Virus record (IMG/VR): IMGVR_UViG_2716884767_000001
Coordinates: 103,510 to 167,509 of that record
From: a virus
Length of the DNA: 64,000 nt
Reading direction: 5' to 3' (one strand)
Shown here: piece after piece, positions 1-64,000 of the stretch
Layout: every line of letters begins with the position of its first letter
Position numbering within the stretch: the stretch's first letter is position 1
Program-made: the position numbers and the translations under genes
Notes under the pieces: generated by a model
Databases searched by the model: none
Seen by the model: only the letters and a program-made list of their open reading frames with translations
Told to the model about the DNA's origin: nothing

Positions 1-3
1 GTT

Positions 4-465
4 GTGATAATGATTCACAACAAAGAAAAGTGTGGTGCAGCAAAGAGAGCAAGTAAATTAGGTATTCCTCATACACATATTAAAAGTAAAAGGGAAGATC
101 TAATTATTGATTTGATGAGAGTATGGAAAGTAGATTTAATTGTTCTTGCAGGGTGGATGAGAATAGTTTCACCAAAACTAATTGATGCATTTCCAAATCG
201 AATTATAAATCTTCATCCATCATTACTGCCAAAGTATAAAGGTTTGCATGCAATCGAACAAGCTCTTGAAAATGGTGATAGTATCACAGGAGTAACAGTT
301 CATTACGTGAATGAAGAATTGGATGGTGGAAAAATTATTATGCAGGAGGAAGTTCCAATTTTACCTAATGATGATATTGAATCCTTGACAAAAGCAATAC
401 AGAGAAAGGAATATTATTTGTTACCAAAAGCAATCGAACATGTTAAAATAGTAACAAATGTATAG
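4..465 (+). CDS. purN: Phosphoribosylglycinamide formyltransferase (5' end probably lies before the window)
   Basis: Motifs LIVLAGWMRIVS, INLHPSLLPKYKG, GVTVHYVNEELDGG typical of PurN. Confidence 0.93.
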   Translation: MIMIHNKEKCGAAKRASKLGIPHTHIKSKREDLIIDLMRVWKVDLIVLAGWMRIVSPKLIDAFPNRIINLHPSLLPKYKGLHAIEQALENGDSITGVTVHYVNEELDGGKIIMQEEVPILPNDDIESLTKAIQRKEYYLLPKAIEHVKIVTNV

Positions 466-466
466 C

Positions 467-500
467 TTGACACAGTTTTTGTTTTATGATATACTAAATA
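467..500 (+). promoter_or_regulatory. Composite sigma70-like promoter overlapping a T4-type late promoter core
   Basis: TTGACA(467-472)-17 nt-TATACT(490-495), overlapping TAAATA(495-500). Confidence 0.75.
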
Positions 501-512
501 TCATTACATAGA

Positions 513-600
513 ACAAAGGACTCGAAAGATCGTAACCCTGCGTAGAATGTAAAATTCTTAGTCGAAAGAATTTCCATCCGCAGGTTTTTTATTGTCTGCG
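513..600 (+). ncRNA. Structured 5' leader (putative cis-regulatory RNA) sharing a 32-nt element with the psbA leader
   Basis: CCTGCG(537-542)/CGCAGG(579-584) outer stem, AAATTCTT/AAGAATTT inner stem, U-run 585-590; 513-544 recurs at 22651-22683. Confidence 0.45.
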
Positions 601-617
601 AGATACTTTTAAAAAAA

Positions 618-974
618 ATGATTAAATCAACAATCGCTGCAGTAGCAGCATCTCCATTCCTATTCGCTGGTGCAGCCTTTGCTGGTCCATACGTTAACTT
701 GGAAGCAAGTGGTTCTTATCCTGATGGTGCATATACATCTGGTGGACTAGAAGCAGTAGTTGGATATGAGGGAGCAACAGAGTCTGGAATTGGTTGGTAC
801 GTTTCTGGTGGTCCTACAGTGACTCACACAGAATCTGCTGATGAGTTCGGAGATGTTGAACTAGTAGGATACCTTGGTGGTTCTTATGATAAGTTCTACG
901 GAGAAATCTCTGGTGTTACTGCAGAAGACGATATTGACTGGTCTGCGAAGGCAGGTGTGAAGTTCACATTCTAA
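618..974 (+). CDS. Secreted/outer-membrane beta-barrel-like protein (cyanobacterial/cyanophage type)
   Basis: N-terminal signal peptide ending AAFA, alternating amphipathic strands, C-terminal KAGVKFTF beta-signal-like end. Confidence 0.65.
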   Translation: MIKSTIAAVAASPFLFAGAAFAGPYVNLEASGSYPDGAYTSGGLEAVVGYEGATESGIGWYVSGGPTVTHTESADEFGDVELVGYLGGSYDKFYGEISGVTAEDDIDWSAKAGVKFTF

Positions 975-994
975 TTTAAGTATCGCACTGATAC

Positions 995-1023
995 AGAGAC
1001 CTCTTTTTAGGGGTCTCTTTTTT
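995..1023 (+). terminator. Rho-independent terminator
   Basis: AGAGACCTCT/AGGGGTCTCT stem followed by T-run. Confidence 0.8.
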
Positions 1024-1072
1024 ATTGTCAAGATCTCCTAACAATAAATATTGTTACAGGAGGTTAAGACAA

Positions 1073-1249
1073 ATGTTACATTTAAGATGGGAAACACCAG
1101 AAGTCCCAGAATACGATCCAGAAAAACATAATCCAGAGAGGGTCTTTGCCTTTCTGTGTTACAGGGGAATACACTATGCGAAGTGGGTAACTCTTGATGT
1201 GTTTGGTGTTGGAAATTGGAATTTAAGAAATCCAAGACAAAAAGGTTAA
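1073..1249 (+). CDS. Small hypothetical protein (58 aa) with a YRGxxY motif
   Basis: AGGAGG RBS at 1058-1063 supports ATG 1073 rather than the upstream start in the ORF track. Confidence 0.7.
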   Translation: MLHLRWETPEVPEYDPEKHNPERVFAFLCYRGIHYAKWVTLDVFGVGNWNLRNPRQKG

Positions 1250-1268
1250 GAGAAGGTAAACGGTATAC

Positions 1269-1298
1269 AAAGACCTCTACATAGTAGGGGTCTTTTTT
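1269..1298 (+). terminator. Rho-independent terminator
   Basis: AAGACCTCTAC/GTAGGGGTCTT stem followed by T-run. Confidence 0.8.
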
Positions 1299-1303
1299 AT
1301 ATA

Positions 1304-1447
1304 ATGAATCTACTTAAACATCCGTTGTTTCAGATCAATATGATATTGGTTTGTTCTCTTGTGTTCATAGAGTTAATGCACATCAACTATCACAGAACAG
1401 CACCACCTTGTCCTGCACAGCAAATAGAGATGGAAGATGATTGGTGA
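1304..1447 (+). CDS. Small hypothetical membrane peptide (47 aa)
   Basis: Hand-translated MNLLKHPLFQINMILVCSLVFIELMH...; one hydrophobic helix. Confidence 0.5.
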   Translation: MNLLKHPLFQINMILVCSLVFIELMHINYHRTAPPCPAQQIEMEDDW

Positions 1448-1475
1448 TATATAGTTATGATATCGTAACAATATA

Positions 1476-1631
1476 ATGTTTCGTAAAGCAAAACAAATAT
1501 TAAAGATAGTAGTTCCAGTTGCCATTGTGGTGCAACTGACTGCTATCATTTTTTTGTTAAGAGAAGATAAGATGTTTGACTGTAGAATGTATGGTAAAGG
1601 AGCAATAGCCTGTAGGCAGATAAAATTATGA
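1476..1631 (+). CDS. Small hypothetical membrane peptide (51 aa)
   Basis: Hand-translated MFRKAKQILKIVVPVAIVVQLTAIIFLL...; one hydrophobic helix. Confidence 0.5.
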   Translation: MFRKAKQILKIVVPVAIVVQLTAIIFLLREDKMFDCRMYGKGAIACRQIKL

Positions 1632-1669
1632 TATATAATAGTAACGTATATGTAATTGGTATTTGATAA

Positions 1670-1930
1670 ATGGAACCGATTAGAGTAAGATGTAGATCCT
1701 GTGGAAAGGAGGTGTCAGCACAGACTGGCAAAACTTCAAGTTGTGGGTGTTCCAATATGGTGACAGTATCAGGAGATACAATATCTGCGAATGATATGTC
1801 TAAAGTAATTATGTTAAGTCCACGTAGAGAAGAGCAAGTAAGAAAAACTTTGTTTTCAAAAGAAGACTTAGAGTATCAAGAATTGAGGAAAAGAAGAAAA
1901 ATAAGAAAATTAGATTTTGAGGTCAGATAA
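1670..1930 (+). CDS. Hypothetical Zn-ribbon-like protein
   Basis: CRSCG ... CGCSN cysteine pairs. Confidence 0.7.
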   Translation: MEPIRVRCRSCGKEVSAQTGKTSSCGCSNMVTVSGDTISANDMSKVIMLSPRREEQVRKTLFSKEDLEYQELRKRRKIRKLDFEVR

Positions 1931-1995
1931 ATATTTGCTAAATCTGAATCCCATGTTATAATGTGCTTGTAATGGTTAACATTTAGAAACATACC

Positions 1996-2379
1996 ATGAT
2001 TAAAACTTTAATAACAGAGTTTCCTATAACAGACGTTCCTGTAGAAAGGAGTATCAGTAAGGAGAAAATTAAAAAGTACACTTATTCAAAAGCAGAAGTG
2101 GATGTGCTGATTGATGCTGCAGTTGAAAGAGCAGTCGCAGAGGCACGGAAGATTGATGAAGAATCAATGGCAAAGCATAATCGTGATGCCACTGTCATCA
2201 GTATGATTCTTGGATTCACAACTCTTGCATTGTTTGTAGATGGTTTGTTAAGAATGTTAGGTATTATTCCACCATTTATGCATCTTGATGTTAATATTTT
2301 AGATAAGATTGAGACTGATATTATAGATAAAGTAAAACAAGTACCTGTGCAAAAATTATTCCAACATGGATTTAGATGA
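1996..2379 (+). CDS. Hypothetical cyanophage membrane protein
   Basis: 127-aa ORF with a hydrophobic segment, in an overlapping gene chain. Confidence 0.7.
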   Translation: MIKTLITEFPITDVPVERSISKEKIKKYTYSKAEVDVLIDAAVERAVAEARKIDEESMAKHNRDATVISMILGFTTLALFVDGLLRMLGIIPPFMHLDVNILDKIETDIIDKVKQVPVQKLFQHGFR

Positions 2380-2609
2380 ATGATATTTCGGTTTTAATAT
2401 ATTTTTTATTATTTGCGGTTGTTGTGGGGATGACTTTTGCATTTATGTATGTTATGATGAGAACTACAATCAACGAATTTAACAAACCTAGAACTAACAT
2501 TCATCCAGAAATGGAAGAAGTTCAATCAGGTGATGAGTTACTAGTCTTTACCATGGATGAAGATGATGAAGATGGTGACGAAGGCAGTCTTACCATTGTT
2601 AGAAAATGA
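2376..2609 (+). CDS. Hypothetical membrane protein (N-terminal TM helix, HPEM motif, acidic tail)
   Basis: ATGA overlap with the upstream gene; hydrophobic N-terminus. Confidence 0.7.
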   Translation: MNDISVLIYFLLFAVVVGMTFAFMYVMMRTTINEFNKPRTNIHPEMEEVQSGDELLVFTMDEDDEDGDEGSLTIVRK

Positions 2610-2842
2610 AACCAACAGAAAATTACGAACAACTCTTAGCACGTTTTACAAAGAGAGTTGCACAACTTGAAGCAGAACAAGCAAAACTTGATGACTCATA
2701 TGATAAGTGGGTCAAACTTAATGATCAATTAAGTTATTTACAAGGATGTCTTGATACTGTACAATACTTAATGACAGGAGAACTTCCGAATGATGGAAAT
2801 CATGACGGTATGAAAAATCACAAACCCACAACTAATGATTAG
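2606..2842 (+). CDS. Hypothetical coiled-coil protein
   Basis: ATGA overlap; heptad-like composition. Confidence 0.65.
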   Translation: MKPTENYEQLLARFTKRVAQLEAEQAKLDDSYDKWVKLNDQLSYLQGCLDTVQYLMTGELPNDGNHDGMKNHKPTTND

Positions 2843-3095
2843 TTTTTTATTTTCAATGGCAGGTTTTTTAAACCTCTTATTTTATATCTTTGCGATAGGA
2901 GCTGGCATTTCATTTGTTCTTGAACAGTTTGTCAAGGACAATGAAAGAAATCTTTTTATTGTACAAACTAATAGAAGATATTGTTTTAGACAGGCATGGA
3001 TGACTAATGTTTATTGGTTTTTGTGTAATGTAGGTTTATTTGTAATCTCAAGAAATATGCAAACACCATCAGATACTTTTTGGAATGGTATGTAA
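2835..3095 (+). CDS. Hypothetical membrane protein
   Basis: Two hydrophobic segments; overlapping start. Confidence 0.65.
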   Translation: MISFLFSMAGFLNLLFYIFAIGAGISFVLEQFVKDNERNLFIVQTNRRYCFRQAWMTNVYWFLCNVGLFVISRNMQTPSDTFWNGM

Positions 3096-3101
3096 ATGAT
3101 C

Positions 3102-3130
3102 TTGACATATAGTAGAATTTTGTTTATAAT
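3102..3130 (+). promoter_or_regulatory. Sigma70-like early promoter heading the glycan island
   Basis: TTGACA(3102-3107)-17 nt-TATAAT(3125-3130), perfect consensus. Confidence 0.85.
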
Positions 3131-3155
3131 ATAATCATATATCCCTTTTTTTATT

Positions 3156-3389
3156 ATGAAAACTATTGTACACCATGAACATTTTCCTTATAGATATGTT
3201 GAGTGTGGAATACTTGAAATCAACGATGAACCAGATTATCGTATTCAAAAATATAATCAATATTCTGATAGATATCAGAACATGTATTATTGTGATAATC
3301 GCATGCAATTCGATACAGCCATAGAAGATTTTGAGTATACAAAATGGTTAGATCCTGCAGGTGTTCCATGTTATTCTAAAAATACATGA
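3156..3389 (+). CDS. Hypothetical cyanophage protein
   Basis: 77-aa ORF directly after the promoter, overlapping the next gene. Confidence 0.65.
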
Positions 3390-3724
3390 AAGAAACCAGA
3401 CCATGGGGATCCTATGAAGTTTTAAATCAAGGATCAAGATATAAAGTAAAATGTATAGAAGTTACTGTTGGATCGAGTTTGTCTCTTCAAAGACATACTC
3501 ATCGAGCAGAGCATTGGGTTGTTGTTGAAGGAACAGCACTTGTACATATTGATGGTGAAAAATCATTGGTTCTTGAAAACCAAAGTACATTCATTCCTGT
3601 TGGTATTAAACATAGATTAGAAAATCCTGGTAAAATACCATTAAAAATTATAGAGGTTCAAAGTGGATCATACTTAGAAGAGGATGATATTGAAAGATTT
3701 GATGACGATTATGGGAGAAATTGA
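3386..3724 (+). CDS. Cupin, mannose-6-phosphate isomerase type II (stand-alone ManC C-terminal domain)
   Basis: [48 protein letters not shown]. Confidence 0.9.
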
Positions 3725-4728
3725 TGTCTAAAGTTGCTTTAATAACTGGTATTACAGGGCAAGATGGATCCTACCTTGCTGAACTTCTTCTTGAAAAAGA
3801 ATATGAGGTGCATGGAATTGTTCGTCGATCATCTTTAATTAACACACATCGTATTGATCATATCTATAAACAGATACATTTACATTATGGCGATTTAACT
3901 GATGCCACCAATTTAATTAATGTAATTAAAAAACTTGAACCAGATGAGATATACAATTTAGGTGCACAGAGTCACGTAAAAGTTTCTTTTGAAATGCCAG
4001 AATATACAGCACAAGTAGATAGTCTTGGAACTCTTCGTATATTAGAAGCAGTTCGTTTTCTTGGTATGGAAAAGAAGACTCGTATCTATCAGGCATCCAC
4101 ATCAGAACTATATGGAAAGGTGCAAGAGGTACCACAAACAGAGACCACACCTTTTTATCCACGTTCACCATATGGTGTTGCAAAATTATATGGATATTGG
4201 ATTGTTAAGAACTATCGTGAGTCTTATGGAATGCATGCCAGTTCTGGTATTCTGTTTAATCACGAGTCTCCAAGAAGAGGTGAGACATTTGTAACTCGTA
4301 AGATTACACGAGGTCTTTCTCAAGTGTCCGTAGGACTTGAAGATGTTTTGTATCTTGGTAATCTTGATGCAAAAAGAGATTGGGGTCATGCAAAGGATTA
4401 TGTTGAAGCAATGTGGTTAATGCTTCAACAAGATGAACCTGACGATTATGTTATTGCCACAGGTCAACAATATTCAGTTCGTGACTTTGTAAATAAAGCT
4501 GCTCCATACTTTGGATTTAATATTGAATGGAGAGGAGAAGGTATAGATGAATTTGGATATGATTTGACTATGGGAAAAACCATTATAAAAGTCAGTGATA
4601 GATACTTTAGACCTGCTGAAGTGGAATCTCTTCTTGGAGATCCTACAAAAGCAAAACAAAAACTTGGTTGGGAACCAACCACAACATTTGATCAATTAGT
4701 TGAGGACATGTGCATTTATGGACAGTAA
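3721..4728 (+). CDS. gmd: GDP-mannose 4,6-dehydratase
   Basis: [51 protein letters not shown]. Confidence 0.97.
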
Positions 4729-5656
4729 TTCGAAAATTTTAGTCGCAGGATCTGGAGGTTTAGTTGGATCTGCAATTGTAAGAAAATTAAAAAAACTTGG
4801 TTTTAATAACTTATTGACACCAAGAAGAAAGGAACTTGATTTAATTAATCAAAAAGAAGTTCAAGAATACTTTTCACATCATAAAGTTGATTATGTTTTT
4901 GATGCTGCTGCTAGAGTAGGTGGTATCTATGCTAATAATACTTATTCCGCTGAATTCATTTATGAGAACATAATGATTCAGACAAATTTGATTAATGAAG
5001 CATATCTTAATGGTGTTAAGAAGTTTGTCTTTCTTGGTTCAGTTTGTATCTACCCTAAATTTGCTCCAACTCCAGTTAAAGAAGATTCTTTAATGACCGA
5101 TCATTTAGAACCAACTAATGATGCTTATGCGGTTGCTAAAATTTCTGGTATTAAAATGCTACAAGCATACCATAAACAATATGGATTTAAATCTACATGT
5201 TTAATGCCAAGCAATATTTACGGACCTAATGATAACTTCCATCCAGAAAATGGACATGTCATCCCATCTATGATTACTAAATTTAATAATCAAACTGAAG
5301 AAGTTACTTTCTGGGGAGATGGATCTCCAATGAGAGAGTTTATTCACACAGATGATTTTGCTGATGCTTGTATCTTTAGTGTAGATAAATCTTCTGATAA
5401 TGGTGAATTGTATAATGTCGGTTCTGGGGAAAATGTTTCAATAAAAGATTTGTGTGGAAAAATATCTTCACTTGTAAGGTATAGTGGAAATATTAAATGG
5501 AATATTGACATGCCTAATGGAACTCCGAATAGACCTTTAGATTCTACTAAGTTTTATTCTCTTGGATGGAAACCTAGTTATACATTAGATAAAGGATTGA
5601 GTGATACTTATCAATGGTATCTTGAAAATAGATTTCCAGGAGATCAAACTAAGTGA
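4700..5656 (+). CDS. fcl: GDP-L-fucose synthase (true start probably ATG at 4718)
   Basis: [48 protein letters not shown]. Confidence 0.93.
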
Positions 5657-6450
5657 TAGGATTTAATCATCTTGGCCGTCTTGGAAGGTTTGGTAATCAG
5701 ATGTTCCAATACGCAGCACTTCGTGGTATTGCTGCTAATAATGGTGTAGGGTATTGCTTTCCCTTTTATCAACAGGCAGTTGATACTGGGGATGGGAATA
5801 TGATAAGGACAGAACTATTTGATTGTTTCAATATGGAATCTGTTTCTGAATTAAATATACAGTCTATTGATGATAGTAGACCAATAGTTCAGGAAAATGG
5901 TTTTAATTTTAATGAAGAACTTTTTAATAAGTGTCCTGATTGGGTAAGTCTTTTTGGATTCTTTCAAACAGAAAAGTATTTTAAAAATGTAGAAGATGTT
6001 ATTCGTAAGGACTTTACATTTAAGGATGAGATATTAGAACCTTGTAAAGAAATGATGGATAGTGTAGAGGGTCAAGTAGTAGGACTACATATTCGTAGAA
6101 CAGATTTTCTTACTAATCCAAATCATAACTTTGTTGGATTGGAGTATTATAAAAAAGCACTGGATAAGTTTGACGATAGTATTAATGTATTAGTATTATC
6201 TGATGACCCTAAATGGTGTCACGAGCAATCATTATTTCAAGATGATAGATTTATGATATCTGATAGTGAAAGTGGTTATATTGATATGTGTTTAATGAGT
6301 ATGTGCACTGATTATATTATTGCCAATTCAACATTCTCTTGGTGGGCTGCTTGGTTGGGTAATAGAGGAAAAGTCATTGCTCCTAAGAATTGGTTTCCTG
6401 ATAATAAGGATACATCTGATTTATATTGTAATGGTTGGGAGGTATTATGA
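5653..6450 (+). CDS. Alpha-1,2-fucosyltransferase (GT11)
   Basis: GRFGNQMFQYA, GLHIRRTDF, IIANSTFSWWAAWL. Confidence 0.9.
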   Translation: MIGFNHLGRLGRFGNQMFQYAALRGIAANNGVGYCFPFYQQAVDTGDGNMIRTELFDCFNMESVSELNIQSIDDSRPIVQENGFNFNEELFNKCPDWVSLFGFFQTEKYFKNVEDVIRKDFTFKDEILEPCKEMMDSVEGQVVGLHIRRTDFLTNPNHNFVGLEYYKKALDKFDDSINVLVLSDDPKWCHEQSLFQDDRFMISDSESGYIDMCLMSMCTDYIIANSTFSWWAAWLGNRGKVIAPKNWFPDNKDTSDLYCNGWEVL

Positions 6451-7166
6451 AAGTAGCAATTACATTTATAGGCACTGGTAAGTATCTTAATTTTTTACCA
6501 AAGTATTATGAGAATATTGAAAAGTATTTTCTTCCTAATACTGAGAAAGTTATCTTAGCATTTACTGATGGAGATTTGGATGAGACACCAGATAATATCA
6601 AAGTTTATCATCAAGAACATTTGGATTGGCCATTTATTACCCTTAAAAGGTTTGAGATTATTAATAAGGCAAGAGATGTTATTGACGAGTGTGACTGGTT
6701 GGTCTTTATAGATGCTGATGCTTTGCCTGTCACTACTATAACAGAAGAAGAATTTTTTAATGATAAACCATTGTTTGGTGTACATCATCCATGTCATTTT
6801 TTAAAGATGAAACCCCACGATCAATATCCAGGTGCTTGGGATCAGAATAAAAATTCATTGGCATATGTGGATACGGTTAAAGAACAACCACAAGTGTATT
6901 ATCAAGGATGTTTTTGGGGTGGACAAGTACCAGAGGTATGTGCTATGATAGATGAGATAGAATTAAGAACTAATAAAGATTTGAAAAAAGATGTCGTTGC
7001 TTTATGGCATGATGAAAGTCATATCAATAGATATTTTCTTGATAAATCTGATATAGTTCATACATTTGGATCTGAGTATGCATACCCTGAATTGTTTTCA
7101 GAAGTATGTTCTTTTGAACCAAAAATAGTACACTTAAAAAAGAATAATTCTGAGTATCAAAAATGA
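6447..7166 (+). CDS. Family 6 glycosyltransferase (ABO/alpha-1,3-Gal(NAc)T-like)
   Basis: FIGTGKY, FIDAD (DxD), YYQGCFWGG, WHDESHINRY; ATGA overlap at 6447. Confidence 0.88.
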   Translation: MKVAITFIGTGKYLNFLPKYYENIEKYFLPNTEKVILAFTDGDLDETPDNIKVYHQEHLDWPFITLKRFEIINKARDVIDECDWLVFIDADALPVTTITEEEFFNDKPLFGVHHPCHFLKMKPHDQYPGAWDQNKNSLAYVDTVKEQPQVYYQGCFWGGQVPEVCAMIDEIELRTNKDLKKDVVALWHDESHINRYFLDKSDIVHTFGSEYAYPELFSEVCSFEPKIVHLKKNNSEYQK

Positions 7167-8161
7167 AGATTTTAATTACAGGAGCTGCAGGGCAGATAGG
7201 TTCTGGTTTAGCAAAAAGAATTTATGATAAACATGAATTAACATTAGTAGATAATCTTAGAAATGGATATGCAGAGCATCTGAAAGATGATGCGAATGAA
7301 TTTATCGCACCATTTTATAATATAGACATAGCAACACCAGAACTTTTTAGTCATTGTGGTAGTAAGTTTGATAGTTATGATGCTATTATTCATCTTGCTG
7401 CTATATCATCTCTACCTGATTGTGAAACTAATCCATTAGAAGCACTTCATTGTAATGTAAATGCTACTGCAAATGTATTAGATTTCGCAAGGAAGATGAA
7501 TGTTCCTCATGTAATATTCTCAAGTACAAGTGCAATCTATGAGAATAATGATGTAGATGTATTTACAGAAGATTTAGAAGTAAGTCCAAGATTATATTAC
7601 TCACTGTCCAAGAAAATGTGTGAGGATTTGATTGAGTCATATAGAGAGCATTATGGAAGTAAGGTAACTATACTTCGTTTCTTTAATGTTTTTGGTCCTG
7701 ATGGAGATCAGACAAGACCTAATCCACCATTACTTAACTTTGTGTATAGAGAGTTGAGTAAGGGTAAAGCACCTGTATTGAGTGGTGATGGAGAACAGGT
7801 TAGAGATTTTATTTGTATAGATGATGTTGTTTCTATGATAGATCTATGTCTTGAAAAGCAACCTAATGATGTTTTTAATGTATGTACAGGAAAGGCAGTA
7901 AGTGTAAATCAAATATCTAGATGGGTTGCTGAAGCAATGGGTAAAGAAGATCTTGGATTGGATCATAAACCAGCGGGAGAACTATGGGATAGATATCCTG
8001 ATTTATTTCAAGGTAATTATGGTCTTGATAAGAACATTGTTGCTAAAGAAACAACAAGATATTCTAAAGGGTCTTACCAAAAAGCAAAAGATCTGTTAGG
8101 ATGGGAACCTAATACTGATATTGAATCTGAAGTTAAGAGAGTCACCTTACGTATTAAATAA
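7163..8161 (+). CDS. NAD-dependent sugar epimerase/dehydratase (extended SDR)
   Basis: ITGAAGQIG, HLAA, YSLSK (YxxxK), RFFNVFGP. Confidence 0.9.
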   Translation: MKILITGAAGQIGSGLAKRIYDKHELTLVDNLRNGYAEHLKDDANEFIAPFYNIDIATPELFSHCGSKFDSYDAIIHLAAISSLPDCETNPLEALHCNVNATANVLDFARKMNVPHVIFSSTSAIYENNDVDVFTEDLEVSPRLYYSLSKKMCEDLIESYREHYGSKVTILRFFNVFGPDGDQTRPNPPLLNFVYRELSKGKAPVLSGDGEQVRDFICIDDVVSMIDLCLEKQPNDVFNVCTGKAVSVNQISRWVAEAMGKEDLGLDHKPAGELWDRYPDLFQGNYGLDKNIVAKETTRYSKGSYQKAKDLLGWEPNTDIESEVKRVTLRIK

Positions 8162-8508
8162 TGAAAACTATTTTTTGTGATATTGATGGAACTCTTTGTA
8201 TTCATCATGAAGATATCGTTAGACAACATTCTGAAGAATTGGTTTTGTTACCAAATACTATAGATGTGCTAAAGGGATGGGAAAGAAAAGGTTATCGTCT
8301 TATTCTTGTGACTGGACGTAAGGAATCTCATCGTAAGGAACTGGAGCAACAATTAAAGAATGCTGGTATATTTTGGGATCATTTGATAATGGGATTGTCT
8401 AATGGTTCAAGAGTAATGATTAATGATGTTAAAGATGATGGTGTAGATAGAGCTTTATCATTTAATGTAAAAAGAAATACAGGTATATCGGAGTTGAAAA
8501 ATCTATGA
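8161..8508 (+). CDS. HAD-superfamily phosphatase
   Basis: KTIFCDIDGTL, LVTGR motifs. Confidence 0.8.
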   Translation: MKTIFCDIDGTLCIHHEDIVRQHSEELVLLPNTIDVLKGWERKGYRLILVTGRKESHRKELEQQLKNAGIFWDHLIMGLSNGSRVMINDVKDDGVDRALSFNVKRNTGISELKNL

Positions 8509-8846
8509 TCACTATATCAAAACCATGGGGATCTTTTGCTAATATTCTTGATGAAGAATATACTAAAGTTAAAAAGATTGTTATTAAACCAGATCAATCA
8601 CCAAGTTATCAATATCATTTTAAAAGAAGTGAGATATGGGTTATAGTACAAGGTGTTGCGGAAGTTAAAATTGATGATATAATTACTAGACATACTGTTG
8701 GAGATGTGATTAGAATATCTGAAGAACAAAAGCATCAACCTAAAAATATTGGTGATGATGATTTAATTTTCATAGAGATTCAACTAGGAAGTTATTTTGG
8801 TGAAGATGACATCGTGAGGTTAGAGGACAAGTATGGTAGAATATAA
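8505..8846 (+). CDS. Second ManC-C-terminal-type cupin (phosphosugar isomerase-like)
   Basis: KPWGSF, YQYHFKRSEIW, EIQLGSYFGEDDIVRLEDKYGR. Confidence 0.85.
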   Translation: MITISKPWGSFANILDEEYTKVKKIVIKPDQSPSYQYHFKRSEIWVIVQGVAEVKIDDIITRHTVGDVIRISEEQKHQPKNIGDDDLIFIEIQLGSYFGEDDIVRLEDKYGRI

Positions 8847-10401
8847 GGTATTAATTACTGCTAGTGGATTGGGTTCTAGGCTTGGTAATCTTACTAAATT
8901 TACTAACAAAGGACTTGTTAGAATTGGTAAGAAACCTGCTTTAAGTTACATAATTGAGTCTTATCCTGATGATGTGGAGTTTGTTGTAACTTTAGGTCAT
9001 TATGGTGATCAGGTAGAGCAGTTCTTAAATCTTGCTTATCCTGATAAAAAGATTACATATGTACCAGTAAAAAATTATGATGGTATAGGAAGTAGTCTTC
9101 TTTATTCAATGTCTTTATGTAAGGATGAGTTACAGTGTCCGTTTATATTTCATGCTTGTGATACTGTAGTAGAGAAAGAAGAGTTTGACTTTAGTTCAAA
9201 TTGGGTTGCTGGTCATAAGAATGGTAGTAGTTTTCAATATAGAACTTTGAATGTAAGGAATGAATCTTTATTAAAAATTAATGAGAAGGGAGAAGAGTTT
9301 TTTGATTATGTTTACATAGGTCTATGTGGTATTAAAGATTATGAATTGTTTTGGAAATATACTGATGAGATATTAGAAGATTCATTATTTCGTAGTATAG
9401 GAATAGTGAGTGGTCTCTCTGATTGCCATGTTATTTCTAGTATGATAGATCACTCTGATTTTTCAGTTATAGATTATAAAACTTGGTATGATATTGGTAA
9501 TGTAGATTCACTTAAAAAGAGTAGAGAAGAAATTCCTGATAGGTTCCATCTTTTAGATAAAGAAGATGAGAGTATCTTTATTTTTGATGAAGATTTTGTA
9601 ATTAAGTTTTTCTATGATAAGCAGGTATGTTGGAGTCGCATAGACAGGATGCTTGCACTTAAGGGTCTTACTCCAAATTATCTTGCATCAACAGATAATT
9701 TTTATAAGTATCAGTACGTTAAGGGTGATACTTATTCTAGAGTAGTTGATGCCAATAACTTTAAGAAGTTTCTGAATTGGTCTAAGGATAATTTATGGAA
9801 GAAAACTGATATAGATATCTCAGATAAATGTGAGGAGTTTTATTTTACTAAAACTTATAAGAGAGTAGTGAAGTATCTTACTGATAATGGAATGGGTACT
9901 GATAGTGTTTGTATAATTAATGGTCAAGAAATTAAATCTATATTTGATCTGATGACTAACATTGATAAGGAGTATATATCTTCTGCTGAAGGATATCAGT
10001 TTCATGGTGATTGTGTACTAGAGAATATTATTTCTAAGGATGATAATTATACTTTGATTGACTGGAGGCAGGACTTTGGTGGTGATAAGTATAGTGGTGA
10101 CATATACTATGACTTAGCTAAACTTAAACATAACTTAACTGTTAATCATGATATACTAGATAAGGAGTTATATACCATTGATATTGATGAAAATAATATT
10201 AATGTGGATATTTTTCGTAGTAATGAGAAGTGTGAATGTGTTAAAGTTTTAGAGAACTTTATAAATGAAATTGGTTTAGATAATAAAAAAGTTGATATTA
10301 TTAAGTCTTTGATATGGATCAATATGGCACCACTTCATCCACAACCAATTGGTGATTTTCTTTTCTATTTTGGTAAGTATAATTTACATTTAAATCTATG
10401 A
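8833..10401 (+). CDS. Nucleotidyltransferase fused to an aminoglycoside/choline-kinase-like phosphotransferase
   Basis: N-terminal ITASGLGSRL...NKGL; C-terminal FHGDCVLENI and LIDW, YDLAKL. Confidence 0.8.
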   Translation: MVEYKVLITASGLGSRLGNLTKFTNKGLVRIGKKPALSYIIESYPDDVEFVVTLGHYGDQVEQFLNLAYPDKKITYVPVKNYDGIGSSLLYSMSLCKDELQCPFIFHACDTVVEKEEFDFSSNWVAGHKNGSSFQYRTLNVRNESLLKINEKGEEFFDYVYIGLCGIKDYELFWKYTDEILEDSLFRSIGIVSGLSDCHVISSMIDHSDFSVIDYKTWYDIGNVDSLKKSREEIPDRFHLLDKEDESIFIFDEDFVIKFFYDKQVCWSRIDRMLALKGLTPNYLASTDNFYKYQYVKGDTYSRVVDANNFKKFLNWSKDNLWKKTDIDISDKCEEFYFTKTYKRVVKYLTDNGMGTDSVCIINGQEIKSIFDLMTNIDKEYISSAEGYQFHGDCVLENIISKDDNYTLIDWRQDFGGDKYSGDIYYDLAKLKHNLTVNHDILDKELYTIDIDENNINVDIFRSNEKCECVKVLENFINEIGLDNKKVDIIKSLIWINMAPLHPQPIGDFLFYFGKYNLHLNL

Positions 10402-11342
10402 ATCCAAAACTTTTTATAGGACCTATGAGTAAAGAGATAGTTGATGTAGTTATCGACTATCCAGAACCTCTTGGATTAATACCATCTCGTCGTCAGGTGG
10501 ATTATGAAAGTGGATATGTGAATGGTTGGGTGACAGAAACTTTCTGTAATTATGTAAAAAGTAAAACTGATAAGGTCGTATTAGTAAGAGATCATGGTGG
10601 TCCTAATCAAGGATATAAAGTTGATAATGGTATAGAGTCTTTTTTAATTGATTGTCAAAATTTTGATATGATTCATATAGATCCTTTTAAGAGGTTTAAA
10701 GCAATTAAAGATGCTGTGAATGAGACTCTTAAGTTTATAAGGATGGGTCTTCAAGTTAATCCTAATATTAAATTTGAGATTGCAACAGAGGAGGCAATCA
10801 AACCATTACCACCAGAGAAACTTTCTTCATTCCTCAAGAGAATATATTCATCCACTACACAGGAAGAGCAAGATTCAATTAAGTATTGTGTGATTCAATC
10901 TGGCACTGCACTCAGAGAGAATAAGAACATAGGATCATATAAGAAAGATTGTTTGGAGAAGTCAATAGAGATAGTTAAGGAGTATGGTTTAATTAATAAG
11001 GAACATAATGGAGACTACTTGGAAACATCTTTAATTAAACAAAAGTTTTCTGTAGGATTGCAGACCATTAACATAGCACCAGAGTTTGGTCAGTTACAAA
11101 CAAAGATATACTGGGAAAATATGAATCGGAAACAGAGAACTAATTTCTATAAGATATGTTTGGACTCAGGTAGATGGAAGAAGTGGGTTGATGAAGATTT
11201 TGATCCAGAAGTCGATGTAGAATCCTTGGTAAATATATGTGGGCATTATGTTTTTTCCCACCCCAATTTTGATAAACCAGAAGGATTAGAGGAAGAAATA
11301 AAAACAACAATAAACAAAAGAATTACGGAGATTTTATCATGA
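10398..11342 (+). CDS. TIM-barrel protein, GatZ/KbaZ (tagatose-bisphosphate aldolase/epimerase)-like
   Basis: RDHGGP, MIHIDP, EIATEE, KEHNGDY, INIAPEFG; resemblance judged by eye. Confidence 0.5.
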   Translation: MNPKLFIGPMSKEIVDVVIDYPEPLGLIPSRRQVDYESGYVNGWVTETFCNYVKSKTDKVVLVRDHGGPNQGYKVDNGIESFLIDCQNFDMIHIDPFKRFKAIKDAVNETLKFIRMGLQVNPNIKFEIATEEAIKPLPPEKLSSFLKRIYSSTTQEEQDSIKYCVIQSGTALRENKNIGSYKKDCLEKSIEIVKEYGLINKEHNGDYLETSLIKQKFSVGLQTINIAPEFGQLQTKIYWENMNRKQRTNFYKICLDSGRWKKWVDEDFDPEVDVESLVNICGHYVFSHPNFDKPEGLEEEIKTTINKRITEILS

Positions 11343-12073
11343 AGAAAAAATTTGCTGTTTGTTTTTCAGGTTATCCTAGATTTGTTAAAACAACCTTTCC
11401 TAATATAAAAAAGAACTTTTTAGATGGTCTTGGTAGTTATGACATTTATGCTAATCTTCAGTGGGATGATGATAATTGGAAAGGTAGTATGATTCATCAT
11501 GAGAGTAATATTACCTTTAAGAATAATGAATTAGAAGATTTTAAAGAGATGTATACTCCACTTAACATGGTTAAGTGTCAGGTAAATAAACCCTTTGTAT
11601 ATGATGTATCAGACTATGATAAACTCTCTGCTGAATATGATTTACATCTTACATCAGAGAAAGCAAAGGATGTAATGTATAGGTTTAAGTCGCAGTATCA
11701 GGGAATTGCTGATTGTGTTAAACTTGTAGAGAATCCTGATGATTACGAGTACTTTGTTAGGATGAGAACAGATCTTATATTTGAGTCTGAGATTGAGATG
11801 AAAGACTTAGAAACTGATGATATAATGAATCAGAATGGACATGTTGCAGGAGCAGATAGGCATTGGTCTGATTGGTTCCTTATTGTTCCTACTAAGCATT
11901 TGGATTTTTATGATGATCTTGCTAAAGTAGAAGACCACTTTGCAGATGGTATTATTCACATGCATAAGATTATAGAAAATGTAGGTAGACCTTATAATAT
12001 AACTCATTATGAGTTTGGAGTAGGAACTCCTAGCACTAATAAAGAATTGTTTGGGAATTTATTGGTGAGTTAA
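11339..12073 (+). CDS. Hypothetical, putative glycosyltransferase of a 'CFSGxPR' family (copy 1)
   Basis: AVCFSGYPR N-terminus, VRMRTDL motif; paralogous to 13931 and 15703. Confidence 0.6.
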   Translation: MKKKFAVCFSGYPRFVKTTFPNIKKNFLDGLGSYDIYANLQWDDDNWKGSMIHHESNITFKNNELEDFKEMYTPLNMVKCQVNKPFVYDVSDYDKLSAEYDLHLTSEKAKDVMYRFKSQYQGIADCVKLVENPDDYEYFVRMRTDLIFESEIEMKDLETDDIMNQNGHVAGADRHWSDWFLIVPTKHLDFYDDLAKVEDHFADGIIHMHKIIENVGRPYNITHYEFGVGTPSTNKELFGNLLVS

Positions 12074-12913
12074 ATGTCCAACTTGAAGAGTGGGTTATCT
12101 GGATGTAAGATAGAACTTTTAAATGGTAATACCTTAAGAAAACATTCATCTTCAAAGGATTATAATGATAGATTAAAGATTCAAGTTAAAAAGCAATCTT
12201 TATTTTCTCATTTTGTATTAAATAATATTGATACTCCAAACATATTGAAAGTCAATGAAAATTCAATTTTTTCTTTCGATATGGAATATGTTTGCGGGTA
12301 TTCTTTTGATGAATATTTTACTCATATTAGTATTAAAGAGGTAGATAATATAGTTGATTCTTTATTTGGTTACTTTGATTTTCTAATTGATAATTCAAAA
12401 ATATACAATCAACAATTATCCAAATCAATTTTATTTAAAAAAATTAATAGTATTGATAATTATAGAAAAGATTTTTTAAATTATCTTACTAATAAAATTT
12501 CTGATATTGAATTCAAAATTCCATATAGTTTTTGTCATGGTGACTTAACTTTTTCAAATATTATATTTCATCCCAGAAGATTATATTTTATAGACTTTCT
12601 TGATTCATTTATAGATAGTTACTTGATTGATTTTTCTAAACTAAAACAAGATTTGTATTATGGATGGAATCTTAAGATACAGGATATTAATAACTTGCGA
12701 ATTAAACAAGTATATAATTATATTTGGTATAAAATTGAGAATAGATATAAATCACATATTAATAGAATAGAGTTTAAAATAGTTGATGTGATAAACTTTC
12801 TTCGCATTGAACCTTACTTGACTTGTAGTAGAGATCGTGTTATACTAGATAAAATATTAGAAACAACTGATATATATGAGGAATTTAATCGTTCCCATGG
12901 CTGGAAAGTCTAG
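12074..12913 (+). CDS. APH/choline-kinase-like phosphotransferase
   Basis: FCHGDLTFSNI, YFIDF, DFSKLKQD. Confidence 0.78.
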   Translation: MSNLKSGLSGCKIELLNGNTLRKHSSSKDYNDRLKIQVKKQSLFSHFVLNNIDTPNILKVNENSIFSFDMEYVCGYSFDEYFTHISIKEVDNIVDSLFGYFDFLIDNSKIYNQQLSKSILFKKINSIDNYRKDFLNYLTNKISDIEFKIPYSFCHGDLTFSNIIFHPRRLYFIDFLDSFIDSYLIDFSKLKQDLYYGWNLKIQDINNLRIKQVYNYIWYKIENRYKSHINRIEFKIVDVINFLRIEPYLTCSRDRVILDKILETTDIYEEFNRSHGWKV

Positions 12914-13931
12914 TCGTTTTCCAAATATGAGACCTAAATGGATGCTAACACATCCAAAGAGAAATAAATTCATGGTTACGGAAGCAATCTCTGGACTTAA
13001 TTTGGATTTTTTTGATAGTATATATTTTGTAGTTCTTTCAGAACATGAAAGACAGTATCATTTTACAAAAGGATTTCAAAATGAACTTGATGAAATGGGT
13101 ATTGGTAATAAATCTAAAATTGTATATCTAGATAACCAAACAGAATCTCAATCAGAGACAGTTTATCAGTTAATTATAAAAGAAAACCTTGATGGTTTTA
13201 TTTTTATTAAAGATAGTGATGGGTATTATAATTGCACCTTAACTGAAGATACAAATCAAGTTGTTTATTTTGATTTGAATAATATGGATGGTATTAATGC
13301 ACGAACAAAGAGTTATGTGCAGATGGATGTTAATAATGTTATTACTAACATTGTTGAAAAAAAAGTTATAAGTTCTACCTTTTCTTGTGGTGGATATGGA
13401 TTTTCTAATGCTAAAGAGTTTTGTTTAATGTATGAAAATCTTAAGCAAATGGAAGGTGAATGTTATATTAGTCATATAATTTTTGAGATGATGCTTTCTG
13501 GATCAGTTTTTCGGGGAATTGAATCTAAAGATTTTAAAGATTGGGGAACTTTAGATGTTTGGAAGGATTATAAAAAGGAATATAAAACTATTTTTTGTGA
13601 TATTGATGGGACTTTAATTACAAATTCTTCTATACAGTTTCCACCATATGTTGGTAATGGTATGATTATTAAAGGTAATGTTGATTATCTTAGAGAACTT
13701 TACGATAAAGGAAAAACATATATCATACTAACCACAAGTCGTCCAGAATATATGCGTTCAGTAACAGAGGATGAAATGATTAAGTATGATATTCCATATG
13801 ACCAATTGATTATGGGTCTTCCACATTGTAAAAGAGTATTGGTAAATGATTTTGCTAGAAGTAATTCATATCCTTCCTGTGAGGCTATAAATATTCCCAG
13901 AAATAGTGAAACTTTAGAAGAGTATTTGTAA
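12876..13931 (+). CDS. Nucleotidyltransferase-like (GT-A fold) fused to a C-terminal HAD phosphatase
   Basis: IVPMAGKSSRF...PKWML; C-terminal KTIFCDIDGTL, LTTSR. Confidence 0.78.
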   Translation: MRNLIVPMAGKSSRFPNMRPKWMLTHPKRNKFMVTEAISGLNLDFFDSIYFVVLSEHERQYHFTKGFQNELDEMGIGNKSKIVYLDNQTESQSETVYQLIIKENLDGFIFIKDSDGYYNCTLTEDTNQVVYFDLNNMDGINARTKSYVQMDVNNVITNIVEKKVISSTFSCGGYGFSNAKEFCLMYENLKQMEGECYISHIIFEMMLSGSVFRGIESKDFKDWGTLDVWKDYKKEYKTIFCDIDGTLITNSSIQFPPYVGNGMIIKGNVDYLRELYDKGKTYIILTTSRPEYMRSVTEDEMIKYDIPYDQLIMGLPHCKRVLVNDFARSNSYPSCEAINIPRNSETLEEYL

Positions 13932-14683
13932 TGAAAATAGCATTATGTTTTTCTGGTCAACCCAGAGACATTGATATTAACTATAATGTATATCGAGAAA
14001 ATATTTTAAATAAAAATGATGTAGATGTTTTTGTACATACATGGTGGGATTCAGAAAATTTAAGTCATAATTCAATAATTCCAGATAGAGTTCATAAGAC
14101 ATTTGCATCAGATGCAATTGATAGGATACAGGATTTATATAAACCAACTAAAATACTAATTGAAAAACCTAAGACTTGGAAAAGGGTATATGAGATGTCT
14201 GATAAGGGTTTCAATGAAATTATTGGTTGGGCACAACAAGCTAAGGGTGGAATTGAAGCAGCAAAAAAATACTATGGTAATGTTGCTAATAGTATGTTTT
14301 ATAGTATAATGATGTCTAATTTACTTAAAGAACAACATTCAGTTGAAAATGATATTAATTATGATATAGTGATAAGAGCAAGATTTGATTTTGCTCCATA
14401 CGTTGCGATTGATTTTAGTAATATAAATCTTGGAGATGATGATATTATTTGTCATCATACTCCTGGTTTACCAAATAATATCGCACACGATTGGTTTGCT
14501 TTTGGTACAACTGAATCAATGAATGTTTATTCTGGAGTTTATAATCATATAAATTCATTAGTTAAACAAGCATTACGTGTTGATGGTATGTGGACACAAG
14601 AATTTCTAGTAAAACATCATCTCAACAATAATAATCTTCGAGTGCTTCATGCAAATTTATCAGTTTATGGTCATAAAGGATGA
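13931..14683 (+). CDS. Hypothetical, putative glycosyltransferase of the 'CFSGxPR' family (copy 2)
   Basis: IALCFSGQPR, VDVFVHTW, YDIVIRARFD, DWFAFG. Confidence 0.6.
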   Translation: MKIALCFSGQPRDIDINYNVYRENILNKNDVDVFVHTWWDSENLSHNSIIPDRVHKTFASDAIDRIQDLYKPTKILIEKPKTWKRVYEMSDKGFNEIIGWAQQAKGGIEAAKKYYGNVANSMFYSIMMSNLLKEQHSVENDINYDIVIRARFDFAPYVAIDFSNINLGDDDIICHHTPGLPNNIAHDWFAFGTTESMNVYSGVYNHINSLVKQALRVDGMWTQEFLVKHHLNNNNLRVLHANLSVYGHKG

Positions 14684-14731
14684 TTATTTTTAACCTATAT
14701 ATTACTATAAGAAAATAGTGGAGTTTTTATT

Positions 14732-15706
14732 ATGAAGAAGCAGAGGGTTATTATATGGGGTTTTTACCCTGAAAATGGCGTGCTTAAAAATACGATTTCA
14801 TATGTTTGGAATTCTTTTTCTGATGCCTTTATACATCTTGGATATGATGTTTATTGGTTTCCGAATGAAAAAGTAGATAACTTTGATTTTACTGATTGTA
14901 TTTTTATTGCAGAGGGTCATGATGATTCAGAGATACCTTTAGAGAAAACTTCTACTTACTTTGTACATTGTGCATGGAATCCAAAAAAATATATTGGTAA
15001 TGTTGCTAGATTTATTGATATTAGACATGCGTTAAAATATACAAATCAAAAAAATTATATCTTTGAACTTGATAAAGAAAAAACCAAGATGGATCCTGGT
15101 GTTTATTATGAACCATCTACAAATCAAGTTGTTAATTTGAAGAATGGTTATGTTGATTATATGGTCGAAGATTTTGATAAGATCTATATGAGTTGGGCAA
15201 CAGATTTATTACCAGATCAAATAAATGAGAATGATGTATATCATCCAAGAGGAGATAGTATCTATTTCTTAGGTTCTTTATCTACTGATGGTGAGTTTGA
15301 AAATGTATCTTTATTAAAAGAGTTTGGGGATGAATGTCAAAAGAATGGTGTAAAATTTCAAATTAATAATTTCTATCAAAATCAAATATCTAATGAGGAT
15401 CATATTAAACTTTATAAAGAATCTATATTAGGATTTGATCTTCGATGTAAAATAAACATCGATTGGGGGTATGTTCCCTGTAGGGTATTTAAAACAATGA
15501 GTTATGGTCATTTAGGATTAACTAATTGTCCAGAAACTTTAGTTGAATTGGAAGGACATGTTAAATATAGTCCTACACCTGCAGGTGTTTTCCATGAGGG
15601 TATGAAGCATAAAGGTGATTATAAATTTATTAAAGATGGTCTTCATTATATTAAAGATTATCACACTTATATTAATAGAGCCAAGAGTTTATTGAAAGTA
15701 TTATGA
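14732..15706 (+). CDS. Hypothetical, putative GT-B-like glycosyltransferase
   Basis: YVPCRVFKTMSYG resembles the C-terminal motif of CgeB/YkvP-type GTs; island context. Confidence 0.5.
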   Translation: MKKQRVIIWGFYPENGVLKNTISYVWNSFSDAFIHLGYDVYWFPNEKVDNFDFTDCIFIAEGHDDSEIPLEKTSTYFVHCAWNPKKYIGNVARFIDIRHALKYTNQKNYIFELDKEKTKMDPGVYYEPSTNQVVNLKNGYVDYMVEDFDKIYMSWATDLLPDQINENDVYHPRGDSIYFLGSLSTDGEFENVSLLKEFGDECQKNGVKFQINNFYQNQISNEDHIKLYKESILGFDLRCKINIDWGYVPCRVFKTMSYGHLGLTNCPETLVELEGHVKYSPTPAGVFHEGMKHKGDYKFIKDGLHYIKDYHTYINRAKSLLKVL

Positions 15707-16428
15707 GATTAGCTTTTTGTTTTACTGGTCAACCCAGAGATGTAAAAAATACATTAGATGGTATAAAATCATCTTGGTGTGATAATCAGGATGTAGATTT
15801 TTTCTTTCATAGTTGGTATGGTGAAGAAGGAGTTCCATTTAAAAATGATGTTCCTTCTGATGTTTATAGAGATGATTTGTTTGATTATGTAATTGAAAAA
15901 ATTAATCCAGTTAATTATTTGATAGAACAACCAAAAGAGTTTAAGACGTATCCAGATTCTCCACACTGGCCATGTGGGCATCCAAAATTTAATCCAAATC
16001 CTACGTATAGTAGTCAGTGTCAGTTTTATTCTAATATGAAATGTATTGAATTGAAAAGTGAATATGAGAAAAAAAATAATTTTGAATATGATGCTGTTAT
16101 TAGATGTAGATTTGATTATATTTTCTTTGACAAATATGATATTAGTAAGTATGATATGAATTATCTACACGTTAAGAATGATTGTACTCATACAGAATAT
16201 GCTCTTAATGATATGATCGCTTTATCAAATACTCCTAATATGAATATCTATGGTGACTTGTTTAACCATTTAGACAAATATTTTAATATGGGTATAGAGT
16301 TCAATCCTGAAGTTATTTTAGGATATCATATAATGTTTAATAATGTTAAAGTTGCTAAAACATTAGGTGATAAGACATCTGGTGAGATTTCCACACATCC
16401 TGAAAGATTAGCAAATAGGTTTATTTAA
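15703..16428 (+). CDS. Hypothetical, putative glycosyltransferase of the 'CFSGxPR' family (copy 3)
   Basis: LAFCFTGQPR, VDFFFHSW, YDAVIRCRFD. Confidence 0.6.
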   Translation: MRLAFCFTGQPRDVKNTLDGIKSSWCDNQDVDFFFHSWYGEEGVPFKNDVPSDVYRDDLFDYVIEKINPVNYLIEQPKEFKTYPDSPHWPCGHPKFNPNPTYSSQCQFYSNMKCIELKSEYEKKNNFEYDAVIRCRFDYIFFDKYDISKYDMNYLHVKNDCTHTEYALNDMIALSNTPNMNIYGDLFNHLDKYFNMGIEFNPEVILGYHIMFNNVKVAKTLGDKTSGEISTHPERLANRFI

Positions 16429-16430
16429 TT

Positions 16431-17372
16431 ATGAAAATATCAATAGTTGGACCAGGCATTATGCCAATACCACCTACAGGGTGGGGTGCTGTAGAAATAT
16501 TAATCTGGGATTCTAAAAACGCATTAGAAAAATTAGGTCATAAGGTTCAGATTATTAACACCAAAAATGGTAGAGAGATAATTGACAAGATTAATTCCTT
16601 TAAACCAGATTTTGTTCATATACAGTATGATGAGTTTGTTCCTATAATAGAGTACATACAATATCCATGTGCTATCACAAGTCACTTTGGATATCTTGAA
16701 AGAAAAGAAATGTTTAATGGGTATATAAATGTTGCTAATGAATTTCAAAGAATAAAACCAAATGTATTTTGTTTATCTGAAGGGATAGAAAAGGTATATA
16801 ATGTCATGTTTAATATACCAAAAGAGAAAACATTTGTAACTCCGAACGGGGTGAATCTTGATAGATTTAGAGTAACTAATACTCCAAAGTATTCTGATAG
16901 AAGTTTGTATCTAGCAAAGATTGATTATAGAAAAAGGCAACATATGTTCCAGTCCATAGACAGTTTATGGTACGCAGGTAATATTGCTGATAATCGTTTT
17001 AATCAGAATAAAAATTATCTAGGTGAGTGGTCTAAAGAAACTCTTTACGACACTTTAACAGAATATGGTAATCTTGTATTACTATCTGATGGTGAGGCAC
17101 ATCCATTAGTTTGTATGGAAGCACTTGCTGCTGGTCTTGGTGTGGTTGTATGTCAATGGGGTGCTGCTAATTTAGATACTAGTAAAGAATTTATCACAGT
17201 AATCCCAGAGAATAAGATATCTAATATTGCTTATGTAGAATCTAAAATGCTAGAGAATAGAGAATACTCTCGACATCATCGCAAAGATATACTAGAATAC
17301 TCCAAGCAGTTTGATTGGATTAACGTTATGAGGGATATCTATATACCTACTATAGAGAGTCTAATAAAATGA
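16431..17372 (+). CDS. Glycosyltransferase, GT-B fold (GT4-like)
   Basis: IPPTGWGAVE, PNGV, EAHPLVCMEALAAG (E-x7-E). Confidence 0.8.
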   Translation: MKISIVGPGIMPIPPTGWGAVEILIWDSKNALEKLGHKVQIINTKNGREIIDKINSFKPDFVHIQYDEFVPIIEYIQYPCAITSHFGYLERKEMFNGYINVANEFQRIKPNVFCLSEGIEKVYNVMFNIPKEKTFVTPNGVNLDRFRVTNTPKYSDRSLYLAKIDYRKRQHMFQSIDSLWYAGNIADNRFNQNKNYLGEWSKETLYDTLTEYGNLVLLSDGEAHPLVCMEALAAGLGVVVCQWGAANLDTSKEFITVIPENKISNIAYVESKMLENREYSRHHRKDILEYSKQFDWINVMRDIYIPTIESLIK

Positions 17373-18088
17373 GTGATGTTCAATTTGGTGTTTTTTATCA
17401 GGTATATAAGAACAATAAAGCTACCAGATTTGTTTTAGAAAATTTTAGGAGGTGTTTCCCACATAATCCTATAGTTCTTATTTCAGATGGAGGAAATCAT
17501 TTTTCTGATATTGCTGAAGAATTTGATTGTAGTTACCATATGATGGACAATCTTTGTGGAAAAGATTCTCCTTATAAAGGTGAAGGTGATGAAGATCATT
17601 ATGCATGGAATGGTCTTAGAGTGGTTGAATGGTGGAGAAGACAAAAATTAGTTTGTGAAGAAACTAAACAGGATTATATAATGATTATGGAAGATGATGT
17701 CTATGTTACAAATTCTTTTGATATACAATCTCCATTTCATCTTAGAGGTATTCGGTATTCTAATCCATTTATGCCAGCAATGAGTGAAGAGATATCTAAA
17801 AATTCTGGAGTTGATCGTGGATATGGGATGTGTGGAGGATCAATGTATAATGCTAAAACATTATTGTCAATATATGATGATGTTATTGAAGATATTAAGA
17901 ATAATCATGATAGATTGATAGAAGAAGATCGTTATCAATGGAAGGGGTTGGGTGCTGTAGATCTAAATATTACGTATCATTTTAACAAACGTGGTTATGA
18001 ATATCAAGCAGCACCATGGCTTGTTGAAGTAAGGGAAGGTAACTATTTTAGTTTCCCTGTTATTCATAAGTGGAAGGAGAATTATTGA
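17369..18088 (+). CDS. Putative GT-A glycosyltransferase
   Basis: LISDGG, IMEDDV motifs; island context. Confidence 0.55.
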   Translation: MSDVQFGVFYQVYKNNKATRFVLENFRRCFPHNPIVLISDGGNHFSDIAEEFDCSYHMMDNLCGKDSPYKGEGDEDHYAWNGLRVVEWWRRQKLVCEETKQDYIMIMEDDVYVTNSFDIQSPFHLRGIRYSNPFMPAMSEEISKNSGVDRGYGMCGGSMYNAKTLLSIYDDVIEDIKNNHDRLIEEDRYQWKGLGAVDLNITYHFNKRGYEYQAAPWLVEVREGNYFSFPVIHKWKENY

Positions 18089-19221
18089 TGACTGTAGTAC
18101 CTTATAAAGGAGTTGGTATTTTCAATGAGGACGGAACTTACCGTAAGGAAGATGATGTCGTTCAGGGTAGAAGTTACAGTAGTAACTTAACTAAACTTTT
18201 AAAACAACTACCTAAGTTACAAACTTTGCAGGAAGGTAAACCACCTTCTCCTGTGATGGCTCATATATCTTTAACGAATGCATGTAACTTGACTTGCTCT
18301 TTCTGCTGTTTTGCTAACAGGGATATCTCAGATAAGATGCCTACGGAGAAAGTTTTTCAGGCACTTGAAAGTTTTAAAGCAATTGGTGTAACAGGTGTTG
18401 AGTTTACTGGTGGTGGTGAACCAAGTATTCATCCACACTTTAAAGAGATTGTTCGTTATGCAAAAGACCTTGGATTTAGTCTTGGTATATGTACCAATGC
18501 TGCAAGGTTTGGAATGGACAGACCAATCAAGAAGGATATAGTAGAACTATTTGATTGGGTTCGTATGGGAATGTATGGTTTCTATGAAGGATATGATTAT
18601 GACCTAAGAGTATTTGAAGGAACTAATTGTAAACCATCAGCAGCATATGTGTGGGATGAGAATCTAGCAACCTCTAGTAATCCTAACATTACAGGTGAAT
18701 GGACAGACGTAAAGAATAAAAGAATACTTTCTAAGAAGTTTCAGACCACCAATAATTTCATTCGTATGCTAGACTGGGTGGAGGAGAATAAGATTCCTTG
18801 CCGTATTGCTTTTAATGCCATTAAAGATGTTAAGGAGACTGCTAAAGACATCGAAACTATTCGTGGAATTATACAGTCCTACGAAGAAGATAGAGGTCAC
18901 AAATTACAGTCGGCCTTTTTGTCTGACTTTAACTTTAAAGGAGAACGCAGGAACGATCATTGCTATATGCATATGGTAAAACCATTCCTCTTTACGGATG
19001 GTTACATCTATGCTTGTCCATCAGCAGAACTATCAATCGAGAACAATTATAACTATGTTCCTGAGTCACAGTTTGCTGTATGTGACATAGATGGCATAGA
19101 AGAATTCTACAGCAAACCTCCAACCCTCCGTCATCATGGGTGTCATTACTGCAAGTATGCAATGCAGAATGAGTTGATAGATGATATTTTAACTGATACA
19201 ATACATAATGATTTCGCATGA
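18088..19221 (+). CDS. Radical SAM enzyme with a C-terminal auxiliary Cys cluster (SPASM/twitch-like)
   Basis: CNLTCSFC (CX3CX2C), FTGGGEP, C-terminal C...DGYIYAC...CHYC; ATG 18088 overlaps the upstream TGA. Confidence 0.9.
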   Translation: MTVVPYKGVGIFNEDGTYRKEDDVVQGRSYSSNLTKLLKQLPKLQTLQEGKPPSPVMAHISLTNACNLTCSFCCFANRDISDKMPTEKVFQALESFKAIGVTGVEFTGGGEPSIHPHFKEIVRYAKDLGFSLGICTNAARFGMDRPIKKDIVELFDWVRMGMYGFYEGYDYDLRVFEGTNCKPSAAYVWDENLATSSNPNITGEWTDVKNKRILSKKFQTTNNFIRMLDWVEENKIPCRIAFNAIKDVKETAKDIETIRGIIQSYEEDRGHKLQSAFLSDFNFKGERRNDHCYMHMVKPFLFTDGYIYACPSAELSIENNYNYVPESQFAVCDIDGIEEFYSKPPTLRHHGCHYCKYAMQNELIDDILTDTIHNDFA

Positions 19222-19847
19222 CAACTAATATGCATCTTTTTACAAAAGATTACTATGAAGACGGAGTTCGTAAACATATCTCTGGATATGAGAACTATAG
19301 TTGGCAACCCACACGATCAATACCAGAAGCATTAGATATTCAAAACTATTTTGATTTTGATACTTGTGTTGACTATGGATGTGCCAAAGGATTTCTTGTT
19401 CATGCTCTTCGCATACTTGGATCAGAAGCATATGGTGAGGACATGAGTGAGTATGCAATCGAAAATTGTTATCCCGCAGTGAAGGATTATCTATCTCTTC
19501 CAAATAAAAAGATATATGATCTCTTGATTTGTAAGGACATGTTAGAGCATGTTGAAGAGGTGGACATACCTGCTGTTCTACATTTGTTTAAGCAGAAGTC
19601 AGATCAGTTCTTTTTTACAATACCTCTTGGTGACAATGATCGTTTCCGTATTCGTGAGTATGAAGTTGATATCACACATGTGACAAAGAAAGATGAGGAG
19701 TGGTGGATTAAGACATTTGAAAAATATGGATTTGAATTAATCAAGTTCTCCTATGAGTTTGGATCAATCAAAAGAAAATGGGTTGATAAGTTTCCTTATG
19801 GAAATGGTTTCTTTATTCTAAAATATGATGACTCTTACGATGGATAA
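19218..19847 (+). CDS. Class I SAM-dependent methyltransferase
   Basis: VDYGCAKG motif I, DLLICKDMLEHV. Confidence 0.85.
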   Translation: MTTNMHLFTKDYYEDGVRKHISGYENYSWQPTRSIPEALDIQNYFDFDTCVDYGCAKGFLVHALRILGSEAYGEDMSEYAIENCYPAVKDYLSLPNKKIYDLLICKDMLEHVEEVDIPAVLHLFKQKSDQFFFTIPLGDNDRFRIREYEVDITHVTKKDEEWWIKTFEKYGFELIKFSYEFGSIKRKWVDKFPYGNGFFILKYDDSYDG

Positions 19848-20628
19848 AAACAAAGCAGCATTTAAATTAAAAGGTCTTCCACCCATATATTATATTAATC
19901 TTGATGATCAACCAGAGAGAAAAATATACATGGAAACTCAGTTTAAGTATTGGGAGATTGAAAACTACACACGAATCTCTGCATATGATGGTCGTGAAGA
20001 TGACTTGAGTGATATTATAAAAGGTAAGTATCCTGATGATATGTTATCAGGTGAAGTAGGATGTACTACTTCACATTTAAAGACACTTAAAGAATTTCTT
20101 AAATCAGATTCTAATTGTGCTTTAATTATGGAAGATGATTGTGATATTGGAACTGTTTCCTCTTGGGGTTTTACTTGGAAAGATTTCTATGCAAGAACTC
20201 CTTATGACTATGATGTTATACAACTGGCAATAATTAATCCAGCAGAAGTGCATATGAAACTTCATCGTCGATTTGTAAATGATTTTTCAACAGCTTGTTA
20301 TCTAATTACAAGACATCATGCAGAAAAACTAATTAAATTACATTGTCGTGGTGATAAGTATAAAATTGATCAGGGAGTGAAACCAAGAGCAGTTGCGGAT
20401 GATTTAATTTATAATTCTGGTAATACTTTTTCAATTCCATTATTTTTGTACAGATTGCAAATGGGATCTTCAATTCATAAAGAGCATGTAGAAGTATTTC
20501 ATAGATCAAGTCATGAGGGTTTAACTAATTTTTGGAAAAGTCAATCACCTACAATAGCAGATTGGAATCCATATTTTGAATATGATCCATATTTTGGAAC
20601 ACTCCCACCAGGTTGGCAAGGTAAATGA
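19825..20628 (+). CDS. Glycosyltransferase family 25 (LPS biosynthesis type)
   Basis: YYINLDDQPER, GEVGCTTSH, LIMEDD, STACYLIT. Confidence 0.85.
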   Translation: MMTLTMDKNKAAFKLKGLPPIYYINLDDQPERKIYMETQFKYWEIENYTRISAYDGREDDLSDIIKGKYPDDMLSGEVGCTTSHLKTLKEFLKSDSNCALIMEDDCDIGTVSSWGFTWKDFYARTPYDYDVIQLAIINPAEVHMKLHRRFVNDFSTACYLITRHHAEKLIKLHCRGDKYKIDQGVKPRAVADDLIYNSGNTFSIPLFLYRLQMGSSIHKEHVEVFHRSSHEGLTNFWKSQSPTIADWNPYFEYDPYFGTLPPGWQGK

Positions 20629-20712
20629 TAAGAAAAAATTATATTAATTATTAAGTTTAGTTAAGTGTATTAGTATTTTAAGACTGGGATCAAGGGATTT
20701 ATGTTAAGTTTC

Positions 20713-20741
20713 TTGACAAAATTTTATATTTACTATATAAT
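20713..20741 (+). promoter_or_regulatory. Sigma70-like promoter of the hli cluster
   Basis: TTGACA(20713-20718)-17 nt-TATAAT(20736-20741). Confidence 0.85.
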
Positions 20742-20768
20742 TATGTTACGTTTCTTAATAAAACTTAA

Positions 20769-20966
20769 ATGACTGTTACAACAGAATCAGGTGGAAGACA
20801 AAATGCTTTCCCTACTGAAACTCGTCCATACATTGATGAGTCTGTATCCTATGAAGGATATCCACAGAACGCTGAAAAGGTTAATGGTCGTTGGGCTATG
20901 ATCGGTTTCGTTGCACTCCTTGGTGCTTACGTAACAACAGGACAAATTATACCAGGTATTTTCTAA
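20769..20966 (+). CDS. hli: High-light inducible protein
   Basis: AEKVNGRWAMIGF chlorophyll-binding motif, TGQIIPGIF end. Confidence 0.95.
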   Translation: MTVTTESGGRQNAFPTETRPYIDESVSYEGYPQNAEKVNGRWAMIGFVALLGAYVTTGQIIPGIF

Positions 20967-21091
20967 TGGATTTCTCACATCCTTACTGGAAATATGCCGA
21001 GAAGGTCAATGGTCGTTTAGCGATGCTTGGTCTAGTGATCGGTACAATTAATTACGGTCTATTCGGATGGATAGCACCAGGTTTATTTTAA
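20966..21091 (+). CDS. hli: High-light inducible protein (41 aa)
   Basis: MDFSHPYWKYAEKVNGRLAMLG...; TAATG coupling (the ORF-track start at 20891 is too early). Confidence 0.9.
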   Translation: MDFSHPYWKYAEKVNGRLAMLGLVIGTINYGLFGWIAPGLF

Positions 21092-21137
21092 AATGAAACT
21101 TATCTCACAATTCACAATACAAAAAGGAGCAAAACTC

Positions 21138-21245
21138 ATGACACCAGAAGCAGAAAGATTTAACGGTTGGGCAGCAATGCTTGGTTTCGTAGCAGCAGTA
21201 GGCGCATACGCAACAACAGGAAACATCATTCCAGGTATTTTCTAA
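21138..21245 (+). CDS. hli: High-light inducible protein (35 aa)
   Basis: Hand-translated MTPEAERFNGWAAMLGFVAAVGAYATTGNIIPGIF; AGGAG RBS. Confidence 0.92.
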   Translation: MTPEAERFNGWAAMLGFVAAVGAYATTGNIIPGIF

Positions 21246-21374
21246 ATGAAAAAGGAAATCGAAAAGGAAAAGTTAGTTGCCGAAAAACTTAATGGCAGAC
21301 TTGCCATGATCGGCATCATCGCAGGTATCGGAGCATACCTAACAACAGGTCAACTCATACCAGGTTTTGTTTAA
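21246..21374 (+). CDS. hli: High-light inducible protein (42 aa)
   Basis: Hand-translated MKKEIEKEKLVAEKLNGRLAMIGIIAGIGAYLTTGQLIPGFV. Confidence 0.92.
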   Translation: MKKEIEKEKLVAEKLNGRLAMIGIIAGIGAYLTTGQLIPGFV

Positions 21375-21547
21375 TGACCGAATTAGTAGCAGATAATGCT
21401 ATATCACCCTTTCAAGCAATATTATGGTGTCTCTATCCAGTAGGTGCCATAGTATTTCTTGAGTTATTTCTTCGTGCCATAAGTGGTGACGACGATGACG
21501 ACGATGAGGGTGGTGGAATCATGACCCCAGTTTATCAAGGAGCATAA
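21374..21547 (+). CDS. Small membrane protein with acidic tail (57 aa)
   Basis: TAATG coupling; TM helix followed by DDDDDDEGGGIMTPV. Confidence 0.7.
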   Translation: MTELVADNAISPFQAILWCLYPVGAIVFLELFLRAISGDDDDDDEGGGIMTPVYQGA

Positions 21548-21621
21548 TGCAACACATTTTATTTACAACAATAGTTACACTTTACATCGTATCAGGTGTA
21601 GGTAATATCGCATTCGCATGA
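21547..21621 (+). CDS. Micro-ORF, single TM peptide (24 aa)
   Basis: TAATG coupling; MQHILFTTIVTLYIVSGVGNIAFA. Confidence 0.55.
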   Translation: MQHILFTTIVTLYIVSGVGNIAFA

Positions 21622-21713
21622 AGAAAATATTTTATAGTCCATACTACTCACTCTATGAGTTTGGTTTCTTTATAATTATAGGTACAGCAGCAGGAATGGC
21701 AGGATTAGTCTAA
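21618..21713 (+). CDS. Micro-ORF, single TM peptide (31 aa)
   Basis: ATGA overlap; MKKIFYSPYYSLYEFGFFIIIGTAAGMAGLV. Confidence 0.55.
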   Translation: MKKIFYSPYYSLYEFGFFIIIGTAAGMAGLV

Positions 21714-22099
21714 TGAGCGATTACATGTCACAATCTTATCATGATGTCATGGAAGTATATAAAAGACCAATGAGTGTCAAATACATACCCACATTCTTCT
21801 GGGCAATTATATGTGTTGTTTCTTTGTCTGTCGCATTCCCAGTTCTTGCACACGCATTCGAAGCAGAACCTGTTATCTGGGTTCAAGTTCCACAATGGAC
21901 AGATGACTGGGCAGTATGTGCAGTCGATATTCCAGACGCAGCATGTCATTGGTATGTTGCGAACGCAGATAATACATTTGGAGAAGGATTCGATTGGGAA
22001 GAAGCTCCTTGGTTTGATGTCAACGGACTTAATGATGTAGCACCCATACAGAGAGAAACTGTAGTTCAACATTTACAGGAAGTTAGTTATAAGAAATGA
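21713..22099 (+). CDS. Hypothetical membrane-anchored protein with a Trp/Cys-rich domain
   Basis: TM segment then PVIWVQVPQWTDDWAVCAVDIPDAACHWY. Confidence 0.7.
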   Translation: MSDYMSQSYHDVMEVYKRPMSVKYIPTFFWAIICVVSLSVAFPVLAHAFEAEPVIWVQVPQWTDDWAVCAVDIPDAACHWYVANADNTFGEGFDWEEAPWFDVNGLNDVAPIQRETVVQHLQEVSYKK

Positions 22100-22200
22100 G
22101 TTATTACGATACATTTTTAATGTTCATATCAATATTTTCTGGAACTGTATTAATGACTACAGTTGCAGTTGTCATGATGTCTGCTATGATAGATAGATAA
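22096..22200 (+). CDS. Micro-ORF, single TM peptide (34 aa)
   Basis: ATGA overlap; MSYYDTFLMFISIFSGTVLMTTVAVVMMSAMIDR. Confidence 0.5.
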   Translation: MSYYDTFLMFISIFSGTVLMTTVAVVMMSAMIDR

Positions 22201-22216
22201 TAAAAACAATTATCTT

Positions 22217-22381
22217 ATGTCAGAATACTCAGAACACGTAAACGATCTGTGGGAAGACATGGATCGTCTCAATGCCATGTATGAAGAACTCATGTGGGAT
22301 AATGAAGATGTATTAGAATTTGTTGCAGATTATAAAAATAATCAAATTATTATTAGGAATAGAACACAAGATATTGTATAA
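22217..22381 (+). CDS. Small acidic hypothetical protein (54 aa)
   Basis: Hand-translated MSEYSEHVNDLWEDMDRLNAMYEELMWD... Confidence 0.6.
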   Translation: MSEYSEHVNDLWEDMDRLNAMYEELMWDNEDVLEFVADYKNNQIIIRNRTQDIV

Positions 22382-22396
22382 ATTATAACAGTATGC

Positions 22397-22404
22397 TATA
22401 AATA
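22397..22404 (+). promoter_or_regulatory. T4-type late promoter
   Basis: TATAAATA 21 nt before ATG 22426. Confidence 0.7.
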
Positions 22405-22425
22405 TTGTAGTTGCAAGGTGTTTCT

Positions 22426-22590
22426 ATGAATGGTAGAATAGACAAAGTAGCCATGCTTGGCAAGGTTATGAGAATCAAAGATGGTATTCATCGGCATCAG
22501 TGGTATCCTCACTGGCATGAAAATGAAAGAGTAGCAGCACAATTAGCACTAAACAATGTGCTCGATGTATTAGACGAGTATTGGGAATAG
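22426..22590 (+). CDS. Small hypothetical protein (54 aa)
   Basis: Hand-translated MNGRIDKVAMLGKVMRIKDGIHRHQWYPHW...; late promoter upstream. Confidence 0.6.
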   Translation: MNGRIDKVAMLGKVMRIKDGIHRHQWYPHWHENERVAAQLALNNVLDVLDEYWE

Positions 22591-22624
22591 TTGACGGATA
22601 TGTAAAGTTATGTTATAATAAATA
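22591..22624 (+). promoter_or_regulatory. Composite early/late promoter of psbA
   Basis: TTGACG-17 nt-TATAAT(22614-22619), overlapping TAATAAATA. Confidence 0.8.
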
Positions 22625-22650
22625 ACGAAAGGTGGTGTTTTCCACACATT

Positions 22651-22800
22651 ACAAAGGACTCGAAAGGATCGTAACCCTGCGTACAACTGCTCTTAAACCG
22701 AGACCTATAGGCAGTCTAATACTTCGTCTCTCATATCCATCAGTGAAGGGATTGATGGAAATATAAGTTTCGCTCTACCCTTTGAGCCCTACTTATTCAA
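22651..22800 (+). ncRNA. Structured psbA 5' leader, probably including a PhotoRC-II-type motif
   Basis: ~180-nt UTR with GAGAC/GTCTC and TCCATCA/TGATGGA stems; such motifs are known upstream of cyanophage psbA; family identity not verified by covariance model. Confidence 0.55.
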
Positions 22801-22808
22801 ACGTCCTA

Positions 22809-23897
22809 ATGACAACTTCAAATTTAACACGCAGACAAGGCGGACTCCTACAGGGATGGCCAGAGTTCTGTGAGTGGGTAACATCAACTAACAACAGACT
22901 TTATGTTGGTTGGTTCGGTGTACTCATGATTCCATGCTTACTCACAGCAGCAGCATGCTTCATCGTTGCTTTCATAGCAGCACCTCCAGTCGATATCGAC
23001 GGAATCAGAGAGCCTGTAGCAGGTTCTTTCATGTATGGTAACAACATCATCTCAGGTGCAGTTGTTCCATCTTCAAACGCAATTGGTCTTCACTTCTACC
23101 CTATATGGGAAGCAGCAACCGTAGATGAATGGTTGTATAATGGTGGTCCTTATCAGTTAGTTATCTTCCACTTCCTTATTGGAATTTCTGCCTACATGGG
23201 TAGACAGTGGGAACTATCATACAGATTAGGAATGAGACCATGGATATGTGTAGCATATTCAGCACCTGTATCTGCAGCATTTGCAGTGTTCTTAGTGTAT
23301 CCTTTCGGTCAAGGTTCTTTCTCTGACGGAATGCCACTAGGTATCTCAGGTACGTTCAACTTCATGTTCGTGTTCCAAGCAGAGCATAACATTCTTATGC
23401 ACCCCTTCCACATGGCAGGTGTTGCAGGTATGTTCGGAGGATCTTTATTCTCAGCAATGCACGGTTCTTTAGTTACATCTTCTCTAATCAGAGAGACAAC
23501 TGAAACAGAATCACAGAACTATGGATACAAGTTTGGACAAGAAGAAGAAACATACAACATAGTAGCAGCACACGGTTACTTTGGTCGTCTTATCTTCCAG
23601 TATGCTTCTTTCAACAACTCAAGAAGTCTTCACTTCTTCTTAGCAGTATTCCCTGTAGTTTGCGTATGGTTAACCTCAATGGGTATCTGTACAATGGCAT
23701 TCAACTTGAATGGTTTCAACTTTAACCAATCAGTTGTTGATGTTAATGGTAAAGTTATCCCTACATGGGGAGATGTTCTTAACAGAGCAAACTTAGGTAT
23801 GGAAGTAATGCATGAAAGAAATGCACACAACTTCCCACTAGACCTAGCATGTGCCGAGTCTACAACAGTTGCTTTAACTGCTCCAAGCATTGGTTAA
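22809..23897 (+). CDS. psbA: Photosystem II D1 protein (Prochlorococcus type), no intron
   Basis: [42 protein letters not shown]; ATG 22809 (MTTSNL). Confidence 0.99.
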
Positions 23898-23923
23898 AAC
23901 CAAAATCACTTTTTAATTTCATT

Positions 23924-23954
23924 TACCTCGAAAAAAATTTCGGGGTATTTTTTT
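23924..23954 (+). terminator. Rho-independent terminator after psbA
   Basis: TACCTCGAAA/TTTCGGGGTA stem followed by T7. Confidence 0.8.
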
Positions 23955-23979
23955 GTCTAATTAAATTTTTTATCATCTT

Positions 23980-23988
23980 TAATAAATA
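23980..23988 (+). promoter_or_regulatory. Late promoter for the virion block
   Basis: TAATAAATA 17 nt before ATG 24006. Confidence 0.65.
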
Positions 23989-24005
23989 AAAGAAAGTCTA
24001 GATGA

Positions 24006-24884
24006 ATGTCAATCGCATATAATACAAGTATAGTTGGTGTAAAATCTGATGATTTAGTACTGCATTTGGATGCAGGGAGTAAAGTAAGTATACCTAATCG
24101 AACAGAGGATACTGCACAGGAATGGGTAGATTTATCCAAATATACAACTAGTGGTGCACCACAATATGATGCTATTTTACCACATACTCCTACTTTGCCT
24201 TCAGGTCACGCATATCCCCCTTTTTCAAATGCATTTGGTGGTTGTTTACTTTATACTCACTTAACCAAACTTCAACTTGTATTAAAGGATACTTATTTTT
24301 TTAATGAATGGGATCATCAAAAATATACGATTTCGATATGGTTTCAAACACATAGTTCTTTTAATTCTGGTGATGGTGGTAGTCGAGGACTTATAATAAC
24401 TGGTAATAATAGTAATGGATTTCATTTTTATCATGTTCATAATGCTAGTTTTGATCGTCTTTATGTTGGTGCACATTCAAGTAATGGTGGAAGTCCTACA
24501 GGATCATATTATGACATAGAACCCTCTACATGGTATAATGCGACACTTGTATTGGATACGGTTCAAAGTCAAGATTACACAGTGATGCAGAGTAATGCAT
24601 TAAAAATATATGTTAATGGTGATTTAATAGGAAATCATAGTTTTACTAGGATGGGAGCTAATGGTGGTCAGCAATTTTACATAGGTGGTGGTGGAAATTC
24701 CAATCTAAATGCAAATGATGAATTGTATGGTTATGATGATCACTCTAAAACTTTATATAATTATTCTAGTGGGGGATCTAAACATGAAGGTGCAATTTCA
24801 TCTGTTTTGATGTATCAAAGAGCATTGACAGAATTGGAAGTTAAACAAAACTTCAATGCATTAAAAGGGAGGTATTCTTTATAA
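24006..24884 (+). CDS. Virion structural protein with a LamG/concanavalin A-like domain
   Basis: LVLHLDAG, TWYNATLV, LKIYVNG, YQRALTELEVKQNFNALKGRY. Confidence 0.75.
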   Translation: MSIAYNTSIVGVKSDDLVLHLDAGSKVSIPNRTEDTAQEWVDLSKYTTSGAPQYDAILPHTPTLPSGHAYPPFSNAFGGCLLYTHLTKLQLVLKDTYFFNEWDHQKYTISIWFQTHSSFNSGDGGSRGLIITGNNSNGFHFYHVHNASFDRLYVGAHSSNGGSPTGSYYDIEPSTWYNATLVLDTVQSQDYTVMQSNALKIYVNGDLIGNHSFTRMGANGGQQFYIGGGGNSNLNANDELYGYDDHSKTLYNYSSGGSKHEGAISSVLMYQRALTELEVKQNFNALKGRYSL

Positions 24885-26059
24885 TGGCTTTAAGACATCA
24901 AGGTAAACCTATTGTAAGAGATGGATTGGTTTTTTGTATCGATCCTTTGAATGATAAGAGTCTTACAAAACCAATAGATATTAATATTATTGTGAAGGCA
25001 GATTATAATTTAAGTCATGATCACTATTCACTGCACAGCAGCAGTGTTAATGGAAAGGATAGAGGTGATTTTGATACTAAATACGATTTTAGTGGAGAAC
25101 AGGATCCTACACTTGTGATGTTTGTAGGAGATACGATTAAATTTGACATGACAACATTTAGTACTATGAATACTGCTGATAATGGTGAGAATGCTTTATG
25201 GATTAAAACAAATCAAAGTACTGGAAGTAGTAATGCAGTTTCCACTCCCGCAGCAATTAATAATGGATCGGATGATCAAGATATTTCTTGGACTCCTTAT
25301 AACGCAGGTACGTATTATTATAATTCCAATTCCCACTCTAGTATGAGAGGACAGATTACCGTAAAGAATGATCCTAAAAACATACTTGATGTCTCTGGTT
25401 ATGGTCAATTTGCTGCAAAAAGTGCTTCGATGGGAAAGGCAACAGTGGTTGGAATTTCAAGTTATACTGGAGTAGGTAATGCAATTTATTTAAATGGTAG
25501 TGATAATTATATTCAATTGCCATTAGGTAGTACAAGTGAGGCAGGTGAAAACTTATTTGGATCTTATTGGTCTTTTGATATGTGGGCATATTTGGATACT
25601 GACAGTGTAGATACAGGCACTTACGCAAATTACAATAGTCCACAAGGTCTTTTTACCATGAGTTCTGAAGATGATTGGAATTCAGGAACAACCTCAAATT
25701 CAGGTTTTGCATTTGGGTGGAATCGTGTATGGTATAAAGAAGATGGTGGATCAACTCAAACTAGTATGAGTTGGACTGGACCATCAGTTCGAACATGGCA
25801 TCATTTTTGTGTGACACATAATAATGGCACGGCAACTTTGTATATTGATGGTGCTTCAGTAACATCAGCAACTAATTTTAAAGATGAATTTTCTGGAGAT
25901 ACAGGACAGAGAGCTATAGGTCTCACTGATAGGTATAGTGGAAATTATAGAGGTTGTTTTAAGGGTTATATCGGTGGTTTTAAACACTACACACGAACTT
26001 TATCTGCCACAGAAGTATCAACAAATTACGGCGCAACAAGAGGGAGGTTTGGAGTCTAA
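24884..26059 (+). CDS. Virion structural protein: LamG domain with an inserted cupredoxin-like module
   Basis: GLVFCID...GTYYYNSNSHSSMRGQITV...WHHFCVTH, LYIDG, YTRTLSATEVSTNY. Confidence 0.72.
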   Translation: MALRHQGKPIVRDGLVFCIDPLNDKSLTKPIDINIIVKADYNLSHDHYSLHSSSVNGKDRGDFDTKYDFSGEQDPTLVMFVGDTIKFDMTTFSTMNTADNGENALWIKTNQSTGSSNAVSTPAAINNGSDDQDISWTPYNAGTYYYNSNSHSSMRGQITVKNDPKNILDVSGYGQFAAKSASMGKATVVGISSYTGVGNAIYLNGSDNYIQLPLGSTSEAGENLFGSYWSFDMWAYLDTDSVDTGTYANYNSPQGLFTMSSEDDWNSGTTSNSGFAFGWNRVWYKEDGGSTQTSMSWTGPSVRTWHHFCVTHNNGTATLYIDGASVTSATNFKDEFSGDTGQRAIGLTDRYSGNYRGCFKGYIGGFKHYTRTLSATEVSTNYGATRGRFGV

Positions 26060-27648
26060 TGGCTAGTCGTTCAGGACCAAAACTTGTAGGATTAAATAAT
26101 TTGGAAGCGTGTTTTGATGCAGGAAATTTTAAAAGTTATGATACAACTGTGACCCCCACCACCCCTAATGCTCAAACATCATATACCACTGCGGGATCTT
26201 ATAGTTTCGTAGTGCCTGTTGGCATCACTTCAATATCTGCCGTATGTGTCGGTGGTGGTGGAGGTGGTGGTAATAATGGTGAAAATGCAAACGATGATGA
26301 TGCAGGTGGTGGAGGTGGTGGAGGGTTAGCATATGGAACATTTGCAGTCACACCAGGTGAAACTTTAACTGTCATTGTTGGTGCTGGAGGTGCTGGAGGT
26401 ACAACATCATCACGTGATGGTGGTGATGGTGGAAGCAGTACAATATACAACTTGAATACCAATGGATCAATTAATCAAACTCTTCTTCGAGGTTATGGAG
26501 GAGGAGGTGGTGGTCAAGGCATTAATGGTACTGCCGACGGTGGAAATGGTGGAACATTTTCAGGTATAGCAACTGTTACTGGTGGTGGTGGAAATGGTGG
26601 AAATGGTGGAAATGGTGGTGGAGGCGGAGGAGGTGCAGGAGGTGCAGGCGGATATAGTGGTGATGGTGGTTATGGACAAGCTTTTGGAGGAGCTGGTGCA
26701 GGTACAGATGGTGCAGGTGGTGGAGGAGGTGGAACTGGTTCTGTAGATAGTGTTAATGGTAACGCATCACCAAAAAAAGGTGGTGGAGTGGGAATACTTG
26801 GACAAGGGTCAAATGGAGCAGGTGGAGCTGCAAATGCTGATGGAGGAGCAGGTTCAGGTGGTTCGGGTCAAAACTATGGTGGAGGTGGTACAGGTGCATT
26901 TAAGTATACACCTACAGGAATATATGCACACAATTATAATGACGGGCAAGGTGGTGCTGGAGGTGCTGTCAGACTTGTGTATCAACCAACTATAGGTAAT
27001 CGACAATATCCTGATGGATCTGGCACATTGAGTAACCTTGCAGATACGACTTATTCATTTAATATAGTTTCTGATAAATGGAAAGATATAAGCGGAAAGG
27101 GACTTATAGCAACTTTATCTGGTGCAACATTTAATGGAGCAAATGGTGGTGTTTTAGTTTTTGATGGAACTGATGATTATGTAGTAACAGGTTCTGATAT
27201 GTTTAATGCAAATGCTGATTTTACAATTTCTATGTGGTTTAATTCAGATGATTTTTCAGAACAAAAAGCTTTTGTTGCAGATGTTGATAATTCACAAAGT
27301 TTATTTTTAAGATACAATAGTGGTATACAAGTAGTTAACAGTAATACAGCAGTTCTTGGTAGTTTTACTTCTTCAACTTTATCAACAAACACTTGGCATA
27401 ATGTAACTGTAACTAAATCATCTAACACATATAGATTATATGTTGATGGTAACTATAAGTCTCTTCTTATTTTTAGCCATACTTATTCTCATAATCCAAA
27501 TACTATTGGTGCGAATCACAATATAGGAGGAGGGGCTAAAAACTTTTTTGACGGAAAGATTGCAAAAGTCCTTGCTTATAGTACTGCACTTTCTGATTCT
27601 GAAGCTTCTAGTCACTATGAAACTTTTAAACATAGATTTGGAATATGA
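26059..27648 (+). CDS. Virion structural protein: LamG domain with an inserted Gly-rich module
   Basis: LEACFDAG, VCVGGGGGG Gly-rich block, WHNVTVT, LYVDG, YSTALS. Confidence 0.75.
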   Translation: MASRSGPKLVGLNNLEACFDAGNFKSYDTTVTPTTPNAQTSYTTAGSYSFVVPVGITSISAVCVGGGGGGGNNGENANDDDAGGGGGGGLAYGTFAVTPGETLTVIVGAGGAGGTTSSRDGGDGGSSTIYNLNTNGSINQTLLRGYGGGGGGQGINGTADGGNGGTFSGIATVTGGGGNGGNGGNGGGGGGGAGGAGGYSGDGGYGQAFGGAGAGTDGAGGGGGGTGSVDSVNGNASPKKGGGVGILGQGSNGAGGAANADGGAGSGGSGQNYGGGGTGAFKYTPTGIYAHNYNDGQGGAGGAVRLVYQPTIGNRQYPDGSGTLSNLADTTYSFNIVSDKWKDISGKGLIATLSGATFNGANGGVLVFDGTDDYVVTGSDMFNANADFTISMWFNSDDFSEQKAFVADVDNSQSLFLRYNSGIQVVNSNTAVLGSFTSSTLSTNTWHNVTVTKSSNTYRLYVDGNYKSLLIFSHTYSHNPNTIGANHNIGGGAKNFFDGKIAKVLAYSTALSDSEASSHYETFKHRFGI

Positions 27649-27691
27649 AAATAATATTAAATCACTAAATAAAATTAACTTACAAATTTAT

Positions 27692-28063
27692 ATGAGTCTT
27701 CTCCATTCATCGAAAGCTTATGTTTTTAATTTACAGACAACAAGTTCAGCAGAGGCAAAGAGATTATGGAGGAAAGATATAAAAGAAAAATGGAATTGGC
27801 AGTGTGCATATTGTGGGGATGATAGTAATCTAACCATCGATCATGTGGTACCAAGATGTAAGGGAGGTACAGACTTCACAAAAAATGTAGTCTGTTGTTG
27901 TAATAAATGCAATCAAAGAAAAGGACATGAATCTTGGGAGGAGTGGTATTTTAATCAAGATTTCTTTAGTATGAACAGATATAATAAAATTCAAAAGTGG
28001 ATGAAACCTGACGTTACCAAAGATCTTTTTTTGTATAAACCAAGAAGAAATAACTTAACATAA
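27692..28063 (+). CDS. Free-standing HNH endonuclease
   Basis: CAYCG, TIDHVVPRCKGG, NVVCCCNKCNQRKG; CTAAATA late core at 27665 supports ATG 27692. Confidence 0.9.
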   Translation: MSLLHSSKAYVFNLQTTSSAEAKRLWRKDIKEKWNWQCAYCGDDSNLTIDHVVPRCKGGTDFTKNVVCCCNKCNQRKGHESWEEWYFNQDFFSMNRYNKIQKWMKPDVTKDLFLYKPRRNNLT

Positions 28064-28069
28064 TAAATA
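28061..28069 (+). promoter_or_regulatory. Late promoter of the tail fibre gene
   Basis: TAATAAATA overlapping the HNH stop codon. Confidence 0.6.
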
Positions 28070-28120
28070 GATAAAAAGCAGTATATACTGTTTTCTTGTG
28101 GTACATACCGAATAAAATAA

Positions 28121-31100
28121 ATGGCGACGCCGATACGAATTAAAAGATCTGCAGTTTCTGGTAAGAAACCACAGAATATAGATTTACAAGTAGGAGAATT
28201 AGCTCTTAATACATACGATGGATCCCTTTTCACTAAGAGAGACACAGGTGGTGTAGGGATAGCAACGACAGTAAGTAATATTACACCGTGGGTAGAGAAT
28301 TTTGGTGGGACATCAATAAATTATTCGAGTGGTAATGTTGGTATTGGAAGTGATATCCCAACATCGAAATTAGATATTAATGGATCTTTAAATGTATCTG
28401 CAGGCGCTACATTTGCTGGTGACATAACTGCTAATGGAAATATAGTAGGTGATGATTCAACAAATATATCTGGTATCAGTTCTGTAACTGCCACAAATCT
28501 TTATGGTGCTTTAACGGGAAATGTTCAGGGTAATCTAACTGGAACAGTTCTAACTGGTGCTCAACCAAATATAACTTCATTAGGAACTCTAGGTTCATTA
28601 AATGTAACTAATAAGATTACTGCTAATGATTTTGAGTCTACAGTATCGACAGGAACTGCACCATTCGTAGTCGCATCCACAACAAAGGTAACAAATTTAA
28701 ATGCAGATTTATTAGATGGTAAATCTACAGCAAATAGTAATGTCGGAAATAGTATAGTTATTCGTAATGCTGCTGGAGGATTTATTGCAGGTGATGTAAA
28801 TTTCCAAAGTATAGTTGGAACTGCATTGTCGGTTTCTGGTATATCAACCTTTAACAGTGGTGTAGGTATTGCTGATTCAATATTTAATATTGAACATCCA
28901 AATACTGCAATCAGATTTCTTACTGAAGAAGTCGCAATTGAAACTGCTGGCACGGAAAGACTTCGTATCACATCATCAGGTGAAGTTGGTATTGGAACTA
29001 TAAGTCCAGCATCAATGTTTCATATACACTCTGGAGTACCAAGAATTACAATGAGTGATAGTGGAACTGGAGTTCATCACAAAATTAATGCGGACTCTTC
29101 TGTTGGTAATTTTGCATTTGATGTTGATTATGATTCCATCACTTCCACTCCTGCATTCATAGTTAATATTAAAGATGGGGAAAAACTTCGCATCACATCA
29201 ACAGGTAAAGTTGGTATTGGAACTGCGAATCCAACAGCACATCTTCAAGTTTATAGAGCAACTCAATTTGCAAGTAATCCAATAATTCAGGCAAGATCTA
29301 ATAATGGAAGCACCAATGAATTAAAATTTGAAATTGATGGTGATGGTGATGCTTATTTTAATGGTAAAGTTGGTATTGGAACTCTTGTCCCATCTCATGA
29401 ACTGACTTTATTTGGGGATGATCCCATAATTGAAATTCTAGAAAAAAGTGTTAGTTCAAAAGTCACAATAGGTACAGGAACTGTTCAAGGTTTTATAAAC
29501 ATTCAAAAAGCTGATGGAACAAGAACTGTTCAAATAAGCAGTGATGGTAATAGTTATTTTAAAGGTGGTAAAGTTGGTATCGGAACTAATGATCCATCAG
29601 CAATATTTGATGTTACAGATGGTACAACAAGAATATCTTTTAATAGAACAAACAATACACCACGAATTGATTTTAAATCAAATAATGTTGCAGATTTATG
29701 CCAAATAAAAGCATCAGAATCAGTTGGTGGTGGAGTCCTACAAGTTTTTACCAAAACTACTGGCGGTACTTCTACAGAAAGAGTTCGTATCTTATCTGAT
29801 GGAAAAGTAAAGATATGTCATGTTGATGGTGAAAACCCTACTGAACCTCTTCATGTAGTTGCAACTGCGGTCAATCAGGATATTGCAAGATTTACAGGTG
29901 CAAATAGAGATAGAGGGTTAGTAATAAGCACTGGTATTTCTGGAATAACAAATGATGCAGTTATTAAATACAATGCCGATTCTCAAAATAGTGCTGGACA
30001 ACATGTATTTTTGACAGATGGAATCGAAAGACTTCGCATCGATTCAAGTGGTAATTTAAAAGTTACTGGAATAGCTACCTTTGATCAGAATGTATCAATT
30101 GGTGGTACATTAACATATGAAGACGTAACAAATATAGATTCAGTTGGCATTATTACTGCAAGAAGTGGTATTAAGGTGACTGCTGGTGGTATCAACGCTG
30201 TTGGTGTTGTAACTGCTACTCAGGCAGATATTGGTACTGGTGGATTAGATGTAGACGGTACAACAGATTTAGATACTCTTAATGTTTCTGAAGTTTCTAC
30301 ATTCAGTGATAAAATAGTCGTAGATACCAGCAATGTATCAGAATTTAAAGGTAATGGAAGAATAAAAATAAGTGGTGCTACTCAAACCACCAAATTACAT
30401 TTACAGAGAGGCAGCACTTCCGATGTTGCAATGAGATTTGAAAATAACCATGGTAGTATTTACGCTGGACTCGCTGCTGGTTTTAATAACAATCAAAGAT
30501 TTATTATTGGACTAGATGCTGATTTATCTGATGATCCAATATTAATAGCTAATGAAACCAAGCATGTAATTGTTGGAAGTTCTACTACTGGTGCTACCTT
30601 TAGTGGTGCAACTGGTGATGCAAAAATCACTGGTATTTTAACAGCAACATCATTCTCTGGTTCTGGTGCAAGTTTGACAGGACTAACTGGTGCATCTGCA
30701 AACACTTACGGTAATTCCAATAATACTCCAGTAATCACTGTCGATGGTAATGGTAGAATTACTACTATCACAACTGCCTCAATTTCTGGTGGAGGTGGAA
30801 ATGTTGCAGGTATTGACACCACGGGCACATCAGTTTTTAATACTTTAGATATAGGTGGAGATATAGATGTAGATGGTCATACTGAATTAGATAATTTAAA
30901 TGTAACTGGTGTCTCTACCTTTAATCAATTAGCTACTTTTAGTAATGGTATAAACATTCCAACCAATAAAACAATTGGATTGGGAGATACTACTAGTGCA
31001 ACTATAGAATATAATTCATCGGGTGTGATGAATAGGTTGAATAAACATGGTGCGGATGATTTTACATGGAAATTGGAGGATCAAGCTGGAACTATGCATA

Positions 31101-34100
31101 TGGAAGTTAGGTCTGGTACAACTAACTCATATGTTCAATTAAGACAAAATGGCAATATCAAATTTGAAACAAAGGATTATGGTGTTGAAATAACAGGAAC
31201 CACTGATACTGATCAATTAAATGTATCTGGTGTTTCAACTTTAGGTGGAAAAGTAAGAATTAATAATACTGATTTAACTACTAGTTCTTCTGCTGATGAA
31301 TTAATTATTGGAGATACAAGTGGTAACAGAGGACTAACGATTTTCTCAGGAACATCTAACACTGGAAATATTTTCTTTGCTGACACATCAACCACTGGTG
31401 TTGGAAATAGAATGGGAACCATTACTTATGATCACAGTGATAACTATATGAGATTTTCCACGAGTGGAAATCAAGAAAAACTTCGTATCGTATCAGATGG
31501 TAAAGTTGGTATCGGACTTACTAATCCAGATGGTCAATTACACATTTCTTCTGGAACATCTGGTGATTGTCGTGTTTACATTGAGGCAGACGCAGACAAT
31601 AATGCCGAGGGAGACAATCCATTTATTATCTTCAAAAATGATGGAGGGATAGAAAATGCTTCTGTTTGGTGTGGAAATACTGATGGTGGCACTAATGACA
31701 ATAGTTTAAATCTTTCTGCATCAACATCTGTTAATGGTGGTATTAGATTTTTCACTGGTGATACTGATGGTGATTGGGAAACAGCAGATGAGAGAGTTCG
31801 TATCACACCAGATGGAGAACTTTTAATAAATGCAGTCACTGAGAGATCATACGTTGATGGTGCTGGATTTACTCAAACTCCCAAACTACAAGTAGAATCA
31901 AATAGTAATGTCGATACTGCAATATCATTAAGATATAATTCTGGTGGTGGTGCTGTTGGACGAAGAGCATCATTTATTTTTGCAAGAACTGCCGATGGAA
32001 GTGCAGTGTCAAATAACAGTGTTTTAGGTGAAGTTCTCTTTATGGGAGAGGGCAACAGCACTCTCGAAAAAGCAGCATCCATTCGTGCAGAAGTTGATGA
32101 AACACCAGGCACAAATGATATGCCTGGTAGATTGATATTTTCTACAAGTGCTGATGGTTCGGATTCTCCGACAGAAAGACTTCGCATCGATAAAGATGGA
32201 AAAGTTGGTATCGGAACTGATTTAACTACCACCCCATCATCCACTTTAACCGTAGCACCTCATAACTCAGCTTCTGGTCGTAATATTTCAATCTATACAA
32301 GTGGTGCTGTTGGTAATAAAGCAGGTCTATTTTTCAATTCGACTTCAGGAACTGGAAACCTAGCAGAAATTCAAGCAGAATATAAGGGAACTAATGAAGG
32401 TGAATTAGTTTTAAGCACTTCGATGCAGAAACGACTTACTATCAATAAGGATGGTAATGTTGGTATCGGAACTGATGCTCCAGGTGCTGCCCGACTTAAA
32501 GTTGTACACGATGGTCTTGATCAAGTAATACAGCAGTGGGGAGGTGCTCAAGGTCCAACTGCTGGCCAGAGATTTATGGAGTTGTATTCTCCAGCGACTG
32601 ATAATGCGAATGATTACTTCAGATTCCAAACAGGTAATGCATTTAAATTTAGAATTGACAACACAGATGCATTAGCAATGAATTCAAGTGGTAATGTTGG
32701 TATTGGAACTGATAGTCCACAGTCAAGATTATATGTGCTTGGAGATGCTCGTATTACTGGTATACTAACTGTTGGGCAAAGTTCTCTAACATTAGATGGA
32801 GATAATAATATAGTCAATGTAGGAACAGCACTAACACTTGGTCATACACAAGGTGTTCAGTTCCATACACAAAATTTACATGCTTCTGGTTTTGAGGTTA
32901 ATCAGATAAATGCAACAGGAATTATAACTGCCAATACATTTAAAGGTGCACTGACTGGTAATGTTACTGGTACTGCAACACTGGCATCAGGATTGACAGG
33001 TACACCTAGCATTACAGTTCAGGATATTACCGCTGAAATGGTTTCTATTGGTGGAACATTAACATATGAAGATGTAACAAATATAGATTCGATTGGTATA
33101 ATTACTGCGAGAGATAATATAAAGTTAACAGCAGCAGAAGGTCAAATAGAGGCAACTGGTTCAACTGGACTTACCTTAAATGCTTCAGATGGTTCTGCCT
33201 TTGCAAGAATCAGAGTGGCAGGAGATACTAGACTTCACATCACATCAGATGGTAATGTTGGTATCGGAACTGCCACAGCACCTCATTTGTTAAGTGTTAA
33301 GGGCACTATCTCTAAGATATCTAGTACATCTGGAATACAATTAGTAAATATAGCAAATGATGCATCACAAAATGGAACAATTGCAATAAATCAATCTGGT
33401 GGAACAGAAAGAATAAAATTACATTCTAGTGGTGCAAGTTATTTCAATGGTGGTAACGTTGGTATTGGAAGTGCTGTTCCATCACAGAAATTAGATGTTG
33501 CTGGTAATATAAAAGCTACTGGACAAGTAAGGGTATCTGATGGAACAACTGCAGAACCAAGTGTAGCAGCAGCATCTGATACTAACTCAGGATTGTATTT
33601 TCCTGGTGCTGATGCTGTGGGATTAGTTGCTGGTGGATCTCGAAAATTATTAGCAAATTCAAGTGGTGTAACAATTAATAATGGTGATTTAGCAGTTAAT
33701 GGTGGTAATTTAGATGTTTCTGAAGACATAAGACATATTGATAATACAAATACAAAGATATCATTTACTAGTAATACAATATCATTTGATACTGCAGGAG
33801 ATGAAAGACTTCGCATCACATCAGGTGGTAAAATAGAAGTCAAAGGAACTCGTGCAGGTTCTTTACAAGCAAGTGATGATGATACATTACAACTTTATAC
33901 TGCAAGCACTAATAATAATATCGACAGAGGAGCAGGTATAACTTTCTATAATCACGATAATAGTGGTTATGAGATGGGTGGAACCATTCAGGTAGCAAAA
34001 GAGAATGGAACTGCTGATGATGTAGCAGCATATATGAGATTTTCCACACGACCTGCTGGAGGATCTGCAACAGAAAGACTTCGCATCGACTCAGATGGTA

Positions 34101-37100
34101 AATTACTTATCGGTATAAATGCATCAACATCTGGTGATGGGCAGTTACAGTCATTTAAACCTACTGGTAATAATAGCACAGTTGTAGTTGGTAATGTTGC
34201 CACAGCTGCTGATGGTCTAACTAGAGTAGATTTTTGCCCATCAAACAGTACTGTTGGAGCAAGAATAGAATGTCATGCTACTGAAGATTTCTCAACAGTT
34301 GCAAAACGAACAGCAGATTTAGTTTTCGTCACAAGAAAAGACGGGACACATTCTGAAAAACTTCGCATCAACTCTGATGGTCGCTTATTACTGAATGATA
34401 TTTCATCAAGGGTTGTTGCTAATATCACTGCTCAACTTCAATTAGAAGGAACAACAGCAAATACATCTGCTATTTCAATTACAAGAAATTCTGATAATGC
34501 GTCTCCACCATATCTAAGTTTTGGAAAATCGAGAGCAACTTCTACTGGCGGTACTACTATTATCCAAGATGATGATAATTTAGGGGAGATTAGGTTTAGT
34601 GGTACTGATGGTAATGATTTAACTAATCATGCTGCAAGTATTAATGTAGAGGTAGATGGAACACCTTCAAATAATGTTACACCAGGTCGTTTGATATTCA
34701 GCACTGCAAGTGGTTCTGATGCAACAGAAAGACTTCGCATCACATCAACAGGTTTGTTGCAAGGTACATCAGGTCAACACGATGGAGGACTTGAGTTACT
34801 GTCTGGAAATAATAACCAATCAACAAGATTAAGAATACAATCAAAAAGTTCAGGTGGAACTGCTTATAACTGGTATCTCGACTCCGCACGTAGTGCTGAT
34901 AGATTTACTATTCATGATGGTTCAACCAGTTGGTTTACAATATTAGGAACTGGTTATGTTGGCATTAACGAAACCAGTCCAATTTATGCACTATCAATAG
35001 GAATCAACACTGGAACTGCATGGGATTCAACAAAAAATATATCTAACACAACAAATAATGACTTTATAGGATTAAATCTAACCAATTCAAATTCAGCAGC
35101 TAACGCTGAAGTGGGAATACTGTTCCAATCAACCACTAGTGGTGCGGGACAATATAGTATAAATTGTAGAAAATCTGCTGGTAGTCAAGCTGATTTAATT
35201 TTCAGAACAAGAGATGGTGGTGCTGCAAGTAAAGAAACACTTCGCATCGCATCTGATGGTCAAACAACTGTAAGTTCTACTTCTAACCAACCTTTAGTTC
35301 TAAACAATACAAATGCTAATGGGCAATCAAGTATTTCTTTCCAAAGTGCTGGTTCAACAAAATATAATTTGGGAAGTAATAAAGATGGTGATGGTAATAT
35401 AGATTTCTTTATCTATGATCAAATTAATAGTGCACACAGATTTAATATAAAAGCAGATGGTAATATCGGTATCGGAACTGATAATCCAACAAATAAACTT
35501 GAAGTATATGGAACTGATGCTGCAGTAACTTTATTAAATTATGGTCAATCAAGTGGTGGTCTAGCTGCTTGGCCAAGCGGAAGACTTGCATTTGTTTCAG
35601 CACATCAGAATGATGATTTAGTATTTGGTTACTCTAATAGCACACTGCAAGTAGAAAACTTTGTTGAAGCAATGAGAATTGATAATGGAACTGGTAAGGT
35701 TGGTATCGGAACTATTAATCCAGACGAACTACTCCATCTTTTTTCAGCATCTAGTGATTCAAAGATAGTATTAGAAGCAGGTAATAATTCTGCTGTTAAT
35801 GGAATATTTTGGAATGATGAAAATAGTAATACACAATCTGAATTCTATTATTCACATCCTGATAATAAACAATTTTTAAAATTTAATGGTAATGGTCTTG
35901 AGATTTATTCAAATCAAACAAGCTCGACAATTGCAAAGGTTGGTCATGGAATTGGTTATAATGAAGTTGTAATACCAAACGGTAAAGTTGGTGTCGGAAC
36001 TGATGATCCTAAAACGGATCTAGATGTTCGAGGATCTATTAGTATGCTTGATTCTCTAGTGGCACCCCATGGTGGTACAGTCACCTATGCTGTCACTGTT
36101 GCAGCTAAAGTAAATCACAGATATCCTGCTGGTAGTCAGTCCAGTTCAAATGCTTTTTATATTGATGGTATTGAGTCCCCTGTTCTTACTCTAACACCAG
36201 GTAGAACATATAGATTTACACATGATAATACTGGAAGTCATCCACTCAAATTCTACCACCAAGCAGATAAAACAACATTATATACATCAGGTGTAGATTT
36301 CCAAAACACATATACTGAGATAACAGTTACTAAGACAACTCCAAGTGTTTTATATTATCAATGCACTGCTCATGATCGCATGGGTAATGCTGTTATTACA
36401 AATTCAGAGGGACTTTACCACGTAGGTGTTTCTACCTTTACTTCAGTTATTCATGCAAACAATGGAATTAAATTAACATCTTCTGATAATAAGAGTATAA
36501 TATTAGGTGAACATGAAGACATGCGTATGAGGCATACGGGTAGTCATTCGGAGATAACTGATGAGGGAACTGGTAGTTTAAGACTTGGTGGAGATCAAAT
36601 AGTAATAGGTAATGCTGCTTTTGATGAAACTAACGCAGTCATTAAACAGGGAGCAACAGGATATGTTGTATTAAAGCAGAATGGAAATACAAAATTAACA
36701 ACAACTAACACTGGAGTTGTCGTAACGGGAATCCTAACTGCAACATCATTTAAAGATGCTAATGGAAATACGATTGGTGGTGGAGGTGGAGGTGTAACAG
36801 TTCAAGATGAAGGTAGTGCATTATCAACCACAGGAACTACACTTAACTTTGTAGGAAATGGTGTTGTTGCATCAGGAACTGGAGCAACTAAAACAATTAC
36901 TATTTCAGGTGGTGGTAGTGGTGTAACAGTTGGTAATCAAGGTTCTGATTTATCCACATTAGGAACAACTCTGAACTTTGTGGGTTCTGGTGTTGTTGCA
37001 TCAGGAACTGGAGCAACTAAAACAATCACAATTAGTGGTGGTGGAGGTGGAACTGGTGGTAAGTTTGTAGAAAACGCAACTGGTATTCATACTTTAGGTA

Positions 37101-37756
37101 ATGTTGGTCTTGGAACAACCAATGCAAGCGAAGCAATATTAAACATTAGTACTGGTGCTGGTGTAACTGATACAGTTGCATTAGATATTCAAGGAACTGA
37201 GGGATCATTATTCAGTGTTACAAATAATCTCACAAGTGGATCACTATTTTCGATTAACGATGTCAGTGGTATTCCTGCCTTTGATTATAACGCTAATGGT
37301 AAAATATCCATGGGTGCTTTTGCCGACACCGTTGCGATAGGAAAAACCAGTAGTGGAGTTAAACTTGGAGTTAAAGGTAGTATAACTGAGGGTGTTCATA
37401 TTGTCGCAAATAAACTTAGTGCTGCACCAAATATCAATGTTGACAATGGAAACGTACATTTATTTACAACAAATGAAACAACGACTGCGACACCAAACGT
37501 AACTTCAACTGTTGGACTTAATACATCAATGGATACTGGTGATACTTTAACTGTTGTTATAATTTCAAAACCAAATAATGCTGGATACTATGCAGAGTTA
37601 ACAATTGATGGAGTTGCTCAAACAGAAGAATGGTTGGGTGGAAGTGCACCATCTAGTGCAAGTTCAGATGGATATGATGTAAATACATACAATGTCATTA
37701 AAACTGGTGATGCAGCATACATAGTTCTAGCAAATAGTGTAAACTTCTCAAACTAA
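28121..37756 (+). CDS. Giant modular tail fibre protein (3211 aa)
   Basis: N-terminus IRIKRS...GELALNTYDG; many ERLRITSxGxVGIGT junctions; Gly/Thr/Ser-rich; C-terminal domain ending YNVIKTG. Confidence 0.85.
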   Translation: MATPIRIKRSAVSGKKPQNIDLQVGELALNTYDGSLFTKRDTGGVGIATTVSNITPWVENFGGTSINYSSGNVGIGSDIPTSKLDINGSLNVSAGATFAGDITANGNIVGDDSTNISGISSVTATNLYGALTGNVQGNLTGTVLTGAQPNITSLGTLGSLNVTNKITANDFESTVSTGTAPFVVASTTKVTNLNADLLDGKSTANSNVGNSIVIRNAAGGFIAGDVNFQSIVGTALSVSGISTFNSGVGIADSIFNIEHPNTAIRFLTEEVAIETAGTERLRITSSGEVGIGTISPASMFHIHSGVPRITMSDSGTGVHHKINADSSVGNFAFDVDYDSITSTPAFIVNIKDGEKLRITSTGKVGIGTANPTAHLQVYRATQFASNPIIQARSNNGSTNELKFEIDGDGDAYFNGKVGIGTLVPSHELTLFGDDPIIEILEKSVSSKVTIGTGTVQGFINIQKADGTRTVQISSDGNSYFKGGKVGIGTNDPSAIFDVTDGTTRISFNRTNNTPRIDFKSNNVADLCQIKASESVGGGVLQVFTKTTGGTSTERVRILSDGKVKICHVDGENPTEPLHVVATAVNQDIARFTGANRDRGLVISTGISGITNDAVIKYNADSQNSAGQHVFLTDGIERLRIDSSGNLKVTGIATFDQNVSIGGTLTYEDVTNIDSVGIITARSGIKVTAGGINAVGVVTATQADIGTGGLDVDGTTDLDTLNVSEVSTFSDKIVVDTSNVSEFKGNGRIKISGATQTTKLHLQRGSTSDVAMRFENNHGSIYAGLAAGFNNNQRFIIGLDADLSDDPILIANETKHVIVGSSTTGATFSGATGDAKITGILTATSFSGSGASLTGLTGASANTYGNSNNTPVITVDGNGRITTITTASISGGGGNVAGIDTTGTSVFNTLDIGGDIDVDGHTELDNLNVTGVSTFNQLATFSNGINIPTNKTIGLGDTTSATIEYNSSGVMNRLNKHGADDFTWKLEDQAGTMHMEVRSGTTNSYVQLRQNGNIKFETKDYGVEITGTTDTDQLNVSGVSTLGGKVRINNTDLTTSSSADELIIGDTSGNRGLTIFSGTSNTGNIFFADTSTTGVGNRMGTITYDHSDNYMRFSTSGNQEKLRIVSDGKVGIGLTNPDGQLHISSGTSGDCRVYIEADADNNAEGDNPFIIFKNDGGIENASVWCGNTDGGTNDNSLNLSASTSVNGGIRFFTGDTDGDWETADERVRITPDGELLINAVTERSYVDGAGFTQTPKLQVESNSNVDTAISLRYNSGGGAVGRRASFIFARTADGSAVSNNSVLGEVLFMGEGNSTLEKAASIRAEVDETPGTNDMPGRLIFSTSADGSDSPTERLRIDKDGKVGIGTDLTTTPSSTLTVAPHNSASGRNISIYTSGAVGNKAGLFFNSTSGTGNLAEIQAEYKGTNEGELVLSTSMQKRLTINKDGNVGIGTDAPGAARLKVVHDGLDQVIQQWGGAQGPTAGQRFMELYSPATDNANDYFRFQTGNAFKFRIDNTDALAMNSSGNVGIGTDSPQSRLYVLGDARITGILTVGQSSLTLDGDNNIVNVGTALTLGHTQGVQFHTQNLHASGFEVNQINATGIITANTFKGALTGNVTGTATLASGLTGTPSITVQDITAEMVSIGGTLTYEDVTNIDSIGIITARDNIKLTAAEGQIEATGSTGLTLNASDGSAFARIRVAGDTRLHITSDGNVGIGTATAPHLLSVKGTISKISSTSGIQLVNIANDASQNGTIAINQSGGTERIKLHSSGASYFNGGNVGIGSAVPSQKLDVAGNIKATGQVRVSDGTTAEPSVAAASDTNSGLYFPGADAVGLVAGGSRKLLANSSGVTINNGDLAVNGGNLDVSEDIRHIDNTNTKISFTSNTISFDTAGDERLRITSGGKIEVKGTRAGSLQASDDDTLQLYTASTNNNIDRGAGITFYNHDNSGYEMGGTIQVAKENGTADDVAAYMRFSTRPAGGSATERLRIDSDGKLLIGINASTSGDGQLQSFKPTGNNSTVVVGNVATAADGLTRVDFCPSNSTVGARIECHATEDFSTVAKRTADLVFVTRKDGTHSEKLRINSDGRLLLNDISSRVVANITAQLQLEGTTANTSAISITRNSDNASPPYLSFGKSRATSTGGTTIIQDDDNLGEIRFSGTDGNDLTNHAASINVEVDGTPSNNVTPGRLIFSTASGSDATERLRITSTGLLQGTSGQHDGGLELLSGNNNQSTRLRIQSKSSGGTAYNWYLDSARSADRFTIHDGSTSWFTILGTGYVGINETSPIYALSIGINTGTAWDSTKNISNTTNNDFIGLNLTNSNSAANAEVGILFQSTTSGAGQYSINCRKSAGSQADLIFRTRDGGAASKETLRIASDGQTTVSSTSNQPLVLNNTNANGQSSISFQSAGSTKYNLGSNKDGDGNIDFFIYDQINSAHRFNIKADGNIGIGTDNPTNKLEVYGTDAAVTLLNYGQSSGGLAAWPSGRLAFVSAHQNDDLVFGYSNSTLQVENFVEAMRIDNGTGKVGIGTINPDELLHLFSASSDSKIVLEAGNNSAVNGIFWNDENSNTQSEFYYSHPDNKQFLKFNGNGLEIYSNQTSSTIAKVGHGIGYNEVVIPNGKVGVGTDDPKTDLDVRGSISMLDSLVAPHGGTVTYAVTVAAKVNHRYPAGSQSSSNAFYIDGIESPVLTLTPGRTYRFTHDNTGSHPLKFYHQADKTTLYTSGVDFQNTYTEITVTKTTPSVLYYQCTAHDRMGNAVITNSEGLYHVGVSTFTSVIHANNGIKLTSSDNKSIILGEHEDMRMRHTGSHSEITDEGTGSLRLGGDQIVIGNAAFDETNAVIKQGATGYVVLKQNGNTKLTTTNTGVVVTGILTATSFKDANGNTIGGGGGGVTVQDEGSALSTTGTTLNFVGNGVVASGTGATKTITISGGGSGVTVGNQGSDLSTLGTTLNFVGSGVVASGTGATKTITISGGGGGTGGKFVENATGIHTLGNVGLGTTNASEAILNISTGAGVTDTVALDIQGTEGSLFSVTNNLTSGSLFSINDVSGIPAFDYNANGKISMGAFADTVAIGKTSSGVKLGVKGSITEGVHIVANKLSAAPNINVDNGNVHLFTTNETTTATPNVTSTVGLNTSMDTGDTLTVVIISKPNNAGYYAELTIDGVAQTEEWLGGSAPSSASSDGYDVNTYNVIKTGDAAYIVLANSVNFSN
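28955..36001 (+). repeat. Dispersed in-frame junction repeats GAAA(G/A)ACTTCG(C/T)ATC and GGTAA(A/T)GTTGGTAT(C/T)GGAACT
   Basis: 12 copies of the first (e.g. 28955, 29180, 30026, 32174, 33803, 34073, 34355, 34727, 35234) and more than 10 of the second (e.g. 29204, 29363, 29567, 31499, 32453, 33251, 35693, 35981). Confidence 0.85.
30092..33112 (+). repeat. Two copies of a 72-nt module (VSIGGTLTYEDVTNIDS[VI]GIITAR)
   Basis: 30092-30163 and 33041-33112. Confidence 0.85.
36791..37048 (+). repeat. Tandem duplication of a 129-nt (43-aa) unit
   Basis: GVTV...TTLNFVG.GVVASGTGATKTITISGGG twice, starting 36791 and 36920. Confidence 0.9.
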
Positions 37757-37757
37757 T

Positions 37758-38693
37758 ATGTCTCCTTTTTTATCAGTATTTGGATTGTCAGGACCTGCTC
37801 CATCTTCTGTTATTTCGAGTGCTGGTGGTGCTGGTGGAGATTCTGGTCAACAGGCATTTACAACTACTGGATCAGAAACTTGGACTGTTCCTAGTGGTGT
37901 AACTTCTATCAGCGTTGTTTGTGTAGGTGGTGGTGGAGGTGGAGCTCGAGCACAATCAGGTAACGTAGGTCCTCAAGGTGGATCTGGTGGTGGTTTAGCT
38001 TATCAAAATAATATATCGGTCACTGCTGGTGAATCTTTGACTGTAACTGTAGGATCTGGTGGTGCTGCTGGTGGAGCAGATGGATCTACAACTACTGGTG
38101 GTAATGGTGGATTTAGCCAACTTGCTAGAGGTGCTACGGTTTTAGTAAAAGCAAACGGTGGTATTGGAGGAATCAGACAAAATAATGGAAGACAGGCAGG
38201 CGGTTCAGGTGGATCTACTTTAGGATATACTGGTGGCGGTGATGGTGGATATGGCGGTTACGGTGTATACAATGGTGCTGGTGGTGCTGGTGGTGGTGCT
38301 GGTGGATACTCTGGTAATGGTGGTAATGGTGGTGCTGGTAATAATAATCAATATCAAACTGCTGGTTCTGGTGGAGGAGGCGGCGGTGGTGAAGCAGATG
38401 GTGTTGGATCAGGTGGAGGCGGTGGTGTCGGTATTCTAGGAGAGGGTTCCAGTGGAGCTGCTACTGGTAATGCTTCTGGTGGATGGGGTGCTGGTGGAAA
38501 TGGTGGTTCTGGTGGTGCTAATGGAGGAACATCATCTGGTGGTGTTGGTGGTGCTGGTGGTGCATATGGAGGAGGAGGCGGAACAGATGAAGACGATTCA
38601 TATAACGATGGTGGAGCTGGAGGACAAGGAGCTGTTAGAATTATTTGGGGTACTGGTAGAGCATTTCCATCAACTAATACTGGTGACGTGTAG
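37758..38693 (+). CDS. Glycine-rich protein following the tail fibre (possible distal adhesin)
   Basis: Polyglycine blocks; same module as in 26059-27648 (TWTVPSGVTSISVVCVGGGGGG ... GAVRIIWG). Confidence 0.7.
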   Translation: MSPFLSVFGLSGPAPSSVISSAGGAGGDSGQQAFTTTGSETWTVPSGVTSISVVCVGGGGGGARAQSGNVGPQGGSGGGLAYQNNISVTAGESLTVTVGSGGAAGGADGSTTTGGNGGFSQLARGATVLVKANGGIGGIRQNNGRQAGGSGGSTLGYTGGGDGGYGGYGVYNGAGGAGGGAGGYSGNGGNGGAGNNNQYQTAGSGGGGGGGEADGVGSGGGGGVGILGEGSSGAATGNASGGWGAGGNGGSGGANGGTSSGGVGGAGGAYGGGGGTDEDDSYNDGGAGGQGAVRIIWGTGRAFPSTNTGDV

Positions 38694-38757
38694 ATAAATA
38701 TTTAAAAGTATGCTATAATGTCTGTTCATAAGATATAAATATAATTTTAGGAAGCAT

Positions 38758-39000
38758 ATGAATTTTGCAGTCTATTCAAAAAAGGGATGTCCATATTGTG
38801 AAAAGATAAAAAAAGTTTTGACCTTGACAAAACTTAAGTATGTGGTGTATAATTTAGATGAACATTTTGATAAAAAATCATTCTACGATGAATTTGGAGA
38901 GGGAACCACTTTTCCACAAGTCGTAGTTGATGGTCAAAAACTAGGAGGTTGTATTGACTCAATCAAGTTCCTCAGAGAAAAAAAAGTTATCAACGTCTGA
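38758..39000 (+). CDS. nrdC: Glutaredoxin
   Basis: CPYC active site, TFPQV, LGG. Confidence 0.9.
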   Translation: MNFAVYSKKGCPYCEKIKKVLTLTKLKYVVYNLDEHFDKKSFYDEFGEGTTFPQVVVDGQKLGGCIDSIKFLREKKVINV

Positions 39001-39076
39001 GATAAATAGAAACGATCTCAAGGTCAATCGTGGTGTTGAGCTCATACTTAAAAAACCAAAGAAAGGAGGTGTTACT

Positions 39077-39298
39077 GTGAGTACAGAACTTATTACAATC
39101 GTTACACTTCCGATAGCATTCTTACTATTTTCTGTTGGTGCTGTGACTGGTTGGTTAATCAGAGACTACATGATGAATTATCAAGAGATACCAAGACCTC
39201 ATCCAGAAATGTTTGATGAAAATGGGAACTTAGTTCCTGATGATATTGTCGCATTTAGATTTGAAAATTATGACAACAACGAAGAAGACGACGACTAG
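39077..39298 (+). CDS. Hypothetical membrane protein
   Basis: AGGAGGT RBS before GTG 39077; TM helix, HPEMFDENGNL motif. Confidence 0.7.
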   Translation: MSTELITIVTLPIAFLLFSVGAVTGWLIRDYMMNYQEIPRPHPEMFDENGNLVPDDIVAFRFENYDNNEEDDD

Positions 39299-39878
39299 TA
39301 AACCGAAAAAGGCAAGAACAGTTACAGTCAAAAAACCAGTAAGTTTAGACTTGCCGAGAAATCCTTTTATGTTTGAGATATTAAATTTAATATCTAAACA
39401 GAGAACCAAGGCAAAAAAAATTGAAGTTCTCAAAAAATATGAAGAGATCTCTTTGAAAACAATTTTGATTTGGAATTTTGATGAAAGTGTGATAAGTGTT
39501 CTTCCACCTGGTGAAGTTCCATATACTGGATACGATGATCAAAATGCTTATTCTGGAGGTGTAAGTGGTAAAATTTCTGAGGAAGTTAGATCCATGCATG
39601 CCAAAGGTAATTTTTCATTAGGAGTTAGTGATGGACAGGGACATACTACAATTCGAAGAGAATCAAAACATTTTTATCGTTTTGTAAAGGGTGGTGATGA
39701 TGGTTTAAGTAATCTTCGTAGAGAAAGTATGTTTATTAATATATTGGAGGGTTTACATCCTTTAGAGGCAGAAATTGTAATATTATGTAAGGACAAAAAA
39801 TTAGGTGATTCTTATAAAATTACAAAAGATATAGTTGCGGAGGCATATCCTGATATTAAATGGGGAGGTAGATCTTGA
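39270..39878 (+). CDS. Conserved T4-like hypothetical protein
   Basis: RRESMFINILEGLHPLEAE...KDK motif; syntenic with glutaredoxin. Confidence 0.75.
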   Translation: MTTTKKTTTSKPKKARTVTVKKPVSLDLPRNPFMFEILNLISKQRTKAKKIEVLKKYEEISLKTILIWNFDESVISVLPPGEVPYTGYDDQNAYSGGVSGKISEEVRSMHAKGNFSLGVSDGQGHTTIRRESKHFYRFVKGGDDGLSNLRRESMFINILEGLHPLEAEIVILCKDKKLGDSYKITKDIVAEAYPDIKWGGRS

Positions 39879-40186
39879 CTAAAACTGTTTGGACTCCTCA
39901 AGAAAAAGATGGACTAAAACAAAAGTATGGATGTGAAATATTAGTCGAGAGGGCAAAGCAAGATCAACTGAATAGCACACAGTTTCCATCTGATTCTTAT
40001 ATCGTTGAATATAAGATTGATGATGAAACCATGTATGATTTAACACGAGGAACACAATCTACTCTGTTTGATATGTATTATGACAAGTTTAAATCTCAAT
40101 TAGTATCAATAAATTATGGAAGAGGTAATATTAAACCTCAATTATGGAATTATAGTAAACCAAAAGAAAAGAAAAAGAGAAGATAA
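39875..40186 (+). CDS. Hypothetical cyanophage protein
   Basis: 103-aa ORF, overlapping start. Confidence 0.7.
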   Translation: MTKTVWTPQEKDGLKQKYGCEILVERAKQDQLNSTQFPSDSYIVEYKIDDETMYDLTRGTQSTLFDMYYDKFKSQLVSINYGRGNIKPQLWNYSKPKEKKKRR

Positions 40187-40194
40187 TATAAAAT

Positions 40195-40210
40195 TGTAAC
40201 AGAAGTTACA
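40195..40210. promoter_or_regulatory. NtcA binding site
   Basis: TGTAACAGAAGTTACA = GTA-N8-TAC in a perfect palindrome, just upstream of a -35 box. Confidence 0.7.
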
Positions 40211-40217
40211 AAAGTCC

Positions 40218-40246
40218 TTGACTATATAGTGTGGGTATGCTAACAT
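40218..40246 (+). promoter_or_regulatory. Sigma70-like promoter placing the TSS at about 40253
   Basis: TTGACT-17 nt-TAACAT. Confidence 0.65.
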
Positions 40247-40253
40247 ACCTTTA

Positions 40254-40482
40254 CGTTCATCCAAATGATAGAACTCACACTACTGGCATCACTCCTTACT
40301 GAACATAATGCTTCCCATTGGGAAATGTCTTGTTTAGAATGGAATCAAAACAGAATTGAGATACTTAGTGATAAGAATCTTAACTCTGATGCTCACGAGT
40401 ATCTTATAGATTACTTGAGAACTAAAGTGTCAGATGACTGTGATGCTTATATCATCGGACGCAAGTAAGCCGACACGGAACG
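40254..40482 (+). ncRNA. Upstream glutamine-II-like aptamer with a ~195-nt ORF-containing P2 loop
   Basis: 5' half CGTTCATCC (40254-40262), 3' half GGACGCAAGTAAGCCGACACGGAACG (40457-40482); extra ATGATA/TATCAT pairing. Confidence 0.55.
40265..40468 (+). CDS. Hypothetical 67-aa protein nested within the aptamer loop
   Basis: ORF track; nearly leaderless start about 12 nt after the predicted TSS. Confidence 0.65.
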   Translation: MIELTLLASLLTEHNASHWEMSCLEWNQNRIEILSDKNLNSDAHEYLIDYLRTKVSDDCDAYIIGRK

Positions 40483-40486
40483 GGTT

Positions 40487-40527
40487 CGTTCATCCCGAAA
40501 GGGACGCAAATGCCGACTGAAGGAACG
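40487..40527 (+). ncRNA. Glutamine-II riboswitch aptamer (Downstream-peptide RNA motif)
   Basis: CGTTCA-TCCC-GAAA-GGGA-CGCAAATGCCGACTGAAGGAACG; P1 CGTTC/GAACG; directly upstream of a YRG-motif peptide. Confidence 0.8.
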
Positions 40528-40563
40528 GGGCTAAAAATCCCTACTACTTACAGGAGAAAACCG

Positions 40564-40689
40564 ATGGCAAAAGTCACATACAGAGGTGTTGTATACGACA
40601 CCGACAGAAACAAAGGACAGCAGACTAACAAGGTCGATTTAACTTACCGTGGTGTAAGATTAGAAAAAGAACTTACAAGTGTTAAGTGA
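40564..40689 (+). CDS. DUF4278-type 'downstream peptide' (41 aa)
   Basis: Hand-translated MAKVTYRGVVYDTDRNKGQQTNKVDLTYRGVRLEKELTSVK; two TYRGV motifs; AGGAG RBS. Confidence 0.85.
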   Translation: MAKVTYRGVVYDTDRNKGQQTNKVDLTYRGVRLEKELTSVK

Positions 40690-40772
40690 TTGAAACTCTA
40701 GAGATTTGTTTGGCATCTGCCATATTTCTCACAATCATAACTGCTGAAGTTAAGTTTCTATATGGAAAATAA
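40686..40772 (+). CDS. Micro-ORF, TM peptide (28 aa)
   Basis: GTGA overlap; (M)IETLEICLASAIFLTIITAEVKFLYGK. Confidence 0.55.
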   Translation: MIETLEICLASAIFLTIITAEVKFLYGK

Positions 40773-40775
40773 AAC

Positions 40776-40800
40776 GAAGGGGTTGATCCCCTTCTTTTTT
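40776..40800 (+). terminator. Rho-independent terminator
   Basis: GAAGGGG-TTGAT-CCCCTTC followed by T6. Confidence 0.85.
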
Positions 40801-40828
40801 ATGCTATAATAAATAAAATGAAAATCTC

Positions 40829-41005
40829 ATGAATAAAAACAACCTTAAAAAACTCATAATGGATTTAGAACGTGCCGTATCTGAGTTAAAGGCTGAAGTT
40901 TATTCTGATGAAAGTTCTTATCTTTCATATGAAAATTATGAAAAACTTAAACATGAAAATGATCCATCACTTGATTACAGTCAAATTTTTGAGGATGACG
41001 AATGA
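40829..41005 (+). CDS. Small hypothetical protein (58 aa)
   Basis: Hand-translated MNKNNLKKLIMDLERAVSELKAEVYSD...; TATAAT/AATAAATA upstream. Confidence 0.65.
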   Translation: MNKNNLKKLIMDLERAVSELKAEVYSDESSYLSYENYEKLKHENDPSLDYSQIFEDDE

Positions 41006-41160
41006 GATCTAAAAAAGTTTTACACGCACTTAAAAAAGCTCTTCAACAAGATTATCTGTATGATGAAAATGAATTAAAGTATATGAGAGAACAATTGCTT
41101 ATTTTGGAAGATGAAGTGGAAAAGAATAGAAAACAACAATCAAGAGGATTTGGTCAATGA
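41002..41160 (+). CDS. Small hypothetical protein (52 aa)
   Basis: ATGA overlaps on both ends; ends SRGFGQ. Confidence 0.65.
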   Translation: MRSKKVLHALKKALQQDYLYDENELKYMREQLLILEDEVEKNRKQQSRGFGQ

Positions 41161-41789
41161 CCGTTAATCTAATAAGCATCACACCTGATGCAGAGAAAAC
41201 GATGGCACATATTGCCAGAGTTTCTAATCCAGACAATCAAGATAATCCAAACTATGCAGGATTATTGAAGTATTGTATTAAACATAACCATTGGTCTGTG
41301 TTTGAGCAATCATCAATGACACTTGAGATTGAAACAACTCGTGCAATCGCAGCACAGATTCTAAGGCATCGTAGTTTTACGTTCCAAGAATTTTCTCAAC
41401 GATATGCAAAGAGTAATGAATTAGGTGAGATTGAATTACCAGAACTACGTAGACAGGATAAAAAGAATCGTCAGAATAGTATAGATAATTTGGATGCAAA
41501 GGTAGTTGATAAACTGAATCGTCAGATGATTACTCTGTTCAGTTCTGCTCAGAGTCTTTATAATCAGATGATTGAAGAGGGAGTGGCAAAAGAATGTGCT
41601 AGAATGGTATTACCACTTTGCACTCCTACAAAGATCTATATGACAGGTTCTTGTCGTTCATGGATACATTATATTAATCTAAGGTCTGCACATGGAACAC
41701 AAAAAGAACACATGGTTATCGCAGAGGGATGTCGAGAGGTGTTTACCGAACAATTCCCCTCTGTATCAGAAGCCCTTGAATGGGTCTAA
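41157..41789 (+). CDS. thyX: Flavin-dependent thymidylate synthase
   Basis: HWSVFEQ, RHRSFTFQEFSQRY, KECARMVLP. Confidence 0.95.
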   Translation: MTVNLISITPDAEKTMAHIARVSNPDNQDNPNYAGLLKYCIKHNHWSVFEQSSMTLEIETTRAIAAQILRHRSFTFQEFSQRYAKSNELGEIELPELRRQDKKNRQNSIDNLDAKVVDKLNRQMITLFSSAQSLYNQMIEEGVAKECARMVLPLCTPTKIYMTGSCRSWIHYINLRSAHGTQKEHMVIAEGCREVFTEQFPSVSEALEWV

Positions 41790-41813
41790 ATAACTTTACA
41801 TTACTTTATAATT

Positions 41814-42086
41814 ATGGCGACATATCCTGTAGTTAACAATCAAACTGGTGAAAGAAAAGAGGTTGTGATGAGTGTGATGGATTGGGATAAATGGACAGAA
41901 GACAATCCAGATTGGAGTCGTGATTATTCAGATCCTTCAACTGCACCTGGCATGGGAGTTGAATCTGTTGGTGATTGGCAAGATAAATTAAATAAAAAAC
42001 ATCCAAGTTGGAAAGAGGTTATTAAAAAATCAGAAAAATCTGCTGGTATTCGAGGAAGATTAGCAAAGAGAGGTATTGAAACTTAA
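41814..42086 (+). CDS. Conserved cyanophage hypothetical protein
   Basis: MATYPV... ORF between thyX and phoH. Confidence 0.7.
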   Translation: MATYPVVNNQTGERKEVVMSVMDWDKWTEDNPDWSRDYSDPSTAPGMGVESVGDWQDKLNKKHPSWKEVIKKSEKSAGIRGRLAKRGIET

Positions 42087-42853
42087 TGGCAAGAAGAAAA
42101 AGAGGATCGAGTTCAGAGCAACCAATTGGTGTTGGTTTAACTGCAAAACAAATGAAAAGAAAAAAACCATTAAATAATGGTTATCTCATTGATATTGAAC
42201 CACTATCAGATAATCAAAAAAAATTATTTGATTTCTATGATGATCAAAAAAATATAGTTGCCTATGGTTGTGCGGGAACTGGTAAAACATTTATTACATT
42301 ATATAAGGCACTTGCTGATGTTTTAAATGAAAGCACTCCATATGAAAAAATTTACTTAGTAAGATCTCTTGTATCTACAAGAGAAATTGGTTTTTTACCT
42401 GGTGATCATGAGGATAAAGCAGACATCTATCAGATACCATATAAGAACATGGTAAAGTATATGTTTCAGATGCCTTCTGATGCTGACTTTGAAATGCTCT
42501 ATGGCAATCTAAAAGCACAAGAAACAATTAAGTTTTGGAGCACATCTTTTATTCGTGGAACTACATTGGATAATGCAATCATCATTGTGGATGAATTTCA
42601 GAACTTGAATTTTCATGAACTTGATAGTATCATTACTCGTGTTGGTGAAAATACAAAGATTTGTTTCTGTGGTGATGCGAGTCAAACTGACTTAGTAAAA
42701 ACAAATGATAAAAATGGTATCGTTAATTTTATGAACATCTTGCGTAAAATGCCATCCTTTGGTATAATAGAATTTGATATTAATGACATCGTTCGTTCTG
42801 GACTTGTCAAAGAATATCTTTTGTCGAAACTAGAGATAAATTTTGATGTTTAA
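42086..42853 (+). CDS. phoH: PhoH-like ATPase
   Basis: GCAGTGKT Walker A, IGFLPGD, FIRGTTL, IVDEFQN, CGDASQTDL, DIVRS. Confidence 0.95.
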   Translation: MARRKRGSSSEQPIGVGLTAKQMKRKKPLNNGYLIDIEPLSDNQKKLFDFYDDQKNIVAYGCAGTGKTFITLYKALADVLNESTPYEKIYLVRSLVSTREIGFLPGDHEDKADIYQIPYKNMVKYMFQMPSDADFEMLYGNLKAQETIKFWSTSFIRGTTLDNAIIIVDEFQNLNFHELDSIITRVGENTKICFCGDASQTDLVKTNDKNGIVNFMNILRKMPSFGIIEFDINDIVRSGLVKEYLLSKLEINFDV

Positions 42854-43535
42854 TCATGTAGACTTAGATCTTAAACCAATTCCAAGAGAAACAATAGATG
42901 GTATAAGGTATTATAAAATTCCTGATGAAGAGGAACCACTTAAATTGGTTTCTATTACATCTATTACTAGTCACTTTAATAAAGAAATCTTTATTAATTG
43001 GAGAAAGAAAGTTGGTAATGAAGAAGCAGATCGTATTACAAAGGCTGCTACAACTCGTGGAACTGATATGCATACACTAACTGAGCATTATCTAAAGAAT
43101 GAGAAGTTACCAAAAGTTCCTCCTATATCTGATTTTTTATTTAAAATATCTAAGAAAGAATTAAGTAGAATCAATGAAATTCACTCTCTAGAAGGTGCCC
43201 TATATAGTAAACAACTAGGAATTGCTGGAACTGTCGATTGTATTGCAGAACATGATGGCGAATTAGCAATCATAGATTTTAAAACATCTAAGAAACCAAA
43301 ACCACGGGAGTGGATTGAGCATTACTTTGTTCAGGCTATGGGGTATGGTTGTATGCTGTATGAGATGAAGAATATAGCAGTTAAAAAATTAGTCATTATT
43401 ATGGCATGTGAAAATGGAGAATGCGTTGTTTATGAAGAAACTGACAAAACCAAGTATATCAGACTTCTTGGTAGATACATCGACAAATTTGTCAAAGACA
43501 AACTGGAGTTTTATGGAACCAAACAAAGAACTTGA
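42843..43535 (+). CDS. Exonuclease (PD-(D/E)XK, T4-like 'exonuclease A')
   Basis: SITSI, RGTDMH, IAGTVDCIA, IIDFKTS, YFVQ. Confidence 0.88.
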   Translation: MMFNHVDLDLKPIPRETIDGIRYYKIPDEEEPLKLVSITSITSHFNKEIFINWRKKVGNEEADRITKAATTRGTDMHTLTEHYLKNEKLPKVPPISDFLFKISKKELSRINEIHSLEGALYSKQLGIAGTVDCIAEHDGELAIIDFKTSKKPKPREWIEHYFVQAMGYGCMLYEMKNIAVKKLVIIMACENGECVVYEETDKTKYIRLLGRYIDKFVKDKLEFYGTKQRT

Positions 43536-43773
43536 AAAAGCAATAGAGAGTAAGTTTCTAACTCCTACTAAATTTTCGATGGAGATAGAGAAGATAGTTG
43601 CTGAAGAAAAATTAAATTACATTGATGCAATATGTCAGTATTGTGAGATGAATGACATAGAGATTCAATCTGTAACAAAACTCATTACAAAACCTCTTAA
43701 AGAAAGGTTGAAATATGATGCAATTCAGTTAAACTTTATGAAGAAGACTTCTCGTGCTAAACTACCTTTATAA
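43513..43773 (+). CDS. gp33: Late promoter transcription co-activator
   Basis: FSMEIEKIV...YIDAI...LKERLKYDA..LNF; start ATG 43513. Confidence 0.85.
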   Translation: MEPNKELEKAIESKFLTPTKFSMEIEKIVAEEKLNYIDAICQYCEMNDIEIQSVTKLITKPLKERLKYDAIQLNFMKKTSRAKLPL

Positions 43774-43973
43774 TGAAAAAATCTGAACTTATACATTGGA
43801 GACTTCAAGCTATGTTAAGAGAACATAGTTTTCCAGACCTAGCATATTTGGGTGTGAGACCTGACAGCATTGGTATGCCACAACATTGGTATATGATAGG
43901 TGATAGTGAAGTTCCTTGCGATGCAATTACAGAATTAGAAAGTGATGAAGTAGATGAAAGTGACACCGTTTGA
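43773..43973 (+). CDS. Small conserved hypothetical protein
   Basis: TAATG coupling; syntenic between gp33 and gp59. Confidence 0.65.
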   Translation: MKKSELIHWRLQAMLREHSFPDLAYLGVRPDSIGMPQHWYMIGDSEVPCDAITELESDEVDESDTV

Positions 43974-44550
43974 AACCTACCAGACATATCTCTCAATGAA
44001 GAGTCATTTCACAAGTAAAAGGTATGACTTTTTTAAATACGGTGGAAAATCAAGAGCAACGATGACTTCTTTTAACAAGAGAAAAGATAAGTATTGGTTT
44101 GAAAAAACATCCAGAAAATATTCTGATCAAGAAATTACTGATTTTTTACTTGCAAATTTTGTAACCACAAATGCCCCACAAAACTTATGGATTGGAGAAA
44201 TTATAAATTCTGGAGAAAGAACTTACGCAGATTGGATGAGACGACAGCAGAGTTTGACTTACTTGTTCAAAGAACAATCAAAAAAATTACTATCGGAAAA
44301 AGAATTAGAAGAAGTATTCAATTGTTCGAGGGGTCATCCACCGATACTCAAAAAGTATCTGGGAGGAGAAATAAGTTTAGAAACCTTAGTGATCTTCGAA
44401 AAAATATTTTCTTTTGGAAAAAAATTTAATCGTAAACTTAAAGACCCAGTGTGGGAAACCGTCAGCATGAAAATAAAAAAATATATACCCTTCCTAAATA
44501 TTAATGTGTTTCAGTATAAAAAAATTTTAAGAGAGATTGTCAATGAGTAA
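43954..44550 (+). CDS. gp59: Helicase loader
   Basis: YLSMKSHF..RYDFFKYGGK, HPPILKKYL, ISLETLVI. Confidence 0.85.
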   Translation: MKVTPFETYQTYLSMKSHFTSKRYDFFKYGGKSRATMTSFNKRKDKYWFEKTSRKYSDQEITDFLLANFVTTNAPQNLWIGEIINSGERTYADWMRRQQSLTYLFKEQSKKLLSEKELEEVFNCSRGHPPILKKYLGGEISLETLVIFEKIFSFGKKFNRKLKDPVWETVSMKIKKYIPFLNINVFQYKKILREIVNE

Positions 44551-44878
44551 TTTTTTTGAATCAGAAATCATTCAAGGAGAACTTGAAGAAATCAATGAAC
44601 TTCAGAAAATTCTTTATGGTAATGTAATGCAATTTCCCACAATGGAATATGATGAACGAATGGAGCACATTGACCTTTTGACAGAGTTATTGGAAAAACA
44701 GAAAGTTATGTATACTCGTCTGTCACTATCTGATGATCCTGAAGCTGTCAAACTGAAGGAACATTTACATAAAACAATTCCTTTAATGGGTTTTCCCAAA
44801 GGAACTGATATGAATTTGCTCTTTGAGGGTATGAGAGAAACAATCTCAAAACTTAAAGACAATATTGACAAATTGTAA
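44543..44878 (+). CDS. Conserved cyanophage hypothetical protein (DUF1825-like)
   Basis: MSNFFESEII...YTRLSLSDDPEA. Confidence 0.7.
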   Translation: MSNFFESEIIQGELEEINELQKILYGNVMQFPTMEYDERMEHIDLLTELLEKQKVMYTRLSLSDDPEAVKLKEHLHKTIPLMGFPKGTDMNLLFEGMRETISKLKDNIDKL

Positions 44879-44893
44879 ATAATCCATTATAAT
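44865..44893 (+). promoter_or_regulatory. Sigma70-like promoter of gp32
   Basis: TTGACA-17 nt-TATAAT(44888-44893). Confidence 0.85.
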
Positions 44894-44934
44894 CTAAACA
44901 TCCAACGAAATCCAATTTAATCCGAGGTATCCAA

Positions 44935-45819
44935 ATGTCATTTGCTAATCTTAAAAAGCAATCAAAATTAGGTTCTTTAACTGCAAAGTTAGTTAAGGAA
45001 GTTGAAAAATTAAACACTAACGGAACATCAGGTGATGACCGTTTGTGGAAACTAGAAGTTGATAAGTCAGGTAACGGGTATGCCGTTATTCGATTCTTAC
45101 CAGCACCTGATGGTGAAGACTTACCGTTTGTAAAACTGTATAGTCATGCATTCCAAGGTCCTGGTGGATGGTATATTGAAAACTCTCTCACTACACTTGG
45201 TCAGAAAGATCCTGTATCAGAGTATAACTCTCAGTTATGGAACAATGGAACAGATGCAGGTAAGGATGCTGCTCGTAAACAGAAACGTAAACTTACATAC
45301 ATCAGCAACATTTATGTTGTAAAAGATCCTGCCAATCCTGAGAACGAAGGAAAGGTATTTTTATATAAGTATGGTAAAAAAATCTTTGATAAACTCACAG
45401 CAGCAATGCAACCTGAGTTCGAAGATGAGGAAGCAATCGATCCGTTTGATTTCTGGCAAGGTGCAAACTTCAAGTTAAAAGCAAAGAATGTAGCAGGATA
45501 CAGAAACTATGATAGTTCTGAGTTCACTACTGTCACTCCTTTGCTTGATGATGATGACGCACTTGAATCTGTTTGGAAGAAAGAAAACTCTCTTAAAGAG
45601 TTTGTCGATGCCGATCAGTTCAAATCATATGATGACTTAAAAAAACGTCTAGAGTATGTGCTTGGTAGTAAGAGACCAACTAGTGTAATAGAGGAGGAAG
45701 ATACTGATCGTGGTGCTGCTGAAGAGTTAGTTACTGCTGCCGTATCTACAACACCATCATCTGTAAACGAAGATGATGATGATGCTCTTTCATACTTTCA
45801 GAAACTTGCAGAGGAATAA
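44935..45819 (+). CDS. gp32: Single-stranded DNA binding protein
   Basis: DDRLWK, AVIRFLP, GANFKLK, YRNYDSSEF, acidic tail. Confidence 0.95.
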   Translation: MSFANLKKQSKLGSLTAKLVKEVEKLNTNGTSGDDRLWKLEVDKSGNGYAVIRFLPAPDGEDLPFVKLYSHAFQGPGGWYIENSLTTLGQKDPVSEYNSQLWNNGTDAGKDAARKQKRKLTYISNIYVVKDPANPENEGKVFLYKYGKKIFDKLTAAMQPEFEDEEAIDPFDFWQGANFKLKAKNVAGYRNYDSSEFTTVTPLLDDDDALESVWKKENSLKEFVDADQFKSYDDLKKRLEYVLGSKRPTSVIEEEDTDRGAAEELVTAAVSTTPSSVNEDDDDALSYFQKLAEE

Positions 45820-46467
45820 TTAATTTGTAACTCTAGTATTTTCTGTTTTTGCCAATTTATCGTTTACAAATTGAGATGATCTCTTATAGATCATCTCATT
45901 TCTTATGTCATTTAAAAATTGTTGTAAATATTCTAATCGAAGAACATCAATATTTCTTTTTTCTTCATTTAAAATACTTTCATATTCATAATATGTTACC
46001 CCTCTAACAGGATTTAATTCTGCATTTATATTTTCTGGATTTGGTATTTTAAAATTATCATCTACCACTTTTCCTTTTGGTAAAATAACAATTCCACGAT
46101 TGTTTTTGACTTCGGTTGTTTCATGATGCCTGACTTCATTAATTTTTGTTAAACCATACTTTGATACTGTGAAGTCATATAATTCCTTGCTTGATAGTGG
46201 CCATTCATCACGAACATTTACAATATTTGCTGTGATTAAAACTACCCAATCAAAACTAGATTTTCCATAAAGTTCTTTCGCAACGTTGTCTGGTCTATCT
46301 CCATCATTAATTTCATACTTGTTGAAAACACTAAAAACATTTTTTAGATCATCACGTATTTTCATCCTACGAAATATATTTTTTGCAGTAATATAACTCT
46401 CACTCGAAATCCGATTTGAGTATGGTGATTGATATTGTAAATTTGGTAGTTCTCTGAAGTATCCCAT
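45820..46467 (-). CDS. gp53: Baseplate wedge protein
   Basis: MGYFRELPNL, GDRPDNVA..LYG, WVVLITANI, EWP. Confidence 0.85.
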   Translation of the reverse strand: MGYFRELPNLQYQSPYSNRISSESYITAKNIFRRMKIRDDLKNVFSVFNKYEINDGDRPDNVAKELYGKSSFDWVVLITANIVNVRDEWPLSSKELYDFTVSKYGLTKINEVRHHETTEVKNNRGIVILPKGKVVDDNFKIPNPENINAELNPVRGVTYYEYESILNEEKRNIDVLRLEYLQQFLNDIRNEMIYKRSSQFVNDKLAKTENTRVTN

Positions 46468-47501
46468 TAGAATCCTGTACCCTCCAGACCTTCTTCCGTA
46501 TCATAATCTTCAGAGTAGATTGGATTCAACTCTTGGAATGTAAGATCGATTTTTGTATGAACGGGTGCGGTGTTATCATAAGTGGCATATGTCCCTGCAC
46601 CAGTATAATTGACTCCAATATTTAAGAGTGCCATTGGTTTAAATTTATGTAAAAACTGATGATTTTTTGCACCAGTTTTGTAAGTTAGTTGAAATACATC
46701 TGGTGATTTTATAAAGAGTCCACTACTATTATTTTCACCAGTTGAACTATTTTTTGCATTTAAACTTTTTTTGAAAGCACGAATGATTTTTTTGATTACA
46801 ATACTTTCGTTTTCATCTCTGGGTGCAAAATCAAAACTAAAACTGAAACTTCTTAACTGAACTCCACCAAATAGTAATTCCATGTTTGGATTTAATATTG
46901 ATCCAGTTTGTCTTGCGAGAATACCTGCAGCACTAGTGTTACCACCTAAAGCATTAACTGCCATTGATGCAAAGGTTGAATTGATAGCAGCTGCGGTCAT
47001 ATCATCTTTAATTAAATCTTTCAAACCTTCAACTCCACGATTTCCTGCTTCTTGTAATTCCTTCATACCGTTAGATTTCATTAAGTCTCCAGCAATCCCA
47101 ATACCAGTGGCGGCAAGTCCATTCAGACTATCCTCACCCCATGTCACACCATTTGAATCGGTGATTGATTCTGGAATTGGAAGAAAGATTGTACCTAATA
47201 TAATTTCGTTATTTTTTAAGGATTCTGAACTTGTTTGTAGTCGGAGAGATTGTCCAGTGCCACTTGTTTCAAATCCTGGTGGTTGATATTCAAGAACTTT
47301 AATTTCAAGATAATCACTATCACTTTCTAATCTTGCCACGGGATATCTAAGTGATTTAAATTTTCTATCTCTTGATACTCTTCCTGCTTTATCAGATTTA
47401 GCTGCTCTAAGCACCCTCTCTCTGGAAGGAAATTTTTTCTCCTCTGCGAATATTTTATTTGCGTTTGCTTGTAAAGTAGAATCTTCGTAAAAGTTCTGCA
47501 T
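46467..47501 (-). CDS. gp48: Baseplate tail-tube cap
   Basis: IFLPIP, LNPNMELLF.G..LRSFSFSF.FAP, YTGAG. Confidence 0.85.
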   Translation of the reverse strand: MQNFYEDSTLQANANKIFAEEKKFPSRERVLRAAKSDKAGRVSRDRKFKSLRYPVARLESDSDYLEIKVLEYQPPGFETSGTGQSLRLQTSSESLKNNEIILGTIFLPIPESITDSNGVTWGEDSLNGLAATGIGIAGDLMKSNGMKELQEAGNRGVEGLKDLIKDDMTAAAINSTFASMAVNALGGNTSAAGILARQTGSILNPNMELLFGGVQLRSFSFSFDFAPRDENESIVIKKIIRAFKKSLNAKNSSTGENNSSGLFIKSPDVFQLTYKTGAKNHQFLHKFKPMALLNIGVNYTGAGTYATYDNTAPVHTKIDLTFQELNPIYSEDYDTEEGLEGTGF

Positions 47502-47513
47502 TTATATCTTTTT

Positions 47514-47891
47514 TTAACTATTTAGCTGCATTTTTCCAAATGGCAGTTCTCTTACATCAGATAACTCATATGAGTTGACTTCATATAGTTGTCCAACCAG
47601 TTCATTGTATGTATAATTACGATATTGACCCACATGAAGATTGATACCACGAAAACCCCATTCAAATACATCGGTCACTGCGACTAATGGATTCGAATCG
47701 TATTGAATGTTGGGAGTTTTGGCACTGTAAACAAATACATAATATCTTCCGACACTTGGAGATGATGTTGCTGTTGTACTTAAATTATCCATCAACTCAA
47801 TCATGATATCATCAGCTTCTTCCGTGCCAATAAGACCATAGACTACAGATCTCACACGATTTTCTTTATCATCGGTGGGATAACTATTCAT
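47514..47891 (-). CDS. Short gp2 (DNA end protector)-like protein
   Basis: YYVFVYSAKT, YDSNPLV, GFRGINLH; position next to gp4. Confidence 0.55.
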   Translation of the reverse strand: MNSYPTDDKENRVRSVVYGLIGTEEADDIMIELMDNLSTTATSSPSVGRYYVFVYSAKTPNIQYDSNPLVAVTDVFEWGFRGINLHVGQYRNYTYNELVGQLYEVNSYELSDVRELPFGKMQLNS

Positions 47892-48328
47892 TTCTTGATT
47901 CCTAATTCATCTTCAGTTAATACTTTAAACTCCCACATTCGATCCTTACAAAACTCCTCTGCTGCTTTCCACTTTGCCTGATTTTTTGCATATTCATAGA
48001 CTTCGTAGATATATCCCTTCGTTTTTTTCTTTTTCATCTTCGGTTCGACTGTCTGTTTCTTAGGTTTGATTTCAATAATGTATCTTTTTATTTTACCATT
48101 AGATTCTTTGACTTTAATATAAAAGTCAGGAAAATAACGATGAACTTTATTATCAATGGGTGATCGGTAAGGTAATACAATCTCTTCACTTCCCCATTCA
48201 AGTATTTTCTTTTGATTATCACAATAAACCATGAATTTTCTTTCCCAAAGTGATCGATATATTATGTTAGATGAATCACCTTTGTATTTTTTTGGATTCG
48301 ATGGTCTATATCTACCTTTATATGACAT
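47888..48328 (-). CDS. gp4: Head completion nuclease
   Basis: YRSLWERKFM, WGSEE, RYFPDFY, IEIKP, NQAKW. Confidence 0.92.
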   Translation of the reverse strand: MSYKGRYRPSNPKKYKGDSSNIIYRSLWERKFMVYCDNQKKILEWGSEEIVLPYRSPIDNKVHRYFPDFYIKVKESNGKIKRYIIEIKPKKQTVEPKMKKKKTKGYIYEVYEYAKNQAKWKAAEEFCKDRMWEFKVLTEDELGIKK

Positions 48329-48364
48329 CTAAATAGATAGTAAGACAAAATATAAAGTATTTAG
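48329..48364. promoter_or_regulatory. Back-to-back late promoter pair
   Basis: CTAAATA on + (48329-48335) and TATTTAG (48358-48364; CTAAATA on -) between divergent genes. Confidence 0.6.
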
Positions 48365-49036
48365 ATGGTTCGTCCAAAGAAAATAGCTGATATCAAACCA
48401 ATACTGACTAATGTAGCTCAAACATCTCATTATCAGGTGTTCTTTGATGGTCTATCAAGAGACCTATTTCAGTTTCTTGGTACAAAGGGGGTAAATAGAA
48501 GATTTATAACGGAGAACGCTGGATTATTATGTAATCAAGCATCAATACCAGGTAGTTCTCTTGCAACAACTGATATATTTGGTAATTTTACTGGTGTACA
48601 AGAAAAATTCGCACATACAAGAATATTTACAGAGCTATCACTTGATTTCTATGTTGATAAAGATTACAAAATGATAAAGTTTTTTGAACACTGGATAGAT
48701 TACGTTGCAACTGGATCAGAAAAGTCACCAACATCACCTTTAAAGAAAACTGACTTGGGATATTTTTATCGAATGAGATATCCAAGAGGTACGGCAGGTT
48801 ATAAATGTGACAAGACAAAAATTATAAAGTTTAATGTTGATTATCGTTCAGAGATAGAATATACTTTCTTTGGGTTGTTCCCAATTAATTTTTCTTCTAC
48901 TCCCGTTCAGTATGGTAGTTCTGATGTGCTGAGAACTAATGTAACGTTCAGTTATGAGAGATATATTGCAGGAGAAGAAACAAGTCTTTCTTTTAATAGA
49001 AAGAAGAGTGAGAACATTGAAAAGGCAAGAGTCTAA
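48365..49036 (+). CDS. Tail-tube-fold baseplate protein (gp54/gp19-like)
   Basis: LSLDFYVD, FFEHWID, FFGLFP..FSS..V.Y, VTFSYE. Confidence 0.6.
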   Translation: MVRPKKIADIKPILTNVAQTSHYQVFFDGLSRDLFQFLGTKGVNRRFITENAGLLCNQASIPGSSLATTDIFGNFTGVQEKFAHTRIFTELSLDFYVDKDYKMIKFFEHWIDYVATGSEKSPTSPLKKTDLGYFYRMRYPRGTAGYKCDKTKIIKFNVDYRSEIEYTFFGLFPINFSSTPVQYGSSDVLRTNVTFSYERYIAGEETSLSFNRKKSENIEKARV

Positions 49037-49118
49037 ACCAAAATTGACTTTTAATTTCAAAAATCGGGGAAAAAAAATTCCCCAAAATTTTTAGTCTGTC
49101 AGGATTTCAAAAAAGTCC

Positions 49119-49126
49119 TATAAATA
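49119..49126 (+). promoter_or_regulatory. T4-type late promoter
   Basis: TATAAATA 25 nt before gp26. Confidence 0.8.
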
Positions 49127-49151
49127 AAACTACTGAAGTGCTATAAACATT

Positions 49152-49871
49152 ATGCCATTACCAAAAATTGCAACACCGACATATGAGTTGGTTTTACCTT
49201 CTTCTGATCGAAAAATAAAATATCGACCATTTTTAGTTAAAGAGGAGAAGATATTGATTATTGCAATGGAATCTGAAGATCAGAAACAGATAACGAATGC
49301 AATTAAAAGTGTAATTAATAATTGTATATTATCAAGAGGAATTAAGGTTGATAAATTATCTACTTTTGATATTGAATATCTCTTTTTAAATATAAGGGGA
49401 AAATCTGTTGGTGAGAATGTCGAAGTTCTCATTACATGTCCTGATGATGAAAAAACACAAGTTCCTGTGATGATTCCACTTGATGAAATTAAAGTTCAAA
49501 AACATCCTGATCATAACAAAGATATAAAATTAGATGATAATTTAGTATTAAGAATGAAATATCCTTCTTTATCAGAATTTATAAAAAGTAATTTTGATTT
49601 AACTGGTAATATTGGAGTTGAGGAGTCATTTGATTTAATTATCTCATGTATTGATCAAATATACAATGAAGAAGAATCTTGGACATCTGCGGATTGTACA
49701 AAAAAGGAAATGGTTGAGTTTTTGGATCAATTAAATTCAAAACAATTTAAAGAGATTGAAAATTTCTTTGATACCATGCCTAAATTGTCTCATACCGTTA
49801 AAGTGACGAATCCAGAGACAAAGGTAAAAAGTGATATCGTTTTAGAAGGGTTATCGTCTTTTTTCGAGTAG
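49152..49871 (+). CDS. gp26: Baseplate hub assembly protein
   Basis: MPLPKIATPTY, KYRPFLVKEEKIL, DIEYLFL.IRGKSVGE, FFDTMPKL. Confidence 0.9.
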   Translation: MPLPKIATPTYELVLPSSDRKIKYRPFLVKEEKILIIAMESEDQKQITNAIKSVINNCILSRGIKVDKLSTFDIEYLFLNIRGKSVGENVEVLITCPDDEKTQVPVMIPLDEIKVQKHPDHNKDIKLDDNLVLRMKYPSLSEFIKSNFDLTGNIGVEESFDLIISCIDQIYNEEESWTSADCTKKEMVEFLDQLNSKQFKEIENFFDTMPKLSHTVKVTNPETKVKSDIVLEGLSSFFE

Positions 49872-49900
49872 GTATGGCTCATGCGAGTTTAGAGTCATAC
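49859..49900 (+). other. Predicted -1 programmed ribosomal frameshift signal
   Basis: T TTT TTC heptamer (49859-49865), 6-nt spacer, 9-bp hairpin GTATGGCTC/GAGTCATAC. Confidence 0.65.
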
Positions 49901-50053
49901 TATAAGATTAACTTTGCTTTGATGCAGCACCATAAATATTCATTAACAGAGATTGAAAACATGATACCATGGGAAAAAGATGTGTATATTGCTCTTTTAG
50001 AACAATATATTGAAGAAGAAAACTTAAAACAAAGACAACAAGGTAATGGATAA
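49874..50053 (+). CDS. gp51: Baseplate hub assembly catalyst (short form, 59 aa; probably also expressed as a gp26 fusion)
   Basis: Hand-translated MAHASLESYYKINFALMQHHKYSLTEIENMIPWEKDVYIALL... Confidence 0.85.
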   Translation: MAHASLESYYKINFALMQHHKYSLTEIENMIPWEKDVYIALLEQYIEEENLKQRQQGNG

Positions 50054-51395
50054 CTCTCCAGCATATGAAAATTTTAGTAATAAGATGACTTCAATGCGAG
50101 GTGGTGTTGGTGGTAGCCCTATTTTAAAGAGAAGAAAGATAAATGCAAATAAAGTTTTTAATAGAGAAGGGTCAGATCCTCTTGTCAAGCAAATAGAAAA
50201 AAACTCAAGAGAGATAGTTTTATTAAAAAACGTCGTTATATTAAATACTAATCGAGTTTCTCAGATATTAGTAAATGACGCTGAGAGAGAAAAGTCAATA
50301 CAAAGAGAAGCACAAAGAAAACAGATATTAAAAGATGAAAAAGACAAATCTAAAAAGAAGGAGGGATTATTAGAAGGTGTTGGTAAATCAATAAGTAAAA
50401 CTCTACTTAAACCTGTAGAGGCAGTTGGTAAAACTGTGAAGGGTGTATTAGGTCGATTATCTGATGCTTTTATGGCACTCTTTGCTGGATTTATAGCAAA
50501 TAAGGGAATTAAAATGATTCAGGCACTAATGTCTGGTGATACTGAAACATTTAAAAAGATGAGAAATACAATAATTAAGTCAGTCGCAGTGGTTGGTGGT
50601 ATATTTCTTGCTTTAAATGGTGGTCTGTTGGCATTGCCTGGCATTATATCTGGTGTGGTAAGTGCTGTTATTTCTATTGGTGGTGCGATACTGGGATTTC
50701 TGGCAAGTCCAGCAGGATTGATTGCACTTGGATTAGCAGCTGGAGTTGGTGTTTTATTTGCCATGAAAAAAGGTATTGATGCTGGAAGAGATTATGCAAC
50801 TGGTGGTGCAGCATTTACAGAAAAACATGATGTTTTGGATCAAAGACTAATAGATGCTGGTATGACATTAAAAGGTGAAGTTCTTACTGGTAACACACAA
50901 CAAAAAAGAGCTGGAAAAGGTCCAAAAGGTAAAAGAAGTGCAGAACAGGAAAAAATATTTCAAGAAGTTCAAGCACAACGTAAGGTTTTAAATGATAGTC
51001 ATACGAAAATGGATGCAGAGGTTAAGCAAGCACAGGAAAATGCCGAACCTGATTCATACATAATGAAAAGAGTTGGAAAGAAAAGAATAAGAGTCCCTGT
51101 TGTTAGCCAAAAGAGAAAAAATGAGATAAAAAATGAAATTGAATCAAAATATTACAATCGTCTCAGAGGTGTAACAACATCTCCTAATATAAACTCAGTT
51201 CCTAAAAAAGTAAGTGTCTCCACACTTAATGAAGCACCTCCAAATATTGTGGATGCAACTACGAATGTAGGTGGTGGTTCAGTTGGAACGTCTGGTAGTG
51301 GAAATCTAGCATCTTCAGTTCCAAATATATCTGCATCAAATTCTGATAATAATTTCACATTATACTCACAAACTCAATACAATATTTTAGTATAA
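50046..51395 (+). CDS. Tape-measure/baseplate hub-like protein
   Basis: Helical, with a central Gly/Ala hydrophobic stretch; directly follows gp26/gp51. Confidence 0.5.
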   Translation: MDNSPAYENFSNKMTSMRGGVGGSPILKRRKINANKVFNREGSDPLVKQIEKNSREIVLLKNVVILNTNRVSQILVNDAEREKSIQREAQRKQILKDEKDKSKKKEGLLEGVGKSISKTLLKPVEAVGKTVKGVLGRLSDAFMALFAGFIANKGIKMIQALMSGDTETFKKMRNTIIKSVAVVGGIFLALNGGLLALPGIISGVVSAVISIGGAILGFLASPAGLIALGLAAGVGVLFAMKKGIDAGRDYATGGAAFTEKHDVLDQRLIDAGMTLKGEVLTGNTQQKRAGKGPKGKRSAEQEKIFQEVQAQRKVLNDSHTKMDAEVKQAQENAEPDSYIMKRVGKKRIRVPVVSQKRKNEIKNEIESKYYNRLRGVTTSPNINSVPKKVSVSTLNEAPPNIVDATTNVGGGSVGTSGSGNLASSVPNISASNSDNNFTLYSQTQYNILV

Positions 51396-51396
51396 T

Positions 51397-52557
51397 ATGG
51401 CAGCATCAGCAGTTTTACAAATCGGAGCAAAAATAGCATCAAAGTCTGCAGGTGCAATGAAGGGTGTCGCTAAAAGTAGTAAGAGATTGACAAAATCTGT
51501 ACAAAAAAATATTAAAATTAAGAAAAGACTGAGAGCTACTTCTGAAAGATTTCAAAAATTTAGAGAGGAAAGAAAAAAAAGACAGGAAAGGGAATCTCTT
51601 TTAGAACAAGAAAAATCTCAAAAAAAGGGAGAGGGTCAAAAAACAAAAGGAACTTCTGGAAAAGGACCATTAGAAAGATTAATGTCACTCATTCAAATAC
51701 TTTTGGTTGGATTTGTGCTTAATAAATTACCTCAGATTATTGATTTTATCAAAAAAGTAATTAAAGTAATTCGTGATATTGTAGATAAATTTAAAGCATT
51801 TTTTGATGGTGTGATTGGATTTTTTAAATCTATTGGTAAGGTTATTGGAAAAGCTTTCGATGTTATATCAAACTTAAATTTTAATGATATTGGAGATAAA
51901 ATTAAGGGAGCATTTGGAAAACTAAAAGATGCATTTACTAATATAAAAGATAAACTTTTAGATGGTGTTAAGAGTTTTCTTGGATTAAAGAAGAAAAAAG
52001 TAAAAAAAGAAATAAATCGAGAGTTAACAGATAAAGATTTAAAGGATAAAGAACTTAAATCAAGTGTCAGTGATGTTCAAAAAACTATGGCATCAAAATC
52101 TGATGAATTTAATGATACAATAAAAACAATTGAAAAGGCAGGAACAGGTGTTGATATTGTCGGACCTGAAAATTCTAATTTAACTGAGCAAGTTCAATCA
52201 ACCATCACTAAAGAAAGTGATGGAAAACCTACAAGTTTAAAAATGGAGGGATCTTCTATCGGTAAATCAGGTAGTGGTAAGTTTACTATTGTAAGAGAGG
52301 ATGGATCCACAACAACTGACTTTAGGGAGATTAAAGCAGCAAAAGAGGCATATCAGTTAAATATAAGTAAACCTAAAAAAACAGTGAGCACGACCACAAT
52401 CACACCAGAGAGGAAATCTAAAAATACTGTAATGATTGTTGGAAACAAAGGTGGTCAGTCTCAATCACAAGGAGGAATGAGATCTAAAGGTAAAACTAAG
52501 ATTGTAGTTCAAAAAGATAACAGTATTAAAGATCAATTCGCCTTATCTCTATTTTAA
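51397..52557 (+). CDS. Second tape-measure-like protein
   Basis: Lys-rich helical regions with a hydrophobic segment; baseplate operon. Confidence 0.45.
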   Translation: MAASAVLQIGAKIASKSAGAMKGVAKSSKRLTKSVQKNIKIKKRLRATSERFQKFREERKKRQERESLLEQEKSQKKGEGQKTKGTSGKGPLERLMSLIQILLVGFVLNKLPQIIDFIKKVIKVIRDIVDKFKAFFDGVIGFFKSIGKVIGKAFDVISNLNFNDIGDKIKGAFGKLKDAFTNIKDKLLDGVKSFLGLKKKKVKKEINRELTDKDLKDKELKSSVSDVQKTMASKSDEFNDTIKTIEKAGTGVDIVGPENSNLTEQVQSTITKESDGKPTSLKMEGSSIGKSGSGKFTIVREDGSTTTDFREIKAAKEAYQLNISKPKKTVSTTTITPERKSKNTVMIVGNKGGQSQSQGGMRSKGKTKIVVQKDNSIKDQFALSLF

Positions 52558-52560
52558 CAT

Positions 52561-53901
52561 ATGTCAGCATCAGAAGCATCCAGTTTTGAAGAACTCATAC
52601 TTGAGTCAAATGATCAAGAAAGAACAGTTGATTTGAGATCAGGTGTTGTCAGTATTGATTATTATGAGGATATTCTCTCACCTACTGTGACTGCAAAAAT
52701 AAGAGTCATAAACACAGGTGATAGTATTTCACCCAAAGATACTATTGATCCAAAGAAAACGGATGGTGCAAAACAATCAATTTATAATGGACTTCCTCTA
52801 AGGGGTGGTGAGAGATTGTCGATGAAAATTATAGATCAAGGAGAAACACAAGCAGGATCAGAAAAAACTGGACTTGATTTTTCATCAGATCCTAAAAAAT
52901 ATTTGTTTGTATCAAGTATTACCCAAGTTCTTCAAGAAGAACAGAGAGAAAGTTTTTTACTTAATTTAGTATCAAGAGAGGCAATCACAAACGAAACTAC
53001 TAGAGTGATGAAAAGATACAATGGAACAATTAGTAATTCTGTAAATAAAATATTGAAAGATGTTTTAGTGGTAGATGAATCTAGATATACTGTGGAAAAT
53101 ACAAGAGGATCTTATAATTTTGTTGGTAATCTTAGAAAACCTTTTTCAACATTAATATCATTAGCATCTAAATCAGTTCCTGATGTTTCAAAAAATGCGA
53201 CAGCTGGATTTGTATTTTTTCAAACTCAAGATGGATTTAAATTTGCATCTATTGATTCTCTTATTAAAGAAAAGTCAAAGGCAACATATACCTACACAGA
53301 TGTAAATGAAAGTTCAATAACTCGAAATAATGATTATAAAATTCTACAGTACAGTGTAGACAAGAATCAAAATCTAATCGAAAATTTAAGAATGGGAACT
53401 TATTCATTTGTTAGATTGGCATTTAACCCTTTAACTTTTGTTTTTTCACAGACAAAATATAATTATGGGGCAAAAGAGGGTATAAAAAATCTTGGTAGAG
53501 ATTTAGAGTTACCTAAAATATCTGATGATGCAACTCAGACATTAGATCAACTTCCGACAAGAGTTGTATCTCAAATTGTTGATGTTGGTGCAACAGTAGG
53601 TGTGTCTACCGATACTAATTATTCTCCTGAAGAATATCAAGGACAAAATATTGTCAGATATAATTTACTAATGACACAAAGTTTAAGTATGACTGTTCCC
53701 TGCAATACCGACTTAAGAGCTGGAGATGTTATAACTTGTAGATTTCCTAAAATATCAAGAGAGGATTCTATTGAATTTGATCAAGAAACGGGTGGTAAAT
53801 ATTTGATAAAAGAATTATGTCATCATTTTGAGGCAAAAAGATCATTTACTTCTATGACATTAGTGAGAGATACATTTGGATTGACTGGAGAAGAATCATG
53901 A
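52561..53901 (+). CDS. Baseplate hub protein (gp27/gpD-like)
   Basis: IDYYEDILSP, FVFFQTQDGFKF, VPCNTDLRAGD, GKYLIKELCH; precedes gp5. Confidence 0.65.
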   Translation: MSASEASSFEELILESNDQERTVDLRSGVVSIDYYEDILSPTVTAKIRVINTGDSISPKDTIDPKKTDGAKQSIYNGLPLRGGERLSMKIIDQGETQAGSEKTGLDFSSDPKKYLFVSSITQVLQEEQRESFLLNLVSREAITNETTRVMKRYNGTISNSVNKILKDVLVVDESRYTVENTRGSYNFVGNLRKPFSTLISLASKSVPDVSKNATAGFVFFQTQDGFKFASIDSLIKEKSKATYTYTDVNESSITRNNDYKILQYSVDKNQNLIENLRMGTYSFVRLAFNPLTFVFSQTKYNYGAKEGIKNLGRDLELPKISDDATQTLDQLPTRVVSQIVDVGATVGVSTDTNYSPEEYQGQNIVRYNLLMTQSLSMTVPCNTDLRAGDVITCRFPKISREDSIEFDQETGGKYLIKELCHHFEAKRSFTSMTLVRDTFGLTGEES

Positions 53902-56190
53902 TAGACGAATCATTACTTAAAACTAATTTTGTAGGAAAGGATGGTTTCCGTTGGTGGGTGGGACAAATTGCACCATCAGCAGCACAAGGGGAACAACTTG
54001 CACCAAAAAAAGGAAGTAAAACATGGGGTAATCGATTAAAGGTTCGTATCATGGGATATCATCCTTTTTCAAAAGCAGATTTGCCTGATGAAGATTTACC
54101 ATGGGCTAATGTTATGCTCCCCTCTACATCAGGAACGGGAGGAGCAAATTTTGCAACATCTATCGAACTAAGACCAGGTGATGTTGTAATTGGATTTTTC
54201 CTTGATGGTGAAACCGCACAACAACCTATGATATTAGGATCTTTTGCAAGAACAAAAGGTATTGGAAAGGATCTACCCTCAGAATCAATTGGATTTATAC
54301 CATTTACTGGATATAATGATAATATATCAGTTGTAAGTGGTACATTGAAAGAGGATGAATCTGGTGGCACAGACCCAGATTCACAAGAATCTCCTGTCAC
54401 ACGAAAAGTAGGTAAAGGTGAAAATAAAATATCAGCATCATCTACTTTTGGAAAATCAGAAATACCTGCTGATGCTTGTGCTGATAATTTTATAGGAAAA
54501 GTATCCGCAAGTCTGGATAATTTACTATCAGTTGCGAGTGAGAGCACAGATTTTTTATCTGATGTTGCGAACGTAACTAAAAAAAATACAAAATTTATCA
54601 AATAGTGCAGTGTCAACAATGATGGAATCTTTGTATTCAGGTATGATTCCTGAACTTCAGGGAGGATTGGATTCATTGTATAATAAAGTATATGGAACTG
54701 TATTTGCAGCCACCCAAAATAGTGGTCTTGCAAAAATTGCAGGTATTGAAGCACAAAAAGCACAAGTATCAAAAGTGAAATCACTTCAAGATGATCTTAA
54801 CTGTTTGAGTGGTAAAGTCGTTAATGGATTGGGACAAACAATTCGAGATATGATTACATCAGCTGTTTTTGAAGTGGTGGATACTGGAACATGTATTACT
54901 GAACAATTAGCTGGTTCACTATTAAATGGAATCACAAATGACATATCATCGGCTCTTGATGCACCACTTGAGGGATTGAGTGATATTGTTCCAAAAAGTT
55001 TTAAAGTTCAGGATTTTCTTCGAAGTAGTTCTGACGTATTTAAATCGATTGGTGGAGTATTAGATTGTAATCAAAGTGATGGTAAATGTGTTGGTCAAGT
55101 CAAAAAATTTACTCTTGGATACGGTGCTGCTAGAACATTCGATTTACAGGATGCTTATGATAATGTTTTAAAAAATATGAATATCGCAGATACACTTGGT
55201 GCCGACAGTGGTCCTTTAACAAAACCAGATTGTGCGACTAAAACTTTTTGCGGACCTCCTACTGTCAGTTTCTTTGGTGGTGATGGTATTGGTGGATTGG
55301 GTCGAGTTATATTGGGTGGTATCGTAGATAATACGGAAGGATTATCTGATGTTACTGCGGACGTGAGTCGAACTGCAAGTATTATTGGTGTTGAGATTAC
55401 AGATCCAGGTTCAACATACTTCACGACTCCTCCTGTTGTAAGTTTTGAAGATCCATGTAGACAAGGATATGGTGCACTTGGAAGAGCTATTATTGATTAT
55501 GATCCAAATTCAAATACTTATGGTCAGATTATCGGTGTAGATATGATTTCTGATGGAGAAAATTATCCGAGTGCGAATACTGATGATGTTATAAATTCTG
55601 ACGAAACTCCTGTTGGTGTTATTGGAACTAAAGTAGTAGATGGTGGGCAAGGATATATTGATGCGTTTGCAGATGGATATAATTTGATCATTGACAACGG
55701 TGTAATCATATCTGCGACTCCAATAAATAATGTTAGAATTACTGAAATACCTAAAATTGTTGTGTCTTCATCCACAGGTATCGGTGCACTTATCAAACCA
55801 ATAATAGGTAGATTACCTCTTACTCCACAAGGCGATATAATTCAAGTTATAGATTGTGTAGGACCAGAAACTAATCAAATTGTGGGATATGTAAACGGTA
55901 AACCATATTACGGTCCTTATCATTTCCACCCTGAAACTGGTGAAAAAATGGTAGGTGTAGTTCATACTTCAGTGCCACATGAAATAATTTATGACACACC
56001 AGAGCAAAGTTTCACACCATCTGTTATAGGTGTCGCATCAACTACCACACAAGTAGACACTACAACGGATCAACCAACTATAACTCCAACATCAACCATG
56101 ACAAATAATACATCAACGACTCCACCACCAAGCACTCCACCACCAAGCACTCCTCCATCAGGTGGTGGTGGATATGGAGGTGGTTACTAA
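53898..56190 (+). CDS. gp5: Baseplate central spike gp5-like protein, interrupted by a 1-nt frameshift in an A8 run (54579-54586)
   Basis: OB-fold motifs RWWVGQ, RLKVRIMGYH, LPWA, VIGFFLDGE.AQQP.ILG; removing one A joins 53898-54605 with 54610-56190 into about 763 aa. Confidence 0.8.
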
Positions 56191-56786
56191 TGGCAGAAAA
56201 ATCAAATCAAAATTGGGAAGCGAGAAGGATTGATAGTAAAGGTCCTAAGTTTCGACTTGATGTGAATAATCCACAGATGGGATCTGATGGTCCAAATACA
56301 TATTTACAATATGCTGTTACAGATAATAAGGACAAACAGTTTTCTGCTTTAAGTGAATCTGGAGTTTATCGACTTCATAATGAAAGAACAATTGAGGTGG
56401 TTGCAGGATCTAAGAATAGTGGAAGTGATACTTCTGTTAAAATTAGTTCAGTTGAGGGAGATATTACAATAACCGTGATGGGTAATGGTCAGGTAAAAAT
56501 TGCTGGAGGAAGTGTAATTGTTCAGGCAGACGAAGATATTGATTTAAAAGCTGGTCGAAACATAACTTTAAATGCTGCATCAACAGTGACTTTGAAAGGA
56601 ACGAAAGTTCAAGCAAAAGGTCTTATTGGTAATTTGATTGAGAAAACTGCTGGTGGTTTTTTACAGAGAGTATTTAAAGGTAGTTATGTTGGTGAGGATT
56701 ATCTTAAAAATCCTCCTGCAGGTGATAAATTTATATCTGGACCAGTTGTTTCTGGAACTGGAGATATACCAGATTTAGGTAGATAA
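56190..56786 (+). CDS. gp5 C-terminal-like beta-helix spike protein
   Basis: Short strand repeats (GDITITVMGNGQVKIAGGSVIVQADEDIDLKAGRNITLNA). Confidence 0.6.
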   Translation: MAEKSNQNWEARRIDSKGPKFRLDVNNPQMGSDGPNTYLQYAVTDNKDKQFSALSESGVYRLHNERTIEVVAGSKNSGSDTSVKISSVEGDITITVMGNGQVKIAGGSVIVQADEDIDLKAGRNITLNAASTVTLKGTKVQAKGLIGNLIEKTAGGFLQRVFKGSYVGEDYLKNPPAGDKFISGPVVSGTGDIPDLGR

Positions 56787-56794
56787 CATAAATT

Positions 56795-58882
56795 ATGAGT
56801 ATTAGCACAGTTGGAGATTCATTAGATACACCAATTATCAATTATACTCCAGATACAATTGATGAGTATGTGGTTGTTGTAAATTTACCAGAAGATTGGG
56901 AGATAGTTCATAATTATATTATTAATGAAAATGAAATTGATGGAATACCCAATCGAAAGGTAAACTGTTCAAACATTCAAGAATTTTCATTAAGAACTGC
57001 CATATATGAGATGAGTGTTGCAGAGTCAGAAATTCTCAAAACACATGATAGAGTTGAAAGTGTAGAATTAAATCCTGATAAGTATCCACAACCAGAATCT
57101 CAACATACTGCAAGATTTGGAAATGTTGTTGCTTTCCCAAAACCATTATTACCAGGTGGTATAGGTAACTTTACTCCTGGATATACAAATAATGTTCGTT
57201 CAAATTGGTCGATGTTATTTGTAAGTGATCCAGACAGTAAACCATATCAAGGAGTTGGTATTACTACAACAAACACTGTAGATCGTGATATAAATTACAC
57301 TGTTACTGGAAATAATGTAGATGCTGTAATAATTGATAATGGTATAGGAATTCTTCACCCAGAATTTATTAGTGGTAGTACATATAGAGTATTTGATGTG
57401 ATTCTTGATGGTCCTTACAAAGCAGATCCAGCAGCTTTTAGTGGATATACAACAACAGTAACTATAGATGGTGTCAATATTGGAACTCGTGCTCAAGAGG
57501 CAAGAGCAAGAGAATGGTGGTCAAATACATCTATAAGATCAGCTGCGTTTCAAAGTCTTGGAACAGTAACAATTAATTCGAATTACACAAGAATACATGC
57601 ACATAGTAAAAATGGATCAAATTCAATGAATGGATCACATGGCACATCTTGTGCATCGCAAATTGGTGGTAAGAATTTTGGACTTGCATTTCAATGTAAT
57701 CTCTGGAATGTTAGAATTTCATTTGATAGTGACCCTGCATTTTTAAATTCGGCCACTGCATTAAATGTTTGTGCAATATTTCACAATGCAAAAAAAGCAG
57801 CATCAAATGATCCTGATCCAACCATAATCAATAATAGTTATGGTGGAGGTGCTTCAACTGAAAATACAAATGGCACAACTTATTATCACTCTTTTAGGGG
57901 AAGTAATACAACGTATACGGGTAATGATAGTAACATAAATCCACCATCAAATTCAGGTGCCTGTCGCAATCATAAGTATTTTACTGCTAATAGAAATGAT
58001 GGTAATGGATCAGGTATCTATTATTTTCCTGGAACTGGTCAGTATCCGACTCGAAATTCTTCTACTAGTAGTGCTGCAGAAAATGCGATCGCTGCAGGAT
58101 GTATAATGGTTGCCTCGGCAGGAAATTCAAATCAAAAATTATCAGATAAACTCGATGCCGATTTTAATAACAAATATTATGGTACTGATAGCACATATTC
58201 GTCTGGTGATTTTATCAATCGTGTTGGAGGAGTTCAACAAGGATTTTCAGGTGATCATGATATAGGTAAGGGGACAATTCGAGTGGGTGCAATAGATTGT
58301 GCTGTTGAACCAGCAGATGAAAAGCAAGGTGCCACAAAATATTCCATAAGAAAAACAGCTTATTCTGCAAATGGTCCGATGGTTGATATATTTGCACCTG
58401 CAGACCAATCATTGGCTGCAGGATATGCGAATACTGAAGATTATCAAAGACAAGATAATTCAAATTTTTACGATACATTTTTTGGTGGTACAAGTTCTGC
58501 AAGTCCTAATGTTTGCTCTGTAATTGCAATTTATTTACAAAATAACAGAACAGCAACACAAAGTTCAATCAGAACATGGTTAACAGGCACGGCATGTAAA
58601 AATAATTTGATGTCTGATCCATACAGTGGAATAAACGACACAGGATATTGGTCTTTAGGATACAATGCAGCAACCGATGAAGCATCAACTCCAAATACAT
58701 CTTATAATTTTCGTGGTAACGGTAATTTGAGAGCGGCATCAAATCGTGTTCTGTTTAATCCTCTCATAGGAGATGGAGAGGCAGAAGAAGAGGAAGGTGA
58801 ATCTCCTACCGTTGACGGAGAATATTCTGTGAGATTTTTAGGTAATGGAATATCTTTTGGTGGTCAATTTGTTATTAAGTAA
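56795..58882 (+). CDS. Subtilisin-like serine protease (S8) with an N-terminal prodomain-like region
   Basis: Triad motifs IIDNG (Asp), GSHGTSCAS (His), GGTSSASPNV (Ser); oxyanion-hole SAGNS. Confidence 0.85.
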   Translation: MSISTVGDSLDTPIINYTPDTIDEYVVVVNLPEDWEIVHNYIINENEIDGIPNRKVNCSNIQEFSLRTAIYEMSVAESEILKTHDRVESVELNPDKYPQPESQHTARFGNVVAFPKPLLPGGIGNFTPGYTNNVRSNWSMLFVSDPDSKPYQGVGITTTNTVDRDINYTVTGNNVDAVIIDNGIGILHPEFISGSTYRVFDVILDGPYKADPAAFSGYTTTVTIDGVNIGTRAQEARAREWWSNTSIRSAAFQSLGTVTINSNYTRIHAHSKNGSNSMNGSHGTSCASQIGGKNFGLAFQCNLWNVRISFDSDPAFLNSATALNVCAIFHNAKKAASNDPDPTIINNSYGGGASTENTNGTTYYHSFRGSNTTYTGNDSNINPPSNSGACRNHKYFTANRNDGNGSGIYYFPGTGQYPTRNSSTSSAAENAIAAGCIMVASAGNSNQKLSDKLDADFNNKYYGTDSTYSSGDFINRVGGVQQGFSGDHDIGKGTIRVGAIDCAVEPADEKQGATKYSIRKTAYSANGPMVDIFAPADQSLAAGYANTEDYQRQDNSNFYDTFFGGTSSASPNVCSVIAIYLQNNRTATQSSIRTWLTGTACKNNLMSDPYSGINDTGYWSLGYNAATDEASTPNTSYNFRGNGNLRAASNRVLFNPLIGDGEAEEEEGESPTVDGEYSVRFLGNGISFGGQFVIK

Positions 58883-58909
58883 TAACAACATAAATAACTA
58901 AAAATATCA

Positions 58910-59011
58910 ATGGCAGATAAAAGTTTTAATGTAAATAAACTGAATATTATTAGTAATACAAACTTAACTGACGTTGAAGCAAGTATTGATAATTTGTGTA
59001 TGGGAGATTAA
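58910..59011 (+). pseudogene. 33-codon stub resembling the MADKSF... N-terminus of cyanophage virion proteins
   Basis: CATAAATA late core upstream; MADKSFNVNKLNII...; stops 3 nt before the next ATG. Confidence 0.4.
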
Positions 59012-59014
59012 AAT

Positions 59015-62000
59015 ATGTCAAATATATCTGTAACTGGTAATGAGGCACAATTTAATGAAAATGTAACTTTTCTAAAAGATGTTGATATTAGGGGATCTTT
59101 GTCTGTTCCTGAAATTAATTCATCCAGTTTTTCAGTTACAGGTGTTGCTACATTTACAAATCAAGTCACATTTAATCAAGGTTTATCATTTCCTGATTTA
59201 GAAGTTAGAGATTTTCTAAAAGTAGGTATAGGTGGAACAGTATTAAGTGCAAATTCACTTTTAAATCCTGGTAAAGTTGGTATCGGAACTACAAATCCAA
59301 CAGAATTACTTGATGTATTTGGAAAAGCAAAGATAAAAGATTTAGAGCTAGAAACTCTTTTAGTAACAGGTATATCAACATTAAGTGGCATCACAACTCA
59401 AAAAAGCACTTTGTTTACAAAACAATTAAGTTCTGCTGGAGTTTCTACCTTTTTTAATACCGTAAATGTTAAAACCGCTGGAGGTAGTGAAATTGAAGAT
59501 GCCAGTGGAACTCTTGATATAAGATCGAATAAAATTACTTTAACAAATCAATCTGACAACCAAAATTACGCAGTATTTACAAACAGTGCAGGTGTAGAAT
59601 TATTACATGCAAATTATAAAAAATTTGAAACAAGTAGTGATGGTGTTATATCTTCAGGTGATTTAATTGTAAATGATGTTGGTATTCGAACATCAGGAGT
59701 TGGACTTGGAACTGATGTTATTAAACCTATACCATTAACAGGAGAGTATAGTAACAGTACTCAAGGAGCTCTAAGACTCGTTATTGATGGTAGTGTTTCA
59801 ATTTCAAGAAACATTTATGATAGTGAGGGATCACCTGGAGCAGCTAACTTCTTTTTAAAGAGGACTGGAACTGGTATTCGATGGACACAAATTGCACCAG
59901 GACAGGGAGATGGAATTGAATTAGAGAATGAGGGTCAGTCAGTTCCTGCTGCTGGAGTTGCTCAAACTTTTACATCGGTTAATTTTGCACAAGAAAATAG
60001 TTTCGGTATTGGAGTTGATAATATAACTGCAACTGCTGCTGATACTTCTACTCCAGCAGGTTCTGGTTTAGCTACTGTATTTACTTCTGATTTTTGGGGA
60101 GTTGAAGAGGGACACGTAGGATTAGATACTGGCATCTACAGAATGACAAATGTTGGTATTGGAAGTTCTGTTCCAAGTGTTAAATTAGATGTAATTGGAA
60201 ATACAAAGTTACTAGGAACTTTAAGTGTTGATCAAACTGCCACATTCAATGGAAGTATAGATGCAAATGCTAATTTAGATGTAGATGGCACAACAGATCT
60301 TGACACTCTGAATGTTGATGATACTGCAACATTCGATGGAAATATAGTCGCAAATGCTGATTTAGATGTAGACGGTACAACAGATTTAGATGTTCTGAAT
60401 GTTTCTGAAACTGCTACATTCGACGGAAATATAGATGCAAATCAAGATTTAGATGTAAATGGAAGAACTGAATTAGATATTACCAATATTGATGAAACAC
60501 TTCGAGTAGGTGGAATATCAACGTTTGTAGGTGTATCTACATTTAACAATCAGATATTTACAAATAAAATATCAAATTCAGGTATAATAACCTCAAATAT
60601 GATTCACCTCACAGGTGGATCATTTACTGCTCCCGCTCCTGGTGGTGATACAAAAAATGATACTGCAATTGTTGTTGGTGAAGACTTCGGTATTTACTCA
60701 TTAGAATTACAGGCAGGTAATGATAATAAGTATTTAAGATCTATTATACAAAAAGACTCAAATGTAATAAGTATTGGTGAACCAGATACTAACTATATTG
60801 AAGCAATTGATTTAAAACCAGGTTTATCTGGTAGTGTTAGAATTCATCATGGCACTAGTGCAACTAATAATATTAAGATTCAAACCACTGGAGCTGGTGT
60901 CACAGTCTTTGGAAATCTTGAATCACAAACTTTAAATATTACAGGATTATCAACATTTGGTGGTGCGGTTGATATAAATGATAATTTAGATGTAAGCGGA
61001 AGAACTGAATTAGATATTACCAATATTAGTGAAACTCTCAACGTCACAGGTCTTTCAACATTTGGTAGTGCGGTTGATATAAATGCTAATTTAGATGTAG
61101 ATGGAATAACCGAATTAGATATTACCAATATTAGTGAAACTCTCAACGTCACAGGTCTTTCAACATTTAATGATAATGTTAGATTAATAGATGCTAAACA
61201 ATTAATATTTGGAACATCAGACGGACTAGAGATATATCATGATGGTGATTCATATATCAGAGCAGAAACTGGTGATTTATTCATTCAACAGACGAATTCT
61301 GACAAGGATATTAAAATACAAGGCATAAATGGAACAGAAGGTATCATAGTTGAGGGTGGTGGTTCATATAATGTTAAATTACATTCTTCAGGAATCCTTA
61401 AATTAGAAACAAATGATAGTGGTATTGATATAACTGGTCATACAGAAACAGATACCTTGAAAGTAAGTGGTCTTTCAACATTTAAGAGTGCTGTTGATAT
61501 AGATGCCGATTTAGATGTAGATGGAAAAACTGAATTAGATATCACTAATATTAGTGAAACCCTTAAAGTTGCAGGTATCTCAACATTCAGTAGCACGGTT
61601 GATTTTGATAGCACGATTAAAGATCGTAATGATGACGTTGGTACTACAGTTGCTGAAAATCTTTCAAATGACATAACAGATGCATCATATAATTCAACAA
61701 CTGGCATAATGGTCATAACCATTGCTAATCATGGTTTTCTGACTGGTGATTCTATACAGATACCCGATGGTACAATAACTTTTAGTTGTAATTATAAGGG
61801 AGTAACTCTTAATCAATCATATCCAAGATCAAAAGATCCAAATAGTGGTAAATGGTTGGTTATTACAAAAATTGATGATAATAGTTTCTCAGTCGATGTT
61901 GGTGATGGTGGACTTTCTGTTGGAGTCACACACAATTTTGAATCTGCAAGTGGTGGTGTTCTTCATTCTTCAGGACAATATGTTGAGTATGATTATCGTC

Positions 62001-63697
62001 TAGCATCAGTCGGAACTGGTGTTTCATGGAGACCATCTGGAGTTCAAACTAAAAGAACAATATGGGTTTCTAAAAGTGGATCTGATAATAATAGTGGATT
62101 ACTTGAAGGTGATGCAAAAGCAACTGTTGGTGCTGCAGCATCAATAGCAGTTGAGACTGATACAATTAAAATTAGACCTGGTGTTTATGAAGAGAATAAT
62201 CCAATCGGGTTAAGAACAGATGTTTCAGTTACAGGAGAGGATCTTCGTTTGGTTATAATTAAACCAAAAAATAAAAACAAAGATGTTTTTCATGTAAGAA
62301 GAGGATGTTTAATTGAGAATTTAAACTTTGGTGGATCAAATGTTGGAGTTGGTTATGATGGATCAGCATGTGTTGCGTTTCCTCCACCATCAGGTGCTGG
62401 ACATGGTGCAGTTAGTGGTTACAAAGATCCTGGTCCTGCAACTGAGGGTCCAAGTGGAAGATGGAGATCACCATATGTAAGAAACTGTACAAACTTCATG
62501 ACCAGTAGTATTGGAATGAAAATAGACGGAGATCATGCTACTGCATCTACGATAGGTGCTGATTTAAAATCCATGGTATGTGATTCTTTCACACAATATA
62601 ATGAGAATGGTATTGGTGTTTCATTAACAAATGATGCATATGCACAATTAGTTTCAATATTTACTATTAACTGTGATATTGGTATTTTTGCAGGATCTGG
62701 TGCACAGTGCGACCTGACAAACTCAAACTCTTCATTTGGTAATTTTGGTTTAGTTGCAGTTGGATTAGGATCAACTCAGTTCACAGGAATTGTAAGTAAT
62801 ACAAATACGGCAAATGAACTTATACTAAGTACTTCAGCTGATACTCAAGATACTGTTGTTTGTGCAAATGTTAAAGATGATTCTGATGGAAATAATACGA
62901 TGCCTTTTACTGGAGCAGTTCGAAGACCGTTTGATGGGCAAGCATTATATTTTAAGATAGATTTATCCAATTATCCAGATGTGCCTCCTGCAGATCAAGC
63001 AACTGGAAGAATTACAGCTCCACTTCGACAGTTGAGATCTATAAATTTAATTGAAGGTGCTGATGCAAGTGGATATAGTGCTTTTGATCCACCGAGTGTT
63101 TTAATAAGAGATGCTGATGGAGAACTTGAACCAAAAGGACCACAAGGAATTATCGCTGAGGCTACAGCAACAGTGAGTCCAACTGGTAATATAACTGCGA
63201 TTAGTGTGGTGGCACAGGGTAGAAATTATCTTCCGACTCAAAATATAGTTGTAGATATTGAAGGTGAAACTGGAATTGCCACTGCTGTTATGGAACCAAT
63301 ATATTTTACAGTTGAATCGGCAACTCAAACAGAAAATCCAAGTGGAATAACCACAATAACTTTTAATGAATTTGTTCCTTATGAGTTATTTCCAGACGAT
63401 CCATTTACACTTCAAAGAATTAGTCGAGTCTTAACAAGTTCTCATTCATTTGAATATGTTGGTACGGGTACAGATATAAATATAGCGACACCCCTACAAG
63501 GTGCAATTCCTATAAAAGAGAATGAAATTGTAGCAAAAGATGGAGCACAAATTCCATTTACATCAACCGATCAAAAAGGTAACTTTGATATTGGTTCAGG
63601 ATTACAAATAAATCAAACAACTTCAACAATTTCAGGAAGAGACTTTAGTAGATCATTGCAAGCAGAAGTTACACCATTAATACTAGCATTAAGATAA
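59015..63697 (+). CDS. Large fibre-like virion protein (1560 aa) with a C-terminal pectin-lyase-like beta-helix
   Basis: GKVGIGT and LDVDGTTDLD repeats; TIWVSKSGSDNNSG...IKIRPGVYEE typical of beta-helix N-caps. Confidence 0.7.
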   Translation: MSNISVTGNEAQFNENVTFLKDVDIRGSLSVPEINSSSFSVTGVATFTNQVTFNQGLSFPDLEVRDFLKVGIGGTVLSANSLLNPGKVGIGTTNPTELLDVFGKAKIKDLELETLLVTGISTLSGITTQKSTLFTKQLSSAGVSTFFNTVNVKTAGGSEIEDASGTLDIRSNKITLTNQSDNQNYAVFTNSAGVELLHANYKKFETSSDGVISSGDLIVNDVGIRTSGVGLGTDVIKPIPLTGEYSNSTQGALRLVIDGSVSISRNIYDSEGSPGAANFFLKRTGTGIRWTQIAPGQGDGIELENEGQSVPAAGVAQTFTSVNFAQENSFGIGVDNITATAADTSTPAGSGLATVFTSDFWGVEEGHVGLDTGIYRMTNVGIGSSVPSVKLDVIGNTKLLGTLSVDQTATFNGSIDANANLDVDGTTDLDTLNVDDTATFDGNIVANADLDVDGTTDLDVLNVSETATFDGNIDANQDLDVNGRTELDITNIDETLRVGGISTFVGVSTFNNQIFTNKISNSGIITSNMIHLTGGSFTAPAPGGDTKNDTAIVVGEDFGIYSLELQAGNDNKYLRSIIQKDSNVISIGEPDTNYIEAIDLKPGLSGSVRIHHGTSATNNIKIQTTGAGVTVFGNLESQTLNITGLSTFGGAVDINDNLDVSGRTELDITNISETLNVTGLSTFGSAVDINANLDVDGITELDITNISETLNVTGLSTFNDNVRLIDAKQLIFGTSDGLEIYHDGDSYIRAETGDLFIQQTNSDKDIKIQGINGTEGIIVEGGGSYNVKLHSSGILKLETNDSGIDITGHTETDTLKVSGLSTFKSAVDIDADLDVDGKTELDITNISETLKVAGISTFSSTVDFDSTIKDRNDDVGTTVAENLSNDITDASYNSTTGIMVITIANHGFLTGDSIQIPDGTITFSCNYKGVTLNQSYPRSKDPNSGKWLVITKIDDNSFSVDVGDGGLSVGVTHNFESASGGVLHSSGQYVEYDYRLASVGTGVSWRPSGVQTKRTIWVSKSGSDNNSGLLEGDAKATVGAAASIAVETDTIKIRPGVYEENNPIGLRTDVSVTGEDLRLVIIKPKNKNKDVFHVRRGCLIENLNFGGSNVGVGYDGSACVAFPPPSGAGHGAVSGYKDPGPATEGPSGRWRSPYVRNCTNFMTSSIGMKIDGDHATASTIGADLKSMVCDSFTQYNENGIGVSLTNDAYAQLVSIFTINCDIGIFAGSGAQCDLTNSNSSFGNFGLVAVGLGSTQFTGIVSNTNTANELILSTSADTQDTVVCANVKDDSDGNNTMPFTGAVRRPFDGQALYFKIDLSNYPDVPPADQATGRITAPLRQLRSINLIEGADASGYSAFDPPSVLIRDADGELEPKGPQGIIAEATATVSPTGNITAISVVAQGRNYLPTQNIVVDIEGETGIATAVMEPIYFTVESATQTENPSGITTITFNEFVPYELFPDDPFTLQRISRVLTSSHSFEYVGTGTDINIATPLQGAIPIKENEIVAKDGAQIPFTSTDQKGNFDIGSGLQINQTTSTISGRDFSRSLQAEVTPLILALR
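60242..60502 (+). repeat. Three tandem 87-nt (29-aa) units
   Basis: Units start at 60242, 60329, 60416 (TF.G.I.AN.DLDV.G.T.LD..N). Confidence 0.85.
60950..61588 (+). repeat. 105-nt (35-aa) repeats: two tandem copies plus one dispersed copy
   Basis: Units start at 60950, 61055 and 61475 (STF..AVDI..NLDV.G.TELDITNISETL.V.G.). Confidence 0.85.
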
Positions 63698-63698
63698 T

Positions 63699-64000
63699 AT
63701 GGCAATCGCACCACTAAATAAATTTTTGACAATTGCAGTTCCAGTTGCTCCAGGACAACAAGAATTGTATAAGGCTCCAGTTGGAACATCTGCGATTGTT
63801 TTGTTTGCACAGGTCGCAAATGTTGGGGTGAATACTTTTCCAACTGTAACATTTACACATCGAAGAACAAGTGTTGCTACAAGAACAGCAGGAAATGTCA
63901 GAAATAATAGAATTATAAAGGATGGTGAAATACCTCCAAATGACTCAATTATTTTAATTGATGGTAGACTCGTTCTTCAAAGAAATGCTGTTCTATCAGA
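63699..64000 (+). CDS. Virion structural protein, 3'-truncated by the window edge
   Basis: Hand-translated MAIAPLNKFLTIAVPVAPGQQELYKAPVGTSAIVLFAQVAN...; open to the window end. Confidence 0.75.
   Translation, partial: MAIAPLNKFLTIAVPVAPGQQELYKAPVGTSAIVLFAQVANVGVNTFPTVTFTHRRTSVATRTAGNVRNNRIIKDGEIPPNDSIILIDGRLVLQRNAVLS

Follow-up and report, generated by a model that had tools for sequence, protein, structure and literature searches.

Cyanophage psbA is the textbook example of an auxiliary metabolic gene. Concerning leader RNAs in general, attenuators and riboswitches of the ON type, to which the pbuE adenine riboswitch belongs, possess a weak closing stem whose 3' strand has a second possible partner, with which it builds a GC-rich stem ahead of a U-run, and shared operator hairpins that are read by one protein are known from the boxB elements of lambda nutL and nutR with the N protein and from the iron-responsive elements. 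T4-type phages reportedly contain promoter-early stem-loop (PeSL) cassettes, said to have been described by Arbiol et al. in 2010. Structured leaders described for cyanophages are PhotoRC-II (RF01717; PMC2864571), found upstream of psbA, and a number of orphan cis-regulatory motifs (manA, wcaG, glnA/Downstream-peptide), which are mostly from marine metagenomes and which, like the leaders considered here, are conserved structured 5' leaders of auxiliary genes of T4-like cyanophages.

The stretch of DNA analysed here (the window; 64 kb of a virus record of 210,333 bp) is from a T4-like cyanomyovirus and contains two copies of a short hairpin module, one in the leader of a gene for an outer membrane protein (OMP)-like product and one in the leader of psbA. 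Judged by the boundaries of the existing models, the module adjoins PhotoRC-II, the nearest named family, without belonging to it, and the closest parallel to the OMP leader appears to be an attenuator of the terminator/antiterminator type joined with a shared operator hairpin. In contrast to the orphan motifs mentioned above, the OMP leader has no Rfam match, and one hairpin module is common to two otherwise unrelated leaders. In the literature searched, neither the hairpin nor the OMP leader is described, although a catalogue of more than 10,000 viral RNA candidates from 2023 (PMC10690425) could include them. We class the module together with the OMP leader as an orphan structured leader type of cyanophage auxiliary genes, whose modularity is unusual and whose switch model can be tested.

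The sequence of positions 513-544, ACAAAGGACTCGAAAGATCGTAACCCTGCGTA, recurs at positions 22651-22683, identical except for one extra G (GAAAGG); direct sequence comparison thereby confirms the repeat on which the original prediction was built. While the identity over 32 bases holds, its extent had been set too short, since the similarity between the copies begins 7 nt further upstream, at CATTACA (502-508 and 22647-22653), with an insertion of 7 nt after this motif in copy 1. An ungapped search allowing up to three mismatches found the first copy only (none expected by chance), the gapped pattern exactly two copies in the entire 210,333-bp record, and a covariance model the same two sites in that record (E-values of 1e-16 and 1e-15).

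Promoters of the same build had been claimed to precede both copies, and this is the case, both being strong and of the sigma-70 type: TTGAC, a spacer of 17 nt and TATAnT overlapped by TAAATA, with 11 of 12 matches each. The composite promoter of the OMP gene (467-500, plus strand) consists of TTGACA (467-472), the 17-nt spacer, TG-TATACT (490-495) and the late-type CTAAATA (494-500), that of psbA (22591-22624, plus strand) of TTGACG, a spacer of the same length, TG-TATAAT (22614-22619) and ATAAATA (22618-22624); the TAAATA box overlapping each promoter is of the T4 late type. Among 103 unique homologous OMP upstream regions, TTGAC is present in 90 and a TA[AT]ATA box in 100, the end of the late-type box lying mostly 8-11 nt upstream of AAGG. 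Directly upstream of the -35 element TTGACA, 40 of these 103 regions exhibit the motif CTGGCAC (e.g., L004, 775-800), and some OMP leaders contain a palindrome, ACTGGCACATGTGCCAGTT, between late box and module.

The gene downstream of copy 1 (618-974, plus strand) encodes a beta-barrel protein of 118 aa with a signal peptide; its tentative identification as OMP-like proved correct, as it matches the Pfam family Phage_OMP (PF24653, E-value 6.5e-31), described there as 'cyanophage outer membrane protein like beta barrel'. In cultured phages the gene is annotated as DUF680 or T4-GC 241, and it is also named PhCOG173 (PMC6224464); in the literature, DUF680/PhCOG173, which is very widespread among cyanophages, is associated with host adaptation and with limitation of nutrients or phosphate. 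It is followed by an intrinsic terminator of the ordinary type, a 10-bp stem and a T-run (995-1028, plus strand). Downstream of copy 2, psbA, the gene for D1, starts at position 22809 (22809-23100, plus strand); it runs past this segment and is annotated as psbA in relatives. In P-HM2, psbA and the OMP gene both belong to the 'middle' expression class (PMC5082946, supplement), which is compatible with joint control of D1 and OMP, but not proof of it.

Both copies fold into the same irregular hairpin. In copy 1 (502-545, plus strand, including CATTACA at 502-508), the lower stem is formed by ACAAAGG (513-519) and CCUGCGU (537-543), with A.G and A.C oppositions, and is followed by an internal loop (ACU/UAAC), a top stem of CGA (523-525) and UCG (530-532), and the apical loop AAGA; in copy 2 (22647-22684, plus strand) the apical loop is AAGGA. 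An alignment of 125 distinct copies (75 from OMP and 50 from psbA leaders), most of which were gathered with patterns fixing parts of the core, describes the module as a three-helix hairpin of about 38 nt. Its outer stem passes into a purine-rich 2x2 mismatch (mostly A.G and A.C), an inner GG/CC stem and an asymmetric internal loop with ACY on the 5' side and UAAC, CCAU, CCCU, UCAC, UGCC or UACC on the 3' side; the top is a 3-bp CGA/UCG stem capped by four or five nt that form the apical loop, A[A/C]N(N)A. A reading of CGAAAG as a GNRA tetraloop was rejected, as it fails in the variants with five loop nucleotides.

That the shared element is a conserved RNA structure is borne out by its lower stem: the covariation score is 0.155, compared with at most 0.056 when the partner strand is slid, and it was reached by none of 500 shuffles. 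Single pairs are changed on both sides (CG in 95 and GC in 15 copies; AU in 87, GC in 16, and UA in 5; UA in 63 and AU in 16), and the covariation is present in the OMP as well as in the psbA context. All 125 aligned copies agree in the sequence GGACYCGAA..AUCG and in the CC that comes after it; this constancy is partly an effect of collection, because most copies were gathered with core-fixing patterns, and since the core never varies, the top stem is silent on covariation, for or against. Within one genome, the lower stem and the loop's 3' side need not be the same in both copies; in P-HM1-type genomes, for example, UAAC in the OMP-leader copy stands against CCAU in the psbA-leader copy. The near-identity of the copies in the present genome is therefore a feature of its lineage, and any reader of the module would be limited to the 5' loop side and the top, which, as far as the aligned copies go, are its universal part.

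Concerning its distribution, about 200 distinct copies of the module were found in viral contigs among the matches listed, all of them in two contexts, namely at the 5' end of the Phage_OMP (DUF680) leader and just upstream of PhotoRC-II in psbA leaders. A strict pattern yielded at least 124 copies in IMG/VR; among the matches listed, the OMP gene follows in 115 cases and psbA with PhotoRC-II in 9, and none of the 124 matches listed is in any other context. When loci were collected by means of the OMP protein, not the RNA, the module was present in nearly every informative case, the exceptions being leaders of the P-RSM4 type. When they were collected by means of the PhotoRC-II core, the broader hairpin family was present in 53 of 78 unique psbA leaders; in the remaining ones, the promoter or a 5' hairpin runs straight into PhotoRC-II. 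Complete genomes contain between zero and two copies: two in P-HM2, one (OMP only) in P-SSM3 and P-SSM4, and none in P-RSM4 and Syn9. A BLAST search against cultured phages revealed leader similarity in isolates from Prochlorococcus MED4, NATL1A/2A and MIT9515, and none in P-RSM4, S-TIM4, Syn9, Syn10 and S-RIM44. The module occurs across several cyanomyovirus genera, and its conservation reaches far beyond close relatives, as the original prediction required.

A search of representative genomes of 185,579 prokaryote species gave five pattern matches, three of them in phage contigs binned with cells and two by chance in coding DNA of high-GC or unrelated metagenome-assembled genomes. No copy was present in any host chromosome of this set, and because the matches are either phage-derived contigs or chance, the module is regarded as phage-specific. 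A candidate for a third context, found in L053 and L080 (AGGCAATACGAAATAGATCGTAAACC), is located within the terminal part of a coding gene, where it exhibits coding-like variation; it was rejected as a chance look-alike.

With these data, two readings of the repeat in terms of recombination can be weighed. The near-identity of both copies in this genome might suggest a functionless leftover of a duplication or recombination between the two leaders; however, about 200 distinct copies among the matches listed, a constant core, compensatory changes in the stem, and a fixed position in two unrelated leaders make this hardly credible, and conservation together with covariation would seem to bring it close to refutation. 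The module resembles PeSL cassettes in that promoter and stem-loop are repeated in variable regions of a T4-like genome, an arrangement that could allow recombination. PeSL junctions are, however, characterized by many copies and by a stem-loop upstream of an early promoter, whereas the module has at most two copies per genome, its stem-loop is situated 3' of the promoter within the transcript, and its compensatory changes are of the RNA type.

In the psbA leader, the order of elements is promoter, variable 5' hairpin, module, PhotoRC-II hairpin 1 with pseudoknot, PhotoRC-II hairpin 2, and a further hairpin. PhotoRC-II itself is found at positions 22672-22772 (plus strand) with 70.2 bits (gathering score 39). 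It is the only match of Rfam release 15 in the 64 kb, and for the leader of copy 1 (region 400-700) there is no match at E<=10. Copy 2 thus shares its leader with PhotoRC-II, whereas no PhotoRC-II follows copy 1. The models of Rfam and ZWD start inside the 3' strand of the hairpin and treat it as unpaired flank: positions 1-14 of the 96-position Rfam consensus are unpaired, and the ZWD alignment (97 columns, 19 pairs) has the same extent. The share of the module in the match is limited to model positions 1-12, all unpaired, which correspond to its 3' strand. Because this is the only overlap, the shared hairpin lies outside every model checked, in agreement with the earlier statement that the shared part was not recognised as a named family; only its last 12 nt reach into the PhotoRC-II flank.

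Beyond the 3' end of the Rfam model, a further hairpin is found at positions 22772-22787 (plus strand; GCUC-UACCCUUU-GAGC). Its loop, CCCUU, is complementary to a conserved AAGGG (22746-22750) that belongs to the hairpin 2 loop of PhotoRC-II. Complementarity of the form CCCU(U):(A/G)AGGG exists in 31 unique relatives, including one case of AAGG with CCUU, and CCCUU:AAGGG may represent a candidate kissing-loop contact outside the model. In P-HM2, the annotated 'hypothetical protein' PHM2_211 of 44 codons is located wholly within the psbA leader, comprising module and PhotoRC-II (L006, 840-974), and is probably not a gene.

At the 5' side of the module, the psbA leader possesses a hairpin with GUGG/CCAC (22631-22647, plus strand), and relatives carry hairpins of other sequence at the same place; in many psbA leaders it is GUGAGG..CCUCAC (L006, 790-806; cf. 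22631-22647). The 3' arm of the latter is presumably similar to the conserved core of Yfr1, a Prochlorococcus sRNA that targets porin mRNAs.

The presence of this hairpin also bears on a passive role of the module. Stem-loops at the 5' terminus stabilise bacterial mRNAs, the ompA 5' hairpin of E. coli being such a shield, and the module might likewise protect highly expressed mRNAs from RNases that depend on access to the 5' end (RNase E/J, RppH-type access), with neither a factor nor a switch involved. Only a few nt separate the hairpin of the OMP leader from the inferred start of transcription, and the composite promoters of both genes are strong, as would be expected of a shield. Yet psbA leaders already have a different hairpin at their 5' end, the coding-strand fold of the module is weak (about -6.7 kcal/mol) and contains conserved mismatches, and a stem would suffice for protection, whereas in the alignment it is the top and the 5' side of the loop that are constant in every copy. 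On these grounds, we consider a purely protective function unlikely.

The OMP leader continues after the module in a different way. In 140 distinct module-type leaders, which were aligned, the order is P3, the conserved CAUCC, P4 (CGCAGG(G) with (C)CUUGCG), the likewise conserved AGA, and an A-rich start region in which no Shine-Dalgarno sequence is found in these leaders. In the window, P3 is situated at positions 552-573 (plus strand); its loop, AGUCGA (560-565), contains the conserved GUCG, and the hairpin is followed by CAUCCG, P4 and GCGAGA (575-603, plus strand), of which CAUCCG and GCGAGA are conserved. P4 is formed by CGCAGG (579-584) and UCUGCG (595-600), the latter overlapping GCGAGA (598-603), and has a U-rich loop with U6 at 585-590. 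Across the 140 leaders, seven of the eight P3 pairs are changed on both sides and the GUCG of the loop is invariant. P4 is paired in 95.8% of the cells, and its compensatory changes comprise CGUAGG with CUUACG in L082 and L112 and paired insertions that lengthen the stem; in the P-RSM4-type leader, P4 is formed by CUGCUGG and CUCAGCA. With 132 G.U and 0 A.C cells, the strand of P4 is fixed.

Other OMP leaders differ in their 5' part. In those of the Synechococcus-phage type (L134, L146, L153 and L155, type B; L211, Syn9), P3 with its GUCG loop and CAUCCGCAGG..CUGCGAGA are kept, a Shine-Dalgarno sequence (GAGGU) is gained, and the module is replaced by GUGAUGAAGCCUCAACUACUCGC.., of which CCUC and CUCGC could pair with GAGG and GCGAG in a possible anti-Shine-Dalgarno arrangement; the leaders named have no U-run. 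P-RSM4 (L210) possesses a third kind of 5' part. Three further candidates in the OMP leader were rejected: a pairing of the hairpin top CUCGAAAG with CUUGCGAG after P4 reaches seven of eight positions here and is broken without compensation in the variants GGGAUCG, GGAAUCG and GGCCCG; a kissing contact between UCGR of the P3 loop and UCGA of the hairpin is not compensated in CCCGA variants, and psbA leaders have no P3; and the AUG of a small upstream ORF in the P3 loop is missing here and in many relatives.

For CGCAGG, two mutually exclusive pairings had been predicted, and both exist. The downstream one is P4. The upstream one, with CCUGCG (537-542), is however not the simple hairpin that had been assumed, but a terminator-like long-range stem (537-590, plus strand) that encloses the hairpin at 552-573 (P3) and is followed by U6 (585-590). 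The switch-like arrangement attributed to the downstream stem is upheld insofar as both pairings are conserved as possibilities, but compensatory changes occur in the downstream pairing only and not in the upstream one. The rival stem is possible in 90% of the cells in the 140 leaders; it exhibits no compensatory change, and the observed values were reached by all 500 shuffles. As its complementarity follows from two conserved strands, it is without positive covariation evidence.

Indirect arguments for the rival stem nevertheless come from four observations. A U-run of at least four follows directly after CGCAGG in 129 of the 140 module-type leaders, compared with 2 of 19 leaders of the Synechococcus-phage type, which retain P3 and P4 but contain neither the module nor an upstream CCUGCG; the 11 of 140 leaders without the U-run have yet retained P4. 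According to the predicted energies, RNA that ends at CGCAGG, as it would with the polymerase on the U-run, favours the rival stem over the closed hairpin in 129 of 140 leaders (by 5.3 kcal/mol on average), whereas in the full leader, which includes the P4 partner, the two folds are nearly balanced (-0.3 +/- 4.4 kcal/mol). The hairpin stem of OMP leaders has three mismatches (A.C, A.G, A.C), and these coincide with positions that are paired in the rival stem. In the psbA-specific variants (CCAU/CCCU), for which there is no rival partner, these positions are Watson-Crick pairs in 22/22, 10/22 and 17/22 copies, compared with 19/75, 11/75 and 34/75 in OMP leaders. However, mismatches of the OMP type also occur without a rival partner in 28 of 50 psbA copies, and G-to-A changes in CCCUG (CCCUA in L141, L162, L165, L204 and L223) are uncompensated; only L223 is informative in this respect, because the other four stem from a search in which CGCAGG was fixed.

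Like an intrinsic terminator, the rival pairing combines a GC-rich stem (CCUGCG:CGCAGG) with a subsequent U-run (U6). Its stem does not form a compact hairpin, as it encloses 36 nt including P3, and a branched structure in which 7 bp close a loop of about 36 nt would be unusual among intrinsic terminators; a scan with a terminator consensus flagged the P4 hairpin (579-600) as terminator-like, but not the rival long-range stem. Mapped transcript ends for these leaders were not found in the literature searched. The stem of the hairpin and P4 each exclude the rival stem, and all three are conserved. The OMP leader would thus agree with attenuators and ON-type riboswitches in that the 3' strand of its closing stem has a GC-rich alternative with a U-run, which is predicted to be favoured in the nascent RNA; it differs from them in that the putative terminator is branched and that the covariation support lies on a third pairing, P4, which is made after the U-run.

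Such a layout raises the question of a small-molecule riboswitch, in which the hairpin, or the entire four-helix OMP leader, would act as an aptamer whose ligand closes the weak lower stem and blocks the terminator, in the manner of the pbuE adenine riboswitch. The sharing of the 3' strand of the closing stem with a terminator-like stem and U-run corresponds to the textbook, conserved unpaired nucleotides are situated beside covarying stems, and other orphan riboswitch-like motifs exist in cyanophages (PMC2864571). However, there is free variation on the 3' side of the internal loop (UAAC, CCAU, CCCU, UCAC, UGCC), which a binding pocket would not usually permit; in addition, the hairpin is of very small size, and neither gene suggests a ligand. 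The psbA leaders contain no expression platform after the hairpin, and in the psbA leader of the window neither a terminator-like feature nor a switch-like continuation follows the module. Furthermore, PhotoRC-II was judged not to be a riboswitch by Weinberg et al. (PMC2864571). A metabolite-binding function appears quite unlikely.

Concerning the strand on which the module acts, the minus strand gives the better fold of the isolated hairpin in 116 of 125 copies, a consequence of the excess of A.C oppositions (200 cells) over G.U pairs (47) in the lower stem. Three conserved A.C/C.A oppositions (511-545 and 22649-22684) correspond to G.U pairs on the other strand, or to A+.C wobbles at low pH. 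The strand bias would be expected if the hairpin belonged to an antisense RNA over both leaders, and antisense transcripts are known to cover psbA 5' UTRs in Synechocystis; alternatively, it might act as DNA, as a PeSL-like recombination or regulatory site near promoters that was spread by gene conversion, and near-identical copies with differing flanks would suggest recent exchange of this kind. Yet the module has a plus-strand promoter on one side and, on the other, structures of the plus strand that it adjoins or overlaps (P4, with its G.U cells and no A.C, and PhotoRC-II), neither a minus-strand promoter-like site positioned to transcribe it nor a U-run after it on the minus strand was found, and the outer stem contains wobble pairs that are possible on the plus strand only. 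Furthermore, there are just two copies per genome, always 3' of a promoter, unlike PeSL repeats, and the competing pairing with CGCAGG explains much of the A.C excess. For these reasons (position, lack of a suitably placed minus-strand promoter-like site, wobble pairs and competing pairing), the module is taken to be read on the coding strand. As the competing pairing leaves part of the strand asymmetry not fully explained, an antisense or DNA function is kept as a minor rival, although a very improbable one.

The reading that we tentatively prefer, with a little less than even confidence, is that of a portable, cis-acting RNA hairpin on the coding strand, whose top is read by a factor and which serves as the antiterminator arm of an attenuator in the OMP leader. 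In its OFF fold, the 3' strand of the hairpin (CCCUGYG) would pair with CGCAGG(G) 40 nt downstream and close around P3, followed by the U-run. If the hairpin were held shut, RNA polymerase would read on, and in the resulting ON fold CGCAGG would pair with the next CUUGCG to form P4, locked ahead of the A-rich start region. The constant top would be the recognition site of a trans-acting factor common to both leaders, more likely a phage or host protein than a metabolite. In psbA leaders, which have no such terminator, the hairpin might merely recruit the factor, for stability or translation.

Regarding shared operator hairpins, the same hairpin with a top constant in 125 of 125 aligned copies is found in two leaders. 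As in boxB and the iron-responsive elements, the hairpin is short, its top is constant while its stem covaries, and it is present in few mRNAs per genome, just 3' of promoters; its arrangement would permit joint control, whereas the loop sequence of the module is different. In its boldest form, such control would constitute a post-transcriptional regulon of two genes in cyanomyoviruses infecting Prochlorococcus, in which a sensor hairpin, read by a protein or ligand, couples the synthesis of D1 and the phage OMP and works as the antiterminator of a new ON-type attenuator in the OMP leader, or in which, alternatively, protonation of the A.C oppositions senses light-driven changes of cytoplasmic pH; we regard this as speculative and unlikely.

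As to what these findings mean, psbA leaders often carry an extra hairpin that is absent from the models, and the same hairpin heads the leader of a second widespread cyanophage gene. The OMP leader, which has the anatomy of an attenuator, constitutes a new RNA family, and PhotoRC-II is extended on both sides. With its constant top, the hairpin of about 38 nt can be used as a pull-down bait, and clear mutations can be designed. A reader common to both leaders, should there be one, would tie photosynthesis genes to envelope genes at the post-transcriptional level, the first such connection known in a marine virus.

Follow-up and report, generated by a model that had tools for sequence, protein, structure and literature searches.

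Rare-codon in-frame junctions suggest slow shuffling of tail-fibre modules in a T4-like marine cyanophage

The analysed window, a stretch of 64,000 nucleotides, belongs to the complete 210 kb genome of a T4-like marine cyanophage and carries a giant modular tail-fibre gene (P0001, 28121..37756, plus strand, ORF call) encoding 3211 amino acids. Comparison with PHROG placed the protein in tail-fibre families (E 4e-90), and a Pfam search returned zero families for the whole protein or for its C-terminal 572 amino acids; the S74 intramolecular chaperone is absent from the C-terminus in both of these searches. P0001 would therefore at most resemble the non-S74 subgroup of the mosaic adhesive trimeric (MAT)-like fibres. 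A sequence match to a solved structure, the Bdellovibrio fibre Bd2133 (8OND, E 3e-9, in two stretches), covers residues 275-381, and the match to 8OML is weaker (E 0.07). An AlphaFold2 single-sequence model of residues 270-500 is all-beta, but its confidence is too low for use (mean pLDDT 37). Three antisense ORFs of 123-136 amino acids overlap the fibre gene.

An HNH endonuclease gene (27548..28063, plus strand; PHROG E 2e-34, Pfam HNH_5), present as a single copy in the genome, precedes the fibre gene by 58 nt, an order of genes that is kept in five contigs. A second fibre-like gene according to PHROG (59015..63697, plus strand, 1560 amino acids) contains an exact GKVGIGT copy at 59270-59290, so that the copy outside the giant fibre announced in an earlier note on this DNA is real. 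Two further fibre genes with nine junctions together follow just past the window end (genome 168205-184519), and in total roughly 25 junction copies are spread across five fibre-like genes of this genome. A RecA/UvsX-type recombinase gene is present. In line with the earlier note, neither a reverse transcriptase (PF00078) nor a resolvase-type invertase (PF00239) was found in the complete 210-kb record.

The fibre gene contains 13 E-x-(L/V/M)-R-I junctions, 12 of them spelled (CTT/GTT)-CG(C/T)-ATC. All 12 junctions of the form E(R/K)(L/V)RI that had been claimed, and the eight with exactly CTT-CGC-ATC among them, are present where the note had placed them, one as ETLRI; the thirteenth is an off-type copy at 35666. 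A degenerate junction pattern occurs 13 times in the window (11 in the fibre) versus 0.42 in the shuffled window. The second motif, GxVGIGT, has 15 copies in the fibre by peptide pattern. At the nucleotide level, the claim of more than 10 GGTAA(A/T)...GGAACT copies is true only with a mismatch allowed, because exact copies number six and 11 are reached at no more than one mismatch. All copies of both motifs, and all features listed below, lie on the plus strand.

From the start of the gene, a GNVGIGS motif (28331..28351) is followed by two composite junctions, ERLRI(CTT CGT ATC)-TSS-GEVGIGT (28955..28999) and EKLRI(CTT CGC ATC)-TST-GKVGIGT (29180..29224), the latter being the start of homology blocks to L081, L125 and a paralogue in the same genome. 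GKVGIGT motifs at 29363..29383 and 29567..29587 form the opposite borders of a module common to the gene at genome position 174554. Behind the junctions ERVRI (GTT CGT ATC, 29777..29791) and ERLRI (CTT CGC ATC, 30026..30040) lies the first copy of a second conserved island type (TLTYEDVTNIDSVGIITA, 30092..30183), written in the ordinary codons TTA, AGA and ATT. The composite junction EKLRI(CTT CGT ATC)-VSD-GKVGIGL (31475..31519) opens a 745-nt block with 89% identity to L022, and after a further ERVRI (GTT CGT ATC, 31790..31804) the L022 blocks stop at ERLRI(CTT CGC ATC)-DKD-GKVGIGT (32174..32218), where blocks to L002 and L011 begin. Two GNVGIGT motifs (32453..32473 and 32690..32710) precede the second island copy (TLTYEDVTNIDSIGIITA, 33041..33132; 82% identity to the first) and a decayed junction, DTRLHI (CTT CAC ATC ACA TCA) with GNVGIGT (33224..33271). 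The latter is one base off the CGC spelling and forms the left border of a module common to the gene at genome position 168205, with a GNVGIGS motif (33452..33472) as right border.

Four junctions with CTT CGC ATC follow: ERLRI at 33803..33817, where an L126 block begins, ERLRI at 34073..34087, close to which this block stops and an L059 block begins, EKLRI at 34355..34369, where the L059 block stops, and ERLRI at 34727..34741. An L080 block stops at ETLRI (CTT CGC ATC, 35234..35248), and an L002 block (91%) begins at a GNIGIGT motif (35459..35479). EAMRI (ATG AGA ATT) with GKVGIGT (35666..35713) is the sole junction copy in common codons, and GKVGVGT (35981..36001) and a last GNVGLGT (37097..37117) complete the series.

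The spacers between the junctions are mostly unrelated, as had been proposed, since similarity remains in just 3 of 210 module pairs after motif trimming; the two units with ends at 32188 and 34741, noted before as paralogous, share 41% identity. In each case the closest relative of a module is found on a different contig. In a megablast search of sequenced phages the fibre matched in short islands only, the nearest isolates having about 75% identity in the genes neighbouring the fibre. The shortest allele at the fibre locus has 514 amino acids and the longest more than 3312, and the allele of L050 has a different module order. The placement of breakpoints relative to the repeats was analysed with unique ends of homology blocks that have a minimum length of 150 nt and a minimum identity of 78%: for 27 of 45 ends a junction is no more than 12 nt away, where 11.5% would be expected (p about 1e-14). 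The neighbouring fibre cluster and L125 share blocks that are 93-96% identical, with unrelated replacement segments between them, and 8 of 13 block ends of this near-allele are found no further than 15 nt from a junction, at least two more falling at a VSGVSTF-type island. As the aligner carries blocks across any conserved motif, block ends cannot place a crossover more precisely than the motif as a whole, and some ends lie away from junctions. Between any two copies, the run of identical nucleotides through the junction does not exceed 22 nt (median 7); the 45-nt composite junction has a mean identity of 61%.

The earlier note had also regarded the junction codons Arg-CGC and Ile-ATC as under-used elsewhere, and a comparison with genome codon usage bears this out. 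In 177 other genes, CGC and CGT account for 0.03 and 0.19 of the Arg codons, ATC for 0.16 of Ile and CTT for 0.25 of Leu. The junctions are far from this background, also when compared with the rest of the fibre gene: CTT is used in 10/10 cases versus 33/187 (Fisher p 1e-7), CGY in 12/13 versus 11/92 (p 8e-9) and ATC in 12/13 versus 25/212 (p 8e-10). Across the five fibre genes, CGC occupies 17/25 positions in junctions and 8/336 outside, ATC 24/25 and 85/751, and one third of the 67 CGC codons of the whole genome fall in the junction motif. The first Arg of ERLRI is always AGA, the common codon, and the Gly codons of GxVGIGT are fixed by position as GGT, GGT and GGA.

Several causes of this spelling were rejected. 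In a codon-neutral scan of viral contigs, AT-rich loci wrote the same peptide with AGA (12/18), ATT/ATA (17/18) and TTA as the commonest Leu codon; the spelling is therefore no requirement of the peptide, which rules out a universal need for it. GC-biased conversion is not in agreement with the consensus, in which G or C occupies only 3 of about 15 third positions (by eye), a composition not enriched in GC overall. An overlapping gene on the antisense strand was discarded as well, because the junction lacks a conserved antisense feature.

Marine phages use at least two spellings of the junction, referred to here as dialects. Dialect A, CTT CGC ATC ACA TCA, is that of the genome studied here (ATC in 24/25 and ACA in 11/11 copies) and also of L125 and L126; dialect B, CTT CGT ATA ACT TCT, is S-TIM5-like, and the isolate S-TIM5 itself has ATA in 11/11 and CGT in 10/11 copies, with modules that are not recent duplicates. 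Contigs found through dialect A contained 110 A and 23 B copies, and those found through dialect B 193 B and 5 A copies; these counts exclude the copy by which each contig was found and refer to copies, not events, on mutually non-independent contigs from mostly metagenome assemblies. The sorting of the dialects by contig indicates concerted evolution of the junctions. Rare A-type junctions in B contigs were seen in a few cases (8 flanks). A 21-nt dialect-A string had zero exact matches in 185,579 bacterial and archaeal genomes. A module of ~215 nt is ~90% identical between the A contig L010 and the B contig L262, and in each of them both of its ends are written in the resident dialect, with unrelated DNA on the outside. 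In this comparison the spelling of the junction does not follow the descent of the module beside it.

Taken together, the modules of this fibre are probably shuffled slowly, by recombination and gene conversion at the short in-frame junctions. The fibre would be a chain of mostly unrelated shaft modules, each opening with an in-frame junction E-R-L-R-I-T-S-x-G, often followed by x-V-G-I-G-T, whose DNA would offer homology over a short distance; the units exchanged may be parts of the shaft and not the binding cassettes of the earlier note. The ~25 junction copies in the five fibre-like genes of the genome may recombine, or undergo conversion over short tracts, with one another and also with fibre genes of co-infecting phages, probably by the UvsX-type machinery of the phage or by that of the host. 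Crossovers at junctions would replace, insert or delete entire modules in frame, and conversion would hold a junction core of roughly 27 nt alike within a lineage, so that the core may be preserved as a recombination substrate. The assumption that synonymous conservation reflects gene conversion or recombination thus has support from the codons, the breakpoints, the lineage-specific spelling and the decoupling from module ancestry, and a spelling that is uniform within a contig and independent of the module is added evidence for a process at the DNA level. We infer that crossovers are placed by homology and not by protein-level selection, and likewise infer the acting enzymes and any effect on host range. 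The rate of exchange is probably low, as estimated from the extent of exact identity: stretches of no more than 22 nt are little for homologous exchange to work efficiently, exchange must therefore happen rarely, and nothing suggests a fast, dedicated shuffling system.

It seems unlikely that the pattern results from a filter only, in other words from illegitimate recombination anywhere in the gene of which chimeras joined at structural borders survive, with junction DNA that has no role and a uniform spelling caused separately. The very short exact identity between copies and the several block ends outside junctions would fit, the motif is a structural element in solved trimeric fibres, and selection for foldable chimeras would likewise leave breakpoints at module borders. 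However, near-fixed rare codons and contig-sorted dialects are then left without reason, and the junction core tracks the resident genome whereas the adjoining ~90%-identical module does not.

Selection at the codon level, with a spelling that serves translational accuracy, speed or co-translational folding and with recombination as incidental, is very unlikely. Some genes of this genome have raised shares of CGT, ATC, CTT and GGT, for example 0.4-0.65 in that of the ssDNA-binding protein, we assume that such codon-biased genes are highly expressed, and CGC-ATC pairs are somewhat enriched outside fibres too. Selection for accuracy usually shifts codon usage modestly and does not lead to fixation. 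General codon optimisation of conserved residues was rejected because the TLTYEDV island, equally conserved and in the same genes, is written with TTA, AGA and ATT and therefore serves as a control, and because the CGC of the junctions is nearly absent from the most codon-biased genes. The third Gly of GxVGIGT is always GGA, dialect B has ATA, other AT-rich viral contigs spell the peptide differently, and tRNA genes, which might have been behind the codon choice, were not found in the phage.

Amplification of one unit per lineage, with spacers diverged past recognition and no ongoing exchange, would also yield a spelling that is uniform within and different between lineages, but we consider it most improbable: the spacers are unequal in length and without residual similarity while synonymous sites of the junctions are unsaturated, modules are 80-95% identical to those of different contigs or genes in changed order, some are common to both dialects, and the block pattern suggests module trees that would agree neither among themselves nor with the tree of the genome. 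Equally improbable is a process in which the upstream HNH endonuclease cuts the fibre DNA of co-infecting phages and repair converts the locus, comparable to Seg/Mob of T4, a scenario that the conserved position next to the fibre would favour, because the HNH gene also adjoins short alleles with 0-1 junction motifs and no HNH gene lies beside the remaining fibre genes of this genome that contain junctions.

The preferred reading, exchange at short junctions, has several counterparts. Botstein-type linker sequences are short conserved recombination sites beside exchangeable units, and in Neisseria pilE/pilS and Borrelia vlsE short conserved borders guide the conversion of variable cassettes. 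The latter systems have silent donors, one expression site and a high programmed rate, none of which was seen in the cyanophage. Diversity-generating retroelements and the Gin/Cin/Min invertases also diversify phage fibres, whereas the cyanophage lacks PF00078 and PF00239 and has all junctions on one strand. The PeSL elements of T4-type genomes (PMC2839356) are likewise short conserved DNA flanking exchangeable units, but they are intergenic and regulatory, while the cyanophage junctions are part of a reading frame, where they have to code for a structural motif as well.

That fibre modules are swapped at conserved motifs is an established idea (PMC3157838, citing Tetart et al. 1996, 1998; also PMC1079782), and the process, already known from T4-type coliphages, is not new here. 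The motifs of T-even gp37 and the glycine-rich motifs of gp38 are also in-frame, used by ordinary recombination and tied to host recognition. The cyanophage fibre shares with them variable segments between motifs, conservation at the DNA level and homology that ends at motifs; it differs in the motif (ERLRITS / GxVGIGT), the phage group and probably the fold, and in having about 25 copies over five genes, a rare-codon spelling and lineage dialects. T-even recombinants were obtained by experiment, whereas those proposed here are deduced from comparison of sequences. The Bdellovibrio MAT fibre Bd2133 (8OND) has the same ERMRI..GN.G.GT peptide along a trimeric beta-helical fibre, and the accessible text on MAT fibres reports tips exchanged between paralogues and makes no mention of codon-level conservation or junction breakpoints (PMC10769870); these fibres are from a bacterial predator, not a phage, and the likeness to the phage modules is a sequence match. 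We found no description of rare-codon spelling or lineage dialects of fibre junctions in the literature, and nothing specific on the junction motif or on concerted evolution of fibre motifs.

It is an old question whether mosaic fibres arise by homologous exchange at linkers or by random joining and selection. This fibre family is unusually clean material to separate both views, with hundreds of junction copies, a rare-codon spelling not needed by the peptide, two dialects that sort with the genome, and modules that passed from one dialect to the other without taking their junctions along. Furthermore, giant fibre genes of marine phages that defy annotation can in practice be divided into units at the junctions, and the common motif ties these fibres to those of Bdellovibrio. 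A more doubtful extension is that the junction is a standardised in-frame recombination adaptor common to marine phage families and hosts, with the dialects as compatibility groups. If so, exchange would be easier within a dialect, every copy would be converted to the resident one, and the spelling of a linker of five to nine codons would partly set the partners with which a phage trades fibre modules.

The source record is a complete virus of 210,333 bp with 34% G+C, of which the window covers bases 103510-167509. The genes around the fibre (psbA, a gp32-type ssDNA-binding protein, thymidylate synthase, baseplate and tail genes) and the closest sequenced phages, S-SKS1, P-SSM2 and P-SSM5 (DNA identity ~75%), mark the virus, judged from its sequence, as a T4-like cyanomyovirus. 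The fibre ORF (28121-37756, + strand, 3211 aa) matches PHROG tail-fibre families, and no Pfam family was found on it. An HNH endonuclease gene (27548-28063, + strand; PHROG E 2e-34; Pfam HNH_5) is located 58 nt upstream; reading it from the TTG start makes it overlap with the end of the structural gene before it. The same gene order is present in five viral contigs (L050, L049, L078, L027 and L112; protein identity 55-86%). The gene upstream of this pair (26059-27648) carries Pfam Gly_rich_2 and Laminin_G_3 domains, and the downstream gene (37758-38693) a Gly_rich_2 domain. In contig L126 a homologue of the fibre C-terminus is again followed by a homologue of this downstream gene, an order that fits a tip with its partner.

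At this locus an HNH gene precedes a fibre whose N-terminus, MATPIRIKRS, is conserved; the anchor kept among the alleles extends as MATPIRIKRS...GELALNTYDG. The fibre alleles measure 514, 676, 822, 869 and >3312 aa and carry between 0 and 13 copies of the motif. L050 is a long allele in which the modules common with the fibre stand in changed order. No junction motifs were found in the L049 and L078 fibre alleles; both have a ~30-aa segment matching fibre residues 2730-2762 at most about 100 residues after the anchor. Furthermore, a 129-nt (43-aa) unit flanked by poly-Gly runs is tandemly duplicated with 76% identity close to the fibre's C-terminal part (36759-37016).

An earlier note, whose coordinates are all correct, had described the fibre modules as joined by junctions conserved at the nucleotide level. 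The fibre contains 13 E-x-(L/V/M)-R-I sites, and eight are indeed written exactly CTT-CGC-ATC. In total, 12 of 13 follow the spelling (CTT/GTT)-CG(C/T)-ATC; the remaining one, EAMRI, is written ATG-AGA-ATT. The under-use of CGC and ATC elsewhere was confirmed: in 177 other genes, CGC makes up 3% of Arg and ATC 16% of Ile codons (CGT, 19% of Arg; CTT, 25% of Leu), and the codon usage of the fibre outside the motif is ordinary. Comparison of the junction codons with the rest of the same gene supported the claimed synonymous conservation (Fisher p 1e-7 to 8e-10), and when all five of the genome's fibre-like genes are taken together, p ranges from 4e-12 to 7e-21. The genome has 67 CGC codons, and a third of them are located inside the junction motif. 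At the first Arg position of the motif, where Lys can stand instead, Arg is invariably written AGA. The G-x-V-G-I-G-T motif occurs 15 times with the spelling GGT-x-GTT-GGT-ATY-GGA-ACT, its third Gly having a fixed codon of its own that differs from the other two. Where EKMRI or ERVRI is encoded by chance in unrelated genes, it is written with AGA-ATT. Outside the fibre genes, 7 of the 12 Ile codons that follow an Arg CGC are ATC, vs 16% overall, an excess that may be a codon-pair or local-composition effect.

The modules themselves are mostly unrelated, with only 3 of 210 motif-trimmed pairs being similar; the units ending at 32188 and 34741, proposed as paralogous, share 41% identity. Residues 275-381 of the fibre are similar to the Bdellovibrio fibre Bd2133 at its crystallised tip (8OND, E 3e-9); there, ERMRI..GNLGLGT-type motifs are repeated along trimeric beta-helix regions (PMC10769870). 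Going by the 8OND match, the phage modules would have this fold. Most of them are probably shaft modules and not part of the receptor-binding tip. A 102-nt stretch inside a module (32282-32383) is 81% identical to positions 33443-33544 of the Pelagibacter podovirus HTVC168P (L123), in a gene adjoining its tail fibre, which hints at fibre pieces common to phages of very different hosts.

The junction spelling is uniform within genomes and differs between them, as seen in sources that were not picked by junction spelling. In the 25 junction copies of the own genome CGC occurs 17 times, CGT six times and ATC 24 times, followed by ACA for Thr (11/11) and TCA for Ser (13/19), and contigs L125 and L126, found via unrelated peptides, are spelled likewise (dialect A, CTT CGC ATC ACA TCA). 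The isolate S-TIM5 has 11 copies in three genes with CGT in 10, ATA in 11, ACT in 8/9 and TCT in 10/10 (dialect B, CTT CGT ATA ACT TCT); as its modules match each other over 35-114 nt only, they are not recent duplicates. P-TIM68 uses CGC in 9/10 with mixed Ile codons, and pelagiphage HTVC168P CGT in 5/6. Viral contigs contain the 15-nt A core in >119 stretches and the 21-nt B string in 112, and the 21-nt A string had no occurrence in 185,579 cellular genomes. Since many single 15-nt matches could be due to chance in so large a collection, only multi-copy loci are informative. If the copy through which each contig was found is not counted, A-found contigs contain 110 A and 23 B copies, and B-found contigs 193 B and 5 A copies. 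ACA, which is absent from the search string, accompanies the A core in 102 of 114 cases. Genomes are uniform internally and separated by fixed differences at four synonymous sites over ~27 nt, which is the signature of concerted evolution.

Homology also ends preferentially at the junctions. Four modules that the fibre has in common with two other fibre genes of the genome (protein 66-77%, DNA about 80-90% identity) lose identity at GxVGIGT or ExLRI on both sides. Among all fetched loci, the best relative of each fibre module (80-95% DNA identity) is in a different contig (L050, L081, L022, L002, L126, L059, L080 and L005). As the earlier note had predicted, breakpoints concentrate at the repeats: homology blocks ≥150 nt long have 45 unique ends, 27 of which are no more than 12 nt away from a junction, vs 11.5% expected. 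The most closely related alleles available for comparison, the neighbouring fibre cluster (genome 162524-184519) and L125, share collinear blocks of 93-96% identity with unrelated replacement segments between them; 8 of 13 block ends are no more than 15 nt from a junction, while at least two further ones are at a VSGVSTF-type island. This island, the TLTYEDVTNIDSVGIITA island (30092-30183 and 33041-33132, ordinary codons) and that at fibre residues 909-935 (30846-30925) match dozens of viral contigs with 80-90% DNA identity, and as some homology blocks end at these three short islands, they may be further junction types.

For 22 junction pairs from A-dominant and B-dominant contigs, identity over a 150-nt flank is 70% or higher. 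The clearest example is a ~215-nt module that L010 (A) and L262 (B) share at about 90% identity: the junctions bounding it on both sides follow each contig's own dialect, and beyond them the DNA is unrelated; judged by these alignments, the history of the junction core is therefore separate from that of the adjoining module to within a few bases. This pattern fits crossovers at the core edge or a later conversion of the core to the resident spelling. Our data are compatible both with survival of only those chimeras that are joined at module borders and with crossovers guided by homology; however, survival as the only filter does not account for the dialects, which need a process at the DNA level.

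We conclude that the spelling is not demanded by the peptide or by translation, because four observations speak against it. A scan of IMG/VR with a fully degenerate back-translation of ERLRI-xxx-G-x-VGIG yielded 111 new loci; among loci with <36% G+C, 12/18 write the invariant Arg as AGA and 17/18 the Ile as ATT or ATA, and Leu is mostly TTA. A second island of the fibre genes, TLTYEDVTNIDS-GIITA, is as conserved as the junction and uses TTA, AGA, ATT and ATA, with a shared-codon excess of only 1.3-fold. Some genes, e.g. that of the ssDNA-binding protein, which we take to be highly expressed, favour CGT, ATC, CTT and GGT to 0.4-0.65 at most and hardly use CGC. Finally, no tRNA genes were found in the phage. 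Among the scan loci of 42-50% G+C, one contig group is dominated by the uniform spelling GAA CGC CTC CGC ... GGG ATT, which may be a third dialect or merely reflect closely related contigs. The comparison set consists mostly of metagenome assemblies, but the recurrence of the pattern in the isolates S-TIM5 and P-TIM68 argues against an assembly artefact, as would the repeats being shorter than usual assembly k-mers.

For T-even adhesins, exchange in or near conserved motifs is established (PMC3157838, citing Tetart et al. 1996, 1998), and cyanophage fibres contain complex repeats (PMC1079782). The exchange proposed here is of the same kind, but with another motif and in marine phages. We found no description of rare-codon spelling and lineage dialects of fibre junctions in the literature, and both are an added observation beyond the T-even case.

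The genome contains a RecA/UvsX-type gene and, in agreement with the earlier note, neither a reverse transcriptase nor a resolvase. Exact identity through the junction between copies is at most 22 nt. Recombination in T4 declines steeply below about 50 bp, and for both reasons exchange would be rare rather than programmed, taking place at the junctions on an evolutionary scale along with short-tract conversion. We read the process that shapes these fibres as such rare exchange and short-tract conversion, and not as a programmed diversity generator.

Follow-up and report, generated by a model that had tools for sequence, protein, structure and literature searches.

The window analysed here is a stretch of 64,000 nucleotides from a T4-like cyanomyovirus, an ocean cyanophage (IMG/VR record IMGVR_UViG_2716884767_000001, positions 103,510 to 167,509). 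Positions 40195-40800 of the window appear to hold a self-contained leader-plus-operon of this phage (Table 1), and we consider it likely that the explanation developed below, structure and inferred mechanism taken together, is right as a whole. All the elements listed in an earlier note on this DNA can be read from the sequence where that note placed them; the cassette has NtcA-type boxes and ends in a DUF4278 gene, as it had said. The whole arrangement recurs in ~200 related phage loci, and the cassette is widespread in marine T4-like cyanophages (102 isolate records and hundreds of metagenomic contigs). Assembled metatranscriptome contigs, whose ends do not map 5' ends, cover ~40196-40790 and almost nothing on the flanks, and this cover stops at the terminator, which fits a unit bounded by promoter and terminator.

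Table 1. Features of the cassette, in window coordinates, with the evidence for each.
Feature	Position	Strand	Evidence
Distal NtcA-type box GTA-N8-TAC, inside palindrome 40195-40210	40196..40209	+	Sequence; conserved placement in relatives
Sigma-70-like promoter: TTGACT (40218-23), 17-nt spacer, TAACAT (40241-46)	40218..40246	+	Promoter scan
Proximal NtcA-type box GTATGCTAACATAC, GTA-N8-TAC, overlapping the -10 hexamer	40235..40248	+	Sequence and relatives
CGUUC, 5' strand of ligand-binding helix P1, first (outer) core	40254..40258	+	Invariant in all loci
P2 5' strand: UCC and AUGAUA, including the start codon	40260..40270	+	Pairs with 40450-59
Nested 67-codon gene (T4-GC 429, phrog_6471) in the P2 loop	40265..40468	+	ORF list; PHROG match E 9e-31
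P2 3' strand: UAUCAU, C, GGA	40450..40459	+	Pairs with 40260-40270
Junction CGCAAGUA	40460..40467	+	Agrees with RF01739 consensus CGGAAGUA
Alpha strand AGCCGACA of shared P3 helix	40468..40475	+	Pairs with 40511-18
First GGAACGG, 3' strand of ligand-binding helix	40477..40483	+	Invariant
Second core: CGUUC, A, P2 hairpin UCCC-GAAA-GGGA, junction CGCAAA	40487..40510	+	RF01739 match 40485-40531
Beta strand UGCCGACU of shared P3 helix	40511..40518	+	Pairs with 40468-75; covariation
GAAG and second GAACGG, 3' end of consensus glnA aptamer	40519..40528	+	Agrees with RF01739 consensus GAAGGAACG
Shine-Dalgarno AGGAG (40552-56) and DUF4278 / IF17-like gene, ATG 40564, 41 aa	40552..40689	+	Pfam PF14105; phrog_5049
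28-aa hydrophobic micro-ORF, overlapping the DUF4278 stop codon	40686..40772	+	ORF list
Intrinsic terminator: 7-bp G+C-rich hairpin (40776-94), then T run	40776..40800	+	Terminator scan

The palindrome TGTAACAGAAGTTACA at 40195-40210, proposed earlier as an NtcA site, is present and contains the distal GTA-N8-TAC box. The promoter proposed downstream of it, TTGACT-17-TAACAT, scores 9/12, with TG, in a promoter scan, and transcription is predicted from it to start at ~40252-54; the promoter stretch GGGTATGCTAACATACC is conserved among relatives. A proximal box that is absent from the earlier note covers TAACAT. At least one GTA-N8-TAC box is present in 140 of 167 unique upstream regions (5.9 expected by chance). 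In most of the 167 a box lies 57-61 nt upstream of CGTTCA, like the distal one here, with diverse N8 spacers, and in 51 of the 167 a box is found at 18-20 nt from CGTTCA. P-SSM4 and P-RSM4 both have the proximal box, with differing spacers. The boxes keep conserved, fixed positions, as in NtcA-regulated cyanobacterial promoters, and NtcA probably gates transcription of the cassette through the two of them.

In activated-class NtcA promoters the box is centred near -41.5, where it replaces the -35 element, and a -10 element TAN3T follows ~22 nt downstream. This layout is not seen here: the distal box is centred near -50.5 (from a predicted start at ~40253), a good -35 element, TTGACT, is present, and the TAN3T nearest to the distal box, at 40236-41, is 26 nt away. 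A box overlapping the -10 element or the start indicates repression by NtcA, a rule quoted in Klahn et al. 2018 (PMC6212724), with gifB and the MED4 IF17-like gene as repressed-class examples; in Prochlorococcus MED4, the NtcA site overlaps the start of the homologue (PMC6212724). Because the proximal box of the phage overlaps the -10 element, it points to NtcA repression rather than activation, and the analogy suggests that NtcA represses the cassette via this box.

At the other end, the ORF at 40564-40689 had been correctly identified as a DUF4278 gene (PF14105, 26.3 bits; cut-off 25.3). It lies directly behind the putative glutamine aptamer, its product has two YRG motifs, and the AGGAG upstream of its ATG is conserved in 146 unique relatives. 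Micro-ORFs homologous to the 28-aa one occur at the same place in MED4-213 and P-SSM4. A pairing between AAGUAA in the aptamer junction and UUACUU upstream of the Shine-Dalgarno sequence was considered and dropped because the downstream motif is not conserved across classes.

Between promoter and DUF4278 gene lie what comparison supports as the two ligand-binding cores of a double glnA-type (glutamine-I) riboswitch, which are putative glutamine sensors. The compact aptamer, CGTTCA...GGAACG, spans 40487-40527, has a 4-bp P2 hairpin (40493-40504), and falls in an element (40485-40531) that matches RF01739 at 33.0 bits (E 3e-5), below the gathering cut-off of 35. The aptamers had been linked to the glutamine-II class, and this link does not hold: the RF01704 (Downstream-peptide) model reaches 21.2 bits where its cut-off asks for 33, and columns are mispaired in the 3' hairpin that should have GGAACGG in its loop. 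Judged by these models, the class is glnA (RF01739) and not glutamine-II. Within the window, the RF01739 model detects the compact unit alone and cannot score the outer core because an ORF interrupts it. Compact relatives score 41.0, 37.6 and 35.0 bits. In relatives with two compact units, the best alignments (41.0 and 37.6 bits, above the 35-bit cut-off) span both units, taking CGUUCA-P2-CGCAAGUA-P3(5') from unit 1 and P3(3')-GAAGGAACG from unit 2, and the GenBank record of S-CREM1 has a single 99-nt glnA feature annotated over both units. Each P2 of the compact relatives has 3-4 covarying pairs. The strands of the 5-bp P1 helix, CGUUC and GAACG, occur twice each with their conserved flanks (CGUUCA and GGAACGG; 40254-59, 40477-83, 40487-92, 40522-28) and are invariant in relatives. 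All the residues to which PMC6698751 ascribes ligand contacts (C1, G2, U3-C5, the G and C of CGC, and GGAACGG) occur in both cores, and the CGC of the junction at 40460-67 would by homology supply a base triple and a long-range C-G pair, the roles given to these residues in that paper.

The outer core is split. Its 5' half, CGTTCATCC (RNA CGUUCAUCC), lies at 40254-62 and its 3' half, GGACGCAAGTAAGCCGACACGGAACG, at 40457-82, as had been noted; across both strands of the 64-kb window, these two places are the only ones that have the 9-mer of the 5' half or the composite 3' half, one each per unit. The P2 stem between the halves has a loop of 194 nt that holds a whole 67-codon gene. ATGATA (40265-70) is indeed exactly complementary to TATCAT (40450-55), a helix that forms in a constrained fold, and the TAA stop (40466-68) is within the 3' half; both the AUG and the stop codon are thus embedded in the aptamer, the AUG in the P2 5' strand and the last codons, GGA CGC AAG TAA, as part of the core. 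The earlier note had proposed that the distant halves belong together around a real ORF and that covariation of the long-range P2 pairing should be checked. In relatives the pairing is conserved and covaries, and substitution in the ORF is of the coding type, which bears the proposal out. Across 133 unique units the mean contiguous P2 helix over the ORF is 5.8 bp, compared with 3.55 bp for shuffled partners (maximum 4.02 in 2000 shuffles), and pairing with the own partner reaches 5 bp in 76% of units. For the window's own type, the contiguous helix is 5.02 compared with 4.12 shuffled (maximum 4.94), and the P2 flank duplex has -14.24 kcal/mol with its own partner and -11.76 with shuffled ones (minimum -12.60 in 200 shuffles). 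The AUG itself has at least two paired nucleotides in 84% of units compared with 71% with shuffled partners, barely above chance. This first aptamer, suspected earlier of being degenerate, is not: relatives with a compact first unit have exactly its 3' half, and the deviating 'GACAC' lies in a helix that covaries with unit 2.

The nested gene is maintained by selection, with third-position variability of 0.133 compared with 0.040 and 0.032 at positions 1 and 2, which makes it 3-4 times as high. Of the 244 long P2 inserts in the ~200 related loci, 242 contain a complete ORF; in 236 of these 242 units the AUG follows CGUUCA at a distance of 3-7 nt, and in 220 the stop is inside the aptamer core. 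The proteins of these relatives are just 31-46% identical, yet both aptamer halves are invariant. Ten columns are invariant in the protein family, both cysteines among them. The protein matched no Pfam family and nothing in the PDB at E <= 0.001; its PHROG family has unknown function, its ESM Atlas neighbours are viral hypothetical proteins only, and AlphaFold models it as a small protein of three helices (pLDDT 78.6). In most relatives the P2 position of unit 2 also holds an ORF, of ~58 codons, and this inner gene is a distant paralogue of the outer one (hhalign probability 92%, E 6e-7). Among close relatives, stems with and without a gene are found in all four combinations, and most loci have the split form (both stems hold ORFs in 87 loci, and 19 are like the window). 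P-HM2 and P-SSM4 are phages with ORFs in both stems. Neither in the window nor in relatives does a Shine-Dalgarno sequence precede the nested ORFs, whereas the downstream gene has one. The nested AUG lies ~12 nt from the predicted 5' end.

The two units had been described as a tandem riboswitch. Comparison shows that they are not independent, as the linkers of unit 1 and unit 2 covary as one helix, P3. Among 24 compact double aptamers, the P3 covariation score is 0.254 compared with 0.087 after shuffling, and none of 500 shuffles reaches 0.254; pairs 34-96 and 42-89, both in P3, change on both sides. The fraction of P3 paired is 0.815 (0.69 shuffled). Covarying classes of the helix are AGUCG/CGACU, AUUCG/CGAAU and AGUCA/UGACU. 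The class of the window shows two internal mismatches in P3, and its closing pair varies between U-A, A-U and G-C. Both junctions of the glnA class, ACG(G/C)AAGUA and GAAGGAACG, are present in split form: CGCAAGUA and alpha are in unit 1, beta and GAAGGAACG in unit 2. Since the linker of unit 1 pairs with that of unit 2, we read the two aptamers as one interlocked double sensor and not as independent units.

The cores of this double sensor are probably nested. In the nested drawing, the outer P1 would pair 40254-58 with 40523-27, the outer P2 would pair 40260-62 with 40457-59 and be extended by AUGAUA/UAUCAU, and the inner core would sit in the P3 loop as the hairpin GAACG-GGUU-CGUUC (40478-91) followed by the P2 hairpin at 40493-40504. 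RNAalifold predicts this fold, and when the ORF loop is replaced in silico, nearest-neighbour energies favour it in 131 of 133 constructs. The real window sequence ranks the two drawings the other way: a sequential arrangement, in which each CGUUC pairs with its own GAACG (40254-58/40478-82 and 40487-91/40523-27) and alpha-beta is an inter-aptamer pseudoknot, costs less as a constraint (-73.1 kcal/mol) than the nested one (-69.9), and the unconstrained fold, at -76.4, does not recover the long-range P1. The two models differ in the partner of the first GGAACGG, 40254-58 in the sequential model or the local hairpin strand 40487-91 in the nested one; because P1 is invariant, covariation cannot tell pairing of each CGUUC with its own GAACG from pairing with the other. 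The sequential arrangement, which is also the topology of the earlier note, would give unit 1 a glutamine-II-like topology. Compact first units reach 28.8 bits on the glutamine-II model, and glutamine-II uses such a pseudoknot and tolerates strand exchange (PMC6698751). However, it requires two crossing interactions where the nested drawing has none, it is disfavoured by RNAalifold and by nearly all the spliced constructs, and it places the glnA features GUA-P3 and P3-GAAGG in different units, so that only the nested alignment reaches the Rfam cut-off. On balance we find the sequential arrangement unlikely. Far less probable still, to the point of being barely conceivable, is a local, circularly permuted aptamer made of the 3' half at 40457-82 and the next 5' half at 40487-95, with the first 5' half orphaned: GAACG-GGUU-CGUUC is a plausible local hairpin and is part of the nested model as well, but the P2 that such an aptamer requires, before the first GGA and after the second UCC, shows no covariation and a mean helix of 3.04 bp, with 0 units reaching the 5 bp that own-partner pairing attains in most.

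As a probably nested double glnA sensor, the phage element is closest to glutamine riboswitch type 1 (glnA RNA, RF01739), exemplified by the gifB leader in Synechocystis (PMC6212724), with which it shares the CGUUC/GGAACGG helix, P2 next to CGUUCA, P3, the ACGCAAGUA and GAAGGAACG junctions, a DUF4278 / IF17-like gene behind the RNA and NtcA boxes at the promoter. PMC6698751 summarises the structure of the glnA aptamer solved by Ren et al. 2015. Where the P2 loop of the glnA RNA has ~4 nt, that of the phage is a coding gene of 194 nt; the phage element further differs in having a second, permuted ligand-binding core in its P3 loop and the start and stop codons of a gene inside the aptamer, and in having a phage as its host. 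Glutamine-II (RF01704; Huang et al. 2019, PMC6698751) resembles it in ligand-binding core sequence and, in marine picocyanobacterial hosts, likewise stands ahead of DUF4278 genes; unit 1 would have its pseudoknot topology under the sequential model, and two-piece and strand-swapped forms of glutamine-II bind glutamine (PMC6698751). Its class-defining 3' hairpin, however, is replaced here by the helix shared with unit 2. The 'tandem' glnA RNAs of Weinberg et al. 2010 (PMC2864571) have two glutamine cores per leader, 3-5 nt apart, and were read as giving more digital control. Unlike in those RNAs, the phage stems can carry genes, and the linkers covary as one helix, so the phage units are interlocked. 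Group I and group II introns carry complete ORFs in peripheral loops, so that translation and RNA folding compete; they are mobile ribozymes with homing-endonuclease or maturase ORFs. The phage element is a putative metabolite sensor with small two-cysteine proteins and without evident mobility, and the likeness is an analogy only.

Klahn et al. 2018 (PMC6212724) showed that aptamers of both glutamine classes switch DUF4278 genes ON, and it is tempting to speculate on what a switch closed around a gene would do. Glutamine should stabilise P1 and P2, and their folding would occlude the start of the nested gene. Once at the nested stop codon, a ribosome would sit on P3 and on the first GGAACGG and would therefore unfold both cores. 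By analogy to the tested cyanobacterial switches, the IF17-like gene, with its strong AGGAG, should turn ON with glutamine, so that one mRNA would favour the nested small protein at low glutamine and the IF17-like peptide at high glutamine. A bolder possibility, less likely than not, is a reciprocal, ribosome-resettable riboswitch in which the unfolded state at low glutamine would yield the nested two-cysteine proteins, the folded state at high glutamine would yield the IF17-like peptide, each ribosome terminating in the aptamer core would erase the fold and the stems would be exchangeable gene slots. The gene-slot part draws on the four states of occupancy among the loci and on the paralogy of the occupants. 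NtcA repression under nitrogen shortage would sit awkwardly with a 'low-glutamine' role of the nested gene, and translation of that gene might simply precede folding on the nascent RNA.

This last point leads to a different account, also possible though doubtful, in which the aptamer does fold around the ORF but its P2 loops are no more than permissive sites where a compact phage genome has parked small genes, much as group I introns have ORFs in peripheral loops. The ORF would be translated from the nascent RNA ahead of synthesis of the 3' half, with neither glutamine control nor feedback. The existence of all four stem combinations among close relatives would mean that inserts are dispensable to the switch yet compatible with it; in the solved structures both P2 and P3 lie at the periphery (PMC6698751), and pairing of the AUG is just slightly above chance. 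A tolerated passenger does not readily explain the very regular placement of start and stop codons or why the Shine-Dalgarno sequence is absent from the nested ORFs and present at the downstream gene, and termination there necessarily puts a ribosome on top of P3 and GGAACGG. That the ORF instead broke a compact aptamer, leaving its halves unpaired and the compact second unit working alone, is very unlikely. The long-range helix is absent from the unconstrained fold and the Rfam model finds the compact unit alone in the window, but both halves are invariant around divergent ORF proteins, P2 over the ORF covaries, the linker of unit 1 covaries with unit 2, and the split form predominates among the related loci.

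The aptamer of a riboswitch is usually regarded as a compact, non-coding domain ahead of the gene under its control. The earlier note knew of no description of an ORF-in-aptamer architecture, and our literature search likewise found no paper on an ORF inside this aptamer and no published description of a gene-enclosing glutamine riboswitch; a glutamine riboswitch stem closed around a complete gene, with an interlocked second core, is thus apparently undescribed. In cellular genomes, the pattern of the inter-unit junction identified the double aptamer in 0 of the 120 matches listed, which were chance matches in unrelated bacteria. A well-studied aptamer class would here fold around whole genes, with start and stop codons in its conserved core, and part of the C-terminus of each nested protein (GRK, DAKAD) would be dictated by a ligand-binding RNA. 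Covariance-model scans miss or mis-draw such gene-bearing elements, and the 'tandem' glutamine riboswitches of phages appear to be a single interlocked double sensor. The cassette would be a natural example of unavoidable competition between translation and aptamer folding on the same RNA, which opens reciprocal control by a single sensor to direct testing. Given NtcA boxes, glutamine sensing and an IF17-like peptide in one widespread cassette, it is likely a route by which phages read and manipulate the nitrogen status of their ocean hosts.

The RNA at this locus is closest to the glnA-type glutamine riboswitches (RF01739) and has the core features of that family. The Rfam match, which concerns the compact unit, lies just under the cut-off (33.0 bits, E 3e-5; cut-off 35); the split first unit (the outer core) cannot be scored by the model. 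The earlier note had called the aptamer glutamine-II-like, a class whose model gave only 21.2 bits on the window. Huang et al. 2019 (PMC6698751) place the ligand at the CGUUC/GGAACGG helix, whose groove takes up the CGC strand, and show P2 and P3 to be peripheral; glutamine is also bound by two-piece and strand-swapped forms. Both cores of the window contain every contact residue named in that paper. The S-CREM1 record has a single 99-nt glnA feature annotated across both units.

The window carries cyanophage genes and a PhotoRC-II RNA (RF01717; 22672-22772, 70.2 bits), its only Rfam family above the gathering score. The whole 210-kb viral contig contains one glutamine-riboswitch locus, and no further copies of either half-motif were found elsewhere in the 64 kb on both strands. 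The region of interest matched 102 cyanophage records, including Prochlorococcus phages MED4-213, P-HM1, P-HM2, P-SSM4 and P-RSM4, Synechococcus phages S-PM2 and S-SSM7, and others. Related loci came from 80 viral contigs retrieved with the nested protein and 119 retrieved with the inter-unit junction, and all were parsed. The elements listed in the earlier note, from palindrome to terminator, were all recovered in place by reading the sequence, the ORF list and the promoter and terminator scans.

Features of the double-aptamer cassette in the window
Feature	Position	Basis or remark
Palindrome with GTA-N8-TAC	40195-40210	read from sequence
TTGACT, 17 nt, TAACAT	40218-46	promoter scan and sequence
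CGTTCATCC (5' half, unit 1)	40254-62	sequence
67-codon ORF	40265-40468	ORF list
ATGATA, complement of TATCAT (40450-55)	40265-70	sequence
3' half of unit 1	40457-82	contains TAA stop of ORF
Compact aptamer (unit 2)	40487-40527	RF01739 match
DUF4278 ORF	start 40564	Pfam 26.3 bits vs cut-off 25.3
28-aa hydrophobic micro-ORF	40686-40772	overlaps DUF4278 stop
Terminator	40776-94	terminator scan

The micro-ORF is conserved in MED4-213 and P-SSM4 (MLVTTEIMVAS..., MLVVSEILLAS...) and seems to encode a genuine membrane micro-protein made together with the IF17-like peptide. A short hairpin (40528-40541) begins at the G directly after GAACG and recurs at this place in relatives, apparently with covariation in the stem (GGGG/UCCC, GGAU/GUCC, GGAG/UUCC, GGAC/GUC); it is a possible component of the DUF4278 expression platform. 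In some relatives (L007:1617-1700, L202:1461-1544 and about 15 other loci), the stretch from the last GGAACG to the DUF4278 Shine-Dalgarno includes an additional conserved domain, about 40 nt long (GGAACACGGAUC...AAAGGUG...), that is absent from the window. In one metagenomic relative, a tRNA gene precedes the double aptamer by about 115 nt (L195:939-1010).

Covariation indicates that the two units are interlocked through a common helix, P3. The top-scoring RF01739 alignments on compact double aptamers extend over both units (41.0 and 37.6 bits): unit 1 contributes CGUUCA-P2-CGCAAGUA with the P3 5' strand, and unit 2 the P3 3' strand with GAAGGAACG. The linkers of the two units change together (AGUCG/CGACU, AUUCG/CGAAU, AGUCA/UGACU); in the window's class, AGCCGAC-N occurs with N'-GCCGACU, N-N' being U-A, A-U (A40475-U40511 in the window) or G-C. 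The paired fraction of the inter-unit linkers was 0.815, compared to 0.69 when shuffled (max 0.764, 2000 shuffles). An alignment of 24 compact double aptamers had 94.6% of cells paired vs 85.0% and a covariation score of 0.254 vs 0.087, reached in none of 500 shuffles, with two P3 pairs showing two-sided change. The suspicion that aptamer 1 is degenerate does not hold: its 3' half is exactly that of compact first units in relatives, and its linker covaries with unit 2.

Either unit can be compact or split by an ORF. Among the parsed loci, 87 are ORF-ORF, 45 compact-ORF, 25 compact-compact and 19, like the window, ORF-compact. Both units are split in MED4-213, P-SSM4 and P-RSM4: the first runs CGTTCATCC, ORF (T4-GC 429), 3' half and 3-4 nt, and the second CGTTCATCC, an ORF of about 58 codons (T4-GC 430/541), 3' half, Shine-Dalgarno and DUF4278 gene. 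A complete ORF fills 242 of the 244 long inserts in parsed relatives; its ATG lies 3-7 nt 3' of CGTTCA and its stop falls within the 3' half, usually as TAA of CGCAAGTAAG or TGA of GACTGAAGG.

The stem across the ORF is, by comparative evidence, real. In 133 unique ORF-bearing units, P2, taken from directly after CGUUCA to directly before CGCAA, averaged 5.8 contiguous pairs and reached at least 5 bp in 76%; shuffled partners averaged 3.55 (max 4.02, 2000 shuffles). Two-sided changes include UCCAA/UUGGA, UCCUUA/UAAGGA, UCCCA/UGGGA, UCUCU/AGAGA, UCAUC/GAUGA and UCCUAUG/CAUAGGA. The window's own type, with its outer stem around T4-GC 429, gives a signal that is smaller than for all units yet beyond every shuffle (helix 5.02 vs 4.12, max 4.94; duplex energy -14.24 vs -11.76 kcal/mol, min -12.60). 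The pairing of distant halves proposed earlier is thus borne out. In the window the stem comprises UCC/GGA, a small internal loop and AUGAUA/UAUCAU, an extension that forms spontaneously on folding with P2 imposed. A locally permuted aptamer was also considered and rejected; its required pairing averages 3.04, and no unit has at least 5 bp.

RNAalifold returned a nested fold, with outer P1, outer P2, an inner hairpin GAACG-loop-CGUUC and inner P2. When ORF loops were substituted in silico, nearest-neighbour energies favoured this fold in 131 of the 133 constructs. With the actual RNA of the window, however, a sequential pair, in which each CGUUC meets its own GAACG, P3 is a pseudoknot and unit 1 is glutamine-II-like, is cheaper (-73.1 vs -69.9 kcal/mol nested; -76.4 unconstrained). 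P1 is invariant, so covariation does not reveal its partner, and the sequential pair is a live alternative.

Upstream, GTA-N8-TAC occurs in 140 of 167 unique regions, vs 5.9 expected, in two clusters. One lies 57-61 nt from CGTTCA (40196-40209 in the window) and the other 18-20 nt from it (GTATGCTAACATAC, 40235-48, over the -10 TAACAT). The earlier note lists the distal NtcA-type box alone. The proximal box is conserved in divergent phages with different spacers; P-SSM4 and P-RSM4, whose spacers differ, have it alone. If transcription starts near 40253, as predicted, both boxes lie away from the -41.5 position used for activation. Repression has been described for boxes that overlap the -10 or start site (gifB, Prochlorococcus MED4 IF17-like gene; PMC6212724), and the proximal placement matches that arrangement by analogy. 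Metatranscriptome contigs (four runs, three studies) span about 40196-40790, with hardly any cover beyond it, and map no 5' end; this fits the promoter-terminator unit, though conservation may also account for it. A -10-like TAATATAAA (40182-40191) directly precedes the distal palindrome; since P-SSM4 and P-RSM4 show the same order, a second, NtcA-covered promoter is possible there. At L025:1130-1190 and similar loci, the TTGACT -35 runs directly into AAATA, and the resulting CTAAATA resembles a T4-type late promoter motif nested in an early-type promoter, so transcription may occur in more than one infection phase.

By comparison, the RNA is a double sensor of the glnA type in which P3 is shared and the P2 stems can enclose real genes. 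The nested gene lacks a Shine-Dalgarno, and about 12 nt separate its start from the predicted 5' end, so glutamine-stabilised P1/P2 would occlude that start. Ribosomes that stop at 40466-68 would occupy P3 and the first GGAACGG and thereby unfold both cores. The DUF4278 gene, whose strong AGGAG is shared by 146 unique relatives, would be switched ON by glutamine, as shown experimentally for both aptamer classes before DUF4278 genes (PMC6212724). The outcome would be reciprocal expression from one mRNA. The scheme has weak points: AUG pairing exceeds chance only slightly, a role at low glutamine would be restricted if NtcA represses when nitrogen is short, and ribosomes may simply translate the ORF on the nascent RNA, ahead of synthesis of the 3' half. 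Published work describes glnA RNAs in tandem and records them from cyanophages; in the literature we searched, we found no description of genes inside a glnA aptamer or of a helix common to both units.

The nested ORF is a gene, judging by its codons: third positions are 3-4 times as variable as first and second, and 62% of codon differences are synonymous. Ten residues, among them two Cys and one His, are invariant in its family (phrog_6471), which is modelled as a small three-helix protein (pLDDT 78.6), for which no structural match was found at E <= 0.001. The second-stem family, phrog_504, is by profile comparison a distant paralogue (hhalign probability 92%, E 6e-7, both Cys aligned). Rarer families in the same stem slots (L147, L168; 68 and 66 aa) have a hydrophobic N-terminus and two Cys about 40 residues apart, with weak profile similarity to the main families. 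The RNA sets the C-terminal residues of the proteins: in the first slot GGA CGC AAG TAA reads GRK-stop (window 40457-40468), and in the second GAC GCA AAA GCC GAC TGA reads DAKAD-stop, or DAND-stop occurs (e.g. L001:1166-1187). With its aptamer core dictating these residues, the locus is a clear example of a single sequence that is at once coding and ligand-binding RNA.

Follow-up and report, generated by a model that had tools for sequence, protein, structure and literature searches.

Does the small gp51 reading frame that begins just after the gp26 stop codon in the genome of this marine T4-like cyanophage represent a gene of its own, or is it the end of a longer gp26 product made by ribosomes that slip back by one base? 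Within the 64,000-nt stretch of DNA that we analysed (hereafter, the window), the initial annotation had read the junction as a -1 ribosomal frameshift cassette that fuses gp26 to gp51 just ahead of tape-measure-like genes. All public records that we inspected annotate two CDS and none joins the gp26 and gp51 ORFs, while our search of the openly accessible literature retrieved no paper that mentions a frameshift or a slippery site in connection with gp26/gp51. To our knowledge, the pair of chaperones that nearly all other long-tailed phages obtain by frameshifting has been regarded as absent from T4-like phages. Comparison of sequences leads us to consider it highly probable that gp26 ends in a programmed -1 ribosomal frameshift site and in this way provides the short and the long form of a chaperone, equivalent to T4 gp26 and gp51. 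The elements of the locus are the following:

49119..49126, plus strand: TATAAATA, a motif that resembles a T4-type late promoter and lies 26 nt before the gp26 start
49152..49871, plus strand: gp26 gene (PF12322), zero-frame short product of 239 aa, ending ...GLSSFFE before the stop
49845..49850, plus strand: Shine-Dalgarno (SD)-like purine block GAAGGG, which lies about 9-10 nt before the heptamer and may stimulate slipping from upstream as in dnaX
49859..49865, plus strand: slippery heptamer T_TTT_TTC (X_XXY_YYZ), with TTT and TTC as codons in the zero-frame register
49866..49871, plus strand: 6-nt spacer GAG TAG, holding the zero-frame stop
49872..49900, plus strand: stem-loop with arms at 49872-49880 and 49892-49900 and an 11-nt loop, starting 6 nt after the heptamer
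49865..50053, plus strand: -1 part of the predicted transframe product, RVG followed by the 59-aa "gp51" or Gp51_C domain, assigned from its translation, phrog_634 and its similarity to T4 gp51

Window gp26 matches PF12322 (T4_baseplate) over the full length of the profile (E 1.1e-75, positions 2-219 of 219) as well as phrog_150 (E 7.5e-83), has no other PF12322 gene beside it in the 210-kb genome that contains the window, and yields an AF2 model with a pLDDT of 94.1. The upstream motif TATAAATA, which may be read as a promoter from what is established about T4 late promoters, is of a type that occurs five times in the window with 10 expected by chance, and is not significant alone. In the zero frame, gp26 ends TCT TTT TTC GAG TAG, and the heptamer, the 6-nt spacer and the hairpin all lie exactly where the initial annotation had placed them. 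From 49865, the -1 frame reads RVGMAHASLESYYK... and stops at 50053. The long form, composed of 49152-49865 joined to 49865-50053, would thus comprise 238 + 62 residues, i.e., exactly 300 aa, where about 300 had been estimated for an open frame running into the 59-aa gp51 ORF, and the junction foreseen earlier (...GLSSFFRVGMAH...) is right by translation. Its predicted tryptic peptides are ...SDIVLEGLSSFFR and VGMAHASLESYYK, the junction of the window sequence carrying ...GLSSFFR.

The heptamer by itself is not rare, as the window holds 36 copies of TTTTTTC with 33.6 expected, and the case therefore rests on comparison. That count would suit a coincidence in which the T-rich Phe-Phe end of a gene in an AT-rich genome happens to precede a small ORF in an overlapping frame, with no recoding at all. 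The hairpin might be viewed similarly: its arms GTATGGCTC (49872-49880) and GAGTCATAC (49892-49900) form 9 bp, one G-U among them, to which RNAfold adds a tenth pair (G49871-U49901), and the resulting structure (-12.7 kcal/mol) stands out in a 47-nt context (z -2.8, with 2 of 200 shuffles folding as well) but is unremarkable in a 67-nt context (z -0.8).

We compared 81 sequences, namely the window and 80 IMG/VR loci with 69-85% amino acid identity. Conservation of the heptamer, which had been suggested in the initial annotation as a check together with covariation of the hairpin, holds: the heptamer is identical and equally spaced in 80 of the 81 sequences, and the remaining locus is an in-frame fusion. 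The length of the spacer does not vary among the 78 aligned relatives, and the -1 relation between the frames was confirmed in each of the 78 sequences that reach the gp51 ORF (77 loci and the window; two loci end earlier); in three loci, the heptamer is the very point from which the -1 frame is open. Among the 238 codon columns of 78 unique genes, only seven keep the same third base throughout: four Met or Trp codons and the three codons of the heptamer, which are the sole columns other than Met and Trp with this property. The codon that precedes TTT may be tcT, agT, aaT, gcT or gaT, its last base always being T whatever the amino acid, and the two Phe residues are always encoded by TTT-TTC, even though 74% of Phe codons elsewhere are TTT. 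As judged from these alignments, the heptamer is conserved beyond the needs of the protein, a signature of selection at the nucleotide level. A codon bias is also seen further upstream, where most relatives carry GAGGG (the window has the weaker GAA form) and where the Glu codon of the block is GAG in 66 of 78 genes (85%), compared with 30% GAG elsewhere in gp26. By analogy with dnaX, this SD-like GAGG block about 10 nt upstream is a possible stimulator of slipping.

The hairpin is supported by covariation as well. Ninety-two percent of the cells in the hairpin alignment are paired, and a single pair (alignment columns col51-col65) occurs as UA in 28, GC in 26 and AU in 12 sequences, with other combinations in 5. 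On the tree, this pair has undergone at least 16 changes of state, at least 13 of them switches among U-A, G-C and A-U and just 3 leading to an unpaired or mismatched state; one of its sides is a synonymous Ala site, while changes on the other side exchange E, A and V. All comparative results oppose a fortuitous arrangement, the conservation pattern effectively refutes it, and we assign to it a negligible probability.

Since the L030 clade is devoid of the hairpin, the stem is not indispensable, and it may instead, or also, mask the gp51 AUG, which at 49874-49876 falls within the 5' arm, in agreement with the earlier remark that the hairpin buries this codon. The position of the AUG also suits a different reading of the locus, in which gp26 and gp51 are two translationally coupled genes: termination at TAG would melt the hairpin, re-initiation at the AUG would produce a free 59-aa gp51, and TTTTTTC would merely encode Phe-Phe. 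The spacing is consistent with such coupling, as the gp51 ATG is kept 2 nt after the gp26 stop in 72 of 79 relatives; so are the two CDS of all public records, and the L030 clade, which alone has lost the hairpin, has lost the ATG too. Invariance at the synonymous sites of the heptamer alone, among them the third base of the otherwise variable codon before TTT, is left unexplained by coupling. Moreover, the gp51 ATG has disappeared on three independent occasions (to CTC, CTA/CTG and TTG), the 60-aa ORF being intact each time, and in the L030 clade the ORF has no alternative start.

More distant phages extend the comparison. T_TTT_TTY followed by a -1 Gp51_C ORF was found in P-SSM2, Sinorhizobium phiN3, Vibrio nt-1 and Aeromonas Ah1, and also in Stenotrophomonas BUCT608, Pseudomonas Astolliot, Ralstonia RSP15 and Acinetobacter SH-Ab 15599. 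Coupling draws support from the TGATG or TAATG stop/start overlaps in phiN3, nt-1, BUCT608 and RSP15, and from the Vibrio phage group D509, whose Gp51_C ORF has an ATG in a TAATG overlap and whose heptamer is missing. Three of the eight phages (Ah1, Astolliot and SH-Ab 15599), however, have no ATG before the conserved domain, the sole ATG of Astolliot lying inside it, so that at least five lineages independently keep an intact Gp51_C ORF with no start codon (the L030 clade, L063/L079, Ah1, Astolliot and SH-Ab 15599). Coupling also leaves unexplained the natural in-frame fusion (L069/P0001, present on 2 contigs; L090/P0002 is possibly another), with PF28602 (Gp51_C) found on such natural in-frame fusions, and the fused gp51 of T4. 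We consider it improbable that coupling alone accounts for the locus, and we note that coupled re-initiation could operate beside frameshifting. The proposal that gp51 is not a free-standing gene here is likely correct; it is supported by the ORFs that stay intact with no start codon in some lineages but is tempered by the ATG of the 72 relatives and by D509, and some separate initiation may also occur.

The same phages bear on a further route to the fusion. If RNA polymerase slipped on the T6 run and added one U, the identical fusion would be in frame with no ribosomal event, and the signal is a homopolymer run, present as T6 here and as T7 in phiN3, RSP15 and SH-Ab 15599. Efficient slippage of bacterial RNA polymerase generally takes runs of about 8-9 or more, and T6 is below this length. 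Furthermore, slippage during transcription needs neither an invariant C at position 7 nor a fixed register, a 6-nt spacer or a covarying hairpin, all of which are hallmarks of the ribosomal X_XXY_YYZ type. We therefore regard transcriptional slippage as very improbable and retain the programmed ribosomal frameshift as the preferred explanation.

The products expected from frameshifting have counterparts in T4. The -1 ORF matches phrog_634 (E 7.8e-29), the C-terminal end of phrog_150 and, in BLASTP, residues 211-246 of T4 gp51 (E 2e-6). T4 gp51 consists of a PF12322 domain (E 3.9e-52) and a tail that is homologous to window gp51, the homology with the -1 ORF covering its C-terminal ~45 residues, while T4 gp26 and the zero-frame product of window gp26 terminate at a common ...GLxxFFxx point. 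On the basis of these homologies, T4 gp51 appears as the full-length equivalent of the predicted gp26-51 fusion, that is, a gp26 paralogue with a C-terminal tail. Two PF12322 genes are present in T4, compared with one in the genome of the window and in each of 10 other phage genomes checked. T4 thus encodes the short and long forms in two divergently transcribed paralogous genes, whereas the phage of the window has one gene and a frameshift signal; the end of T4 gp26 (GAG TTC TTT GAG...) has no slippery site. The hub assembly chaperones listed for T4 include both gp26 and gp51, and T4 gp51 is needed for assembly yet missing from the particle (PMC3004832).

The initial annotation had further equated gp26/gp26-51 with the G/GT tail assembly chaperones (TACs) of lambda, a comparison that we can sustain at the level of fold but not at that of sequence. 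When gp26 was searched against 48,161 PDB chains, only three passed the threshold of Z 5, namely 3fgx_B (Z 7.8), 2ob9_B (Z 7.6) and 3klu_A (YqbN; Z 7.3), values in the range of 7-8 that is common for best hits by the tool's own account, a Z below 8 alone being inconclusive. The three matches cover 85-86 residues within gp26 1-96 with an rmsd of 3.9-4.2, the fourth hit drops to Z 5.0 and rank 50 to Z 2.8, and the result was the same with two gp26 models. Structures 3fgx, 2ob9 (the HK97 tail assembly chaperone) and 3klu (YqbN) have all been identified as TACs (PMC9603447). The models thus support a TAC fold for gp26 residues 1-96. Sequence-based methods gave no such link: a Pfam scan of 125 family members with E up to 10 did not find the Phage_TAC families, an hhalign comparison between the families of gp26 and HK97 gp13 (PF06222) gave a probability of 0.2%, a value that lends homology no support at the sequence level but does not exclude it, and a PDB sequence/profile search gave no match and NCBIfam nothing useful. 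Additionally, Foldseek with gp26 against PDB and AFDB Swiss-Prot returned nothing at E <= 0.001, and a BFVD search returned viral proteins of the gp26/gp51 family alone, none of them named TAC.

Given the TAC fold of the N-terminal domain that both forms share, we think it most likely, by analogy, that the gp26/gp26-51 pair works like lambda G/GT. As in lambda gpG/gpGT, two proteins would share their N-terminus, the second being made when ribosomes slip into the -1 frame shortly before the upstream ORF ends. The chaperone gene of lambda lies just before the tape measure gene, and the window gene lies just before candidate tape-measure-like genes. The heptamer of lambda is G_GGA_AAG. Conserved -1 frameshifting of tail assembly chaperone genes was reportedly described by Xu, Hendrix and Duda in 2004 (Mol Cell 16:11, cited as ref. 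38 in PMC9024508). HK97 offers an annotated case, with the -1 frameshift product of gp13 given in NC_002167 and the gp13 structure in 2OB9. Compared with the TACs of lambda and HK97, the common part in the window is about twice as long (239 aa) and includes an extra domain at ~97-235, while the added part is just ~60 aa and the heptamer is U_UUU_UUC. Phage P2 is also a myovirus, and its tail chaperone E/E+E' frameshift reportedly occurs on T_TTT_TTG (Christie et al. 2002); this is a U-rich heptamer of the same type that likewise ends a chaperone gene, although P2 E belongs to another sequence family. The layout of the signals also recalls the E. coli dnaX -1 frameshift, which combines an upstream SD-like element, A_AAA_AAG and a downstream hairpin: an SD-like block lies ~10 nt upstream of an X_XXY_YYZ heptamer, and a stem-loop follows a 6-nt spacer. 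The heptamer itself and the protein family differ, and the dnaX shift, after which the new frame ends almost immediately, shortens its product whereas that in the window would lengthen it. A last likeness to lambda G/GT comes through the work on T4, whose two products serve assembly but do not form part of the particle (PMC3004832).

Two genes follow the pair:

50046..51395, plus strand: next gene, 449 aa, a tape-measure-like candidate that overlaps the gp51 stop by 8 nt
51397..52557, plus strand: gene after that, 386 aa, likewise a candidate for a tape-measure-like protein or a tail protein

The 449-aa product matches phrog_28 (tape measure) weakly (E 0.0035) and has the T4_Tape_measure cluster as its single named neighbour in the feature search of the Atlas (score 0.89). 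For the 386-aa product, the leads are phrog_1204 (tail protein, E 1.2e-5) and an Atlas T4_Tape_measure cluster score of 0.90. In phiN3, the downstream protein of 568 aa matches tape-measure phrogs at 4e-5, while synteny with the downstream genes is absent from RSP15 and SH-Ab 15599. The earlier description of the cassette as lying just ahead of tape-measure-like genes applies to genes whose likeness to tape measures is weak.

We postulate that the pair is made and acts as follows. The majority of ribosomes would decode TTT TTC GAG, terminate and release the short form of 239 aa. Some would pause at the stem-loop, possibly helped by the SD-like GAGG ~10 nt upstream; both Phe-tRNAs would slip back by one base on U_UUU_UUC, and the shifted ribosome would go on through RVG into the 59-aa Gp51_C domain to complete the 300-aa long form. 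The short form would then be the counterpart of T4 gp26 and the long form that of T4 gp51, both baseplate-hub assembly chaperones. As for their binding partners, we infer that the shared part would hold the tape-measure-like protein(s) encoded downstream, as in lambda G/GT, and that the rare long form would dock this complex via its extra C-terminal domain during initiation of the hub and tube. Neither form would stay in the virion.

Beyond this locus, we lean slightly towards the view that the PF12322 proteins gp26 and gp51 supply the entire T4 superfamily with its missing tail assembly chaperones, that the ancestral route to them, widespread to this day, is a -1 frameshift of the lambda G/GT type on U_UUU_UUY, which T4 and its close relatives replaced by gene duplication (26 short, 51 long), and that the hairpin plays a double role, both promoting the slip and keeping the internal AUG out of reach. 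This reading would explain why gp51 acts in a "catalytic" manner and is absent from virions. If it is true, the chaperone logic of long phage tails reaches the T4 superfamily, gp26 and gp51 acquire a testable model (gp26 as G-like, gp51 as GT-like), and one function is met in three ways, namely by frameshift, by in-frame fusion and by gene duplication. Hundreds of genomes of cyanophages and other T4-like phages would then be mis-annotated, with gp51 given as a separate 59-aa gene or left uncalled.

Other forms of the site may exist in the family, as about 12 of 105 gp26-family representatives end in F-L at the protein level, which would fit T_TTT_TTR. When gp26 of Vibrio nt-1 was used as a query for related loci, 2 were found. 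As regards the occurrence of the stretch, many marine DNA metagenomes carry it, and in RNA runs (as contigs) 5-9% of the sampled words are present.

Re-reading the sequence confirmed the cassette described at the end of gp26 in the initial annotation, and all of its coordinates, together with the junction peptide, proved correct. The window belongs to a complete, 210-kb virus record whose nearest relatives by DNA similarity are T4-like cyanomyoviruses, e.g., P-SSM2 and S-SKS1 (73-74% nucleotide identity), and its gp26 gene ends TCT TTT TTC GAG TAG.

Elements of the cassette in the window
49152-49871: gp26 ORF, 239 aa; full-length match to Pfam PF12322 'T4_baseplate' (E 1.1e-75); phrog_150 'baseplate hub'
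49859-49865: slippery heptamer T_TTT_TTC, in the X_XXY_YYZ register
49872-49880 and 49892-49900: arms of a stem starting six bases past the heptamer; 9 bp including one G-U, 11-nt loop
49874-50053: annotated 'gp51' ORF, 59 aa, entered from the -1 frame reading F-F-R-V-G-M-A-H...

As had been anticipated, the -1 frame is open into gp51, and its translation yields a predicted long (transframe) product of 300 aa. The small gp51 domain is covered by the recent Pfam family PF28602 Gp51_C. Folding with RNAfold added a tenth pair to the stem (-12.7 kcal/mol, z -2.8). Our collective results strongly support a -1 frameshift reading of gp26/gp51, its product being predicted from sequence. The T4 late-promoter consensus TATAAATA lies at 49119-49126, 26 nt 5' of the gp26 start, and none was found between gp26 and gp51.

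The heptamer alone is unremarkable, its 36 copies in the AT-rich window being the chance expectation, and we consider the comparative evidence decisive in taking the case beyond chance. The heptamer proved to be conserved in related loci: in a set of 80 IMG/VR loci (gp26 protein identity 69-85%), TTTTTTC followed by one sense codon and a stop was present in 79, as well as in the window, and the one remaining locus (L069) carries an in-frame fusion. Two of the 79 loci stop short of the gp51 ORF; each of the 78 sequences extending into it (77 loci and the window) has a gp51 homologue in the -1 frame. Moreover, in a codon alignment of 78 unique gp26 genes, the third base is invariant in only 7 of 238 codon columns, four of them Met or Trp codons and three the adjoining codons that span the heptamer. 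The codon preceding the Phe pair encodes Ser, Asn, Ala or Asp, yet it ends in T in every case, and the Phe codons are fixed as TTT-TTC, whereas 74% of the Phe codons elsewhere in gp26 are TTT. These patterns show that the heptamer is under selection at the nucleotide level, not at the protein level.

Stem columns were paired in 92% of cells across 71 distinct sequences, compared with 19-46% after shifting the partner by one to three columns. Coding also constrains most stem positions, which are thus little informative; in the one informative pair, the synonymous third position of an Ala codon (5' side) faces the second position of a codon that switches among Glu, Ala and Val (3' side). The pair takes three Watson-Crick forms (U-A in 28, G-C in 26 and A-U in 12 of the 71 sequences, with 5 unpaired), and in a tree of the gp26 sequence preceding the heptamer it underwent at least 16 state changes, just 3 of them to a mismatch; it was therefore compensated many independent times. 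In a clade of four related loci (L030, L040, L041 and L051, around 3208-3254), the whole 5' arm is replaced and no fold is obtained (-2.7 kcal/mol, z 0); the gp51 ATG (now CTC) is lost together with the arm, but the heptamer persists and the Gp51_C ORF is intact. Given this joint loss, the stem may play a double role, stimulating the slip and hiding the internal AUG. About 9-10 nt 5' of the heptamer lies a conserved Glu-Gly, whose Glu codon is GAG in 66 of 78 genes, compared with 30% GAG elsewhere in gp26. The resulting purine block reads GAGG or GGAGG (the window has a weaker GAAGGG). In the -1 shift of E. coli dnaX, an SD-like element stimulates at such an upstream distance, and by analogy we infer that this block is a candidate SD-like frameshift stimulator.

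The view that gp51 is not a free-standing gene here is likely to be right. Its ATG, 2 nt past the stop, is present in 72 of 79 relatives and would allow termination-reinitiation. Three lineages lost this ATG independently (to CTC, CTA/CTG and TTG), with the ~60-aa ORF still intact and highly conserved; in the L030 clade, no ATG, GTG or TTG occurs from the upstream -1 frame stop to the conserved domain.

Distant phages with the heptamer and -1 ORF pattern
Sinorhizobium phiN3: T_TTT_TTT
Vibrio nt-1: T_TTT_TTC
Aeromonas Ah1 (L084:3717-3900): T_TTT_TTC, without ATG; Gp51_C-like -1 ORF unannotated in GenBank
Stenotrophomonas BUCT608: T_TTT_TTC
Pseudomonas Astolliot: T_TTT_TTC, stop directly after; annotated start falls within the conserved domain
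Ralstonia RSP15: T_TTT_TTT
Acinetobacter SH-Ab 15599 (L095:3235-3420): T_TTT_TTT, without ATG; Gp51_C-like -1 ORF unannotated in GenBank

Hence, the heptamer is more widely kept than the gp51 start codon. Against this, in Vibrio phage D509 and the near-identical K-series (L093:3180-3440), gp26 ends CTT TTC AAG TAA, without a slippery heptamer, and the Gp51_C-like ORF begins at an overlapping TAATG; in this lineage the small domain may be made as a separate, free-standing protein. Some separate initiation of gp51 is conceivable in the window as well.

In L069, a complete 236-kb IMG/VR record, a junction 2 nt shorter and with several substitutions joins the ORFs into an in-frame gp26-gp51 fusion of 297 aa (L069:2501-3394; ...LTSFWLGMAH...). 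This is the sole PF12322 gene in that genome, and the protein is recorded from two contigs. Such a phage would make the long form only, barring another route to the short form. A second apparent fusion, of 299 aa (P0002, L090:3001-3900, on a 215-kb ENA contig), carries T7 for T6 and lacks 1 nt of the stem; it could be genuine or, since its source is a polished long-read contig, a homopolymer or assembly error.

T4 genes 26 and 51 are divergently transcribed. In T4 gp51 (249 aa), residues 1-201 match PF12322 (E 3.9e-52) and the last ~45 align with window gp51 (BLASTP E 2e-6; phrog_634). The C-terminus of T4 gp26 (208 aa), ...GLKEFFELL, aligns with the window gp26 end, ...GLSSFFE, but there the coding sequence is TTC TTT, which, unlike the heptamer of the window, is not slippery. 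Because T4 gp51 comprises PF12322 plus the tail and T4 gp26 ends at the same point, T4 gp26 is the counterpart of the zero-frame product and T4 gp51 that of the predicted transframe product. PF12322 genes number two in T4, against one each in the genomes of the window, L069 and nine other phages checked. Of 105 representatives of 50%-identity clusters of the family, 97 terminate in FF or FL followed by 0-3 residues. In the alignment of these 105 representatives (A4), 12 end in F-L plus one residue, not F-F; these endings, read from protein ends only, would fit a heptamer of the T_TTT_TTR type, as in phage P2. T4 gp26 (gene at L085:3806-4429) also weakly matches the gp28 family, phrog_1140 'baseplate hub distal subunit' (E 9e-4, residues 32-141), and gp28 may be a further distant relative of gp26.

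A review of the T4 tail terms gp26 and gp51 'hub assembly chaperones' and describes gp51 as an essential protein that the particle lacks and whose function is unknown (PMC3004832). Two AlphaFold2 models, one for the natural fusion (pLDDT 88.7) and one for window gp26 (pLDDT 94.1), were searched against 48,161 representative PDB chains, without the Foldseek prefilter. Only three chains reached Z >= 5 in both searches: 3fgx_B (Z 7.7 with the fusion model, 7.8 with gp26), 2ob9_B, 'bacteriophage HK97 tail assembly chaperone' (7.5, 7.6), and 3klu_A, YqbN (7.2, 7.3), all of them phage tail assembly chaperones (PMC9603447). Each match spans 85-86 residues, all on gp26 residues 1-96; the fourth match scored 4.8 and 5.0, and rank 50 in the gp26 search 2.8. 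For this search, best matches commonly score Z 7-8, which is not conclusive in isolation, but the match carries weight because it is specific to three such chaperones and the hypothesis was set before the search. At the sequence level no link was found: there was no Foldseek match and no match to a Pfam tail assembly chaperone family, and hhalign of gp26 against the HK97 gp13 family gave 0.2%. The additional domain of gp26, residues ~97-235, gave no clear match. The proposed analogy with lambda G/GT thus draws support from layout, equivalence to the two T4 chaperones and fold but not from sequence, and on these three grounds the analysis supports gp26/gp26-51 as a putative lambda G/GT-like pair. 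The full-text literature searched contained no paper linking gp26/gp51 to frameshifting, slippery sites or tail assembly chaperones, and none of the GenBank/RefSeq records inspected joins the two ORFs, unlike the HK97 chaperone, which is annotated with its -1 frameshift. The gp26/gp26-51 products would represent a frameshifted tail assembly chaperone pair in a phage superfamily for which we found no report of one.

Downstream, a 449-aa tape-measure-like candidate starts 8 nt ahead of the gp51 stop (50046-50053, ATGGATAA) and, given this overlap, is probably translationally coupled to ribosomes reading the -1 frame. This gene and the next, of 386 aa, give weak tape-measure leads (phrog_28, E 0.0035; phrog_1204, E 1.2e-5), and in the Atlas the T4_Tape_measure cluster is the sole named neighbour of the two (scores 0.89 and 0.90, also weak leads). 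RSP15 and SH-Ab 15599 lack such downstream synteny; in phiN3, nt-1, Ah1, BUCT608 and Astolliot, a 570-700-aa protein of unassigned family comes next after the cassette, that of phiN3 matching tape-measure phrogs (~4e-5). Elsewhere in the window, positions 28121-37756 (+ strand) hold one 3211-aa ORF.
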